Assembly (NCBI GenBank): GCA_002269645.1
Contig: NIVC01001427.1
Coordinates: 62,001 to 126,000, forward strand
Length of the DNA stretch: 64,000 nucleotides
Reading direction: 5' to 3'
DNA from: Macrostomum lignano
Taxonomy: Eukaryota
Part shown: positions 1-64,000 of the stretch, one piece after another
Layout of the letters: each line of letters starts with the position of its first letter
Position numbering within the stretch: position 1 is the first letter of the stretch
Notes under the pieces: generated by a model
Database searches by the model: none
What the model was told of the DNA's origin: nothing
Seen by the model: only the letters and a program-made list of their open reading frames with translations
Translations under genes and position numbers: made by a program

Positions 1-640
1 GCGTCACTTAAGCAGTGTGGTAGACAAGGTTCGAGAACAATAGGAAGTAAGTAAAACAAGAGCTATGGGACAATGAGGGAACAATAAATTGCGGAAGATG
101 AGAAAATAAATTCGGGTGTTTGGGTTAGTGATCACGAGATTTGGGCGTGCGACACTGCCACACCGTCTTTCTTGTGCGTTCTTGGACTTGCGGGGATTTC
201 AGAATTCGATGTACGTTCATGCGTACTCACAGTAACAATAAGAGTATAGTATGAAAAGGCAGTCAGTTTCTGGTCTAGTAGTACTTTTCCACTCACTAGC
301 GACCGAAACTGCGCTTCAATACGATGCGAAACCAATATTCCCGTGTAGAAAACAAAAATTTGAGTATGTTGGGACTTTGTAGAGTCATTAAAAGTCCCAC
401 GCATCTTGTCCGTGAGAATAGAGAAAAAGGAATTTGTCAACTTAAACCTCAGTTTGGATGCCTCCGCTATGGCTGCGCTAAACTAAAGAGACTAAAGAAA
501 GAGATGGGAATATCAACGGTCATCACCCTCCGCCGTTGATACACACAACAGATGTACGAGTAAAAAGCGACTGAAAACTATGCAACAGTCATGCGATTGC
601 TCAATTTTGCCTTTCGTTTGATGACGCTGTGAACGAGCCT

Positions 641-3215
641 TTAGTACTCTCCTAGGCATTGCGTGTTCAGGTTTGCAAATAAAAAAGAAAATGGCACCGC
701 CATCATTGCGACTCCGAAGATGACGAACGCTTTGAAGAACACTCGATCAGCGGAAGATCCGACAGTCTTCCATTCGTTTTCGACAAAAGTGGCGTTGGAA
801 GTCTGTGATGCCGATACGTCGCCATCTGCATCGGCTGTGGTGCGTGTGACTGTCCGCTTAGAACTTTCTCCGACAACGAATCGGTTGAGGAAGAGTGCAC
901 GGACGACCCGACTGCTGACGCTGCTCTCTTGCCTGAAGTGACAGCTGAGAACGAACGCGTTGCAGAGCACATTTACAATTGTCATGACCACGGCCAAGCT
1001 GAAGTACCAGGCTGGAATGTGAGGCAAGTGTCAAATTCAGATAGACTGCTCACGCAATGGAAGCAATCGAGAGACTCACTGATAAACGGCACGGACTCGC
1101 TCTGCGTAGGCGTGTAGTTGCCAACCAGCTGCAGGAACACGCACATGGACAGCACGATGGTGATGCTGAAGGAGACTCGCTCGCCACACTCGGGAGGCAG
1201 GCAAAAGGCGAGCGCGGAGACTCCAAGGAGAAGAATGCAGGGCAGCATCAGGTTTATCATGTAGAAAGTCGGAAGTCGCTGTAATTACGAGCGTAGAATT
1301 CCTAATCTAGTATTTCATGTTTCTACGAGTAAAGCATGATTTCAAGAAATTGTACCAAGATCTGGACAACAACTCACTTGAAATCCGACCCGGAGCTCGG
1401 CTGTGTCGTACAGGCCAAACGATCCGTTTTCTAGCCGGGCCCACAGAATGCAGAACTCGCTGCTCTTGATGACGAGCACATCAGGCGCATCATTCTGGTA
1501 CAGGGACTTGATGCGGACTCGAGTCGATCCCGTGACTTGCTGCAGACTCGAGAGCCTGACGAGACAGTTTTGCTCATCGAACGGAAACAGCTGCATTTGC
1601 ATGCTGCACTTGGTGGACAGAATCATTCCTGTGCTCCACAGCACAATGCCTGAGGACATCACCGAAAGAATCGCGCGGCCCTCTGTAGCGTCCGAGATTT
1701 CCACCCTAGAGTGAATTGTTTAAATGAAGGCACTCATTGAGAGCAGTTTCAATTCGTCAGTCGTCAGAACGTCAGAACTTAATTTCTTCAGTACTTAGTC
1801 TCTGCAGTGCATGCATCAAGCAGGATATCTTTTTTAGTTTGATTGAGTAGCTTTTTATTTAATCCATTTGCTTGTAGAGCGTATGTCCGAGACACAAAAA
1901 TTTTGTTGCACTGGGATACCTGCAAAGGTTTTCCTAATTGGGTTATTTTATACCTAAGTTCGAAATTTTCCCTTTATCAGTTTGCGTTGCCTTAAGAAGT
2001 CCAAGGTTATGGCCTCTTCTTTCAATGCGTCGATCCAACGCTGAGCGGAAGAATTAAAATTAAACAGAATTAAATGGCGCTGAATGGAGTTGCAACCGCG
2101 AGCACGACAATAGCTCGAGTTTAACATTGAGCTGCTCCTTTTTCAGTTTAGTATTAATCAGTATAATAATAATAATAATGAATATATTATTACACAGTAT
2201 TAATATTGCTAATGCACTATGTTCGAACATATCGACTCCTATTTAATGAGAAGTTCTATTAAACTCTCAAAAAATAACGTCGATGTCCCTAAGCTACTGA
2301 ACTAAAAAGCTAAGCAACCCACGTCGGGTTTTTTCGCACAAGTGACGAAAAACAGCGGTCGCACTTCCGCAATCTAAAGTGGCCTATCTAGCGAATGTAT
2401 CATCTATTGTGGTCTGTAGTGTTGAAAGCAACCGGCATGTTCTCGATATCTTTTTTAGGTCCAAGCACTGAACCATATTCACTAATTCTCTTTTGTTAAA
2501 TTTCAAGTTTGAGCACGCGTAAAACAACTCACGCATCGTAAAAGGATGCGTCAGGTTGCCACAGGTACGAAGCCGGAAGGCTGATTGCGCTGATATTGTC
2601 CAGACTGGAGTTGAACTTTCCTTTCCAGGCCAGGCGACTGTCGGTCCAGTGCTGCAATTACAGCTCATTAAAAATTATCTCTGCAAGGATTGAAAGGAAT
2701 CTTTCTTGTATCAAAGGTATCTAAGACTTAAAGCTTACCACGTTAAGCCACACCATGAGCTTTATTTCCTGTTTTGTGGAGTCCTGAAAGAAGTGTCAGA
2801 AAGTGGGTCATCCATTTACCAAAAAAATCTGCCTATCAGGATTAATGAGTGATTCGAGTTCATTGAGCATCGAAATACGATTAGTAAACCTACAAGCAAG
2901 CGTACAAACCTTAGAGATTTAGTATATTAGATTATGCTGAAGCAGGAAACGGAAGAAACTCGAAAAGGGATGCACTAAAAAGCTTAGCATGACTCGTTTA
3001 ACACAACTGCTCACCACTTTAACGATGGAGTTCAGGTAGATGAAGACATTGAGGGTGTTGGCGAAGCCGCTGTCAGGTGGCGGTCGGATCGCTTTGTTAT
3101 ACTCGGTGAAGAGCTTCAGCGCTGCCGCGACGGCATCGTCAGGTGAGGCGGGCGATGCGGCCGCTGACACAGCAGCACCGAGCAAGGCCAGGCAGATGAG
3201 GAGTCGCGCCGACAT
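641..3215 (-). CDS. nAChR-like Cys-loop ligand-gated cation channel subunit, copy A (6 exons, 420 aa)
   Basis: Exons 3215-3015, 2783-2739, 2651-2533, 1705-1378, 1278-1080, 1011-641 with GT-AG junctions give 1263 nt in frame. Signal peptide MSARLLICLALLGAAVSA; WTDSRLAW; WQPDASFY; Cys-loop CSMQMQLFPFDEQNC (C-x13-C); M1 FYMINLMLPC; M2 GERVSFSITIVLSMCVF; M3; pre-M4 EWKTV..ADRVFF. Confidence 0.9.
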
Positions 3216-5409
3216 ACCGGATGCTGCAAGAGTCTGTCAGTCACAGAACGCAAAATTTAGTTGCGAATCTGGCAAAATAGTCAAATCACGAATAAATTTG
3301 AGTCAAGACGGCTGGGCTTGTTCCGCTCTGATTTTTATTGGCAAAAATGTAAATCCTGCTTGAATATTCAAGTACCGTCTGTTTGCTGAAGTTGATGGCG
3401 CATATAAAATCTTTGTTTAACACACTGCTCAGCTGACTGTTATACACCGAGAATACTCAAATTATTTCTTGTATCCTGGAGGAAACGCAAACAATTTCAG
3501 GCAGATAAATTTCTTTGAGTCTTTCTCTGAGACAAAAAATCAAGTTGCAAAGCTGACTAAATTTCTAGTTCATGAAAAAGCGAATTGTCATTGTCAGAAA
3601 ACTTTTATCCCTTCGGTCAATTACTTATAGTCCCCTCTATCAGTTCCCTCGGACTATCAGGGTAGCATTTTATATGTGCTTTGCATTAGAGGGGTTCGCT
3701 ATGCAGTCATTCGTCCCGAGTTTGCTCTCCGTGTGGCATGGAAATTTCGGGAGAAATCCAATTCATTAGCGCCGCAGAAGTCAATTTAATCAGCAATTTT
3801 CGGCGTTGCAGAATCAACCCACTTCTCCGTGCTGTCACGGCAAACTTTTCTGTGAATTTTTTACATTATCCAGCTATCCATCCAGCAATTTTCCAGCACT
3901 TGGATGTTGGAAATAATTAGAGGAAATGTAGTCTCATTTACAGCAAGATACATCAGTACTCAAAATTTTTGTCAGTGTTTTATTTTTATACGAGGCGATC
4001 CTGTAGCAAGTTAATATGCTCTAGCATATTATCTTATAGGATCCTATAGGATTTGCATGTTCAGGTTCTAAGAATCAGATTCTTAGAAAATGTCTCGCAC
4101 AGGAATACGGCGTAGCTGGCCAGCCACCAACCACCCAACTTGAGGGAGGTTTGGATTGACTATATATGAAACTGTATTTTGGCAGTCAGATCTCCGCCTT
4201 CTTCTGGTCCACGCGCCGCATCTGTTTCTCCATCTGCCGCGCTTTGAGGCGCTTTGATTCTGCCCCGGTCCATTCGTTGTTACCTTGCCCGACTGCAGTA
4301 GTCTTGCCGGCGTAACGTTCGCGGTGACCTCATCTGAGCATCGTTGCAGGTAAGCGCGTTCTAGATAGAAGCCCTCAGCTTTGACTTAGTACGCGATGCC
4401 GACCCTGAGGATCTCAGTTTTACACCGGAGGATCTGGTAGGTTTTGGCCAGAGCGTCGCTGAACTGCCAGACCGCGAGCGTCCTCTGTTGAGAGTAGGAC
4501 CCCGAGATTAGGCCAGTATTGGGGAAACTTCTCCGTTAGTCGATCTGTTCATCCAATCTTTTAGCTCGTATCACCTGCCGTGTCCGTCTCATTCACTGCT
4601 GAGATCTAATTGCCAAGTTCGCATTAAACTACCAAGCGTTAATTACACAAGTTACGAGGAATGTCCCAAAAGTTCCCGGAATGTTTGCTCCAGCTCCTCA
4701 GCACCTTAACCAATTTTTATGCTTTACGTGTCAAACTAAAGACAATTTTTTAACAAAACATTTTGTCATTTGAATTTCCTTTTTATCTGGTTTTAGTTAA
4801 GAGTTACACCAGTAAATGTGAAGGAAGTTCAGTACTAGTTTTACACAACCTCGAATGTCTGTGGTGTCCTTGTTCCATCATAAAAAGTTTTTGCAAAAAT
4901 TAACTTTGAATTCGTCAGAAAGATGCGGAAACATCTGTGGATGAAACCAGTAAAATTGCTGATCAGATCTAGTGGTGTCAGCGCTTGCTTACGTCATACT
5001 AAATGCTTGCCTTTGGCTAAAGATTTAAAGATGAGTATTCTCCATAGCCTTGAGAGTCAGTGGAGTCAACTTTTCGCCCTGTGGGGGTGGCGAGAGCGTG
5101 ACTGCTGGTCATTCAAAGTGGATTAGCCATCCTTGAACCGTTGGTTGAGAAAAGATGATTAGCAATTTTGGCTCCACTCCATCCTGCAGACCACAGGGCG
5201 TAATTTATCTGAATCGTTGTGTAATTTATTGGATCAAGGTACACGAGTTAAAAATCGTTATCTGTGAGCAGTTATTATCAGGATCGAATCACAACTCGAT
5301 CAAATTTTATCCGGAATTGTGTTATTCATTTTTTGTACCTTACCACCTGCGGCCATTGGAAACATTTGGGCAAATGGGAATTAATAGTTTTAACACCTCT
5401 AGTAGGTTG

Positions 5410-7499
5410 TTAAGCAATGCAGTCCTCTCGGGAAAAAGTGATTACAAAAATTGCGGTAACTGCCACAGCTAAAGTCGAAACTGTCATAAAGAAGGCAAAA
5501 AATAGTCAGTCAGCTGAGTCCACAACTTCAATCAAATCCTGACTACGCGAGCTGCTCGCACTGCTGGCATCGGGAAGCTGCGACGAGTTCTCTGCAACTG
5601 TTGTTTCCGCCAAAGAATGCTTCGGCATCTTTCAGACGACTCGGTTGAGGAACAGCGTACGGATGAGCCGGCTGCTCACCGGAGCGCCGCTTTGCTGCTC
5701 GAAGTTATTGTGTCGTGGCAAGGAGCCCTTAAAAGGGCCGTTTTACTAACTAACTAAAAAGGACATTTTTTCTAACTACTCTACTGTAAGTAGGCGTCAC
5801 CGTAAATGTGATGCAAACAATTAATACCTTTTCTTGCTGCCAAATTTATCGATCGCCTATTAATTCATGATTGGATGTGAAATATTAGCGCGGGTTGTCC
5901 TTACTAGAGCGTATTTTTTTTTTGGCTGAATTCTACTTGCCTAATTACTCGCGGTTTTCCTGTGTTAGTCTATCGAGACACCACAAAAGTGACAATTGAG
6001 CACGAATGCGTTGCAGCGCGCGTTTAATAGTGTGTTGAAAACTAGCACAGAAAAGTACCAGGCTGCAAAGATAGGAAACTTGTAGAGTCGGTCGTTGCAT
6101 TGAGACAGAATGCTAGCAGTTAATGGAAGCTTTGCATGACTTACTGATGAGCGGCACGGACTCGCTCTGCGTGGGCGTGTAGTTGCCAGCCAGCTGCAGA
6201 AACACGCACATGGACAGCACGATGGTGATGCTGATGCTGAAGGAGACTCGCTCGCCGCACTCGGGCGGCAGGCGGAAGGCGATGGCGGAGATGGCGAGTA
6301 GGAGGACGCTGGGCAGCATCAGGTTCACAAGATAGAAGGTTGGCCTTATCTGTTTTTTAAAACATCAAAATATCTCATGGATTTATTTGATTGGTAGAAG
6401 TTTTACTCAAAACTTAATTCGAATTATCATTTAATGCATTTTACCTGAAATTCTACCATAAGCTGCAGAATCGGATGCCCCGAGTCCTCATATTCAATGA
6501 GATGAACTTGCAAAAGGCTGAGCTCGTTGGATCTGGCTAAAAATCGAGTAACGGAATCATTGGGTTCGATTGAAGATTTTACAATATCAGTTCGTTCCTT
6601 CATCGAAGTGCGCGAGATGATCTTCAGGCTGCACTGTTGCACATCGACAGGAAAGCTTGCAAGATTCATTTCGCACTTGAATGTGGTGACCAGCTCGACG
6701 TTGGTCGCAGCGGTGCCGTCCATCATCACCGTTATCGGTGCAGGCTCGAGGCTTGTAGACTTTTGATCCAGCCTGCATGCAACGGGAACAGGCAATGATC
6801 ACGGGTACTTGTGAAACAAAGCAATGCACTCTGCTTTGCACTTACACTCCGTAGAGAGTTCGCTCCGGCTCCCAGACTTTGCCTGTTGGAACTGTTATTT
6901 CGGTAATGCTGTCGAGACTGCCATTTATTTGCCCTTCCACGAGAGTCGACCGTCTTTCCAGTCGACTATTTTCGAAAATTATTGAATGCGAGGCAGCACA
7001 TTTGTTGGCTTCTTCGAGATTGCAGAATGCTTAACAGAGTAAGTTGAGTCCCCTCCGTTTCTTTTCTTTGCTTTTCAGTCGACTTTTCAATTGTCACCGA
7101 ACGGCGCCTGTCAAACCTTTGTTAACCCCAGTTGAAGTGTAACCTCTTACGACGTCCTGAAATTTCCAACATCCGCCATGTTAGCTTTTGTGCTCAACAA
7201 GCTGAGTAAAACAAAGAAAGCATGCATGAAAACAGGCGCACAAATTTTGCCAGGCTGCTCAGGTAGACGAAAGCGTAGATGGCTCGGTCCGTCCAGTTGG
7301 CTGCCGGCGGTCAGAACGCGCTGTTGAAGCTGGATTCGAACCGCAGGGCTGTTAGCACCGCCTCCTCCGGTGAAACCAGCTCTGCATTCGAAGCAGCCTC
7401 GATCATGACAGCATTGTACAGTGCCATGTTCAGTGCTGTTAAGAGAATAGCAGTTTTTATGGGAGCTGAGGAAGCCACGAGGTTCTGCAATATGCTCAT
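5410..7499 (-). pseudogene. nAChR-like copy B, decayed pseudogene
   Basis: Same exon series as A/C. Lesions: TGA at 7311-7313 where paralogs have R of RPPP; exon 2 about 5 nt short; 1-nt deletion near 6925 in exon 3; 281-bp insertion and two TGA (5632-5634, 5506-5508) in exon 6. Exon 4 keeps Cys-loop CEMNLASFPVDVQQC. Exon 5 (6349-6145) is open with an in-frame SI duplication in M2. Confidence 0.85.
5706..5986. mobile_element. 281-bp insertion with 4-bp target-site duplication in last exon of copy B (solo-LTR-like or non-autonomous element)
   Basis: AAGT at 5702-5705 and 5987-5990 flanks the insert; removing it restores the paralog motif CHFEQQS. Ends only weakly TGT..ACA-like, so the class is uncertain. 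Confidence 0.65.
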
Positions 7500-7752
7500 T
7501 CCAGATGGAGTCAGTGATGATGCACTGTCTTCAGTTTCTTATTGCTAAAAAATCTTATAGCAATAAAGCTACTGAGTACGAAGCGGATAGGCAGATGCTG
7601 TCAAATGGGTCGGCAATGGAGCCGTAGCCGCTAAATAGTTTTTGAGGTGTTTGCCTTAGTTAAATACAATAAAAGCCCCTATGTTGGCGTAGCGCGCGAA
7701 TGTGTGTGTTTGATTAAGTCAGAAAAATCAGCACGGTTTAGAATAGTGATAG

Positions 7753-8510
7753 GCTAGATCATATCTGACATGCAGCAATCAATACTCAGTGCTAGATCAT
7801 ATCTGACATGCAGCAATCAATACTCAGTGCTAGATCATATCTGACATGCAGCAATCAATACCCAGTGCTAGATCATATCTGACATGCAGTAATCAATACT
7901 CAGTGCTAGATCATATCTGACATGCAGCAATCAATACTCAGTGCTAGATCATATCTGACATGCAGCAATCAATACTCAGTGCTAGATCATATCTGACATG
8001 CAGCAATCAATACTCAGTGCTAGATCATATCTGACATGCAGCAATCAATACCCAGTGCTAGATCATATCTGACATGCAGTAATCAATACTCAGTGCTAGA
8101 TCATATCTGACATGCAGCAATCAATACTCAGTGCTAGATCATATCTGACATGCAGCAATCAATACTCAGTGCTAGATCATGTCTGCAATTAATACTCAGT
8201 GCTAGATCATGTCTGCAATCAATACTCAGTGCTAGATCATGTCTGCAATCAATACTCAGTGCTAGATCATGTCTGCAATCAATACTCAGTGCTAGATCAT
8301 GTCTGCAATCAATACTCAGTGCTAGATCATGTCTGCAATCAATACTCAGTGCTAGATCATTTTGCAATGCATACTCAGTGCTAGATCATGTCTGCAATCA
8401 ATACTCAGTGCTAGATCATTTTGCAATGCATACTCAGTGCTAGATCATGTCTGCAATCAATACTCAGTGCTAGATCATTTTGCAATGCATACTCAGTGCT
8501 AGATCATCAC
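7753..8510. repeat. Minisatellite: 38-bp unit switching to a 30-bp derivative
   Basis: GCTAGATCATATCTGACATGCAGCAATCAATACTCAGT (38 bp) repeated to about 8170, then GCTAGATCATGTCTGCAATCAATACTCAGT (30 bp). Confidence 0.95.
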
Positions 8511-9429
8511 ACGGCCTGTAGCCGCCCACAAAGCACACTTACCTCGAATTCCATAGTGGGTAATGCCAATTTGAAGACTAAAGAATTTTCTAAGAGCGAG
8601 ACTATGCTTGACTAAACTATCCTGGGAGCCCAACTGTTCTCCACTTATAAAGAATCCCGCGAATCCTTCACTAATCTTTTTCCGGACATTTCGGCTATTT
8701 GAAACTACTGTCAGTAGTGTAAAAGCAAATTGTATTGCGCGCTTCACTACCGGTATCTCATCCTACATTATTATTCTTATTTGATTATAGTTAAGACTGT
8801 GATTATTATTATTATACATTAGTAGTTTCGAAGCTCCGATAAACAACATCTCTTTGACTGAGTCTTCAGTTCGTGTCTTCAGTGTACCAAGACTCCATAC
8901 TTGATTGCCTAACTCAGCTTGAATTCCGGGTGCCGAATTTCTTCTTATGTCGACAGATGCCAAAGTCTAAGAGCAGCTTCTTTATTGCTTGTCTCGCTGC
9001 TATGCGGTTTCTAGCTGTTATAATCGATTATTCTCGTTTGTTTTCATCGAAAATCTCAACTCCATGTATCATGATGTCACCAGCAGCAACAGCAGATGCT
9101 GTCTGGCCGCCAGAAGTTTTATTCAATGACATACTGAAGAACCTTACGAGAAAACCCATGAGAACACTATGAAAATCTAGAATGCAGATTTAAGTAAGTT
9201 TCGTGGGATACTCGTGAAGTTTCGTGAGTTAGGGACGATTTGGGAAAAAGCAACTTTTGCGTCGCCCAGGAGAAGCATGAAAACGGGGAAAGTGGCGCAA
9301 ATTATCTAAGGCACTTCTGAAAAGAAGACGGGTTACCATTATTTGCTTGCTACGAGCTAACAGTAGACAATACACATGATACACTGCAACTACTCGGATG
9401 AACCAGTGGGTGGCTTCGAAGCACAAAGA

Positions 9430-9985
9430 GACGTGGGCTAGCGCCCCCCGACTGCCGACAATCTCGCGCGGCTGTCCCCGGTCCTTCCGCCACCCTCAGT
9501 ATGGCCCTGCTTGGACATAATCGCAGGGATATCAGGGCGGTGACCATGGCTCTCTCAGGTAAAGGGTGCATCCAAAGGAAAAATTCATAGCGAGGAATGT
9601 CCTTTCTCAGGACAGGCTCACCCACCTCGGCCCAAACCCTGACCTTTTTCGACGCTTTCAAGCCCAAGGATTTCTGCCAGCCCGTCCGCTACCAAAGGGC
9701 TACCGGGCGAGAGACCATTTACCTCCTGGACTCTCTGGAGGGGACCGCAATGCGGACACCAACACCACCGGATCACCCCGCGCGACACCGCAGCACCAGC
9801 TACCCGTGGTCACCAGGGGTTTATTGGAATATGCGTCGACTCATCCCCGCTGTATCCGGATGCCCGGATAAAGCATCAACTGTCGCTTAGGTCGCTTAGA
9901 CAGACCTGGCCTGTGCGCCGTAGGCCGCCACAGCAGTGAAGTGCGGCTCTCCATCTTGGCCGCCTGGAAGGTCGTAGCAATAAAA
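9430..9985 (+). mobile_element. Possible degraded 3' end of a non-LTR retrotransposon (zf-RVT/zinc-knuckle-like)
   Basis: Frameshifted fragments [21 protein letters not shown] and RETIYLLD resemble the LINE C-terminal Pk.k.f.W..l..rLpt and ET..Hll..C motifs; AATAAA near 9979. Weak, motif-only support. Confidence 0.3.
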
Positions 9986-10663
9986 AGAAGTTCTAATAAC
10001 TTCTAGAACTTCTAGAAATACAAATACAAGCGTACATGGAAGAAAAGACAAATGCATAACCTTTTTTTAAACTTACAACTGACTTTTAAGGGCAGCTATA
10101 ATACGGAAGCAGAATCGAAAATGGGTGCAGAACATAGCTGGAGGCGGGGAGGCCGTACTCAGCCTTTTGCCGGATCCCCGGGACTCCGAAACTTCAGTTC
10201 GAGTGCAGGGGAGCCACCCTTAGCCTGATTGAACCGGTCTCAAGTCCAGACAGTGTTATCATAAATGAGGAAGGCATTGAAAGAAGCTTTTGCTTGCATT
10301 TCCCGTTGATTCTATGCTTATCGAGAATTTGTCTGTTTGTCTGCAATTGTTTGCGTTTCCTACAGGATACATTGACTTGAATTGAAGCCAAATTGCGTAA
10401 ATTTGTACAAGAAATAATTTGAGTATTCTCGGTGTATAACAGTCAGCTGAGCAGTGTGTTAAACAAAGATTTGATATGCGCAATCAACTTCAGCAAACAG
10501 ACGGTACTTGAATATTCAAGCAGGATTTACATTTTTGCCAATAAAAATCAGAGCGGAACAAGCCCAGCCGTCTTGACTCAAATTTATTCGTGATTTGACT
10601 ATTTTGCCAGATTTGTAACTACATTTTGCGTTCTGTGACTGACAGACTCTTGCAGCATCCGGT

Positions 10664-12481
10664 ATGTCGGCGCGACTCCTCATCTGCCTGGCCTTGCTCG
10701 GTGCCGCTGTGTCAGCGGCCGCATCGCCCGCCTCACCTGACGATGCCGTCGCGGCAGCACTGAAGCTCTTCACCGAGTATAACAAAGCGATCCGACCGCC
10801 ACCTGACAGCGGGTTCGCCAACACCCTCAATGTCTTCATCTATCTGAACTCCATCGTTAAAGTGGTGAGCAGTTGTGTTAAAGGAGTCATGCTAAGCTTC
10901 AATGTATTGCCCATGATTGCTCATAAGAGCTTCAATTCAATCGTTGAGTTTCAATAACTATCAGCCAGTGGTGTTGGTGACCATATAAACGTTCATGTCA
11001 TGATTTAGCAGAAGAGAGGGTACTAATTTTGTAATAGATTCTGCCAATTCAGAATGTTTCCCACTATTCTTCAGGATTCCGCAAACCAGGAGATCAAGCT
11101 CAAGGTGTGGCTGCATGTGGTAAGCATATGATGGCTTGTTTTGAGTAATGTCCGAATAGTTCCTGTTGATTATACTAACGTAAACAATTAAATTTTAGCA
11201 CTGGACCGATAGCCGCTTGGCCTGGAAAGGAAAGTTCAACTCCAGTCTGGACAACATCAGTGCAATCAGCCTTCCGGCTTCGTACCTGTGGCAACCGGAC
11301 GCATCTTTTTACGATGTGTGAGCCGCATTCCGAAAAAGGATTTGGGGAAAATAAACAGTTATGAGGAATGAACTTAGGTAGCTATTGACAACATGACTGA
11401 CAATTTAACAGCATTTAGTTTCATGCCTCACTCTAGGGTGGAGCTCTCGGACGCTACAGAAGGCCGCGCGATTCTTTCGGTGATGTCCTCAGGCATTGTG
11501 CTGCGGAGCACAGGAATGATTCTGTCCACCAAGTGCAGCATGCAAATGCAGCTGTTTCCGTTCGATGAGCAAAACTGTATCGTCAGGCTCTCGAGTCTGC
11601 AGCAAGTCACGGGATCGACTCGAGTCCGCATCAAGTCCCTGTTCCAGAATGATGCGCCTGATGTGTACGTCATCAAGAGCAGCGAGTTCTGCATTCTGTG
11701 GGTCCGGCTGGAAAACGGATCGTTTGGAATTTACGACACAGCTGTGCTGCGCGTCCAATTCAAGGTGAAACTTATACAAATCAGTAAAATACATTTAAAG
11801 CCTCGTGTTTATCGCCGACAAGCTTCTAAATCAAGTATTGCCATTTTAGCGACTTCCGACTTTCTACATTATCAACTTGATGCTTCCGAGCATACTGCTA
11901 CTTGGCATTTCTACGCTCGCCTTTTGCCTGCCTCCCGAGTGTGGCGAGCGAGTCTCCTTCAGCATCACCATCGTGCTGTCCATGTGCGTGTTCCTGCAGC
12001 TGGTTGGCAACTACACGCCTACGCAGAGCGAGTCCGTGCCGCTCATCAGTGAGTCTCTCGATTGCTTCCATTGCGTGAGCAGTCTATCTGAATTTAACAC
12101 TTGCCTCACATTCCAGCCTGGTACTTCAGCTTGGCCGTGGTCATGACAATTATGAATGTGCTCTGCAACGCGTTCGTTCTCAGCTGTCACTTCAGGCAGG
12201 AGAGCAGCGTCAGCAGCCGGGTCATCCGTGCACTCTTCCTCAACAGATTTGCTCTCAGACGAAGCTGTCCGCGGAAGGTGGCAAGTGCTGCAACCGATGC
12301 AGACAGCACGCAATCGGATGTCCCTAGCGATGTCCCTAGCGAAAACGAATGGAAGACTGTCGGATCATCCGCTGATCGAGTTTTCTTCAAAGCGTTTGCC
12401 ACTGTTGTAGCCGTAATACTTATTGTGCCGTTCGCTATTTCCTTTGCGTCCTGGAATATGAGCTGCCTTGGAGTGTACTGA
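10664..12481 (+). CDS. nAChR-like Cys-loop subunit, copy C (6 exons, 418 aa); inverted near-duplicate of A
   Basis: Exons 10664-10864, 11075-11119, 11199-11317, 11437-11764, 11850-12048, 12117-12481 (1257 nt, in frame, GT-AG). Same motifs as A; AATAAA near 12575. Confidence 0.92.
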
Positions 12482-13330
12482 GGCCCAACGAAGAATTTAA
12501 AAATGGCTTTGTATGCTATGCACTACTGAGCCGAACTACGGGTTACTACGGACTTTATAGTTTTCTGGCATTCAAATAAAATGCCAGAAATTCAAATAAT
12601 TCAAATAAACAATTAATATTTGACCGAGACAACGCACTGAAAAGATAGTGTTTTTGTATTTGTGATTTGTGTTTTAAAATTATCTACAGTTTCATGTATT
12701 GCCTGTGGCAGCAAGTGACTGCAGGGGTCTGGCTGTGGCGGTGAAACAATAAACTTCTGAAATGGAGAAACATTTCGAGATGAAAAAATTCTCGCTAAAT
12801 TCTTAGAAACTCTTTCAACCAGGTACACGCATTCTGTTGATTTTAATTAAATTTCCTCATACTTTGAAACCATAGCTGTAAGTTGAGGGCTAAACTGACT
12901 AAAGTTGATGGTTAAATGATCAATTCCTAGAAATCGCCTGGCCCTTCCATATGGCGACTGGACAAACACGTTAATTACTATTTTTCATTTACCAATGAAA
13001 GTGTCTCTGTGACTTCTATGTTTTGCATTCTGCATTTTTTTTAATTTCGGCATTTACCGAGGCCCAGTGATGAGTAATCTTGCCAGAATGCATTACAGGG
13101 ACATAAAAGTTGTGAGATATTTTATACTCAGCCTCATTTTCGCTCAGTCTACTTAACTCGTAGTTAAACAAAGGCTAATTTGCCTCTAATAGCAAGTGTA
13201 GATCAAATTTGCTGCTGGCTCCAGGCAAACATCGGTCTCTTCTGCAAACATGGAACCATGATATGTAAGCACTCTTCCATTGGCTACTAACCTAGCCAGC
13301 TGTCAGTCAGAACTCAAGCCAGATCCCAAG

Positions 13331-15283
13331 ATGTCGGATCTTTTGTACTGCATGGCGTTTGTCTTCGCGTTCGGAGACGCCCGCGCTGATGCAGCTGTCG
13401 CCTCGCCAGACGCGGCGTTGGTGGTCGCGCTGAAGCTCGCCACCGAGTACAACAGCTGGGTCCGGCCGCCCCCTGACGCCGGCAACGCCAACACAGTCAA
13501 CGTGTATCCATTCTTGAACAGCTTAGTCAATTTGGTGAGCTGGCAATACCTTTTAACAACTTGATGCTGATGCCCTCTAAAGTTCTTTGCATTCATCCGT
13601 TATTGTTACAGAATTCGGCATCTCAGGAGCTGACTCTGCAGTTTTGGTTGCAGAAGGTTTGTTTCATATTTATTTCACCTTAAAAGTATCGAAGCATTAT
13701 TTTCAATGCTGCTGTCACTATGATGAAAATTGCAGCACTGGCTTGACTCCCGACTGTCCTGGCTGGGCAAATTCAACTCCAGTTATGACAACATCAGCTT
13801 TATATTTCTGCCCTCAAGTAAGGTTTGGCAGCCAGATATTAGCGTGAACAATGTGTAAGTCTCGTTTCTATTGTTTCCAAAGGGACTTTTGATTTAAAAA
13901 TTCAACCCCCCAGCCCTGTTGCACAATTATTTAGGATCGAGCTGAAAGACCTATCGCTGAATGAGGCTCCCGTTGGGGTCATAAGTAACGGCATTGTCCA
14001 CCAAGGACTGGAGCTGCTTGTCACCTTTAAATGCAAAATGCAGATGTACCTGTTTCCATTTGACAAGCAGAAATGCCGATTGAGAATCTACTCACGACTG
14101 CAGACTAAAGAAACAATGACATTGAATACGAGCCGATTGTTTCCTAACATTTCCATGGAAACCTACTTGATGAAAAACAACGAGTTCTGCATCACAAATT
14201 TGCAGCTGGAACAAGAGGAAGCATTCGGCCAGAATGCAATATTATTCACCATTTCATTCCAGGTAAACTCAGTGCCAACTTCTTGAATTTGAGCGTTTCA
14301 CTATTCAACGGCATATTCTAAGATAATGAGAGCGAACTCAATTTCAGAGAGGGTCGGCATTCTACTTCACCACCCTGATTTTGCCCAGCGTCCTCCTCCT
14401 CGGCATTTCGACTCTCGCTTTTTGTCTGCCTCCAGAGTGCGGCGAGCGAGTCTCCTTCAGCATCACCATCGTGCTGTCCATGTGCGTGTTCCTGCAGCTG
14501 GCTGGCAACTATATGCCCACACAGAGCGAGTCCGTGCCGCTCATGAGTGAGTTTTTTACTCAGGGTAGAATTTCATATATTTTAGGGATTTTAGCGACTG
14601 GTAAAGACGCTTGCTGAGATGAAGTGGGGCTGGTTGCGATTCAAAGGGCTTCATTGCACGTGCTATAAGAAATTGTCGTGCGTACATTTCGACAGGACAG
14701 GCTGCTTTTAGAAAGACGACGAATAGACATTAATCGTTCTTTTAGTTGTTTAGGTTTTCTTACAATCGAGTTTAAAACTTCTAGTCGATTTGCAAAGTAG
14801 TGTATTGTTGGCCCATAGTCCTACATAGTCTTCATGAAGGGAGCGCACGCTGACTTGTCGAAAAATCTTTTTCAAACTAGTTTCCTTTTTGCAGCCTGGT
14901 ACTTCAGTTCGACCGTACTTCTGACGATGGTTAACGTGCTGTGCAACGCATTCGTGGTCAGCTGCCACTTCGAGCAGCAGAGCAGGTCTCGCGTGAGCAA
15001 CCGGCTGATCCGAGCGCTCTTCCTCAACCGTTTTGCCGTCTGGATCAGCTCGAGCCGGAAGAGGGCTGTGGCCAATGTGCAGAGCTCACAAGCTGGAGAT
15101 TGCAGTTCAGCCGGCGAGCAGGGCGACGAGTGGGCAGCAGTTGTCCGATTTGCCGACGCCTTTTTCTTTATGCTTTTCCTTCTGGCTACCCTGGCAAGCA
15201 TATTTCCTATGGCAATTCTGATGGCAGTCTCTTCGCAAACAGAATGTCTGCAAGGAGCCGAGGAGAATGACATCACTGCCTGA
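13331..15283 (+). CDS. nAChR-like Cys-loop subunit, copy D (6 exons, 427 aa)
   Basis: Exons 13331-13534, 13612-13656, 13736-13854, 13935-14262, 14348-14546, 14895-15283 (1284 nt). WLDSRLSW, WQPDISV, Cys-loop CKMQMYLFPFDKQKC, same M2. Confidence 0.9.
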
Positions 15284-15766
15284 AATCTGCAATAGATAGT
15301 TTAGTAAGATGCTACTTGAAAAGGATATTATTCTAATACTCGTATTTAGATTTCACTTAGGTCTGTAGTTTCAGGTTTGTCTCTTTTCTCAGCCTGGAAA
15401 AATAAGCAAATCTTGTTAAGCTTCTGTTGTTTGCCTGATGTAAGTTTTGCACCATACAAGGTCTGTAGTGCACTGTTATGTCTGGTCTCTCCTTTGCTCT
15501 TGCTTTAGCCTTCCTCCACGTGCCTCGGTGAGGATGTTACAGTCATAACAGTGCACTTCAAAGGTCCATCTGCAATTCATAAAAATTTGCGTTTTAAATT
15601 TTAATTAGAAATAACCCAAAATATAGAATTCGAAATAACGAAATATTTTTTGATAGTATGAACTACTAAAACGAAAAATTATTCGATGAAATCCAAATTT
15701 AAAGAATTTACTTCAAAGTCTTGTGAGTTAATTCATTTAGAAATATACGACTCAGCTAACTCAAAC

Positions 15767-17493
15767 TCAGGGCAGAGCGTAAAAATCTCTCGCAATACCA
15801 GCGTCGGGCACAAGAGGAAACTTGAGCAGGTAGCAAGCGGTGCTGCCGCTCTGCTCATCGAAGAGCACCGCCTGGCAGCCCTCCGAGCAGAGGAGGGCAC
15901 ACATGCTCACGTTAGGAGCCTTGGTCAGCGAGTATAGCGGCTCGGAATAAGAGCTCAAAGTGGCGACAGTCGGCTTGGTCTCTCTCAGCAGGAACACACC
16001 AGCGTCTAAAAATACAGCGCGTCAGAATATGACCCAGTTTCACCTGCCTTGCTATGAATTGAGCCTATTCAACAGCAACACTGCCAGAGCTTACTGAGAT
16101 AGGCGAGGCCATGCACCGAGTTGCAGCTGTTGCCGTTGCAGATTTGGGAGGCGTTGCCGCTGAAGAGTTGATTCGGGAGGTGATCAGTCCCCCGAAAACT
16201 CCCACTTCCAGACACTTAAGCCTGGGAACAAAATCAGTGATCACTTACTGTTGCGGGCTCCTCTTCTTTGTCGCGCGTGTCTGTAGAGCTCGTCTCCTTA
16301 GAGCTGTTCCTCCCGGGGTAGTCTTCTTGAAGTCTAGAATCGGCCGAAAGTGAGAGCGTAGCAATTAAATCGACGTCGCAGTATTCCTTCGGGTGCAGAA
16401 TTCAATGTATTCCTCGAGTGCAGAAATCAATATCAACGATGCGCCCAATAACAAAATCAACTTCAATACGAGGTCCTCCAGAAAGGGCGTCTTCTTCTAG
16501 AACTAACGGAATCGGAGTCGTGTGCTCCTATCGGTTAATCTAGGATAACCAAAATCAATCAAATCGATAATCCTCTAAGGGTATCGGAATCGGTCCGCAA
16601 ATCCTATCCAATCCCTTAGGAAAAGGGAGGCCTCAAACTCAATAGACTCAATAAAATCAACTGAACAGTAACGGCCGGCAATAACAATCGCTCTCAATAA
16701 TCAAAATAACGAAGACTTGAACAAGGTTACCAATTGCTGTTTATCTCTTCCTCAGAGATATAGCCTCGTTGGCTGCTCTTGCAAAGCCCAAGATCTTTGG
16801 AGGCTGCTCCGAGTCTGAGATTTCAGCTCGGATTTTTTGTATTTATATTTATACACAATTTGTCGGCCTTGAGTCGGCCTTGAGCTCAAAACCGGTTTTT
16901 TTGAAGAGTTCACGAAAGGAATTTTATCATTTGACAGGTGGGGTTTTTGAATAGAAAGGGGTGAGACTTGGGTGACATTCAGGCTAACATTTACCATATT
17001 TGGAAGTTCTAAAAATAGATGTCGAGAACCGGTTTTTTGAACAATAGCATAGCCACTCGCTGTTTGCGTGATATGACTGGTATTACTAAAAATAGAGTAT
17101 GACACATAGCTATTTTTAAATTTGTATTCATAACTTTATGTTACTACTTTTAGTAGGCTACTGTGTTTGAAGATCTCTACACCGCTGCACGCTGTGCCGC
17201 ACTGCGACTCTGGCGCGGATCCCTGGGAGCCATAGGAGAATCCGCAGTAGCAACCGACTCCAGCCTGCAGACCCAGTGGAGCAGCCAGCCGTGCACAGCT
17301 GCAATGTCAAACTGCTAGACTCATAGTTCGGATAATTTCCGTCCTTTTTGTAGACGCCGAGTGTCGTACTCTTCTCAAGGCCATTAAGGTCTCGTGTGGC
17401 ATTCACATAGTCCGTGTAGCAGCCCAGGTACTTCACGCTGGTGACTTGCCGCCCGACGCAAATTTCAAAGGAATGGAGCAGGAGCAAAAGCAT
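15767..17493 (-). pseudogene. Secreted WSC-domain + PAN/Apple-domain protein, disrupted
   Basis: Signal-like MLLLLLHSFEICVG; WSC motifs YLGCYTD..RDL, LTLQLCTAGC, GLQAGVGCYCG, QCGTACSG|NASQICNGNSCNSVH. Frameshifting deletion near 17271 and a 1021-bp insertion splitting CSG|N. Phase-1 intron 16094-16006 joins in frame to a PAN/Apple-like exon (SMCALLCSEGCQAVLF..TACYLL) ending at 15767. Confidence 0.8.
16161..17181. mobile_element. Solo LTR (Gypsy-type signature) inserted in the WSC exon
   Basis: Starts TGAAGAG, ends CTCTACA (TG..CA, 6/7 inverted match); 4-bp TSD CCGC at 16157-16160 and 17182-17185; no internal coding motifs seen. Confidence 0.75.
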
Positions 17494-18269
17494 GCCAGCA
17501 CAGCCTGATTTGTAAATAGATGGCTACGCGGCATGGTGATGCTCAGAAGGTTTTAAAATGAATGACACAAAAAGGTACCGTAGAGATGCAGATTGAAGCA
17601 TCGTTTAGTCTGCTTTATATATGCTTTTTAGTGGAATGCTGCAATCGGCTCAGCTACACAATAGCTGATGCTGAAGTATTGTGCGTGATTTGCTTTGCTC
17701 AATTTAGCGAGTCCAGATTCAATGATAAAAAAGAACAAAAAATTGCTCTTTCTTGTCTGATGTCGAAGTTGATCAAAGCTGGGATATACAGAAAGTCTAC
17801 TTTTAAGTTGTATTTGACAATCGAGAAGGCATTCATCTCTGGGATTTGAGCAAATACAAAAAACAGCTGCTCAGACTGCCGTGAGATTTTCAGAAATTTT
17901 CTATTTAACAATACGCGGGCCGCATTTCCGCATCAGATTTTGACAATATTCTGTCTTTTCGATGCGCGATATAGCTATATCGAATGCGAAAAATGTCTGC
18001 AGGACTCTGGAGAGGAGAGGCTGACTCCCTGTGGATGAGGAGAGCGAATTGTCGGAAGCTTTTTGTTTTTTTTCTTACCGATTGAAATACGAGAGTAATT
18101 TAATGTTCGAAGCTCTAATCCATACAGAGGCAGGTGAATCTCTTTTGATACAAGACTCGAACACCCAGCCTGACGCGAATGAATCGCTGGAGTGCAGGGG
18201 ACTCAACTGCAGCATCTCGTATAGAAGCATTTTTTTATAAATTTGTACCTGAGAGAAAGGTATTTATTG

Positions 18270-18535
18270 GATCGCATTAGCTTCTGAAGAACAACGTCGA
18301 TACATGGTCCCGGACGTTGAAGACGTGTATAACCACCAGACCGGTTATCATGCTTGCAGAAAGTGCAAAATGAGAACCAAAAACAGATTGCCGAGGCCGA
18401 CACAACTGTCGCCCATTCAGTGTTTGAAGTTTGTGCATTGCCAGCATCAAATGACGGCACATGAAATGATGAAGCCCAGAGTCAGCATTGAAGCTGGTAA
18501 TGTCAGAAAAATGGATGAGGTGAAGTACTAGATGC
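18270..18535 (-). pseudogene. Probable orphan, degraded last exon (M3-M4) of another nAChR-like copy
   Basis: Minus strand reads *YFTSSIFLT..LGFIISC (paralogs WYFS..LLT..NAFVVSC) then TEWATVVSASAICFW (paralogs EWAAVVRFADAFFF / NEWAIVADAADWLFFW), with frameshifts. No M2 exon found nearby. Confidence 0.4.
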
Positions 18536-19328
18536 AATTATAAACTAAAGCATTGCTGTCGATCTGCATCTAGCGATCAAATATTTGTGGTGTACTCAAT
18601 ATTGAGTCGAGTGTGCTTACCCGCATGGCAAAATGGCACGCATGATTAATTGCACTTCTATTGTTTACCTGTCAATCAGGCAAATTATTCGCTGGTCGCA
18701 TTGACCATTGCAGATGTAGAGGCCAGGGGTAAAAGCTCGTTATCCATAAATTAAGAACGTATGAAAGTAAGAACCAGGCTTTAAAAAATTCCGGTTCGCT
18801 TCCAAACTAACCTTAAAAACTGGTTGAACAAGAGACTGACTGCCCAAGCTGCTCGCCTGGCAGTGATGTGTCAATGAGATTATGTGCCAACTTGCCTTTT
18901 TTGCCTAGCTCGTAGTACGACGTAAGATGGTGTTTATGGATGACGCAGCAGGGCAGTCGACTGAAGCGCGTCTCTGAGCCAAGGCTGCAGTGCAGTACAC
19001 TGGTAGGAACATGAAACTGAAAAAATCACTGCAGCACCACTTTGCGATTCTCCACTCATCTCAACAGAATGCTCCCCAAAGAGGAACTCAAGGTTGACTG
19101 AAGGAAACACGACAGAACAAATAATTCTCTATTTGCTCTCTTGAAACGAGTTTAAAGAGAATGCACCGCTGAGCCAACAGCTCGATACAATAGCTGGAGG
19201 CAGGGCTCCGGATGCATCCTCCTGAATATTTAATTGGTGGAAAGAGTGGTCTCTGGACAAACACGGGCAAAGATGCATAAAACTCCGACTGACTGGTTTT
19301 CTCAGAGCTACGCTCGTACTTCGCCTTC

Positions 19329-21037
19329 ATGTCTCTGCAGTGGCTCGTGCTCGCGGCCGCTTCAGCGGCTACTGTTGCCGCCGGAGCAGCAGCCATCGCC
19401 AACGTTTCACCTGACGAGTCGGTGATGGCTGCATTGAAATTCCCACCGAATATAACAGAGCTGCCCGACCTCCACCCGACAATGGCAATGCAAACACGGT
19501 CAACGTTTTTGTCTTTTTTAACGGCATTACAAGATTGGTGCGATAATGTTCTTTGTTCAGTATCGATGGCGGATTTCTGGGGCACAGCTTCAGTTTTGCA
19601 ACTTATTCTCGTTTAATGACGGTCACAATAGAAAACTTACCCAACTGACACAGGATCCCAACATCAATTTCAGGATTCTGCAGTGCAGGAAGTTACTCTG
19701 AGGATTTGGCTAATGACTGTTAGTGCCGATGTATTTCCATATGAATTATGAAAATAAATGCAACACGTTTTCATGCAGGTTGATAACTCATCAAAATTTT
19801 AGCACTGGACTGACACTCGTTATCCTGGTACAACAAGTTCAATGCAACTCTGGATAGCATCGACTTCATCATTGTCCCCGCCAGCCTATTGTGGCAACCT
19901 GATGTCTCCTTCCTGGAAGCGTAAGCCAACACTAACAGAAACGTCCATGGCCATTTCGATCTCTGAGCTACGTGACTCCTACTTAATCTATATTGATTTT
20001 AGCATCGAACTAAAGGATGTGGGAAACAGCCGAGACTTTGTGATGCTACACAACGATGGGACACTGCTCAGGAGCGGCGGCATGGTTCTCACCAGCAAGT
20101 GCAAGATGGAGATGTACCGATTTCCGTTTGACCTGCAGACTTGCGCACTTCGCATAGCGACCATTTTCGATACCACTGGCAGCACGTCTCTAGGGATTCT
20201 GCCACTTAATATTTCCCATGAACTGTATCTGAACAAAAGCAACGAGTTCTGCATTCTGGGCCTTGATTATGAAATAAGTAAGCTGGTAGAGAAAAATGTA
20301 CCCGAATTTCGGATTACTTTTCAGGTAAGACGGCCTCAAAAATAATATCGCAATCGCATAACCCGCAAAGTGCAAAAGCTTTTCATTGCAGCGAATGTCA
20401 ACATTCTACGTGGTGAACCTGATGCTGCCCAGCATCCTCCTCCTCGCCATCTCCGCGCTCGCCTTCCGCATGCCGCCCGAGTGCGGCGAGCGAGTCTCCT
20501 TCAGCATCACCATCGTGCTGTCCATGTGCGTGTTCCTGCAGCTGGCTGGCAACTACACGCCCACGCAGAGCGAGTCCATTCCGCTCATTAGTGAGTTTCT
20601 TTATGCGTTTTAAATTTATTACTGGCTCAGAAACTTTTACGTGATTTTTTCCTGGTACCTCAGCCTGGTACTTCAGCGTAACGTTGCTCATGACTATACT
20701 CAACGTTCTCTGCAATGCTTTTGTGCTCAGCTGTCATTTCAAGAAGCAATGCAGTTTGAAAGTCAGCAATCGTTTTATCCGCGTACTTTTCTTCAACCGT
20801 ATCATGATGAAGAGCACTGCGGGGGCAAAGATTTCTCCCTCGGACTCGGTGGGCCCGCAGCCACAGCAGAATCAAGAGGACACGACTGTGAAGTTCGAAA
20901 ACGACTGGGCTGATGTAGGAGCGCTGGCTGACAAAACATTTTTTGCTGTGTTCCTAGTCGCTACCGCAGTTCTCACCTTGAGTCTAGTCATATTTCAGCT
21001 CTCTGTGTACCGCACAGACTGTTTGGGACTGCTTTGA
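19329..21037 (+). pseudogene. nAChR-like copy E with two single-base deletions (pseudogene or consensus errors)
   Basis: Exons 19329-19537, 19674-19718, 19803-19920, 20003-20324, 20392-20590, 20664-21037. Exon 1 is 209 nt (-1 near 19442, CCC run) and exon 3 is 118 rather than 119 nt (-1 near 19820, TT instead of TTT). Otherwise open; Cys-loop CKMEMYRFPFDLQTC. Confidence 0.85.
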
Positions 21038-21724
21038 CGATACTGAAATAAGTAAATGAATGTCACGGAATTCAAACAGCGATTGTACTAGATATTCCTC
21101 CGGAACGATATTTCATTTATCTTCTTTCCTTCTGTTAGTTTTTTAGTCAGAATCTCGAGTGCAAGTTCTCTAAGTCGCGAGATTTCAAATACTTTGATTA
21201 GTTCGACGCGAATCTGCTGTGTAATGATATCTGTGACATTTAGTTACTAAACTCGCCATTTTGGGGCCCCAATAAGAAATGAAAAATGTCCTAACTCGTA
21301 TACCACTCTACTACAAGTAGACGTCTAAATAACTTTAAATAAATCGTTGTTATGTAGTTTCGAATTATCGATCATGTAGTTTTTTGTTCCGTCTTTTTGG
21401 GTTTCCCTTGTTAGCTATCAGTACATGCAAGTCAGAGACAACATCATCAAAGCAAATGTCACTCGTGAATTGAATTGAAAGCTTCCTGCAAGGTGAATTT
21501 TCCAGCGCGCACTCTGGGCTTTGCTGTGGTTAATATTTATTGAAACGACCTTCCACCGAACCGACTTGGTCTCCAAATTGTAGCTGGCCTCGTTAATTCT
21601 ACTAGTTTATTGTAGATTGAGACTCGTCTAAAATTAACTAGTCAAAGTTTTGTAACTTAATAAATCGATGATTTGAAGCATCTGTTTCAGCACATTAAGC
21701 TTGCCAATTGAGAGTTTCAACTCG

Positions 21725-24325
<2,601 letters not shown>

Positions 24326-26064
24326 TGGTGGCGGTTCGCGCAAGTCTTTCCTCTGCAAATGAAAATACAATTGCTTGCTGGGCAGCCCGTTTCTACCCAG
24401 GTTGCCACTGTATTTAGTCAATTTTTTGCGATGGATCCATCTATCGTGTCAATAATTAAGGCTAGTTGTGTCGGCTTAAATGAATTCATTTTCAGTGCGT
24501 ACGAGTATCTTCTTGCACACCAATGTGTTTACCGAAGTATGCGGTCCGTGGAATTTGTGTGTACGCTCGTATCAGGTGATAATTCAATTTTTTCCAGCTT
24601 TGCAAATATTTGCGCTACAAATGGAATCTACTCAGATTAATATATAAAATTTTATTGACTATCTAGACTATATGATTGATAGGCTATCACACCAGACTAC
24701 GAGCTTATAAAACACAGGTAGGCTACTGACATCGGTCGCATCCCGTGATTGTGCAGTCAAAAGTTCTTTCTAATTTCATTTCTGGTTGATATTGATAAAT
24801 TAATATTCATTCACTTTAATTTATGCTGATTATGTGTTAAAAGGTTGAATCAAAGTCAATCGCATTGTTTATCATCAGCTCAAGTATGCGTTGACTGCCT
24901 CTCGAGTGCGCATCTCGAATGATTGCTTCTTTTGACGAGACTGGCTGGGCACTCACTAGTTTAGCGGATAAGCAGCCTACTGCTAAAATCCCTGAATTGA
25001 AATTCTGAAACATTTAAGTCTAGGGAATCATAGAGACCATAACTGACAACTCATGCAATTCGAGACTTCAACAAGAGCTCAATACTATCCGTGGCGAATC
25101 TAGACAAGAGAACTAGAGACTGAACATACGCTTTGTGCCACGGATGACCTAAGCAGGCATGGTAACGAAATCAGGTGTCAATGACTACGGCTTCGGAGGT
25201 AATGACCTTGTGGGAGTCAATTAATTGAATGCGACTTTGGATTCGGGTGGGTAGAATTCAGATTTAAGTTTTCAACTATTTTAGCCGATGGCTAGCAGCC
25301 GAGTTCCATCAACGCCCTCCCCGAAGCCACACAATTCAACAATTTACAGTAGATGTAAAAAACTTTCGACGGCTTTAATACAGGAAAACAAAGACAATCG
25401 AAAATAACATACAAACATTTAATATTGCTTGGATACACAGAAACGATTTTTAATGAATAGTACATGTAAATGAAGGATAGGGCAATTAAAATATAACGTC
25501 AACGTCGCATAGGGACTCGAAGCAGGCACATTCTTATGTCACCGGGTTTGCTACAAAAATAGGACTGGCAGATAATTAACGCAATTACAATTAGGACAGG
25601 CAACTGTCATTCTTGAGTAAATAGGAAATTTCTAATCTGAAAGTGATCGAGAATTTTTTCATAAGATCATATCAACACCAAGACAAAACAACCATAAAAA
25701 TTGAAGCAAATTTATCTACAATAAGCTTTTCGCTGGACTAAAAAGAAAGCGACGCGTCAAAGGAAGGCAAACCCAGGCGAGAAAAAAGGGCTCAGTCTGA
25801 TGCATATCTTCTTCATTTGGTTAATTATGGGTGAATACAAAAAGGGCCCTTAACTCTGCTTAAGAGGCCAGAACTACTGTAAATTAAAATTATCCAACTT
25901 AAAAAATTCTTTTTCCTTGAGCAGTGGAGTAATATAGGTACAGTTTCTATATTTCTTGGATCAATATAGTACCGCAGCGTCAGAAAAATCCGGCTTAAAA
26001 AGCCTACAGTCAAACTTACAAGCAGTTGTTCTGTTACGCCATCAAGTCTGTTACGCATGAAAGT

Positions 26065-28918
26065 TCATGCTGTCCTTCGCTTTTGAATTTCATCATCGTG
26101 AAAGTACATCTGCTTCGCTAGACTTCCTCTGGTCTCGATAGTTTGGTACATTTTGGTGCCGTCCGGCTTCTCAACTATTGGTGTGTCCGCCATGTGCGCC
26201 GCGAGCTTGTCGACGATCTCCTTCAGATGGAGTCTCCTTCTGTAGTCGGATATGAACCTGCACAAGTTTTCGATGAAAACTGTTCCTCTCTGGTGCCTGA
26301 ATGAGGCATCGCCTTGAGAGGTGGAGTACACCTCCAGCAGGTCGGAGAGGTCTCTCTGATTGGTTTGTCTCGCTCCTCTAGGAGGAGTCTTAATTGCTTG
26401 GGCTCTGAGATCCTTCTGCAGACATCGGCAAGCCTGGATGAAGAAGACCTTCGGTTTTCCACGGAGGGAGGGGCAGCTTGTGATCGGATCGATGAGATTT
26501 TCTACACTGATGAGCTTCTTACCGGCACTTTCAGTTGCCGGGTTCGTGGGATTTCTGCCTGAAATGTAGGTTCTCCGTGTATCCATGTCGCTGCGGCCGT
26601 GAGCCGACACAATGCAAATAAAGGACGCTTTGGAGCTGTGGTCCTCTTTCCCTACGTCCTGCATTGCACTCCGAAGTTCTTTGGCTGTAGGATTCGAAAT
26701 AAGACGGAACTTGTATCTTAAATTGGTCTGAAAAAGATTCAGTAGCCGATTTTGGTCGTACTCAATGGCCACCCTGTGAGCTTCATCGGACCAGATGGAG
26801 ATGAAAACGACGATGCCGCGATAGCTGGCTCCAGTGATCATGGCAGGGTATCGCCACGTGCGCATCCTGTTAAATTACAGTGTATGTTGATTGACGCTTG
26901 TCAATATCGTTTTACGAGTACGCTTTAGAATTAACACAGAGATGACCGGTACCAGCTCGTATAGGGAGTATAAGGCTAGGACTAAATATATTGATCCATA
27001 GACAGTCTTAAATCTACCAAGAATAAGTGAATGGGTGCTTACAACTTTTTAATGAAATCGACCACAAGATGATGTCCATTCTCCTCTGCGAGGTCGATTG
27101 CTCTCTGATTGAAGCGATTTTTGTGGTTGAAATTGGCTCCCGCTTTTGCTAGCAGTTGAACCATGTCCAGGTGGCCCTTTTCGGCTGCCAAAGTGAACGC
27201 AGTGTTTCCATTGGCGTCCGTGTCCTCAAGATAGTTTGGTTCATCAGCCTCGCAGTAGAATAGAAAAACCCTTAAAGCCTCCTTTTGATCAAGCTCGACA
27301 GCAAGGTGCAGAGGTGTTTTACCATCACTATTTTTGCACCCTAGACAGGCATCACCGCGTTCCTCCAGCAACAACTGAAGAAATTGGGCGTTTTGAAAGT
27401 GAACGGCCAAATGTGCCGCCGAATTTCCAGAGTTGCATTCCAGGAAAACATTTGATCGGTGTTTGAGCAAGTGCGTCACTATTTGTTTACGGCAGCGCCG
27501 TCGGATGGAACAAAGCATGAGAGGCGTGTGACCGTTCTCATCCTCCATGCAGTTTGGATCGGCCCCACATTGGAGAAGCTTCAAGACTGAATCCTGGCTG
27601 TTCGCCTCGACTGCGTGATGCAAGGCCGTCATTCCGTTCGTGTCGCGCAGGTCCACGTGAGCACGCGCATCAAAAAGATCCTGAATCATGCGAACGCGGT
27701 TGAACCTGGCTGCAGTCATGAGCAGACTGCACTGCTGCTCGTCACCGAATGAATCCACGTTGTAAACCGTGCCTAGCAACTTTTTGAATTGATCTCGACA
27801 ATTATTTTGAATAAGTTTGTACAAATTGCCTAATAGAGATGGATCTGAAATTGAGGGTTTATCTTCTGTTATACTGTTGCAATTCAGTCAGCACTATATC
27901 TGTACTAGAAAAATTTGAAGGTGTTCTTTTCCATTGCATATTTAATACTCACCGCTTCTTAAGTCGGTGAGCTGCCGAACAATTTGCGATTGAGACCTAA
28001 AACAATAATTTTCTGTAGGTCAGTAAATACGGTACATAAGAGAATAAAAAAGTTGGTTTGCTAGCCACCGTCTCACCGTTTATCTTTGTAGAGCTTCTCG
28101 AGATATCGGACAATGTCCTGCCTCCCTCGCAGTCGGGCAATGTCGAGCGCTGTCATTCCTGCCCGATTTCGGTGCTCAATGTCCGCATTGGCTTCTTTCA
28201 GGAGTTTCAAATGCCGCACGCCACCACACCTCCCCGCCATTGTGAATGCGGTCTCTCCGTCGGTGCTGACTTTGTCTATACCTTCTTTCATTCTCTCGAG
28301 CAGAAGTTCAGTGATGATGATAGATTTAAGCTTCGAAGCTAAAATCAGTGGCGTGCTGCCATTTTCATCACAAACCGTCAGTTTGCACTTGTCGCTCTCG
28401 ATGATCATTTTTGCTATCTCGACAGCATTGTTCTCGATGGCAATGTGCAATGCGGTTCTTCTGTTCTTGTCGCGCTTTCCTAAGTCAATGTCCGCATTAA
28501 TAAGCCATCTGGCCAATACGATATCTTTAGCTCTATCCTCACTCCTATTGTCGCAGCAGTACATAAGAGCATTGAACTCTTGGTTTTTATCCTGGACAGA
28601 AATATTCACGTCAAACTGCTCCCTTTCATCGACTAAGATTTTCGCGGCTTTCAGCTTACCAAACGAAGCTGCAAGGATCAGCGGAGTGCAGCCCCCTCCT
28701 CCTCTCTGACTGTTTGGGTCAGCTTTCTTCTGCAGGAGAAAGCGAACAACCTCTGGATTATCGCTCATCACAGCGAGGCCAAGCAGAGTCATCTCTGTTA
28801 TTTTGTCGAAAAAGTTTGCTCCACGTATTCCGTGGGTGCGAATATACTTTTTCAGCTCTTGCAGGTCTCCATCATAGGCAGCCTTCGACTGCCGCGGCAA
28901 CTTGTCCAATTGGGACAT
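26065..28918 (-). CDS. Ankyrin-repeat + caspase (peptidase C14) fusion protein 1, 4 exons, 829 aa
   Basis: Exons 28918-28077, 27996-27953, 27844-27043, 26866-26065 join with GT-AG sites and matching phases (2, 1, 2): 2490 nt. Two blocks of roughly 7 ankyrin repeats (TPLILAA, TALHIA, TAFTMAG; TALHHAV, TPLHLAV, TAFTLAA). Caspase domain with SAHG, KPKVFFIQACRC and SFRHQRGTVFI. Confidence 0.9.
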
Positions 28919-30199
28919 AGCCCGAAATGTCCTTCAGTGAACAGCAACGACGTCCTTCGAATCGGAGCATTAGGCTCCTACAGTTATATGCGCTCTTGTA
29001 GACAATAAGATTTGTAATGAGTGCATTTATATAGCCACTTTACAAATTGGAGCTAGACACTGAGATGAGTGGTAATTGTAGTATGTAAATCCAAGACCCC
29101 TTGAACAATAGCGCTGTGCCAGCCGTTAAACCCTCGAGCAAGTGTCTGTCCCGCTATGTTGGCTAGTCTATTATTGTGAGTCAGCCGATGCTCAGCACTT
29201 TTTGCAAAAGTGCCGTTTTTGCATCTCTCTTCATGTCTGTTCATAAAAGTGTAACTATTTTGGAATATTACGCTGCAGTGACGCAAAGTTTCTTGTTTCA
29301 ATCCAATTCTGTGCCAGTGAGTCACTGCCTAATTGCTAATTTTAAATTCATTTAACCGTCCTTTTAAAACTGCAAGTGACATTTGATATGTCATCCATTT
29401 AACAATCGTGAGATTGAATAAGGCTTCTCCTATGAGGAATACTCAATTTGACTATTCTATAACGTAACTCGATGTTTTTCTGCTATGGTTTGAGAAAAAT
29501 ATGAGTTTCAAAATGTATGAAAGCATTGTAACTTTAACTCGATAGGTCTCGGCTTGAGTGATTTCAAACTGCTGTTGGCTGAATTTCAAAAAGCTATTTT
29601 GGTGCATCTTATGCTAGCCCCGCATCTCCCTAACTCACTCATGCTGTCATGCAGCACAGAAGTTAAGCAGTGTCATTAAAAATTCATTAGCGTGTGAAGG
29701 AAGGGGGGCGCGATGTATCCCGAGATACTTTTGCCATCTTATAAAATGGGTAAGTGAATGGACAGCAGCCCTCTTTCGCCCTTTGTAGGACTCTGCTCGG
29801 ACTCAACCGCAGCGGCATCGGGGCGGTATCCACGGCTCTCTCGGATCAAGGGTGCCCCGCTAGGAAGCTGCCAGAAGTTAGCGGAATGGGCGGCGACGAC
29901 TCCCCGCTCCCAGCCCCATGCAGCCAGGTCAAGTAAGTCAATAAGAGTGCGAAACACCTTTTTATAGAATTTTTATAGAATAAACAGTAAATAGTTAAAC
30001 AAAGCTTGCAAATTCCAGATTAAAATAATGTATTTAAAAAATTCGCTTCACATTGGTTAAAAGACATAGCAAGTACGAGCGTATGTAGAGTATTTCATCT
30101 CCTTTAAAAATCTATAAACATTGTTAACATGCTACTTGTACAGTAGTATAGCAAAGGCACGTACAAAAATAAGTATTGAACCATGGCTACATTTGAATC

Positions 30200-31040
30200 A
30201 ACCAATAGAAAGAGAGAAGAAATCTCGAGCATGCTAATTTTAGAAATCACCCAATCACGTGCGACCAACAACTGTCAATTCAAACCCCACCTTCAAGTCA
30301 TCATTTGGTTTGCACTCGGGTTGCACCCGGATGAACCAATCAAAGTCTACCAGCTACGGTAACCAATCATGCGCTTTTACAGTAGACTAGTTGCGCAACT
30401 TTCTACCCTGTCATGGTTGACAGCCACCGAATCGTGACCCTTTGACATTTGCGAAGACAGTGATGTACGACCTCGAGAGAGGTCCGAACGCCTATAAATA
30501 CAAGTGGTCCGGAGCGGACCCGGAGCCAACAATTCCTCCGGAAGGAGAAGAGCTCCGAAGAGGAAGCCACAGTCGGACTTCCTGGACCAAGACTCGGTCG
30601 ATTGTTGCGGTAAGCCTTCCTGTTGCGCCCGTTACTGTTAGAGACGTCTCGCTCAAGTCTAGTGTGACTTGAGTTTAGTTGAGTCTGTTGAGACTCTTGA
30701 GTCTGTTTAGACTCCACTGGTTGCAGTCTCCAGAAGGACTGCCCCTGATAGATCTTAGAAGCATAGCAGTGGTTTCCGGAGCTATTCCTAGAGTGCATAG
30801 AGGCACTGCTAGAAGAAGGAGGCTTAATTAAGACCGCAGTTTGGCACAGGGTACCCATTGTTAATTGGAAGCTTCCCATTGGTCTACACGACAGATACCG
30901 GCCGGCGAGAAATAACGGAAGAGGACTTACCTGACCAGGCTCCCGGAGCGAAGCAAAGTTACTCGGCAAACTTCAAGGACCACTGTGCGACAACTATGCA
31001 AGGAAGAGATCAACTGATCAGTACCCAAGGTAATAAAAAC
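30200..31040 (+). promoter_or_regulatory. CCAAT x4 + TATA + downstream AATAAA block, LTR-like promoter between the two ankyrin-caspase genes
   Basis: CCAAT at 30202, 30251, 30336, 30363; TATAAA at 30493; AATAAA at 31032. Order fits U3-R of an LTR, but TG..CA ends and a TSD could not be fixed. Confidence 0.3.
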
Positions 31041-31659
31041 CTTCATTTGACTACTGGGTTGCCTAGCTAAAGAGCTAGAAGTGAGTGTTCCTTGATTACT
31101 AAGAAAGTCTTGGTAGTAAGGAACACATCACGTACTTCTTTATAGGATAGCTAGTATTTGGAATTTTGTATCTTTTATATTCATAGATACAAAATGTAGC
31201 CATAAACAAAATTTTAGAGGCCATTTTATTGTTTAAAATTCAAATGAAAAGAAGAATGCGTGCAAATATCCTTTTGCATTAACCGAGAGATTCTTTTTAG
31301 TCGAGCAGGTAAATATTTGAGGGCAAACGTATTGGCTTTAATAAAAATTAAATTGCTTACAAGTATCCTACTTGTAAAGATATGAAGCATAAAGCGTTCT
31401 CCAGTAAAGAGAGTTTTTCTATGCAAAAAAACCTTTACTGCAACGCTTATATATAGTGCCCGCACTTATCAAAGGGCGTTCTATAGAATGTTTCGGAATT
31501 ATAGCTAGAGCCCGTTACTTCAGCCTCCTTACCGAAACTTTTGTATTGAGTTTAAAAGTTTAACTGCTAATAATAACTCTGAAACTTGAGACTGCAAAAC
31601 AGTATGCACAGTTTCATCCAAACACATGTAAACGAAATCTGTATATTATAAATAATGAT

Positions 31660-34403
31660 TCACGGAAAGAAGAACACACGCTTTGGCAGATTACCCTTGA
31701 TTTGAACAGTTTGGTAGTTCTCGTCTTCATCGCTGAAACTGACGGACTTCTAGTTGAGGTGGTCCGCAAGTCTGTCAACAATATCTCGCAAATGCTCCGT
31801 GTCCATGTACTCCCACATATACTGGCAGAACTCCTGCAAGAAAAGCGTGCCTTTTTGGTGCCTGAAGGCCGCATCGCCGCGCGAAGTCGCATGCACTTCG
31901 AGCAAGTCAGCTGCTTGTCTCTGGTTTGGCTGCCTTGTCCTTTTAGCTGTTTTGACCGCCTTTTGCCTGAGACCGGTCTGGAAGGTTCGGCACGCCTGAT
32001 AAAAGAAAATCTTCGGTTTGCCTCTGAGAGTTCGGTTATTCGATATTGGCTCAGTGAAGTTTTCCAGACTGATGAGCTGCTTGCCGGCGCTTTCGGTTCT
32101 GGGGTTGATGGGTTCCATGCCACGCATGTAGTCCTTGTTTGTCTCTTCGTCACTGCTTCCGTGGGACGATACAAAGCACACAAATGAAGCGCTCGATGAA
32201 AAGTCTCTTTCCTGCAAATCTAGCATGAGCTCCTGCATTTTCTTGGCCGTTAGATTCGTATACGGAATAAACTTATATTTGAGTTCCGTTTGGAACCGCT
32301 CTCGAACACTGTTCTCATCGTAGCCCATTGCTAAACTGCGGTCACTATATGGGTCATTTGCAATGTAGATGCAAGTGCCCGGATGGCTGCTGCCCGGCAT
32401 CTTGAACGGGTATCGCCCAATGATTTGCAGTCTGCAGGTGTTTATAAACAAAGCGATCAAAATTATGACGTTTACGGTCTTGTGTTTATTACAAGAATGA
32501 CACAAATTAGAAACAGAACTGAGAGTGCTCACCGTTTTTTAATAAACTTGATTACATCGTCACTTTTTGATACCTTGATAGCGTCTTCACTATGCTTATT
32601 TTTGTGGCGCAAGTCGGCTCCAGCATCGGCCAGAAGCTGAACACTTCTCAGGTCTTCCATCTTAGCAGCCAATGTAAAAGCCGTGTTGCCATCCGAATCC
32701 GTCGCTTCCAGGAAATCTCGAAGCTGACTGTCTCGTTCACTCTCGGGCATTTTCGCTACATCAACATTAATTTTTTCTTAAAATCGCTTCTAGCGCCTCC
32801 TGGCACTTGAGACTCACTGCCAGCATAAGGGGAGTGAACAAGTCACTGTTTGTGTTTGAGAGGCTTTCTTTGGCATTTTGGCGTAGCAGTTGTTGCACTA
32901 AGTATTTTTTATTGGTGCGTACTGCGAGATGGATCACAGTTTCGTTAGAACGCTTGCATCGTTGAGTTAAATTGATATTGTAACGTAGAAGGGGTTTCGC
33001 TGCTTCGATGAGACGTGCTTGAACGGATTTCTTCTTGCACTCTGTCAACTCGTTCATGCACATCATCAGTGGAGTGAAGCCATCAACCGAGTCTTTAATA
33101 TTCGGATCTGCATTCAGTCTCAGTAGCTCCTCTGTGATATTGCGGCTTTCCGCTAGCACGGCGTGATGCAGCGCCGTCCGGCCGTTCTCGTCGGTTTTGT
33201 TCACATCGGCACCCTGCTTCACGAGATATTTCACGACAGCTATGAACTTGGAGTCAACGGCAGCCTTGAGAAGATCTGTCAGCAGTTTTTTTTTTAAACT
33301 TCTTTATCTCGCAGGATTCTGACAAGGTCTTGAATTTCACGAAAACCGTTCTTCCTATCACTCGTCCTTTTTATCAGATCGTGCAGCGCGCTTATAATTT
33401 CAGCGTCTGGAAATCCGGAATGGAGAAAAAATAGCTTGGGGAAGCTGGCAGAATTCGAAGAAACCCGGTTCATAAAAACATACCAGTCCGCCTGTCTCTT
33501 TCCAGTTCGATAACTGCGGCTAATTCACTTGTTGTCTCATCGGAAGGTCTGCGGTCTGTATGACTGGCAGATGCAACAGATCTGGATTGCTGACTTCTCT
33601 GGGTGCAAGGACCACTAGAAAGTACCGTTGTACGACCATTGCTTCTAGCGGTCCTTGTTTGAGTGTTCTCTTCCGACCTGCAGTTTTAAATTCATTGAGT
33701 ACATGCTTGGCTCTGATCTTTTCCGTAGTACACAATTTCAAAGTACGCATAAATACATTTGTTTCGTACCTGGCGCTCACAGACAACGATCTCAGGTACT
33801 TAGCTATCGCGCCTCTATTCAGACGTTCAGCGATAGCGAGTGCAGTCTCTCCGTTGTTATTCTTATGAGAAATGTCGGCACCAGCTTTGTATAGAAGTGT
33901 GACCTGTTCCAGCTTACCGCGAGCTGCCGCAACTGTAAATGCCGTGTCACCATCGTCGTTTCTCCAGTTAATCGATTCCCGCACATCGGGATGCAACAAT
34001 AAAGCCTTAGTCACTGTTTGAAGCCCCCCTCTACTGATGCCAGAATCAAAGGTGTATTTTTCTTATTATTCGCCGTCGTCAGGCATTTGCTGCACTCGCT
34101 GCTATCAATAAGCATGCGAATTATCTCCAGAGCACGACTTCCAATTGCAATATGCAAAGCCGTGCTACCCTCTTTGTCCTGCTTGTCAAGGTCAATGCCT
34201 TCTTTAATAAGAAGCTCAGCTGTCTGGACATTCACTGCCAAAAGAGTCTGGACAAAAGAGTTTGAGACTGCTCTGGTGAGTAGGTGCATGTCGCATTCCT
34301 TGTCACAGTACCTCGCTTTCACCTTTTTGTTTTTAATGCATCTTTCAAGCTGCTCGAGATTTCCAGAATCAACCAACTGAAAAAGAGTTGGTCGTGAGCT
34401 CAT
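31660..34403 (-). pseudogene. Ankyrin-repeat + caspase fusion gene 2, disrupted paralog
   Basis: Exons about 34403-33770, 33617-33486, 33406-32533, 32431-31660 with the same intron phases as gene 1. Frameshifts at the G run near 34025, the T/A run near 33290 and the A run near 32772. Caspase SSHG and KPKIFFYQACRT; in-frame TAG at 31750-31752 precedes the conserved tail YQTVQIKGNLPKRVFFFP. Confidence 0.85.
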
Positions 34404-36159
34404 GGCTTGTCAGTATAGCTTTATGCTTGTCGGAAATGATGTTCTGGCAACCTAGCTCATATCCAGCCCCCCCTTTTAAGTGCGCAGACAGTTCGCACAA
34501 CCGAATAAAAATTACCGTTAAATTTTCTCGCCTCTCTAATAATATAATTTTTGCATTCTTACAGATATAATTGAAGTAGTTTAGAAACAGTAGCAGCTGC
34601 AGCCGTAGTCAGATGAGTCAGACATTTATCTAAGAATAGAAGTGACTCAGAACCTTGTCTGAAGTCTGTTACGCAGCTGACTTAAAGTACAAGCGTACAT
34701 GTATGTCTCTTTTTTTGTGGGACTCTATCACGGATCAAGTAAAATCGACCAAAGGTTCTTGGAGGCACATTATTAAACTTACAAGTGTAACGCATCTTGG
34801 CTCTAGATGCACCTAAAAGCACCTGATGACAACTGGAAGACTTAGTCGTCCTAAAAACCAACGTCCTTGAGCCATTGCATTTGCGGAGCCATTCATTCTA
34901 CGAGACTTGGCAAACTCGAATTTGCACATTTGTGCAAACAGTGCTGACACCTCCTGGCATCGCGGTCAGACCACCAGTCTGCGGATGACCTCGGTTGGCT
35001 TGGACAGCCGGGCCTCGGCCGCGGCAGCCATGATCAGCACAATGGCAGGGACACACGGAGGGAAGCGCTGCAAGTTTACGCTCATATTTTTGTGTTTTGG
35101 AGCAGAAAGTGGCGGCTTTAACCTGCAGGCGGTAGAGGCAACAGTAAATATTGAGCATCTGTAGGACAATAGTCATCATGATGTACATTATCTCCGAAGT
35201 AAAGATAAATTATCCAACAAAATTCAATAACAACAACAGATTCAAGAATAGCATTTGATGACTAATCCGATAACATGTTCCACGGCAAGTTGCCTGTCCT
35301 TGCCAGCACCACATTCCCAGTGAGTCTCTAACATGATCTCCAATATGATTTTGATTTTAAACTTTAACATTAAAATTTCAAAGATGCTAATATCTCCTAC
35401 AATGAAGAGTGACGCAGTGTTGTAACTAATGTGATGCTTCTGACTTCAAATCATCACAGTTGTCTGCTTCTAGATTTATTTCCTGCACCGATGACTAACT
35501 GTAATCTGGGGTGCGCTTTTCTGATCTATGCGACAGGCTTTTCATTTTCATAACTTGAAATCACTTTAATAGCCACTGTAGCCGCTATATTAAAAAGATG
35601 ATTTGTGCCCCGACTGACCGAAACTCCCAATCGAAAGCTGAGTTAGTTCCGCTGTGTGAAGCAGGAGTGAGCAGGGTGAGCAGTGAGTCTAGATAAGCCA
35701 GCAATTTGCAAACTGATGGCCCACTTCCTACACAGTAAAATAGGAGTGCTGACGCTGGGGCAGCAAGTGCGGAAGTGTGCAGAACTGGCGGATATAAATT
35801 CACAAAATTTGAAAGGAATTGTCGCTACTGTTTGCTTATATTTTTCTCGTTGACTTTCTGCTTCATTCTACCATTGGAAACAGAAGGCGGCATGCTGAAA
35901 GCAAACTTTTACATTTTGTTACTCATTTTCACTGGATGCAACTCAGGTAGGCGTTGCATGGGAGCGCATGTTGCTCGTGTTTCCACAAACATTTTTCTGA
36001 TAGTCACGATGCCGAATTCTGGCTCGTACGACTAAGGCTAGCTCAAGAGTCAGCGAATTTGGCAGAACTGCCTCCCAGTTGGTTGTGGAACGATGTCGCC
36101 AGGTGTCCGCCAACAACCATCTTGCCATATAGTAATCACAAGGACAACTGAAGCAACAT

Positions 36160-36830
36160 ATATACAGGACGCGACACTCGCGTTTTATGTGAAAAGTTTT
36201 GAAGGCCACTTTCGCCGAAAAATACACTACGGAGAGAGGAATTTTTCATTTTTTCAGCACAAAAATTGTTCTTGGTTTTGATAGGACGCAGACACAATGT
36301 TCATCTTTTGATATGTTGTGCCTTTCTTATTGCTCTATTGATATTCATAAAGCTTTTTGTTCAGAAAATTAGGATGCTGTTAATTCTTTATTCTACGTAC
36401 ACTTCCTGTACCTATAAAATATTAAAAAGCATGGAACACCTCGAATCTTTGGTTTTATGAATTGATTTTATCATCTCTGTTACACATATTGTTACACAGT
36501 CGGCTAAGAATAACAAAATAGATTCATAAAATTAATGAGCTGAGGCTTTTAGGCACCGGACATTTACAATTGTTCGTAGAATAAAAAATTAACACAGAAT
36601 CCTAATTTTCTAAACGAAAAGCTTTATGAATATCGATAGAGCAATAAGACAGGCACAGCATATCAAAAGATGAACTTTGGTCTGCCTCCTATCAAAACTA
36701 ATAACAAATTTTTGTGCTGAACAAATGAAAACTTCCTATCTCCATAGTGTATTTTTCGGGCGAAAAGTGGCCTTCAAAACATTTCCAGAAACTTCGAATG
36801 TCGCGTCCTTCTACTTAAGACTTCTCCTTG
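36160..36830. mobile_element. Older, diverged copy of the long-TIR MITE at 39326-40023
   Basis: Shares GAAAAATACACT..GGAGA..GGAA..TTCAT..TTCAGCACAAAAATTG and the inverted arm ending GTCCTTCTACTTAAG with the 39.3 kb element; many substitutions and a damaged left end. Confidence 0.7.
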
Positions 36831-36917
36831 ACTTATCATAGTTATAAACAGTACTTATGTCTCTATGACTGCTGCAAATTGGTTCACCATAAACCCTGAA
36901 ATGGACGGTAACCTGAT

Positions 36918-37592
36918 TTGATTCTGAAGTCAAGTCTTGTTGGCCATTTTACAGACGCACACAGAATTCACCATACGCGAAAATTCTTCACCATTTTGCA
37001 ATCAATTGCAATTGATATTTCAGATTTAGCGTTGTTAGGAAACGTCAGTAACTCCAACTGGTGCACGGACGTGATGAACCCCACGATGGACTATCTGCTC
37101 GGCAGCAGCTTCCTTCGGTCTGCTATCAGGAACGAGTCGATTGCCACGGATACGTTCAGCGCCATGGGCATTACAATTTCCAATATGCAGCTCAGTGGCG
37201 TTGAGAGGCTGGAGCGGTACGGGAATCTCTACACCATCGTGCGTTCCGGGCAGTTCCTGATTGTGCAAGGCGCCATCCGCGCTGTCGAAGTGTCCACCAG
37301 CTTCATGGCCAAGTTCTCCTTCTTCAGTCCAGACGCAATCCAGTTGGTGACGCGAGGCGCCGTCATTCAATTCGGCTTGCAGGTCCGACTTCAGACTGGT
37401 GAGAGAGCGGCGCTGATGTCGCTTGAAGTGACTGACCTGGGCCGCGTTGAGGTCGCCGGCTCGGGCCGGCTGAGCTCGATAATCCGCAAGGCGACGGGGA
37501 ATTCGCTGACGCGTAGCCGCATTTCCAAGGCGATCGGCAGTGTGCTGAGGCTCACGATCACTGAGAAGCTTCAGCAGAATCCGCTGCTGTGA
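36918..37592 (+). CDS. Der p 7 / group-7-allergen-like (TULIP superfamily) putative lipid-binding protein; 5' end uncertain
   Basis: GC3-rich open frame from about 37025; pattern MDYLL..LSGVERLERYGNL..LMSLEVTDLGRVEVAGSG..RISKAIGSVLRLTITEKL fits the recalled Grp7 allergen pattern (LxGLSxIxRxGD). Family call is by eye. Confidence 0.5.
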   Translation: MILKSSLVGHFTDAHRIHHTRKFFTILQSIAIDISDLALLGNVSNSNWCTDVMNPTMDYLLGSSFLRSAIRNESIATDTFSAMGITISNMQLSGVERLERYGNLYTIVRSGQFLIVQGAIRAVEVSTSFMAKFSFFSPDAIQLVTRGAVIQFGLQVRLQTGERAALMSLEVTDLGRVEVAGSGRLSSIIRKATGNSLTRSRISKAIGSVLRLTITEKLQQNPLL

Positions 37593-38289
37593 TTTTAATG
37601 CCTTTAGAGTTACTGCTGCCTGTGTATTAGCTAATGCACTTAGGAGCAACTTGGTAACGCACAGTCAAATGCATGCAAGCACGAATTTCCTTCATGCAAT
37701 GATGAAATCGCAATTGTTATATGAAGCTAACTTAATTCGGTAAAAATAGTAAATGTAGAAGTTAAAAGTTGCGGTGTGAAGATATTACTTTATAGTCCTA
37801 TTGCAGTCCCTATATCACTCATATTACTCATGCGATTTGTTATTTGGAGTTTCAATCAGTCAGCCACGAGTGCGGATCGTGATTTCAAGAGGACGTCAAT
37901 TGTGAGAGGTTGATGGGTGGAAGCAGCAAATTCAAAGGGCAAAAAGTAATCCTTCGTAGTCATGCCAGCAGTACATCATAATGTCGCACGCAGCTTGCAT
38001 AACCATATAAAATTCCATGCCAACTGGAAAGCCTATGTCTTTCTACGACTTTCTACGTCTTTCTACGTACAAAACATACTAATACATGTTTAAGACCTAG
38101 AGAAGTTACTTGTCCTTGAGCCATCCCATTTGCAGAGCCATTATACGAGGCTTTAAAAACTCGTACGAGTATTGCACATCTGCGCAACCACCAATGCAAG
38201 GATGAACTCAGTTGGCTCGGACGGCCGCGCCAGCCAGCACGATCAGCACAACAACACGATCAGCACGATCAGCACAATCAGCGCAACCG

Positions 38290-38960
38290 GCGAGGGCGAC
38301 TCCGTGGAGCAGCCAGACGATCTCCACCGTTTCATCGAAGAAACGCGCTATCTGCCAATCGACGCTAATCATTATCTTTATTGACTTCCGAAAGCGTTCG
38401 ATTCGGTTTCGACAGCCGCATTACCTTTCGTCCTGCAGGCCTATCGGGTTGCACAGTAGCTGACTGACGCCAAATATGTTGTTGTTGCACTGCACGGCAC
38501 AAAAGCTGGTGTTGCGATAGCGGTTCGCCTGTTCGACATGTTCGACCCCTCGTCTGGTGTTCTGCAGGGTGACACGCTGGCGCAGTTTCTCTTTTAGGCT
38601 GGTGATGGCTTCTTGCAGCCTGCTATGGCTTGGCTTCGCTCTACTGTAATCATCTGTTGAAGGCGCCCAGCGCCAGATTGGTTAATAAGCTCAAGACCGC
38701 GAGGTGTTCACTGTGCCGGCTGACATCCCAGCGGATCTGACATGCCGCAGCGAAGACCACACTCGCACGCTGCCAGGGGTGCACCTATCTGGGCGGTCTG
38801 CTGCCTCCCGTAGAGGACATCTGGCGGCGCAGAGGACTCGCCTGGGCGGCCTGTGCTGCCCGACCAAAAAGGGCACGGCTGTGGCAGGCGGTGGTCGATC
38901 GAGACTGTCCTGTGTCGATACGTGGACTGCCTGCAGTGCACTGCTGAAGCTCCGGCAACC
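38290..38960 (+). mobile_element. Degraded RTE-type non-LTR retrotransposon reverse transcriptase fragment
   Basis: Frameshifted motifs RFIEE, IIIFIDFRK/AFDSV, SGVLQGDTLAQFLF, YLGG..DIWRRRGLAW, VDTWT match RT domains of RTE/CR1-like LINEs. Confidence 0.65.
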
Positions 38961-39325
38961 GCTGGCAGGGCGGACTTCGTCGCACCTTAACCGCTTTACC
39001 CTGGTCTTTTGTTGTTGTTGCTGCTGGGGGAGCAACACGTATACTGTACATGTACGCGCGCATTAGGCAAAGCCTTGCATTACATATAGCGTATAGTACA
39101 TCAACATCAAGGACTTCCTTGACTATATTATACGAGTATTATATTCCTTGTTTATAACAAAGTCTTCCTTGATAAAAAAATTATAAACTTTTAGGCTCCG
39201 CTGAAATGGGCTCTAGGCTGTATTGATTGCAGATTGGCGAGACAGTTAACAGATAAAGGACAACTTTTTGGGATACTGTCTATAGGGCACTAGGACCTCC
39301 ATTGCACTTACAATACATATATATA

Positions 39326-40023
39326 CCAAGGACGACTTAAGTAGAAGGACGGGAAACCTCGTTTCTTAGAAAATTTTTGAAGGCACTTTTTCCCGAAAAA
39401 ATACACTGCGGAGATAGGAAATTTTCATGTTTTCAGCACAAAAATTGCTATAACTTTTGATAGGAGGCAGATCCAGTGTTGATCTTTTGATATGTTGTGC
39501 CTTTTTTATTGCTCTATCGATATTTATAAAGCTTTCCGTTCAGAAAATCAGGATTCTATGTTAATTTTTTATTCTACGTATATTTCCTGTATCTAAAAAT
39601 CACAAAAATGCATGACACAGCTCTAATATTTGGTTTTATGAATCTATTTTATCATCTATGTTACGACTATTTGCTATACAGTCAGGTAAAAGGATAAAAT
39701 AGACTCATAAAATCAAAGAGCCAAGCCGTGGCATTCTAATGTATTTCAAGCACAAGACACATGAAAATATACGTAGAATAAAAAATTAACATAGAATCCT
39801 AATTTTCTGAACGGAAAGATTTATAAATATCGATAGAGCAATAAAAAAGGCACAACATATCAAAAGCTCAACACTGGATCTGCCTCCTATCAAAAGTTAT
39901 AGCAATTTTTGTGCTGAAAAAATGAAAATTTCCTATCTCCGCAGTGTATTTTTTCGGGAAAAGTGCCTTCAAAAATTTTCTAAGAAACGAGGTTTCCCGT
40001 CCTTCTACTTAAGTCGTCCTTGA
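39326..40023. mobile_element. MITE / foldback element, 698 bp, with about 260-bp terminal inverted repeats and TA TSD (Tc1/mariner-type)
   Basis: Left CAAGGACGACTTAAGTAGAAGGACGGGAAACCTCGTTTC.., right ..GAAACGAGGTTTCCCGTCCTTCTACTTAAGTCGTCCTTG; arms stay complementary as far as TAAAAAATTAACATAGAATCCT; flanked by TA; non-coding centre. Confidence 0.9.
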
Positions 40024-40126
40024 TATATACATTAATGCATTCTAATTTCTAATTATTGTAAAAATTCATCCATCCATCCAAGTCTAATTCATCCATTCAA
40101 AACTCTTAATAGAATGAAGAGAACAG

Positions 40127-40293
40127 CAGCAGGGGCGTAGCTAGGGCTTAGGGCGTAGAGGGCGTAGAGGGCGTAGATGGGGGAACCGGGGACAAATCCC
40201 CCGGCCGGAGGGGGACAATTTTTTTACCGCTTTTGTAATTAAGCTGGATTGATGTCTCTGTTCCCACTGACGTGAATCCTGAATACGCGCCTG
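40127..40293. mobile_element. Small hAT-like MITE
   Basis: Imperfect TIR CAGGGGCGTAGCTAGG / CCTGAATACGCGCCTG; flanks GAGAACAG and TAGAACAG (7/8 match, 8-bp TSD-like). Confidence 0.5.
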
Positions 40294-41515
40294 TAGAACA
40301 GTGAATTTGTTATTAAATAAGGATTACATGCCAAATCTATTCTTTCTAGAAGCATGCATCGATAAAATTATTTGATTTAATAAAATATATCAATACAATC
40401 CATTAATATTTGTTGTCGCTTGCGTAATCTATAAGTGTTTCTATATATTTTAGACTTTTTCGCAAAAAATTATCTGGCAATGCTCTTCCAAAAGACGAAC
40501 ATTCGATCTGCTTTTGCTTTTTAGTAATAAGTATCGCTATTTTTCTGTAAAAATGAACTAGCTAGCTGATTCACTATGCATTTTGAGGCACATTTATATT
40601 AACTGCTGCTCCTCACATAATTTCGAAGCAAGTACCCGATCGCGATGTTTATTTTATATTTGATGCAGAGATTATGTATGTTTTTTTAAGTTGTCAAGTC
40701 GGTAGAAACGAGAATTTAAAAGAGAGGTTTGTTTTACGCTTTAAATAATGCGTGTCAATTTTTTAAACAGTTGATTTCATTGAAATGGACCAGCCGACCC
40801 TATTGTTTGATATCGATGCTTTCGTTGTCATGATTGTTTTTCAACCTTCAGGATCCACGAAAAGCCAGAAAAGAAGTTTAATTGTTACAAATTCTTGTTA
40901 GTATTCTGGAACGAACACCTGGTGCCTAACAGTGAGTTGTTGAAGAAAAAATTAAAATAAAGAGTAAAGACCCCAACCAACCAAAGACAAAAATCAAAAC
41001 TTAACAACTTGGCTAGAATAGAAATGTATAAACTAAAAACAAGCTATCAATTGTGGTGCATCCCATGTGTTAAATTTGTGATCTCACTAAACTGTTTTGA
41101 TTAGGAATAAATTTTTTACTGCCTTTTTAAATGTTATTTGTCATATAACTTCAAGATGTTATTTGAGAACTGATAGATATATAAAAAGACCTATTTTTGG
41201 CTTCATTCAAGAACAATTAAAAACTTCTAATAATTTATATAATTTAAAAAATACAACCTATTATAATTTCTAATTATGGCTCAGAATGCTAAAATAAGAT
41301 CAGAATCCTAAGCCAGGCTAAGCCAATATAATAATAGCATAATAGGCCTACAGTATTTTTTCAGTCAATTAGCAAATACTAGCAATCTTCGCCCCCCGAT
41401 GGGGGACATCTGGATAGAATCTCTGTTTTCTACAAGTAACAAAAAGACAGCCAAAAATCCTTCAAAAAGACAATAGACAAACTGCTCAAATGAAGTGCAT
41501 TGCAAAAAGAAATCA

Positions 41516-42060
41516 TCCCAAGACTGCAAGCATCCCCCAGATAGCAAGCATCCCCAAGATAGCAAGCATCCCCAAGATAGCAAGCATCCCCCAGATAGCA
41601 AGCATCCCAAGACTGCAAGCATCCCCAAGATAGCAAGCATCCCCCAGATTGCAAGCATCCCCCAGATAGCAAGCATCCCCAAGATAGCAAGCATCCCCCA
41701 GATAGCAAGCATCCCCCAGATAGCAAGCATCCCCAAGATAGCAAGCATCCCTCAGATAGCAAGCATCCCCCAGATAGCAAGCATCCCCAGATAGCAAGCA
41801 TCCCCAAGATAGCAAGCATCCCTCAGATAGCAAGCATCCCCCAGATAGCAAGCATCCCCAGATAGCAAGCATCCCCCAGATAGCAAGCATCCCCAAGATA
41901 GCAAGCATCCCTCAGATAGCAAGCATCCCCCAGATAGCAAGCATCCCCCAGATAGCAAGCATCCCCCAGATAGCAAGCATCCCCAAGATAGCAAGCATCC
42001 CCAAGATAGCAAGCATCCCCCAGATAGCAAGCATCCCCCAGATTGCAAGCATCCACCAGA
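41516..42060. repeat. 18-bp minisatellite GATAGCAAGCATCCCCCA
   Basis: About 30 tandem units with variable C-run; source of several spurious ORFs. Confidence 0.95.
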
Positions 42061-42159
42061 CAATAAGTAGCTAGTGCGACAATTTCCTTAGCATTATAGC
42101 GGCTCCTTTAAAATTCGCTTACTTTTACGTTTGAAATTGTGTATCTTTTATGTTTAACA

Positions 42160-43330
42160 GGGTGGCTCTTTTATGTCATACATTGTGGCTCTTTTATGTT
42201 ATACATTGTGGCTCTTTTTTGTTATACATTGTGGCTCTTTTATGTTATATATTGTGGCTCTTTTTTGTTATACATTGTGGCTCTTTTATGTTATACATTG
42301 TGGCTCTTTTTTGTTCTACGCTCGTACATGGTAACTCTTTTATGTTTGATACGGTGGCTTTTCAATGTCTGACATAGTGGCTCTTCTATGTTTGACATGG
42401 GGGCTCTTCTATGTTTGACATGGGGGCTCTTCTATGTTTGACAAAGTGGCTTTTTAATGTTTGACATGGTGGCTCTATTATGTTTGACATGGTGGCTCTT
42501 TAATGTTCGAAATGGTGGTTCTTTAATGTTCAAAAAGGTGGCTCTTTTATGTTTGACATGATGGCTCTTTAATGTTTGACATGGTGGCTCTTTAATGTTT
42601 GACATGGTGGCTCTTTAATGTTAGACAAAGTAGCTCTTTAATGTTTGACATGATGGCTCTTTAATGTTGGACATGGTGGCTCTTTAATGTTAGACATGGT
42701 GGCTCTTTAATGTTTGACATAAAGTCACTTATATGTTTGACATGATGGCTCTTTTATGTTTAACATGGTGGCTCTTTAATGTTTGACATGGTAGCTCTTT
42801 TATGTTCGACATGGTGGCTCTTTAATGTTCGACATGGTGGCTCTTTTATGTTTGACATGGTGTCGCTTCAATGTTTGACATGGCGGCTCTTTAATGTTCG
42901 ACATGGTGGCTCTTTAATGTTTGACATGGTAACTCTTTTATGTTTGATATGGTGGCTCTTTTATGTTCGACATGGTGGCTCTTTAATGTTCGACATGGTG
43001 GCTCTTTTAGGTTTGAAATGGTGGCTCTTTAATGTTTGACATTGTGGCTCTTTAATGTTTGACATGGTGGCTTTTTAATGTTCGACATGGTGGCTCTTTT
43101 ATGTTTGATATGGTGGCTCTTTTATGTTTGACATGGTGGCTCTTTAATGTTCGACATGGTGGCTCTTTTAGGTTTGACATGGTGGCTCTTTAATGTTTGA
43201 CATGGTGGCTCTTTAATGTTCGACATGGTGGCTCTTTAATGTTTGACATGGTAACTCTTTAATGTTTGACATTGTGGCTCTTTAATGTTTGACATGGTGG
43301 CTTTTTAATGTTCGACATGGTGGCTCTTTA
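42160..43330. repeat. About 23-bp minisatellite GGTGGCTCTTTAATGTTTGACAT
   Basis: About 50 diverged tandem units; left-end variant TGTGGCTCTTTTATGTTATACAT. Confidence 0.95.
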
Positions 43331-44214
43331 ATGTTTAGAATTTTGTGTTTTTTAAGGTGTTTTAATAAAAAAAACATTTTTCACTACTAAGATTCGAACC
43401 AAGGTCGCTACATTTGCATTCCAGTCTGTTTGCATCCGGCTATCTCTTTTCAATTGGAGAACATGACTTGTGGCCCTTATAATTCAATACTTATAGCAAG
43501 TCGGTTAGAGTAAAAAGTTATGACATAATCAATTTCTCAGTCAGCCAGTATCAGTCTCAATTCAAGTTAGCAATATGGTTACGCAATTTAAATCAAGTCT
43601 TGTGTGCATTTCTTCGGCACTGTTTTCAACTGGTTGTGATGCAATCTTTATCACAATCGGAATTCAGCCAGTCAGTTTTTTCTCTAGCATTCTTACAATG
43701 CATTTCAGGTCGAAAGAGCTGCTTGACCTTTGCAAAAAAGCATGTTTTTCGAATATTTAATCCCTTTAATATTGAGCAATTTCTTAGCCAAGATGCATGT
43801 ACTGTCCCAGGAAAATTTCTGATCGAATGGTGCAAGTTTGAAGAAAATCGGTTAAGCTGTTTTTTCTGAAATCTATCTCACAGAGACACACATTTCATTT
43901 TTAGTATATAGGATTTTGCATTAGATACTTGAAATTTTTACAAAATTCTTTTTGTTTTTACTTTCTTCAACAGGTTAGCTTGCTTGCCCCTAGTCAAGAA
44001 ACAACTTTAATCTTATACTATAAGCCTATTTGAAATTTTGATTAGCATTTATACTTATATACAGTTTTTTAATTAGAATTTCTAAAGTGTTTTAAGATTT
44101 TTTCAATGGGCCTAAACAAATAACAATATGTTTCTATGCTTTTTGGTGCCTATGCTTTTTGGTGCCCTAGTGTATGATGCTTAAATAATAAAAAAGTAAT
44201 CTAATAATAGTATA

Positions 44215-45554
44215 CAAGTGTTATTTCAAAAGTTCATAGAAAGTGATAAAAAGCAAGCAGATATCAAAAAGCTGGTTGCAACACATTAATCAGCATCTCA
44301 ATTTGATCTCTCAATGTAATTGCCACATATACACATATGTATACATATATACACATATATACACATTCGCATGCACTATAGCCAGCTATCAAAGCAACCC
44401 TTAAAATCAGCTTTTTCAATGGAGTTGAGCTGCTCATTCACAGTAAAAATCAGCTCATCACAAGTCAAACAACTTTCATATAGCGGCTGCTTGATTTTCA
44501 GAAATAACCAAAAAACACACAATGCCAGATCCAGTGAATACGACAGAGTGCTCAGCAGCTTGATGCTAGAAGCATGAATGTCTTGCACTGTGTTGTTCAT
44601 TGTGTGCGCAGGTGCGTTATTGTGATGTAGGAAGTAGTGGCATAGCTTAGCTTTGCCATGGCCAGCTGCAATGGAATTGAACACAATGAGCAAAAAGCTG
44701 GTCATGTACCAATCAGATGTCACAGTGCAGCCTTTCTCAATAGGCACTAAGGCTACAATGCCTCTGGGTGAGAAGAAAATTGCAAACATGATTTTCCCAG
44801 CTGACCTCATCTGCTTTGCCTTTTGCAGAGGTGGGGCTCCTTTCAGTGACCAAAACATTGACTGTGATTTAGTTTGCGGGTCGTACTGATAACACTAGGC
44901 TTCATCACCTGTGACAATATTCTGAAAGTTTGCAGATGCTCCATCTTTTAACTGATCCAGGAAATTTTTGTAGAAATCAATTCTCTGCTGCTTCTGCTCA
45001 GGCAAGAGGATTTGTGGCACCCATTTGACAGCTTTCTTGGTGACACCAAAATCTTCATGCAAGATCCTCCAAATCAATGTGGCATCAATGCCCAAACTCT
45101 CCTCCATCTTCTCAATTGTTAGTCTTGCATCCTTGTTCAATGCTCACTGCACAGCAGCCACATTTAAGGAGTCTGTTGATGTTCTTGGATGACCATCTCT
45201 TGGCTCATCAGCCAGATTGAAATGGCTGGCTCTAAAGCAACCAAACCACTTGTGTACAGTGCTAAGCGATAGAGCTTCATCTTGCAATACAGTCTTCATC
45301 TTAGCAGTAGCTTCATTTGCGCTAGAGCCTCAATGAAACAGAAACATCATTATGGCTCTTGACTGCTCCTTGGAGAATGCAGGAAATGCAGTGGGGGTTC
45401 AGAGTTTGATTGCAGATTTCTGGTGGCCATTTCAATTAATTTTGCTGAAAATTTAGCTATAGGCTTTGGGTATATGAAATAGTATTTGTGAAAAGTTTCA
45501 AGGCTATAGCTTAATGCAAAGATGGCTTTTCTAAAACTTTTGAAATACCCCTTG
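44215..45554 (-). mobile_element. Full-length but inactive mariner transposon (1340 bp)
   Basis: TIRs CAAGTGTTATTTCAAAAGTT and AACTTTTTGAAATACCCCTTG with TA on both sides. Transposase with HTH (TVHKWF), KWVPQIL, IVTGDE, HNNAPAH (third-to-second catalytic region degraded) and YSLDLA (YSPDLAP); internal stops. Confidence 0.92.
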
Positions 45555-47270
45555 TAATAAATGCTTTATAAAACTTTTTATTTTCCTAATATGGTAAATT
45601 GGTAGGTTTCTTTAATTTTGAGAGTCCATTTGATTTAATTGCATTTGCTATATCCTATATTAGATACAAGGCTGCACTTTGCATGTATGCTAAGAAGAAT
45701 TAGTTAGGTAAAGATGAAATCTATCAAGTTTTGATCAAAATTATAGAATGTGAGTCATGGTGAATCTATTTTGATATTGATTTTTTGAATCATGCTTATG
45801 ATTGACATCTTAAGAAATTGAGATAAAAATTAATATATAGATTTAAATAAAATGAGAGGCTTCTCAAAATTATAACAGTAGATCAGCTTCACAAAATGAA
45901 TAATACCTTAGTTATTTAAAGTAAAGAAGTATTGCAAAGCATATATTGTTAAATTAAGGCTCACTTTCTATTTTTTGTATCTATTCTAACTTATAATTTA
46001 GGTACCAAAAATCAAACTAAGGTACTGAAATGCTAGACACTGAAAAGCATTGGAATTGAAGTGTGGATATCTAATAGTACATAGAATTTTTTAAAATTAT
46101 AGTAATAGCAAATTGTTATAAATGAATTATATTAAGTAATAAATAAATTGTGACATTAAGTTATACAAATCATGTATCATTTAGTAGTGATAGTAAAGTA
46201 GGCCTATCTTATTTAATGATAGGCCTTTTCAGTGGTCTTAAGTGTCTAGTGACTAATTTTTTGCCCCTAAGCCATTTTTGCCATGGATGTTTTATCCTTA
46301 GACTATTCAGCCTATAGGCCATTTTGCCCCTAAGCCAATTTGGTCCAACTAGTTCAACCAAGGTAGTAGGAATGTTTATACATTCTTTGTTAGTCTTGAA
46401 GTAAATTGACAAATTTTTAGTCTTGTGAATTTTTTTGAATTACTATATTTATAGATCTATATATATTATAATTACAATTGCTAAATTTGCCAAAATAAAT
46501 TAACGGTTAGCTGACTAGGCTCATGATCTTGGTAGAAGTCTATTGCCATGGGAATGATCTACTATGGTAGATATAGATAGATATAAACAGATTGCTAAAT
46601 TGCCCAACTATCATTAATATACAAGCTCTAGGCTAAGTAGACAGGTAGATATACTTTATATAACTTGCCATTAAGTGTGGAATTTATATTGTCTATGCAG
46701 CTTGCAGTTTGAATTTAGCTCAAATTAAGAACTTTTCTATCACACTACAAACCACTGGCTAATTTTTCATTCCCAAAGTAATGCATGGAATCAGACCAGG
46801 GGTTGCGATATATGAGTTGGACGTGTTTACCATTGAGCTTGTTCTGTCCTTTATAAACAGTTTTATTTTTTACACTAAATGCTAGTTTTCTACTAAATAT
46901 AGACACTATATAAATATATTTCTACTATTTGACATGAAATTTAAAAACAATTAGGTTCTAACATGCAGCTTTGGAGTTGTTTTGCCTATCTTAAGGAAGG
47001 AATGTGCAGGCTTCTATAATAAGGCAAATATTTGTGTAGCTCATAATTATTCAAAAGATCATTGAGTCTCTTTGGATATTCATAAGTCTATGTATGCAAT
47101 TTTCATTGAAGATTAGACTTGGGTTATAGCTAATATGCTATTCTGCATAGACAATGGCTGATCTCAAAGCTCAAGTTGAGCATTAGGCCTACTCTGACCA
47201 GGACTTGCCATTTTCATTTTCCTTACTCTTTCTGTTCAGTTGACCTCTCTTAAACCTGGATAAGCTGCTT

Positions 47271-47567
47271 CATACATGCGCAACAGTCGGCCGAGTCGGC
47301 CGATCCGGCCGACCGATTTGACGGCCAACCAAGGAGGTCGCAAAAATGCCCACCCAAATAGATACTAAAGTAGTAGTACTAAGTAGCTGACGAGGCATTT
47401 TGACCTAATAAGACAGTCATAGTTACTCCTGCCGTTTACCCAAAGTTGCGTTAATTTTGCTTTAGGGTTTTTTACATGTAAGTCACACTTTTGGCCAAAA
47501 ACTATGTCGCATTTTTGTTAAAACTAAGTCGCATGGCCGACCGAATTTTGGAGGTTGCGCATGTATG
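47271..47567. mobile_element. 297-bp MITE with 14-bp TIR and perfect 8-bp TSD (P-element or hAT superfamily)
   Basis: CATACATGCGCAAC / GTTGCGCATGTATG; TSD AGCTGCTT at 47263-47270 and 47568-47575. Confidence 0.85.
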
Positions 47568-48359
47568 AGCTGCTTTGGCTAAATCTGACATAAGATCGCA
47601 ATGTACTTTCATAAGATTTCCTCGCGCAATGGGTAGTGCGCTGGATTGAAGCTGTATTCTCTCTGGCTCCATCCGGGATCAGGGGGCAGCTGGAACTAGG
47701 GAAGGCAACTCCTTTAGCGATGTTATTGGAGATCGGTGAGCTTCCCCTTGACCCGAGATTGAACCCGGCCTGCTCATTGAGATCTTCTGCCTTTTATTCC
47801 CAACTCAATCTGCTTTTGATTTGTTTCAAATCCCGACAGACAGAGCTGCAATCCCGCTGTGCTGCAATGCGATTTGAAATTTCCTGGCCAGCGCGAAAGG
47901 TCAAGCAGCTGCAGCGCTGGCTCGGCTTACTGATAGCCAATGCTGTACCGCATGGCGGATGCTCGCTTAGATGCAGTTTAGATGCATCAATTTCCCGTGT
48001 TCGCTGCAGCCTCTTTCCCCCCGCGTGTGGTTGTGGCCATGTTTTTCCAATGAAGGGGATTCTCTGCAGAACAGGACGCTTCAGCGCCAGCTGACTGCTA
48101 ACGTTAGATTAGAGCCGCAGCCACGGCTGAGGGGGAGGGGCATTCTTGAAGCAGTTTTTTCAATGCTTTTTAACTGCAGGGGCACAAGCTTGATGTCTCT
48201 GTTAGTATGAGTGCTCCAGATTCAATAGTCTGGCTGCTTGGGACCACCAACTGCCATTCTAGCCATTCTTTTAGTAGTTCGTCTATTGCGTAACCCAAGC
48301 AGATCTACAAACTTTTCTACCTCAAGGGCCGGGTAAAAAATCTTGCTTAATGGTTGCGG

Positions 48360-48570
48360 GCCAGATGAGAGGAGAGAAGAGTGAATAGAGGAGAGAAAGA
48401 ATAGGAAATATGAGATGAGAGATGAGAGAAGACAGGAAAACACCAGAGATGAGATAATAGGAGAGAGGAGAAAAGAATATAGATAAGATGAGAGATAAAA
48501 GGAGAGAAGAGATGAGAGAAAAGAAACGAGTGGAGAGAAGATCGGGAGAAGTATAAGAGAACTGAGAAGA
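48360..48570. repeat. Degenerate GA-rich low-complexity tract
   Basis: AGAGGAGAGAAGA / GATGAGA motifs. Confidence 0.8.
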
Positions 48571-49139
48571 GGCCTTTAGCGGGCCGGATTGCTATTGTGA
48601 AGTTTTAAAGGACCCGAGGGCTGGATAGAGAGGCTTCGTGGGCCGGAGTTTGACGACCTCTGGTGTAACCCCATCGGCTGGCCCAAATCTGCAGCTTAAC
48701 AGTTCAGCACTTGGCTATATAAAAGCCATTGGCTAACCGCGGTCACTCTTCCAATTTACTAAACTGTAAGGATTTCAAAGGCATTGAGCAAATACTCCCC
48801 GATTGTGGAAATAGAATTGAGTTTTGCAGCTGGCGTCTGTGCATTAGTGCATTTCCTCTTCGAGCGCTCTCCCCGCTGCCCCGCTGGGAGCGCCACTGGG
48901 TCGCTTTGAGTGGCCTGCTGATGCCGGGGAGGGGAGGCTGTGGCGAAATGAGATGAGGCTGAGTGGCCAGCTCTGGGCCTTCAATTTATTAGCCTAAGCC
49001 TGCTGGCTGTTGCGGGGCTTCGGCGCGACAGTTTCTTCAATTTGTTAGGGAAGGCCTTCGATTCTGCTGTGCGCATGTAGCTGAGGGCGCTGTGGCCTCT
49101 GCCGCCTTCAATTGATCAGCTGCTGATGCTCATAGTTGC

Positions 49140-49490
49140 TCTCATCTACTCTCATCCTTCTCTGTCTACTCCCACTCTTGTCTGCGTCTAATCTCACCCT
49201 TCTCTGTCTACTCCCACTATTGTCTGCGTCTACTCTCATCCTTCTCTGTCTCTCCACTCTTGTCTGCGTCTAATCTCACCCTTCTCTCTCTACTCCCACT
49301 CTTGTCTGCGTCTAATCTCACCCTTCTCTCTCTACTCCCACTCTTGTCTGCGTCTACTCTCATCCTTCTCTGTCTACTCCCACTCTTGTCTGCGTCTAAT
49401 CTCACCCTTCTCTCTCTACTCCCACTCTTGTCTGCGTCTAATCTCACCTTCTCTGTCCACTCCCACTCTTGTCTGCGTCTACTCGCAGTT
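49140..49490. repeat. 42-bp minisatellite
   Basis: CTACTCCCACTCTTGTCTGCGTCTAATCTCACCCTTCTCTGT, about 8 units. Confidence 0.92.
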
Positions 49491-52400
49491 TTGTCTTCAA
49501 CTCATCATCGTTTTTTCTTTACCATCTCTTCTCTGATCTCAACCAAAATCTCATCCTCTTTTCTTTTACGATTGCTGCCTCGGTAAATCTGATGCCGTGC
49601 ACACAGCTCCGGTGCTAGCTAAAGACAGTAAAGTCTGTACTGTGCGATGCTTATGTAATTACAGCTCTCACTCGAGTATGATTGATGCTCCTGCACTGAC
49701 TTGTAGTGTTTCTTGCCAGCCAGCAAGTGTATATTTATTGGGCCCTTAGTTTCGCATATCGCATCATTATGGATTGGCCCAGTTGGTTGCGGCAATATTA
49801 TTAATCACCAGTGTCAGTCGCTGCACGCAATCTCTGGCCGAGTCAAGTTCGAGTATGCTTGTAGTTTTATTTCGGACTGTTTCTCAGTGAAATTTAATTC
49901 GGGTTTGTGGATCAGATCTAGATAAAATGTCAGATGAAGCTCGAAAGTTTCGCATTTTGCGTGCCATTTTAGCGAGTCTGAGCCGCTTTAGCCCGTGAGC
50001 TGATCCCTTCTGTGCTCGGCCGAATTGGGAACAGCTTATTTCTGCACTTTTATCCCCCCTTTGAGGATTCTGTTCTGCATTGCCAGCTGAACTGACAGCT
50101 GCCGGAATATATTGCGGGGTCGGCCGGCTGGCCTTGAGCAGTACCCCCCCCCCTGCTGCTGCTTGCCTTGCTCAAACCCCCCCCCCCCCGGATACAGCAT
50201 CACTAGCTGCCTTTTCCTCCAGTTTATCTATACAGAGGGCCTGTGCTCCCAGCTCTGCCCTGCCATGTGCTCTTCTGTATCTCCTTCGCGCAGTCTCGCT
50301 CTAGGCCGCATCATCATGCTATGCTCAACCCAGCTGTCTGGTAACTGTGCGCACAGACCAACCACCCTCCCCATCAGCCCCAGTCCGTCTGGTCCGCGCT
50401 TTCCCTTCCATTTCTCCATCGTCTGCTGGAGTAATTTCCCCTGTTGGGGGATTATTTTACAATGCATGAATGGCGGGCGGTGGGGTGAGAGTTCGTAGTC
50501 CCAAACTGCCGAGAAGAGGTTCGGGATTCATAGATGGCGGGTCGGAGGGGGATTCCTCTGGGTTAAAATGCCCCCTCCAGTGGCTTCGTTGGACTTTATG
50601 GGATTTTCTGCACTGGGCCAGACGTACTTTTGATTCCCGATCCAGATCGTGTGTTTTGGTAGTTTTTTTATTGCCTGCATTACCTATGCCCTTCCGTGTG
50701 CAGTTGAAGGACGTGCTACTTTTGACTCTTGGATTTCTTTTCGCTAAAGCATAAAGGGTTTTCATTTTTTGTGCTACAAAACAATAAAAGGAGGGTTACG
50801 TAACTGGGGATTGAGAATATGGCCTCTCTAATGCCTTTGCGCAGGAGTTCAGGTGGCCGACAAGAGTTTTAGTTTGATCGGAGAGCCCTTGCACCCTCGG
50901 GGTCATGCCAGTTCATGGTGGCGCAGTTGTTTCCGAATTAAACTCAATTGACATTTTCTCTTGAGTTTAGCCTCAAGGCTTCTCACTCGACAGACAGTGT
51001 TAAGCATTGCGCGGCGCACGCTAGCTTAGTCAAGGCTTAATCCCTTTGCTCTGAGGCTTGTGTGATTCACACAGGGCCGGCTCAGGCTCAGTAAGGGATA
51101 AATGCGGTACTGGGCGGCAAAGTGCGCAGTCCCGGGCTGCGGCCCGTACCACTATGAAGCCTTATTTTTGGAATCCAGACCAGATGAGGCATCGCATGTG
51201 AGGAGCCGACTTTAGCCCGGCTTAGCCTGCCTCAGTCTGCCCGAGTGCGATCGACCGTCATCCTCTGGTCTGCGTATCAGCTGACTTGTGTTTGTTTGTG
51301 CGCTGGGTGGAGTGGAGGGGTCGGAGTCGGGCTGATAGCAGCCGCCCCCCTCCTCCCCGACTTCTCCCCTCCGCGCCCCATTCGTGCGCTCTTTTCCTTC
51401 CCCATAATTTCTGTGCTTCTCCTTCCGTTCCGTCTCTGTTCCAAGCAGCCGCGCCGCGGCGGGGAGACGGGGCCGCTGTGTGAGTCATATAGTCGTCAAT
51501 TGGGGATGAAGTAGGGCAGTAGGGAAGGGGGGGGTTTAGAGTGGGAAAAATAAGCCCGAGGCATGGAGACCGGGAACAAGAACCTGGTGTAACAACTCTC
51601 CTCTCCTCATTTTTAAATCTGAATTTGTTCAGAGTTAAAATGAGACCAAGTTCTGAAACGAAAGTCGGTTGAACCAAATCAAATCTCAAAAGCTCGACCT
51701 ATCTAATGGTGTGCAAACTGAGTCTGCCAGACTCTGGTGCTGAGTCTCCCTGGCCGAGGGGAAGGGGACCGACTTTGCTTTGTGCACGCCGCAGAGGATA
51801 TCCTGCCGGCAGTAAAACTGTAAATCTGATTGGAGCGGGACGGAGTCTCAGATAATATCAGAGCAAAGGTTGTGAGTGCTATTTTTATATTACAAGAAGC
51901 TGACTGTCAAGCCAAGCGGCAGCTCAACAAGAGTCTAAATAGCAGCATTGGCTTATTGGATTTGCCAGTTAGGGCGCTGAGCGCTCCTGTCCGCCCCTCC
52001 CTGCCACTAATTGGGGCTTCGAGGTCCGGAATGAAACGAACCTGTCAATTAGGCTGCTGCTCCTTTGCATTCACCGTCCTGTCCCTTGGGACAGAGCCTT
52101 ATGACTTCCTATCAGCTTGGGTCTCCATCGACTCTCTAACTTAAGTGACCTCTCCAGCTTCTTCTTGAGTTATTGTGAAGCCGTCCGGCTTTTAGATGAG
52201 CCAATGATGATAAGAGTGTACTTATATCCATTCATTTTGCCGTGCTAAAACTTCAAGTCTGGCAGTCTGCCAAAAAATTGGAACGAAAAACTTTGCTACC
52301 GCAGTTAAATAATTTAAATAGAAAGTTCATCGACTGGATTGAGCGATTGATTTCACCTCTGCTGCGGCAGTGTCCATCATCGTGTGGCAGATTTTAGTGG

Positions 52401-52724
52401 AGACAACGCGCTCTGAGCATGACTAGGAAACTGCTAGGGTGGGACGGAATCCCTCTTAATCTCGACTCGACCTCTGTGCTCGCTTTCCTTCATCTTGTCC
52501 TCTGCATCTTCTTCCCCACTCGGCCACGCCTCAGGCGCGCTCCGGTGCAGAGCAATTTGGCAACGAGCCAAGAATCTCCGATAGCTGGATTTGCACTCAC
52601 GCGATAGGCTTGGCGGTTCGGTTTTTCTCCAAAGTTCAATGTCCGAGTTCAACTTGAGTTTCTATGCTCTGAGGAGTCAAAAGTTTTGATCATATTATGA
52701 TCATATATGCCTTCCAGATCTAGG

Positions 52725-53010
52725 GTCTGAAGGGTCTGGGGAGCCAGCGGCACCATCTGAAGGGTCTGGGGAGACAGCGATACCATCTGAAGGGTCTGGG
52801 GAGACAGCGGCGCCATCTGAAGGGTCTGGGGAGACAGCGGCGTCATTTGAAGGGTCTGGGGAGACAGCGGCACCATCTGAAGGGTCTGGGGAGGCAGTTG
52901 CACCATTTGAAGAGTCTGGGGAGACAGCGGCACCATCTGAAGGGTCTGGGGAGCCAGCTGCACCATCTGAAGGGTCTGGGAGACAGCGGCGTCATCTGAA
53001 GGGTCTGGGG
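52725..53010. repeat. 30-bp minisatellite
   Basis: GGAGACAGCGGCACCATCTGAAGGGTCTGG, about 9 units. Confidence 0.92.
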
Positions 53011-53669
53011 GGCAGCGGAAAAAGCAATTAAAAAATATATTAGCCAGATCATAATTATAGAAGTCGCTAATTCTTTGGGTGGACCAGAAACCGCTAAAAG
53101 CAGTTAACTAAACGCACTCAAATATGCTTTTAGTTTCCGCTCCGCTTTCAACTCTCAATTCAACGGTGCATTTTCGGCCAGTGCTTTGAAGTGTTTCCTG
53201 GATTGGGGAGTGAGGAGGCCAGGAACCAGGCCTAAGCAATTTGTCAGCTCAGTGTGACTGGCAATTGGGTGCAGTAAAATAATATAATATTTGGGGCAAT
53301 TAATGCGCAGTCTAGCGCCTGCGTCAGAGCTGCTTGAGTGCGTCTCTTGTGTTTGCATCTGTGCCCCCCCCCAGACGGCTAGCTCTGGCTGCGGTGCACT
53401 CATGGCCATTCGCAACACTTGCTTCTTGGCCTGCAGGCTTTGCAGAAAACTTTTCGCCTTTCGCTGTATTCCGGAGCTTCTGCGTCTCAGATAAACTGTT
53501 TTCTTTAACTAATTTTCTATTTCATGGTCTTATTGTCGTAGAGGGACCCAGATGAACTAGCAAAATATTAATATCGATTTTCTGTTGATTTTAGCTACTA
53601 TATGCTTTTATTTATTGTCTGTCTGTGCCCCAGGACCTCCGGATCAGTCTCTTTGAATCCCTACCACGG

Positions 53670-54380
53670 TAACCGTCCCTGCATCCCAACCTCCCCACAG
53701 TAGCTTCTCTGCATCCCACCCTCCCCTCAGTAGCCTCCCTGCATCCCACCCTCCCCTCAGTAGCCTCCCTGCATCCCACCCTCCCCACAGTAGCTTCCCT
53801 GCATCCCACCCTCCCCACAGTAGCTTCTCTGCATCCCACCCTCCCCTCAGTAGCCTCCCTGCATCCCAACCTCCCCACAGTAGCCTCCCTGCATCCCACC
53901 CTCCCCACAGTAGCTTCTCTGCATCCCACCCTCCCCACAGTACCCGTCCCTGCATCCCACCCTCCCCACAGTACCCGTCCCTGCATCCCAACCTCCCCAC
54001 AGTAGCTTCTCTGCATCCCACCCTCCCCTCAGTAGCCTCCCTGCATCCCACCCTCCCCTCAGTAGCCTCTCTGCATCCCACCCTCCCCACAGTAGCCTCC
54101 CTGCATCCCACCCTCCCCACAGTACCCGTCCCTGCATCCCATCCTCCCCACAGTACCCGTCCCTGCATCCCACCCTCCCCACAGTACCCGTCCCTGCATC
54201 CCACCCTCCCCACAGTACCCGTCCCTGCATCCCACCCTCCCCACAGTACCCGTCCCTGCATCCCACCCTCCCCACAGTACCCGTCCCTGCATCCCACCCT
54301 CCCCACAGTACCCGTCCCTGCATCCCACCCTCCCCACAGTACCCGTCCCTGCATCCCACCTTCCCCACAGTACCCTCTGC
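53670..54380. repeat. 30/31-bp C-rich minisatellite
   Basis: CAGTAGCCTCCCTGCATCCCACCCTCCCCA and variant CAGTACCCGTCCCTGCATCCCACCCTCCCCA. Confidence 0.93.
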
Positions 54381-54617
54381 CACACCCGCCCTGCATCCTA
54401 TGATTCCCTATCCCAGTTGCAGTACCCAGAAGCACCCAACAGTTCAGCCAGCGATTCTCCCCCTGCAGTTTGCAGCCCAGCCCGCACCGCAAGCACCAGC
54501 AGCTCTGACACTCCCTGACACCCCGGCAGCAGCACCCGAATGACCGGTCGGCACTGATCGTTGGGCCGCCATCCGCACAGGCTATTAAATGTCCCACACG
54601 GCAGTGCAGCCGTCCAC

Positions 54618-54825
54618 ATGGAGAAGCCGCCACATCCGCAGCAGCAGCAGCAGCTGTTAACTGGGGCCGTCAGTTTGCGCTCAAAGAAGCCCGCCGGTCC
54701 CGCCGGCCGTTTCGCCGACTCGGGTGCCGCCGCCGCGGCCGCAGCGGCCGCTGTCGCCGCAGCCCAGGATCGGGGAGTGTCTTGCAAGAGCATCGTTTCG
54801 TTGAATAACTGGACTGATTTTTTCG
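54618..54825 (+). CDS. Candidate first coding exon of the downstream RhoGEF
   Basis: ATG at 54618, GC3-rich MEKPPHPQQQQQ..AAAAAAAA..NNWTDFF, donor G|GTGAGA at 54826. Its phase 1 matches the acceptor CTGCAG| at 61308. The link is inferred only from phase compatibility. Confidence 0.35.
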
Positions 54826-54889
54826 GTGAGAATGGTGTGCTTAACTTAGGGCTTTATTGGTTTCTGTTAAGCCTTTACCTCTTAATCGC

Positions 54890-55300
54890 CTCTTAGCATC
54901 ATCAAGAATCGCCCCTTAGCATCATCATGAATCGTCTCTTAAAATAATGAAAAATCGCCCCTTAGCATCATCAAGAATCGCCCATTAGCATCATTAAGAA
55001 TCACTCCTTATCATCATCGTCATCATCATCATCATCATGAATCACCCTTAGCATCATCAAGAATCGCCCATTAGCATCATTAAGAATCACTCCTTATCAT
55101 CATCGTCATCATCATCATCATCATGAATCACCCTTAGCATCATCAAGAATCGCCCATTAGCATCATTAAGAATCACTCCTTATCATCATCGTCATCATCA
55201 TCATCATGAATCACCCTTAGCATCATCAAGAATCTCCCCTTAGCATCGTCAAGAATCGCCCCTTAGCATCGTCAAGAATCTCCCCTTAGCATAATCAAGA
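54890..55300. repeat. Compound repeat: about 22-bp CCCTTAGCATCATCAAGAATCG units with (CAT)n in a larger triplicated block
   Basis: Direct reading of tandem units. Confidence 0.88.
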
Positions 55301-55844
55301 GTCGCCATGCCCACGAGAATCGCCATTCACCTTCAAATGTTCACCTCACGGTGCAGTCAGTCTCTATTTACTTACACCAGTTCGTTCGCTGGTCTGAAAT
55401 CGGCTAAGGACACAGTGAACTTGCAACTTAGCATCTGTATATCACGGGTGCTGCACCGCAGTGGCTTCAGCTTACATAATATGAGATATGAGAGCGGGAC
55501 TGACTCATACCACACAGACAGGCAAACTCGAACATCTACTGGTAGCACAGTGTGTGTCACTCAGCCAGCCAGCCAGCCAGCCAGCCGTTACCGCGCATTG
55601 CGCAAAAGTGCACCGGAATGACTCACTCTAAGTGTTCGAGGCCAGTTCCTTCCTGGCACCTACGCATGTGTTGGGGAGAAGGGAGCGCGACTGTGGAATA
55701 TAATTGGCACTCTGCCCCGTGCTTATTGTTGAACTGCTCAAATCAACTTCTAGATATAGAAGACTTTTCTAAATTTATCTGACCTGACTTAAAACTATCA
55801 GAATCATTAGCGGTATATCATATCAACTACTTAGCAACAAATAG

Positions 55845-56460
55845 AATACTGTAATTACTGGATACTGTAATATAGTGTACTGTAATTACTGGATACTGTA
55901 ATATAGTGTACTGTAATTACTGGATACTGTAATATAGTGTACTGTAATTAATGGATACTGTAATATAGTGTACTGTAATTAATGGATACTGTAATATATT
56001 GTGCTGTAATTACTGGATACTGTAATATAGTGTGCTGTAATTAATGGATACTGTAATATAGTGTACTGTAATTACTGGATACTGTAATATAGTGTACTGT
56101 AATTAATGGATACTGTAATATAGTGTACTGTAATTACTGGATACTGTAATATTGTGTACTGTAATTAATGGATACTGTAATATTGTGTACTGTAATTAAT
56201 GGATACTGTAATATAGTGTACTGTAATTACTGGATACTGTAATATAGTGTACTGTAATTAATGGATACTGTAATATAGTGTACTGTAATTACTGGATACT
56301 GTAATATAGTGTACTGTAATTACTGGATACTGTAATATTGTGTACTGTAATTAATGGATACTGTAATATAGTGTACTGTAATTAATGGATACTGTAATAT
56401 ATTGTGCTGTAATTACTGGATACTGTAATATAGTGTACTGTAATTACTGGATACTGTAAT
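55845..56460. repeat. 31-bp AT-rich minisatellite
   Basis: TACTGTAATTACTGGATACTGTAATATAGTG, itself a dimer of TACTGTAAT-initiated halves. Confidence 0.95.
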
Positions 56461-56854
56461 ACGAACGTATTGGATGCTATAATGAGCTTCGGAGAGCTAG
56501 ATAAGGACATCAGCTCCTCTCTCTCTTATTCCCCATCTCAAAGCGCAGTTAAGCAGGAGGCGCCAGTCAGCCCAGAAACTTGTGTGCTCAAGTTGAGTTG
56601 GCTGGCGGTTGGGCGAGCTGGAGGGCAGAGAGGGGAAGCCAAGGCTGGGGAGTTTCGGGAGTTAAACAAAATCTAATTCGGTCGGGCCTCTGTCAGTTCA
56701 ACTAATGGAGCTGCAATTTTTTGCTGGGTTTATTCGCATGCGGCGAATTCGCTACTGGCTACTGGCCAAACTGTCATCAGTAGACAGTGCAGTGTTTTCA
56801 TCTCTTCAGCTGCTTTGGCATAGGGGAGGCAAGAGGACACTGCGAAGAAATCTG

Positions 56855-59250
56855 GGAGGAGAGGGAAGCTGTAGGGAGAGGAGAGGGAAGCTGTAGGGAG
56901 AGGAGAGGGAAGCTGTAGGGAGAGGAGAGGGAAGCTGTAGGGAGAGGAGAGGGAAGCTGTAGGGAGAGGAGAGGGAAGCTGTAGGGAGAGGAGAGGGAAG
57001 CTGTAGGGAGAGGAGAGGGAAGCTGTAGGGAGAGGAGAGGGAAGCTGTAGGGAGAGGAGAGGGAAGCTGTAGGGAGAGGAGAGGGAAGCTGTAGGGAGAG
57101 GAGAGGGAAGCTGTAGGGAGAGGAGAGGGAAGCTGTAGGGAGAGGAGAGGGAAGCTGTAGGGAGAGGAGAGGGAAGCTGTAGGGAGAGGAGAGGGAAGCT
57201 GTAGGGAGAGGAGAGGGAAGCCGTAGGGTGAGGAGAGGGAAGCTGTAGGGAGAGGAGAGGGAAGCTGTAGCGAGAGGAGAGGGAAGCTGTAGGGAGAGGA
57301 GAGGGAAGCTGTAGGGAGAGGAGAGGGAAGCTGTAGGGAGAGGAGAGGGAAGCTGTAGGGAGAGGAGAGGGAAGCTGTAGGAAGAGGAGAGGGAAGCTGT
57401 AGGGAGAGGAGAGGGAAGCTGTAGGGAGAGGAGAGGGAAGCTGTAGGGAGAGGAGAGGGAAGCTGTAGGGAGAGGAGAGGGAAGCTGTAGGGAGAGGAGA
57501 GGGAAGCTGTAGGGAGAGGAGAGGGAAGCTGTAGGGAGAGGAGAGGGAAGCTGTAGGGAGAGGAGAGGGAAGCTGTAGGGAGAGGAGAGGGAAGCTGTAG
57601 GGAGAGGAGAGGGAAGCTGTAGGGAGAGGAGAGGGAAGCTGTAGGGAGAGAAGAGGGAAGCTGTAGGGAGAGGAGAGGGAAGCTGTAGGGAGAGGAGAGG
57701 GAAGCTGTAGGGAGAGAAGAGGGAAGCTGTAGGGAGAGGAGAGGGAAGCTGTAGGGAGAGGAGAGGGAAGCTGTAGGGAGAGGAGAGGGAAGCTGTAGGG
57801 AGAGGAGAGGGAAGCTGTAGGGAGAGAAGAGGGAAGCTGTAGGGAGAGGAGAGGGAAGCTGTAGGGAGAGGAGAGGGAAGCTGTAGGGAGAGGAGAGGGA
57901 AGCTGTAGGGAGAGAAGAGGGAAGCTGTCGGGAGAGGAGAGGGAAGCTGTAGGGAGAGGAGAGGGAAGCCGTAGGGTGAGGAGAGGGAAGCTGTAGGGAG
58001 AGGAGAGGGAAGCTGTAGCGAGAGGAGAGGGAAGCTGTAGGGAGAGGAGAGGGAAGCTGTAGGGAGAGGAGAGGGAAGCTGTAGGGAGAGGAGAGGGAAG
58101 CTGTAGGGAGAGGAGAGGGAAGCTGTAGGAAGAGGAGAGGGAAGCTGTAGGGAGAGGAGAGGGAAGCTGTAGGGAGAGGAGAGGGAAGCTGTAGGGAGAG
58201 GAGAGGGAAGCTGTAGGGAGAGGAGAGGGAAGCTGTAGGGAGAGGAGAGGGAAGCTGTAGGGAGAGGAGAGGGAAGCTGTAGGGAGAGGAGAGGGAAGCT
58301 GTAGGGAGAGGAGAGGGAAGCTGTAGGGAGAGGAGAGGGAAGCTGTAGGGAGAGGAGAGGGAAGCTGTAGGGAGAGGAGAGGGAAGCTGTAGGGAGAGAA
58401 GAGGGAAGCTGTAGGGAGAGGAGAGGGAAGCTGTAGGGAGAGGAGAGGGAAGCTGTAGGGAGAGAAGAGGGAAGCTGTAGGGAGAGGAGAGGGAAGCTGT
58501 AGGGAGAGGAGAGGGAAGCTGTAGGGAGAGGAGAGGGAAGCTGTAGGGAGAGGAGAGGGAAGCTGTAGGGAGAGAAGAGGGAAGCTGTAGGGAGAGGAGA
58601 GGGAAGCTGTAGGGAGAGGAGAGGGAAGCTGTAGGGAGAGGAGAGGGAAGCTGTAGGGAGAGAAGAGGGAAGCTGTCGGGAGAGGAGAGGGAAGCTGTAG
58701 GGAGAGGAGAGGGAAGCTGTAGCGAGAGGAGAGGGAAGCTGTAGCGAGAGGAGAGGGAAGCTGTAGCGAGAGGAGAGGGAAGCTGTAGGGAGAGAAGAGG
58801 GAAGCTGTAGGGAGAGGAGAGGGAAGCTGTAGGGAGAGGAGAGGGAAGCTGTAGGGAGAGGAGAGGGAAGCTGTAGGGAGAGAAGAGGGAAGCTGTCGGG
58901 AGAGGAGAGGGAAGCTGTAGGGAGAGGAGAGGGAAGCTGTAGCGAGAGGAGAGGGAAGCTGTAGCGAGAGGAGAGGGAAGCTGTAGGGAGAGAAGAGGGA
59001 AGCTGTAGGGAGAGGAGAGGGAAGCTGTAGGGAGAGGAGAGGGAAGCTGTAGGAAGAGAAGAGGGAAGCTGTAGGGAGGGAAGAGGGAAGCTGTAGGGAT
59101 AGGAGAGGGAAGCTGTAGGGAGAGAAGAGGGAAGCTGTAGGGAGAGAAGAGGGAAGCTGTAGGGAGAGAAGAGGGAAGCTGTAGGGAGAGAAGAGGGAAG
59201 CTGTAGGGAGAGAAGAGGGAAGCTGTAGGGAGAGCAGAGGGAAGCTGTAG
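56855..59250. repeat. 22-bp purine-rich minisatellite, about 2.4 kb
   Basis: GGGAAGCTGTAGGGAGAGGAGA, over 100 units; generates the false 984-aa and 857-aa ORFs. Confidence 0.98.
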
Positions 59251-59894
59251 GGAGAAGTTGGCAGTCCAGGTTCTCGGTTCCAGGTGTCCTTGTGCAGAGC
59301 TACAATATACAGCAGTTGGGCACGTTGGCCGCGCGAAAATTTGCTCGCTAACTGGCTGGGCGACCCGCGCCTTTTCCATTCAGGCGCGGGCAATTCATTC
59401 ACAGCAGCCTGGGGCTTCGCCTGCCTTCCTGATCCCCAGTTGGCGGTCGAGGGAGGGAATGAGGAACGAGGACAAAGCCGCATTCCACTGCGGGGATTTT
59501 GTAGGGAAGAAGAGATGAGGGAGACTAGGGAAGTTCGGGAGCCGAGAGGCTTTTGGTGGGTGAAGATTTGCGGCTGGTGGCTTCTCTGCCAACCCATCCT
59601 CCTGGCGGCCAAGTGCTGCGCGGTACGAGCTGGTTGCTGTCTGGCTGTACGGTTGGCGGCATTTGGGCCGGCTGCCGCCTTCATATTGTGTATATATAAT
59701 GTGTGTTGCTGGCCCCTAGTCTAGTGCACAAAAGTGCAGCCAGGGCAATTCTAACTTGTGCAAGCTGAAGCTGCGATTTTGGAAAGATCTGCTAAAATCA
59801 ACATAGAAGAGATTTTTATCATCGAGTTAAAAACTTCACTCTGTAAACGGTGAGTGATCTTTTAAATATCGGTTTATATTGGTTTCATAGGCTG

Positions 59895-60365
59895 AGAGTA
59901 GAGAATAGAGGAGAGGTGAGGTGAGGAGATGAGGGAGGAGAGGTGAGAAGAGAGGAGAGAAGAGAAGAGAGGAGAAAGGAGAGCAGATGAGAGGAGAGGA
60001 GAGGAGAGAGGAGAGAGAACAGGAGAGGAGAGAAGAGAGGAGAGAGAACAGGAGAGGAGAGAAGAGATGAGAGAGAACAGGAGAGGAGAGAAGAGAGGAG
60101 AAAGGAGAGCAGATGAGAGGAGAGGAGAGAAGAGCGGAGAGAGAACAGGAGAGGAGAGAAGAGAGGAGAGAGAACAGGAGAGGAGAGAAGAGAGGAGAGA
60201 GAACAGGAGAGGAGAGAAGAGAGGAGAGAGAACAGGAGAGGAGAGAAGAGAGGAGAGAGAACAGGAGAGGAGAGAAGAGAGGAGAGAGAACAGGAGAGGA
60301 GAGAAGAGAGGAGAAAGGAGAGGAGAGAAGAGAGGAGAGGAGAGAGGAGAGGAGAGAGTTAGAGA
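59895..60365. repeat. GA-rich tandem repeat
   Basis: GAGAGGAGAGAAGAGAGGAGAGAGAACAG-type units. Confidence 0.93.
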
Positions 60366-60366
60366 G

Positions 60367-60600
60367 TAGGGGTTGTAGCCTAGTGGATAGAGCTGACTCA
60401 CGAATTGAAGGTCGGGGGTTCGATTCCCGATCCCACTGGAACAATTTGTGTCTTTGAGCAAGGTATTCAACACCGCATTACTTTAGTTCACCCAGCTATT
60501 AACTGGGTGCCAGCATTAGCTGGGGTAATTTGAGGGTGTGTGGCGACCCCCCAGTCCTTGGACTGAACAGCCGTACTCAGCCTTCAGATGCGCCACGCAA
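60367..60600 (+). mobile_element. tRNA-derived SINE
   Basis: A box TAGCCTAGTGG and B box GGTTCGATTCC, followed by TGTGTCTTTGAGCAAGG..CACCCAGCT..TGGGTGCC resembling conserved central SINE domains; anticodon arm is defective. Confidence 0.7.
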
Positions 60601-61308
60601 TAGCTGCGGCTGAGCTGTCTTGCCCCCCAGTTGAAGATATTCTTACGACTTTATCTATAAAGACCTGCTAATTTATTGCTCGATAGCGGGACGCATTTCT
60701 CATCTTTTGGCGCGTGTGCTGTGCAGAGAGAGAGAGAGCGCTCAGCAGATAAGCTCAACTCTGACGTCGGCACCTTTTCTGTGCTATTAATTAATTTTTC
60801 AGCGCCATCGAGTCTTCTGTACTCGGCTTGTCTGTGCTCTGTCCAGGGCTCATCGAATCCTCAGTTCCCGTCCTGCTTTCCAGGGCTAACATTCTCCCCT
60901 CCCCATATTAAAATCCTCGCTGTTCTCTATCTCCCTCTCGATCCTCTCCTCTTCTCGGCCTCTACCCAGTGCACTTGGCGTCTCGCTTCATTCCTCAGGC
61001 CTTCCTTTTCCTCCCCAGTTACGTAACCACCATGGCCGGCTTCCCCTCCCATGCATTCGGGTGCCGCCTGCCTCTAAAAACTGACGAGCTGCAAATCCTC
61101 TCTGGCCAGCGCCAGCTATGCAGCTTGGGGGGCCTCAGCGAATCCCGGGCATTGGCATTCTCCCCCAGATCCTCATTTTTTCTGCCATTTTTCCCTTCAA
61201 GCCCCGGCCCAGCGGGTCTGCAATCATTTTCTCGCTGTCCCGCTCAGCTCCGCAGTTGCTGAAGCAGATCGGAAACTACTATTGCCCGTCCCCCCCCCGC
61301 CGCTGCAG

Positions 61309-62084
61309 GGTCCTCTCTTGACCTCTCGTCCAACGTCCTGACCGAGTTCGACACCGCGGCCACCGAACCGTCGTCAGCCTCGCGAACCGTCGAAGGCGAA
61401 GGCGAAGGCGAAGAGGCCGACGACGAAGGCGAAGAAGACGAAGACGAGGAGGAGGAGGAGGACCTCGGCGACCTGCTCGATCCCACAGACGTGGTTGTGC
61501 TGACCAACCGGCAGATCATCGGTCGCAGGGCCTCCGCCAGTCTGGTCGGCGGCTCTTCTCGCCAGTCCCGCGCGTCGCCCTCAGCAACAGCGGCCAGCGC
61601 CGAGCAGCAGGCCGCAGCTGCCCAGCAGCAGAAGTCTTTCAGCCCGCAGCACACAGCTGCGCAGTCAGCCAGTCAGTCCTTTGTCGCCAGCCGCGGCTAT
61701 CAAACTCTGCCGGCGAGATCAAAGGCCCGGCAACCGCCGCCGCCGCCTCAGCAGCAGACGGCCGAGGCAACAGCGGAAGTTCAGTCCGCGGCTCTGAACA
61801 GCTCGCCCAGCCTGCCGCTGTCTGCCAGCCAGTGCGGTCCCAGCAGCCTGCGACAGGCGGCCTGCCCCATGCCGGCCTCCACTATGCAGGGCGCCGGCGG
61901 CTCCTCCTGCTCCCTGCCGGTGGGCAGCGGGCCAGGCGGCGGCTTCGACGGCGGCGGATCAGCCAATCCGACCGAGCCCTGGCAGAGGGTGGTGGCCGAG
62001 ATCGTCACCACCGAGGCCGCCTACGTTAAGGACCTGGCCGTGCTGGTTGATGTGAGTGGTGGCCGCTGATCGGGGCAGACACTA

Positions 62085-62117
<33 letters not shown>

Positions 62118-62239
62118 CAGACAGACAGACAGACAGACAGACACAGACAGACAGACAGACACAGACAGACAGACACAGACAGACAGACAGACAGACAGAC
62201 CAGACAGACAGACACAGACAGACAGGCAGGCAGGCAGAC

Positions 62240-62286
<47 letters not shown>

Positions 62287-62309
62287 GGCAGGCAGGCAGG
62301 CAGACAGAC

Positions 62310-62343
<34 letters not shown>

Positions 62344-62466
62344 CAGACAGACAGACACAGACAGACAGCAGACAGAACAGACAGACAGACACAGACAGAC
62401 AGCAGACAGAACAGACAGACAGACAGACAGACACAGACAGACAGGCAGACAGACAGACAGGCAGGC

Positions 62467-62523
<57 letters not shown>

Positions 62524-63646
62524 GGCAGGCAGACCCAGACAGACAGACAGACACAGACAGACAGACAGACAGACAGACAGTCGGACTCACTGACACCCGT
62601 CCCCATCCGCATCCCAGGGCTACATATCGCCCATGAAGCAGGAGCGGCAGCTGTTCTCAGAGGACACGGTGAACACGGTGTTCAGCAATCTCGAGAGCCT
62701 GTGCGAATTTCATCGCGGGCTCCTGCGCCGCCTTGAGCGGCACCAGCGCAGCCTGCGCGACTTTTCCCAGGTGTTCGTGGACAGCCTGGCCGGCTTCCAG
62801 CAGTACGGCGTCTACTGCATAAACTTCCCCAGGTGAGGCTCGGAGAGGAAGCAGAGAGGAAGGAGAAGAGAGGGGGTAGAAGAGGAATGGAGGGAGTGAG
62901 AGGAAGGGGATGAGAAAGGGAGAGGATGAGGGAGAAGAGGGAGAGGGAGGGGATGAGAGAGGAGAGAGGGGAAGAGGGATGAGAGGGAGGGGATGAGGGA
63001 GAGGAGGGAGGGGATGAGGGAGAGGAGGGAGGGGATGAGGGAGAGGAGGGAGGGGATGAGGGAGAGGAGGAAGGGGATGAGGGAGAGGAGGAAGGGGATG
63101 AGGGAGAGGAGGGAGGGGATGAGGAAGAGGAGGGAGGGGATGAGGGAGAGGAGGGAGGGGATGAGGGAGAGGAGGGAGGGGATGAGGGAGAGGAGGGAGG
63201 GGATGAGGGAGAGGAGGGAGGGGATGAGGGAGAGGAGGGAGGGGATGAGGGAGAGGAGGGAGGGGATGAGGGAGAGGAGGGAGGGGATGAGGGAGAGGAG
63301 GGAGGGGATGAGGGAGAGGAGGGAGGGGATGAGGGAGAGGAGGGAGGGGATGAGGGAGAGGAGGGAGGGGATGAGGGAGAGGAGGGAGGAGATGAGGGAG
63401 AGAAGGCAGAATGAAGAATGTGAAGCGGGAAACTGCAGTCCATGCGGACTCATTGACGATACCGCATCACTAAGTCTATCGCATCCCCCCTGCAGCTCCC
63501 TGGCCCACCTAGAGGAGGTTCAATCTCAGTCCGAGGCCAGGGCCTACCTGTCTGCCCGCCAGCAAGCCCTGGAGCTGTGCCTGCCTCTGCAGACCTACCT
63601 GCTGAAGCCAGTGCAGCGGATACTCAAATACCACCTGCTGCTCATG
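61309..63646 (+). CDS. Dbl-homology RhoGEF, PLEKHG1/2/3-like, partial (gene continues past the window)
   Basis: Exons about 61309-62051 (..[24 protein letters not shown]), 62618-62832 ([24 protein letters not shown]), 63496-63646 ([21 protein letters not shown]); GT-AG, in frame. The [15 protein letters not shown] motif is typical of the PLEKHG1-3 group. Confidence 0.9.
62065..62580. repeat. (CAGA)n microsatellite filling a RhoGEF intron
   Basis: CAGA/CAGG/CACAGA units. Confidence 0.97.
62860..63410. repeat. 21-bp purine minisatellite in a RhoGEF intron
   Basis: GAGGGAGAGGAGGGAGGGGAT tandem units. Confidence 0.96.
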
Positions 63647-63829
63647 GTGAGTCCTTGGATGCTTGCTTGCCGCTGCGCCAGTTCTCTTTGCTGTTTGCCA
63701 GCCCCTGGTAAACACGGGGCCGCGTGCCACTGGTTAAACTTTCCTTCGATGAACAACTGGCGATGTTTTCTAAACCAATTTGCCTTCAAATCTGCCCGCT
63801 CCGCCCCTTGTGGAAATCCGCCGCACTGA

Positions 63830-64000
63830 ATAGAATCCGCCCCTGTTCCGCCCCCTAACGGCTTGTATAAATCCGCCCCTGTTCTGCCCCTAACGGCCTG
63901 TATAAATCCGCCCCTGTTCTGCCCCTAAACGGCTTGTATAAATCCGCCCCTGTTCTGCCCCTAACGGCCTGTATAAATCCGCCCCTGTTCTGCCCCTAAC
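63830..64000. repeat. About 35-bp minisatellite, truncated by the window end
   Basis: GTATAAATCCGCCCCTGTTCTGCCCCTAACGGCCT units. Confidence 0.9.

Follow-up and report, generated by a model that had tools for sequence, protein, structure and literature searches.

The question raised by this locus is whether a long ankyrin-repeat array and a complete caspase domain are encoded as one protein in the flatworm Macrostomum lignano and, if so, what kind of protease that protein would be. The window analysed comprises 64,000 nucleotides of contig NIVC01001427.1 (assembly GCA_002269645.1, positions 62,001 to 126,000), and all positions given below are those of the window. The Ank-caspase gene Mlig019599 lies on the minus strand as four exons, and the original prediction had placed all of them, including a 44-nt micro-exon and the junctions 28077/27996, 27953/27844 and 27043/26866, exactly as they stand in the gene model. 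Exon 1 (28918-28077, 842 nt, residues 1-281) opens with the start ATG of the ORF at 28918-28916 and ends in the donor AACG/GTGAGA, and is followed by intron 1 (28076-27997, 80 nt), the micro-exon that constitutes exon 2 (27996-27953, 44 nt, residues ~282-295) and intron 2 (27952-27845, 108 nt). Exon 3 (27844-27043, 802 nt, residues ~296-563) is separated by intron 3 (27042-26867, 176 nt, phase 2), located exactly at the border between the ankyrin and caspase parts, from exon 4 (26866-26065, 802 nt, residues 563-829), whose 5' end reads G/ATG and which closes with the stop TGA at 26067-26065. The three introns all follow the GT..AG rule.

The joined coding sequence of 2490 nt translates into 829 amino acids plus stop and is identical at every residue to GenBank entry PAA68042.1 ('hypothetical protein BOX15_Mlig019599g1 [Macrostomum lignano]'), the annotation of which derives from RNA-seq-guided transcript assembly (PMC5730564). 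The micro-exon peptide, SQSQIVRQLTDLRS, is also found in P0006 and P0007, two older gene models of independent origin. Mlig019599 is thus a real, intact and expressed gene of a free-living flatworm. Elsewhere in the window, the 984-aa ORF spanning 56730-59684 is not regarded as a gene, as it is produced by a 22-bp unit repeated in tandem 109 times.

Domain analysis assigned residues 1-565 to two ankyrin blocks of eight repeats each with a disordered linker between them. Block 1 (residues ~9-278, exon 1) and block 2 (residues 297-565, exon 3) were each recognised by Pfam ankyrin families (Ank_2, E=4.9e-80) and by a self-trained repeat HMM, and each comprises eight helix-pair repeats in the AlphaFold2 (AF2) model, while the micro-exon supplies the flexible inter-block linker, for which AF2 pLDDT fell below 50 (residues 280-295). 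The figure of about 14 repeats proposed from the sequence alone agreed with the 14 clear repeats found by the repeat HMM and was a slight undercount in comparison to the 16 helix-pair repeats (8 + 8) in the AF2 model. Pfam searches for CARD, DED and Death (PF00619, PF01335, PF00531) returned no match in Mlig019599 at E<=0.01 and the AF2 model showed nothing but ankyrin helix pairs in residues 1-565, which bears out the predicted in-frame joining of ankyrin repeats to a caspase without a death-fold domain. The prodomain measures 563 aa and its last repeat abuts the caspase domain, so that the junction lacks a flexible linker and is predicted to be ordered (pLDDT ~80). Model pTM was 0.42 for the full-length protein and 0.62 for block 2 with the caspase domain.

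The entire caspase domain is encoded within exon 4 and consists of a p20-like part, a short basic linker and a p10-like part. Residues 566-829 adopt a canonical caspase fold by several measures: Peptidase_C14 (PF00656; caspases, MEROPS C14A) matched residues 592-795 with E=1.8e-27 and a score of 97 bits, the curated cut-off being 21.4, caspase-3 structures aligned at E~3e-18, and Foldseek gave TM values of 0.78-0.81 against caspase-3/-7 chains. The AF2 prediction, with pLDDT mostly >85, runs b1-a1-b2-a2-b3-a3-b4/b5-a4-a5-b6, and this predicted fold of six strands and five helices in canonical order corresponds to the caspase-hemoglobinase layout. Catalytic-site residues were examined in an alignment of Mlig019599 with 29 other caspases, the domains being cut around the QAC motif for this alignment and for the tree described below. 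The catalytic His652 (SAHG; codon CAC, 26601-26599, minus strand), followed by the invariant Gly653, and the catalytic Cys709 (QACRC; codon TGC, 26430-26428) are both present, with H652-G653 and Q707-A708-C709 forming invariant columns among the 30 sequences. Arg594 (HRVAIEYD; codon AGG, 26775-26773), Gln707 and Arg753 (SFRH; codon AGG, 26298-26296) align with Arg64, Q161 and Arg207 of caspase-3, respectively, as the S1-pocket trio, and the columns of all catalytic and S1 residues were invariant or nearly so. The motifs singled out earlier as catalytic His, catalytic Cys and Asp-pocket arginines had therefore been placed on the right residues.

Two departures from the usual caspase sequence were found in this region. 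An insertion of ~10-15 residues follows the catalytic His, and in Mlig019599 Cys711 occupies the fifth position of QACxG, where at least 90% of the aligned caspases have Gly. Drosophila Dredd likewise lacks the Gly of this motif, so this change need not abolish activity. The linker running from Cys709 to strand b5 is basic, and neither Asp715 nor Asp735 within it is conserved in paralogue A, where the only conserved Asp is the structural Asp738 at the 'DxL' strand start.

Outside Macrostomum, the best PDB and database matches were caspase-3/-7-like, albeit at low identity (22-31%). Mlig019599 has neither the short prodomain of executioner caspases nor a conserved linker Asp for activation by cleavage, yet its sequence similarity is highest to the caspase-3/-6/-7 group. 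An exhaustive HMMER search of 1.84 billion proteins with the caspase domain gave only two matches below 1e-30, and a word-indexed search returned three weak matches (26-29% identity), none of them from Macrostomum. Metacaspase, paracaspase and CHAT identities were set aside, as the S1 pocket is basic and the best matches were all animal caspases.

A second Ank-caspase gene, of the Mlig017129 type, is located 2.7 kb upstream of Mlig019599 (31660-34403, minus strand). The two share the Ank-Ank-caspase layout and 48% caspase-domain identity; Mlig017129 has a QACRT motif, a longer inter-block linker than Mlig019599 and a phase-2 intron at the corresponding ankyrin/caspase border. Because this tandem paralogue possesses both the same layout and the same phase-2 junction intron, the Ank-caspase layout is older than the duplication. 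The copy in the window is disrupted by an in-frame TAG (31752-31750) and by frameshifts at three homopolymer runs (34029, 33299 and 32776), and its truncated end also occurs in an independent older model (P0008) that corroborates the TAG only. The frameshifts were initially taken as proof of pseudogenisation, a view that was softened since all three fall in homopolymer runs, which are typical of long-read assembly errors.

At the homeologous locus (L001) both Ank-caspase genes are intact. The homeologous copy of Mlig019599 (g2) has no exonic indels, with 12 gap positions in its introns, and the 829-aa ORF is 98% conserved. The dN/dS value between the two copies was 0.29 overall (0.32 for the ankyrin part and 0.25 for the caspase part) at a dS of 0.038, which is near the intron divergence of 0.042. 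Mlig019599 is under purifying selection.

The reading that we favour, and to which we give an even chance of being correct, is that Mlig019599 is an apical (initiator-type), Asp-specific protease in which ankyrin solenoids replace the death-fold recruitment domain. The solenoids would recognise a partner protein or a scaffold and thereby gather two or more Mlig019599 molecules, and the gathered caspase domains would then dimerise and become active in the manner of induced proximity, the established model for caspase-8, caspase-9 and Dronc. No cleavage at a conserved Asp of the intersubunit linker would be needed, given that the paralogues have no such conserved Asp in common, and the active protease may cleave executioner caspases or other substrates and so lead to cell death or signalling. 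The length of the prodomain is an initiator-like feature. Two features of the protease domain point away from an initiator, namely its closer resemblance to executioner caspases-3/-7 than to caspase-8/-9 and the replacement of the QACxG Gly by Cys711. Executioner caspases are constitutive dimers that are switched on by cleavage and not by proximity. The ordered, linkerless junction also counts against the initiator model, as it would suit a fixed exosite or gate equally well. The absence of FADD from flatworms and the replacement, in parasitic flatworms, of DED caspases by ANK caspases suggest an ankyrin-based recruitment route (PMC11463336).

Alternatively, Mlig019599 may be an executioner-type, caspase-3/7-like effector whose ankyrin solenoids serve as a substrate-recruiting or localising exosite in place of an activation platform. 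The caspase-3/-7-like database and PDB matches, the Foldseek scores and the rigid, predicted ordered junction between ankyrin repeats and protease are all consistent with this explanation, which we nevertheless regard as unlikely given the 563-aa prodomain and an intersubunit linker that has no conserved Asp cleavable by an upstream caspase. Furthermore, at 22-31% identity and with a long branch, the executioner-like appearance may reflect no more than divergence.

Ankyrin gating and the role of a one-component immune sensor, as put forward in the original prediction, go beyond the results obtained here and are plausible interpretations. Spelled out as a solenoid that shuts the active site until a ligand, such as a pathogen or danger signal, frees it in the manner of RNase L, this explanation is distinctly unlikely. 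The family has expanded in one lineage, duplicated in tandem, diverged fast and left a disrupted copy, as immune or conflict genes typically do, block 2 is joined straight to the protease without a linker, and Caiap provides a precedent for contact between ankyrin repeats and a caspase. Against this, the model of block 2 with the caspase domain reached a pTM of only 0.62, the dN/dS of 0.29 did not indicate positive selection across the small divergence between the homeologues, and a literature search on the four Mlig gene identifiers discussed here, with zero matches, yielded no expression, functional or infection data.

It is very improbable that Mlig019599 encodes a cFLIP-like regulator with little or no catalytic activity, its divergent caspase-like domain acting as a decoy or scaffold. 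Such a role would agree with the strong divergence seen in the HMMER search, with QACRC (QACRT in the paralogue) in place of QACxG and with the insertion after the catalytic His, but all catalytic and S1 residues are kept in both paralogues and both homeologues, Mlig019599 is under purifying selection, and known pseudo-caspases have mostly lost the Cys or the His. A chimeric gene model, with the ankyrin exons on one mRNA and the caspase exon on another, as could result from spliced-leader trans-splicing at the exon-4 acceptor, is almost certainly wrong despite the numerous polycistronic, trans-spliced units of M. lignano (PMC5730564), the G/ATG opening of exon 4 and the caveat of chimeric predictions that Krasovec et al. 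raised for unusual annelid caspases (PMC11463336), as the introns are phase-compatible in 3/3 cases, the 829-aa ORF is identical in the RNA-derived annotation and conserved without indels in the homeologue, the same fusion and a phase-2 ankyrin/caspase intron recur in the tandem paralogue, and the junctions are also crossed by older independent models.

The name 'ANK caspases' was introduced by Krasovec et al. (2024, Genome Biol Evol), who described these proteins as restricted to parasitic platyhelminths and reported none from free-living flatworms (PMC11463336). According to the citation given there, the earliest record is that of Lee et al. (2014) in Schistosoma. The same study found that FADD is absent from flatworms and that parasitic flatworms swapped DED caspases for ANK caspases (PMC11463336). 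The original prediction was therefore right to suspect earlier reports of ankyrin-caspase fusions in invertebrates, while the novelty of the finding was overstated, as ANK caspases were described in 2024 (PMC11463336) and the protein already had a GenBank entry. The new element is narrower, namely that Mlig019599 represents a divergent ANK-caspase subtype in a free-living flatworm.

Our survey of the GenBank annotation of M. lignano showed at least four gene groups combining ankyrin repeats with Peptidase_C14, which in addition to Mlig019599 include Mlig017129 (PAA85924.1), Mlig013715 (PAA63849.1, A0A1I8F2E4) and Mlig019067 (PAA94436.1). Mlig013715 has the next nearest protease domain to Mlig019599 (94-97 bits), a prodomain in which units of ~60 aa recur almost unchanged, and a caspase exon that is split, its intron positions being approximate as they were taken from tblastn blocks. 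A neighbour-joining tree of 26 caspase domains (300 bootstraps), a rough method in which long-branch effects are possible, grouped Mlig019599 with Mlig017129 (100%) and Mlig013715 (71%), apart from the parasite clade. Mlig019067, which is caspase-8-like and has a long linker, joined the parasite ANK caspases in this tree (bootstrap 79%) and is probably their orthologue. When 279 caspases were ranked by best-domain phmmer score, parasite ANK caspases obtained only 18-27 bits against Mlig019599 and occupied ranks 202-272; whole-sequence ranking was misleading, because tandem caspase domains receive summed scores. Mlig019599, Mlig017129 and, more distantly, Mlig013715 form a small, fast-evolving group of Ank-caspase genes that these searches found only in Macrostomum.

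So far, ANK caspases have been described as an adaptation by which parasitic flatworms replaced a lost FADD/DED-caspase pathway. The occurrence of several Ank-caspase genes in M. lignano argues against a parasite-specific reading, and the composition of this set, with one caspase-8-like member and the others in a separate 16-repeat group, suggests that ankyrin prodomains were recruited before parasitism or more than once. A stronger proposal, which we consider improbable, is that in the Macrostomum group (Mlig019599, Mlig017129 and Mlig013715) the fusion arose independently of that in parasites and that its members are adaptor-free, single-protein sensors in which a ligand of pathogen or damage origin, recognised directly by the ankyrin solenoids, drives caspase dimerisation, as a 'one-protein inflammasome'. 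If this were true, the Ank-caspase fusion would have come about several times over, once in macrostomids, once in the line that gave rise to parasitic flatworms (and to which Mlig019067 is related), once in an annelid and perhaps also in a copepod, and repeated fusion would be a route to rebuild cell-death signalling after the loss of FADD and DED. The Ank-caspase question can now be addressed in a free-living model, where activity, partners and cell-death phenotypes are directly accessible. RNAi is routine in M. lignano. Transgenesis is also established in this species (PMC5730564).

In comparison to known systems, Mlig019599 shares a long N-terminal interaction prodomain and a complete caspase domain with the death-fold initiators, that is, caspase-8/-10 with DED and caspase-2/-9, CED-3 and Dronc with CARD. 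The prodomain of these initiators is a six-helix death fold, whereas that of Mlig019599 is an ankyrin solenoid; Mlig019599 also differs from them in having no conserved Asp processing site in the linker and scores only 18 bits to caspase-8. RNase L resembles Mlig019599 in the fusion of an N-terminal ankyrin array to a C-terminal hydrolytic effector, and ligand binding on its ankyrin repeats leads to dimerisation and activation. Its effector is a pseudokinase with an RNase, unlike the caspase of Mlig019599, and the comparison implies no homology.

Caiap is similar in that 16 ankyrin repeats work with a caspase, its ANK domain binding active caspase-1 and stabilising large complexes; the likeness considered here is one of repeat architecture. 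Caiap itself lacks a protease domain and is a stand-alone adaptor that bears a CARD, whereas Mlig019599 carries the ankyrin array and the protease in one polypeptide and has no CARD. The parasite ANK caspases, such as the Taenia solium 'Caspase-8' KAL5963490.1 (P0150), likewise have an ankyrin pro-domain N-terminal to p20/p10, no CARD or DED, and a flatworm host. Parasite ANK caspases have few repeats followed by a low-complexity linker of ~200-300 aa and a caspase-8-like domain with QACRG, whereas Mlig019599 has 16 repeats in two blocks joined without a linker to a very divergent caspase-3/7-like domain with QACRC, and its host is free-living in contrast to the parasitic hosts of ANK caspases sensu Krasovec et al. 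(2024).

The ankyrin-caspase gene Mlig019599 is encoded on the minus strand by four exons (28918-28077, a 44 nt micro-exon at 27996-27953, 27844-27043 and 26866-26065) separated by three introns (80, 108 and 176 nt, all GT..AG), and its spliced coding sequence of 2490 nt forms one open reading frame of 829 aa plus stop; all of these junctions had been placed correctly in the original prediction. An exact-sequence look-up identified the product as GenBank protein PAA68042.1, already deposited as a hypothetical protein, and the window is therefore from the free-living flatworm Macrostomum lignano; a second copy (PAA85923.1, g2) showed 98% identity. GenBank models of this assembly were built by genome-guided RNA-seq assembly and not ab initio, using StringTie/TACO, trans-splice and poly(A) boundary calling and TransDecoder (PMC5730564), and the splice model thus has indirect RNA support. 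The micro-exon peptide is also present in P0006 and P0007, gene models from an older, independent annotation. At the exon-4 acceptor (26866-26867) AG is followed directly by G/ATG, with the caspase exon opening on its own methionine (M564), and this site could also give rise to a caspase-only mRNA given the widespread spliced-leader trans-splicing in this species.

Pfam analysis placed ankyrin families over residues 1 to ~565 (Ank_2, E=4.9e-80) and Peptidase_C14 at residues 592-795 (E=1.8e-27), and detected no CARD, DED or Death domain in the protein. Training a repeat HMM on the protein's own sequence recovered 14 clear repeats (41-283 and 330-565), while in the AlphaFold2 model of the full-length protein (mean pLDDT 83, pTM 0.42) the helix-pair repeats number 16, eight in each of two blocks (residues 9-278 and 297-565) that are separated by a disordered stretch at residues 280-295 (pLDDT <50) that is the product of the micro-exon. 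The C-terminal domain was modelled in the canonical caspase order b1-a1-b2-a2-b3-a3-b4 / b5-a4-a5-b6, and in Foldseek the N-terminal part resembled ankyrin-B/R and DARPins, and the C-terminal part chains of caspase-7 and caspase-3 (TM 0.78-0.81). The expected anatomy of ankyrin repeats and caspase in one protein lacking a death fold was borne out by both Pfam and AlphaFold2. The ankyrin/caspase junction (...VVDFIKKL/MRTWRYPAMITGASYRGIVVF) has neither a flexible linker nor an Asp, and the last repeat is modelled as continuous with the caspase domain. From the second block and caspase modelled alone (pLDDT 86, pTM 0.62) the junction is predicted to be ordered, with only moderate confidence in the mutual orientation of both parts.

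Key residues were placed by phmmer against caspase-3 structures (E~3e-18), a trimmed 26-sequence alignment and a 30-sequence alignment. R594 (HRVAIEYD), H652-G653 (SAHG), Q707-A708-C709 (QACRC) and R753 (SFRH) occupied invariant or nearly invariant columns, their caspase-3 counterparts being R64, H121-G122, Q161-A162-C163 and R207. Three features depart from a standard caspase. QACxG ends in Cys711 instead of Gly (in the tandem paralogue Mlig017129 in Thr), and ~10-15 residues are inserted after the catalytic His with a core motif, NPxTESAGKxLIS, common to both paralogues. Thirdly, residues 712-737 between C709 and strand b5 are basic and, since Asp715 and Asp735 are absent from the paralogue in the alignment, hold no conserved Asp processing site.

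Mlig017129 is the upstream neighbour on the same strand (34403-31660), and the same gene pair was found with both members intact at a homeologous locus, L001 (NIVC01000301.1). Comparison of Mlig019599 between the window and L001 showed 19 amino-acid changes, no exonic indels, 12 gap positions in introns, a dS of 0.038 and an intron divergence of 0.042. The dN/dS of 0.29 overall (ankyrin part 0.32, caspase part 0.25), together with the lack of exonic indels, indicates purifying selection on both parts. The window copy of Mlig017129 (QACRT) may be decaying, as relative to L001 it carries +GG at 34029-34028, -T near 33299, +A at 32776 and a GAG to TAG change at 31752-31750 that removes the last 29 residues, strand b6 included. 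All three frameshifting indels lie in homopolymer runs and could be assembly errors; the TAG is probably real because P0008, a model from an older assembly, ends at the same residue. Approximately 480 bp upstream of the Mlig019599 ATG are conserved between the window and L001. The spacer between the two genes was unalignable (window 29398-31653, 2256 bp; L001 8042-9509, 1468 bp) and its flanks were 97-98% identical, which suggests an insertion, a deletion or a mobile element.

In the single polypeptide encoded by Mlig019599, two ankyrin solenoids are combined with a complete caspase whose pocket is Asp-specific, no death fold is present, and both parts are maintained by selection. Our leading interpretation, to which we give an even chance, is that the solenoids stand in place of a death-fold recruitment domain: they would bind a putative partner or scaffold, and the resulting proximity would dimerise the protease domains and allow activation without Asp processing of the linker. 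This is favoured because of the initiator-like long prodomain, the linker without a conserved Asp and the loss of FADD in flatworms described in PMC11463336. It is unlikely that the enzyme is executioner-like and uses its ankyrin part as an exosite, a reading that would agree with the caspase-3/7-like similarity of the protease domain and with the predicted rigidity of the ankyrin/caspase junction. Less probable again is the autoinhibited ligand sensor of the original prediction, a protease gated by its ankyrin repeats, which would at most be compatible with a family that is arranged in tandem, evolves fast and is in part decaying. That the protein is a weak or dead regulator is improbable, and that the gene model is chimeric is very improbable indeed.

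Elsewhere in the window, two plus-strand ORFs (11393-12052 and 19842-20345), probably exons from a single Cys-loop receptor gene or from two such genes, matched PF02931, the ligand-binding domain of neurotransmitter-gated ion channels, at E=3.5e-10 and 4e-08. The right third is dense in tandem repeats, with a jump in GC content and GC skew; repeats of the window were located at 41526-43336, 49145-49484, 52726-55306, 55847-56461, 56856-59255, 59894-60357 and 62085-63406. ORFs of 984 and 857 aa at 56730-59684 were rejected as spurious products of a 22-bp unit present 109 times (56856-59255). A minus-strand ORF at 44376-44858 weakly matches a DDE fragment of mariner-type transposases, just below cut-off (PF01359, E=6.8e-05), and is probably a transposon remnant. 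The plus-strand ORF at 62993-63829, with a partial RhoGEF match (PF00621, E=1.3e-06), may represent an exon from a GEF gene at the edge of the window.

When 1.84 billion representative proteins were searched exhaustively with HMMER, only two hits fell below 1e-30, both from M. lignano; of the top 150, those with an N-terminal ankyrin part were four M. lignano proteins, Taenia solium "Caspase-8" and the EukProt entry Tk00894. M. lignano has at least four gene groups combining ankyrin repeats and C14: Mlig019599, Mlig017129 (823 aa, 48% caspase-domain identity to Mlig019599), Mlig013715 with A0A1I8F2E4 (722 and 862 aa) and Mlig019067 g1-g4 (599 aa, UniRef name Caspase-8). Mlig019599 and Mlig017129 each have a phase-2 intron at the ankyrin/caspase boundary and an intronless caspase exon, and tblastn blocks, which give approximate positions, showed caspase exons split by an intron in Mlig013715 (L002 6001-8797) and Mlig019067 (L003 6001-9919), in the latter at or adjoining the QACRG codons. 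The ankyrin prodomain of P0034 and P0162 (A0A1I8F2E4, Mlig013715) consists of near-identical units of ~60 residues (…NEATNSCLKWLVNECGTDCLSVRDQQGNTPVHLAAWKQGADSMQFFKSVLGSDCFHQPG…), which points to very recent internal repeat expansion. The Tk00894 protein (P0147; 756 aa), from what we take by its label to be the copepod Tigriopus kingsejongensis, has ankyrin repeats and Peptidase_C14 (NACRG) with a truncated C-terminus; should this model prove real, it would be an arthropod Ank-caspase, but it could be a mis-prediction. None had been observed in arthropods according to the main account of Krasovec et al. 2024 (PMC11463336).

In that account, ANK caspases make up a clade of maximal support, sister to DED caspases, that was initially observed in Schistosoma (Lee et al. 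2014, cited therein) and is "specifically restricted to parasitic platyhelminths", apart from a single convergent instance in an annelid, Alitta virens; from M. lignano only a kinase-prodomain caspase is reported, although the PAA accessions used are those of the present annotation (PMC11463336). Its main text does not mention Mlig019599 or its relatives (PMC11463336). The possible novelty raised in the original prediction is thus narrower than a new architecture: the ankyrin-caspase design is already published, and Mlig019599 is a variant of it that, as far as that text goes, had not been described. A rough NJ tree, built from 231 columns with 300 bootstraps, grouped Mlig019599 on a long branch with Mlig017129 (100%) and Mlig013715 (71%), and its identity to all other caspases outside that group was 22-31%. 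This tree and best-domain scores among 279 caspases both spoke against its membership in the parasite ANK-caspase clade, whose members scored 18-27 bits (ranks 202-272), and the named proteins nearest to it outside its group were caspase-3/-7-like, from fish, frog, sea cucumber and sponge. In the same tree Mlig019067 joined the parasite ANK caspases (79% bootstrap), and its best non-self match was a Mesocestoides ANK caspase (177 bits, versus 171 for fish caspase-8). We conclude from these comparisons that Mlig019599 is an ANK caspase by architecture, in a separate subtype restricted to Macrostomum in these searches, and that ANK caspases in the broad sense are not confined to parasites. The subtype may have originated in that same ancestral fusion and then diverged quickly, or in a fusion of its own, two origins that NJ on long branches cannot tell apart. 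Unlike Mlig019599, the ANK caspases of parasites are caspase-8-like enzymes of the conventional kind; the occurrence of Mlig019599 contradicts the parasite-only picture, and M. lignano offers a genetically tractable host for finding out what ANK caspases do.
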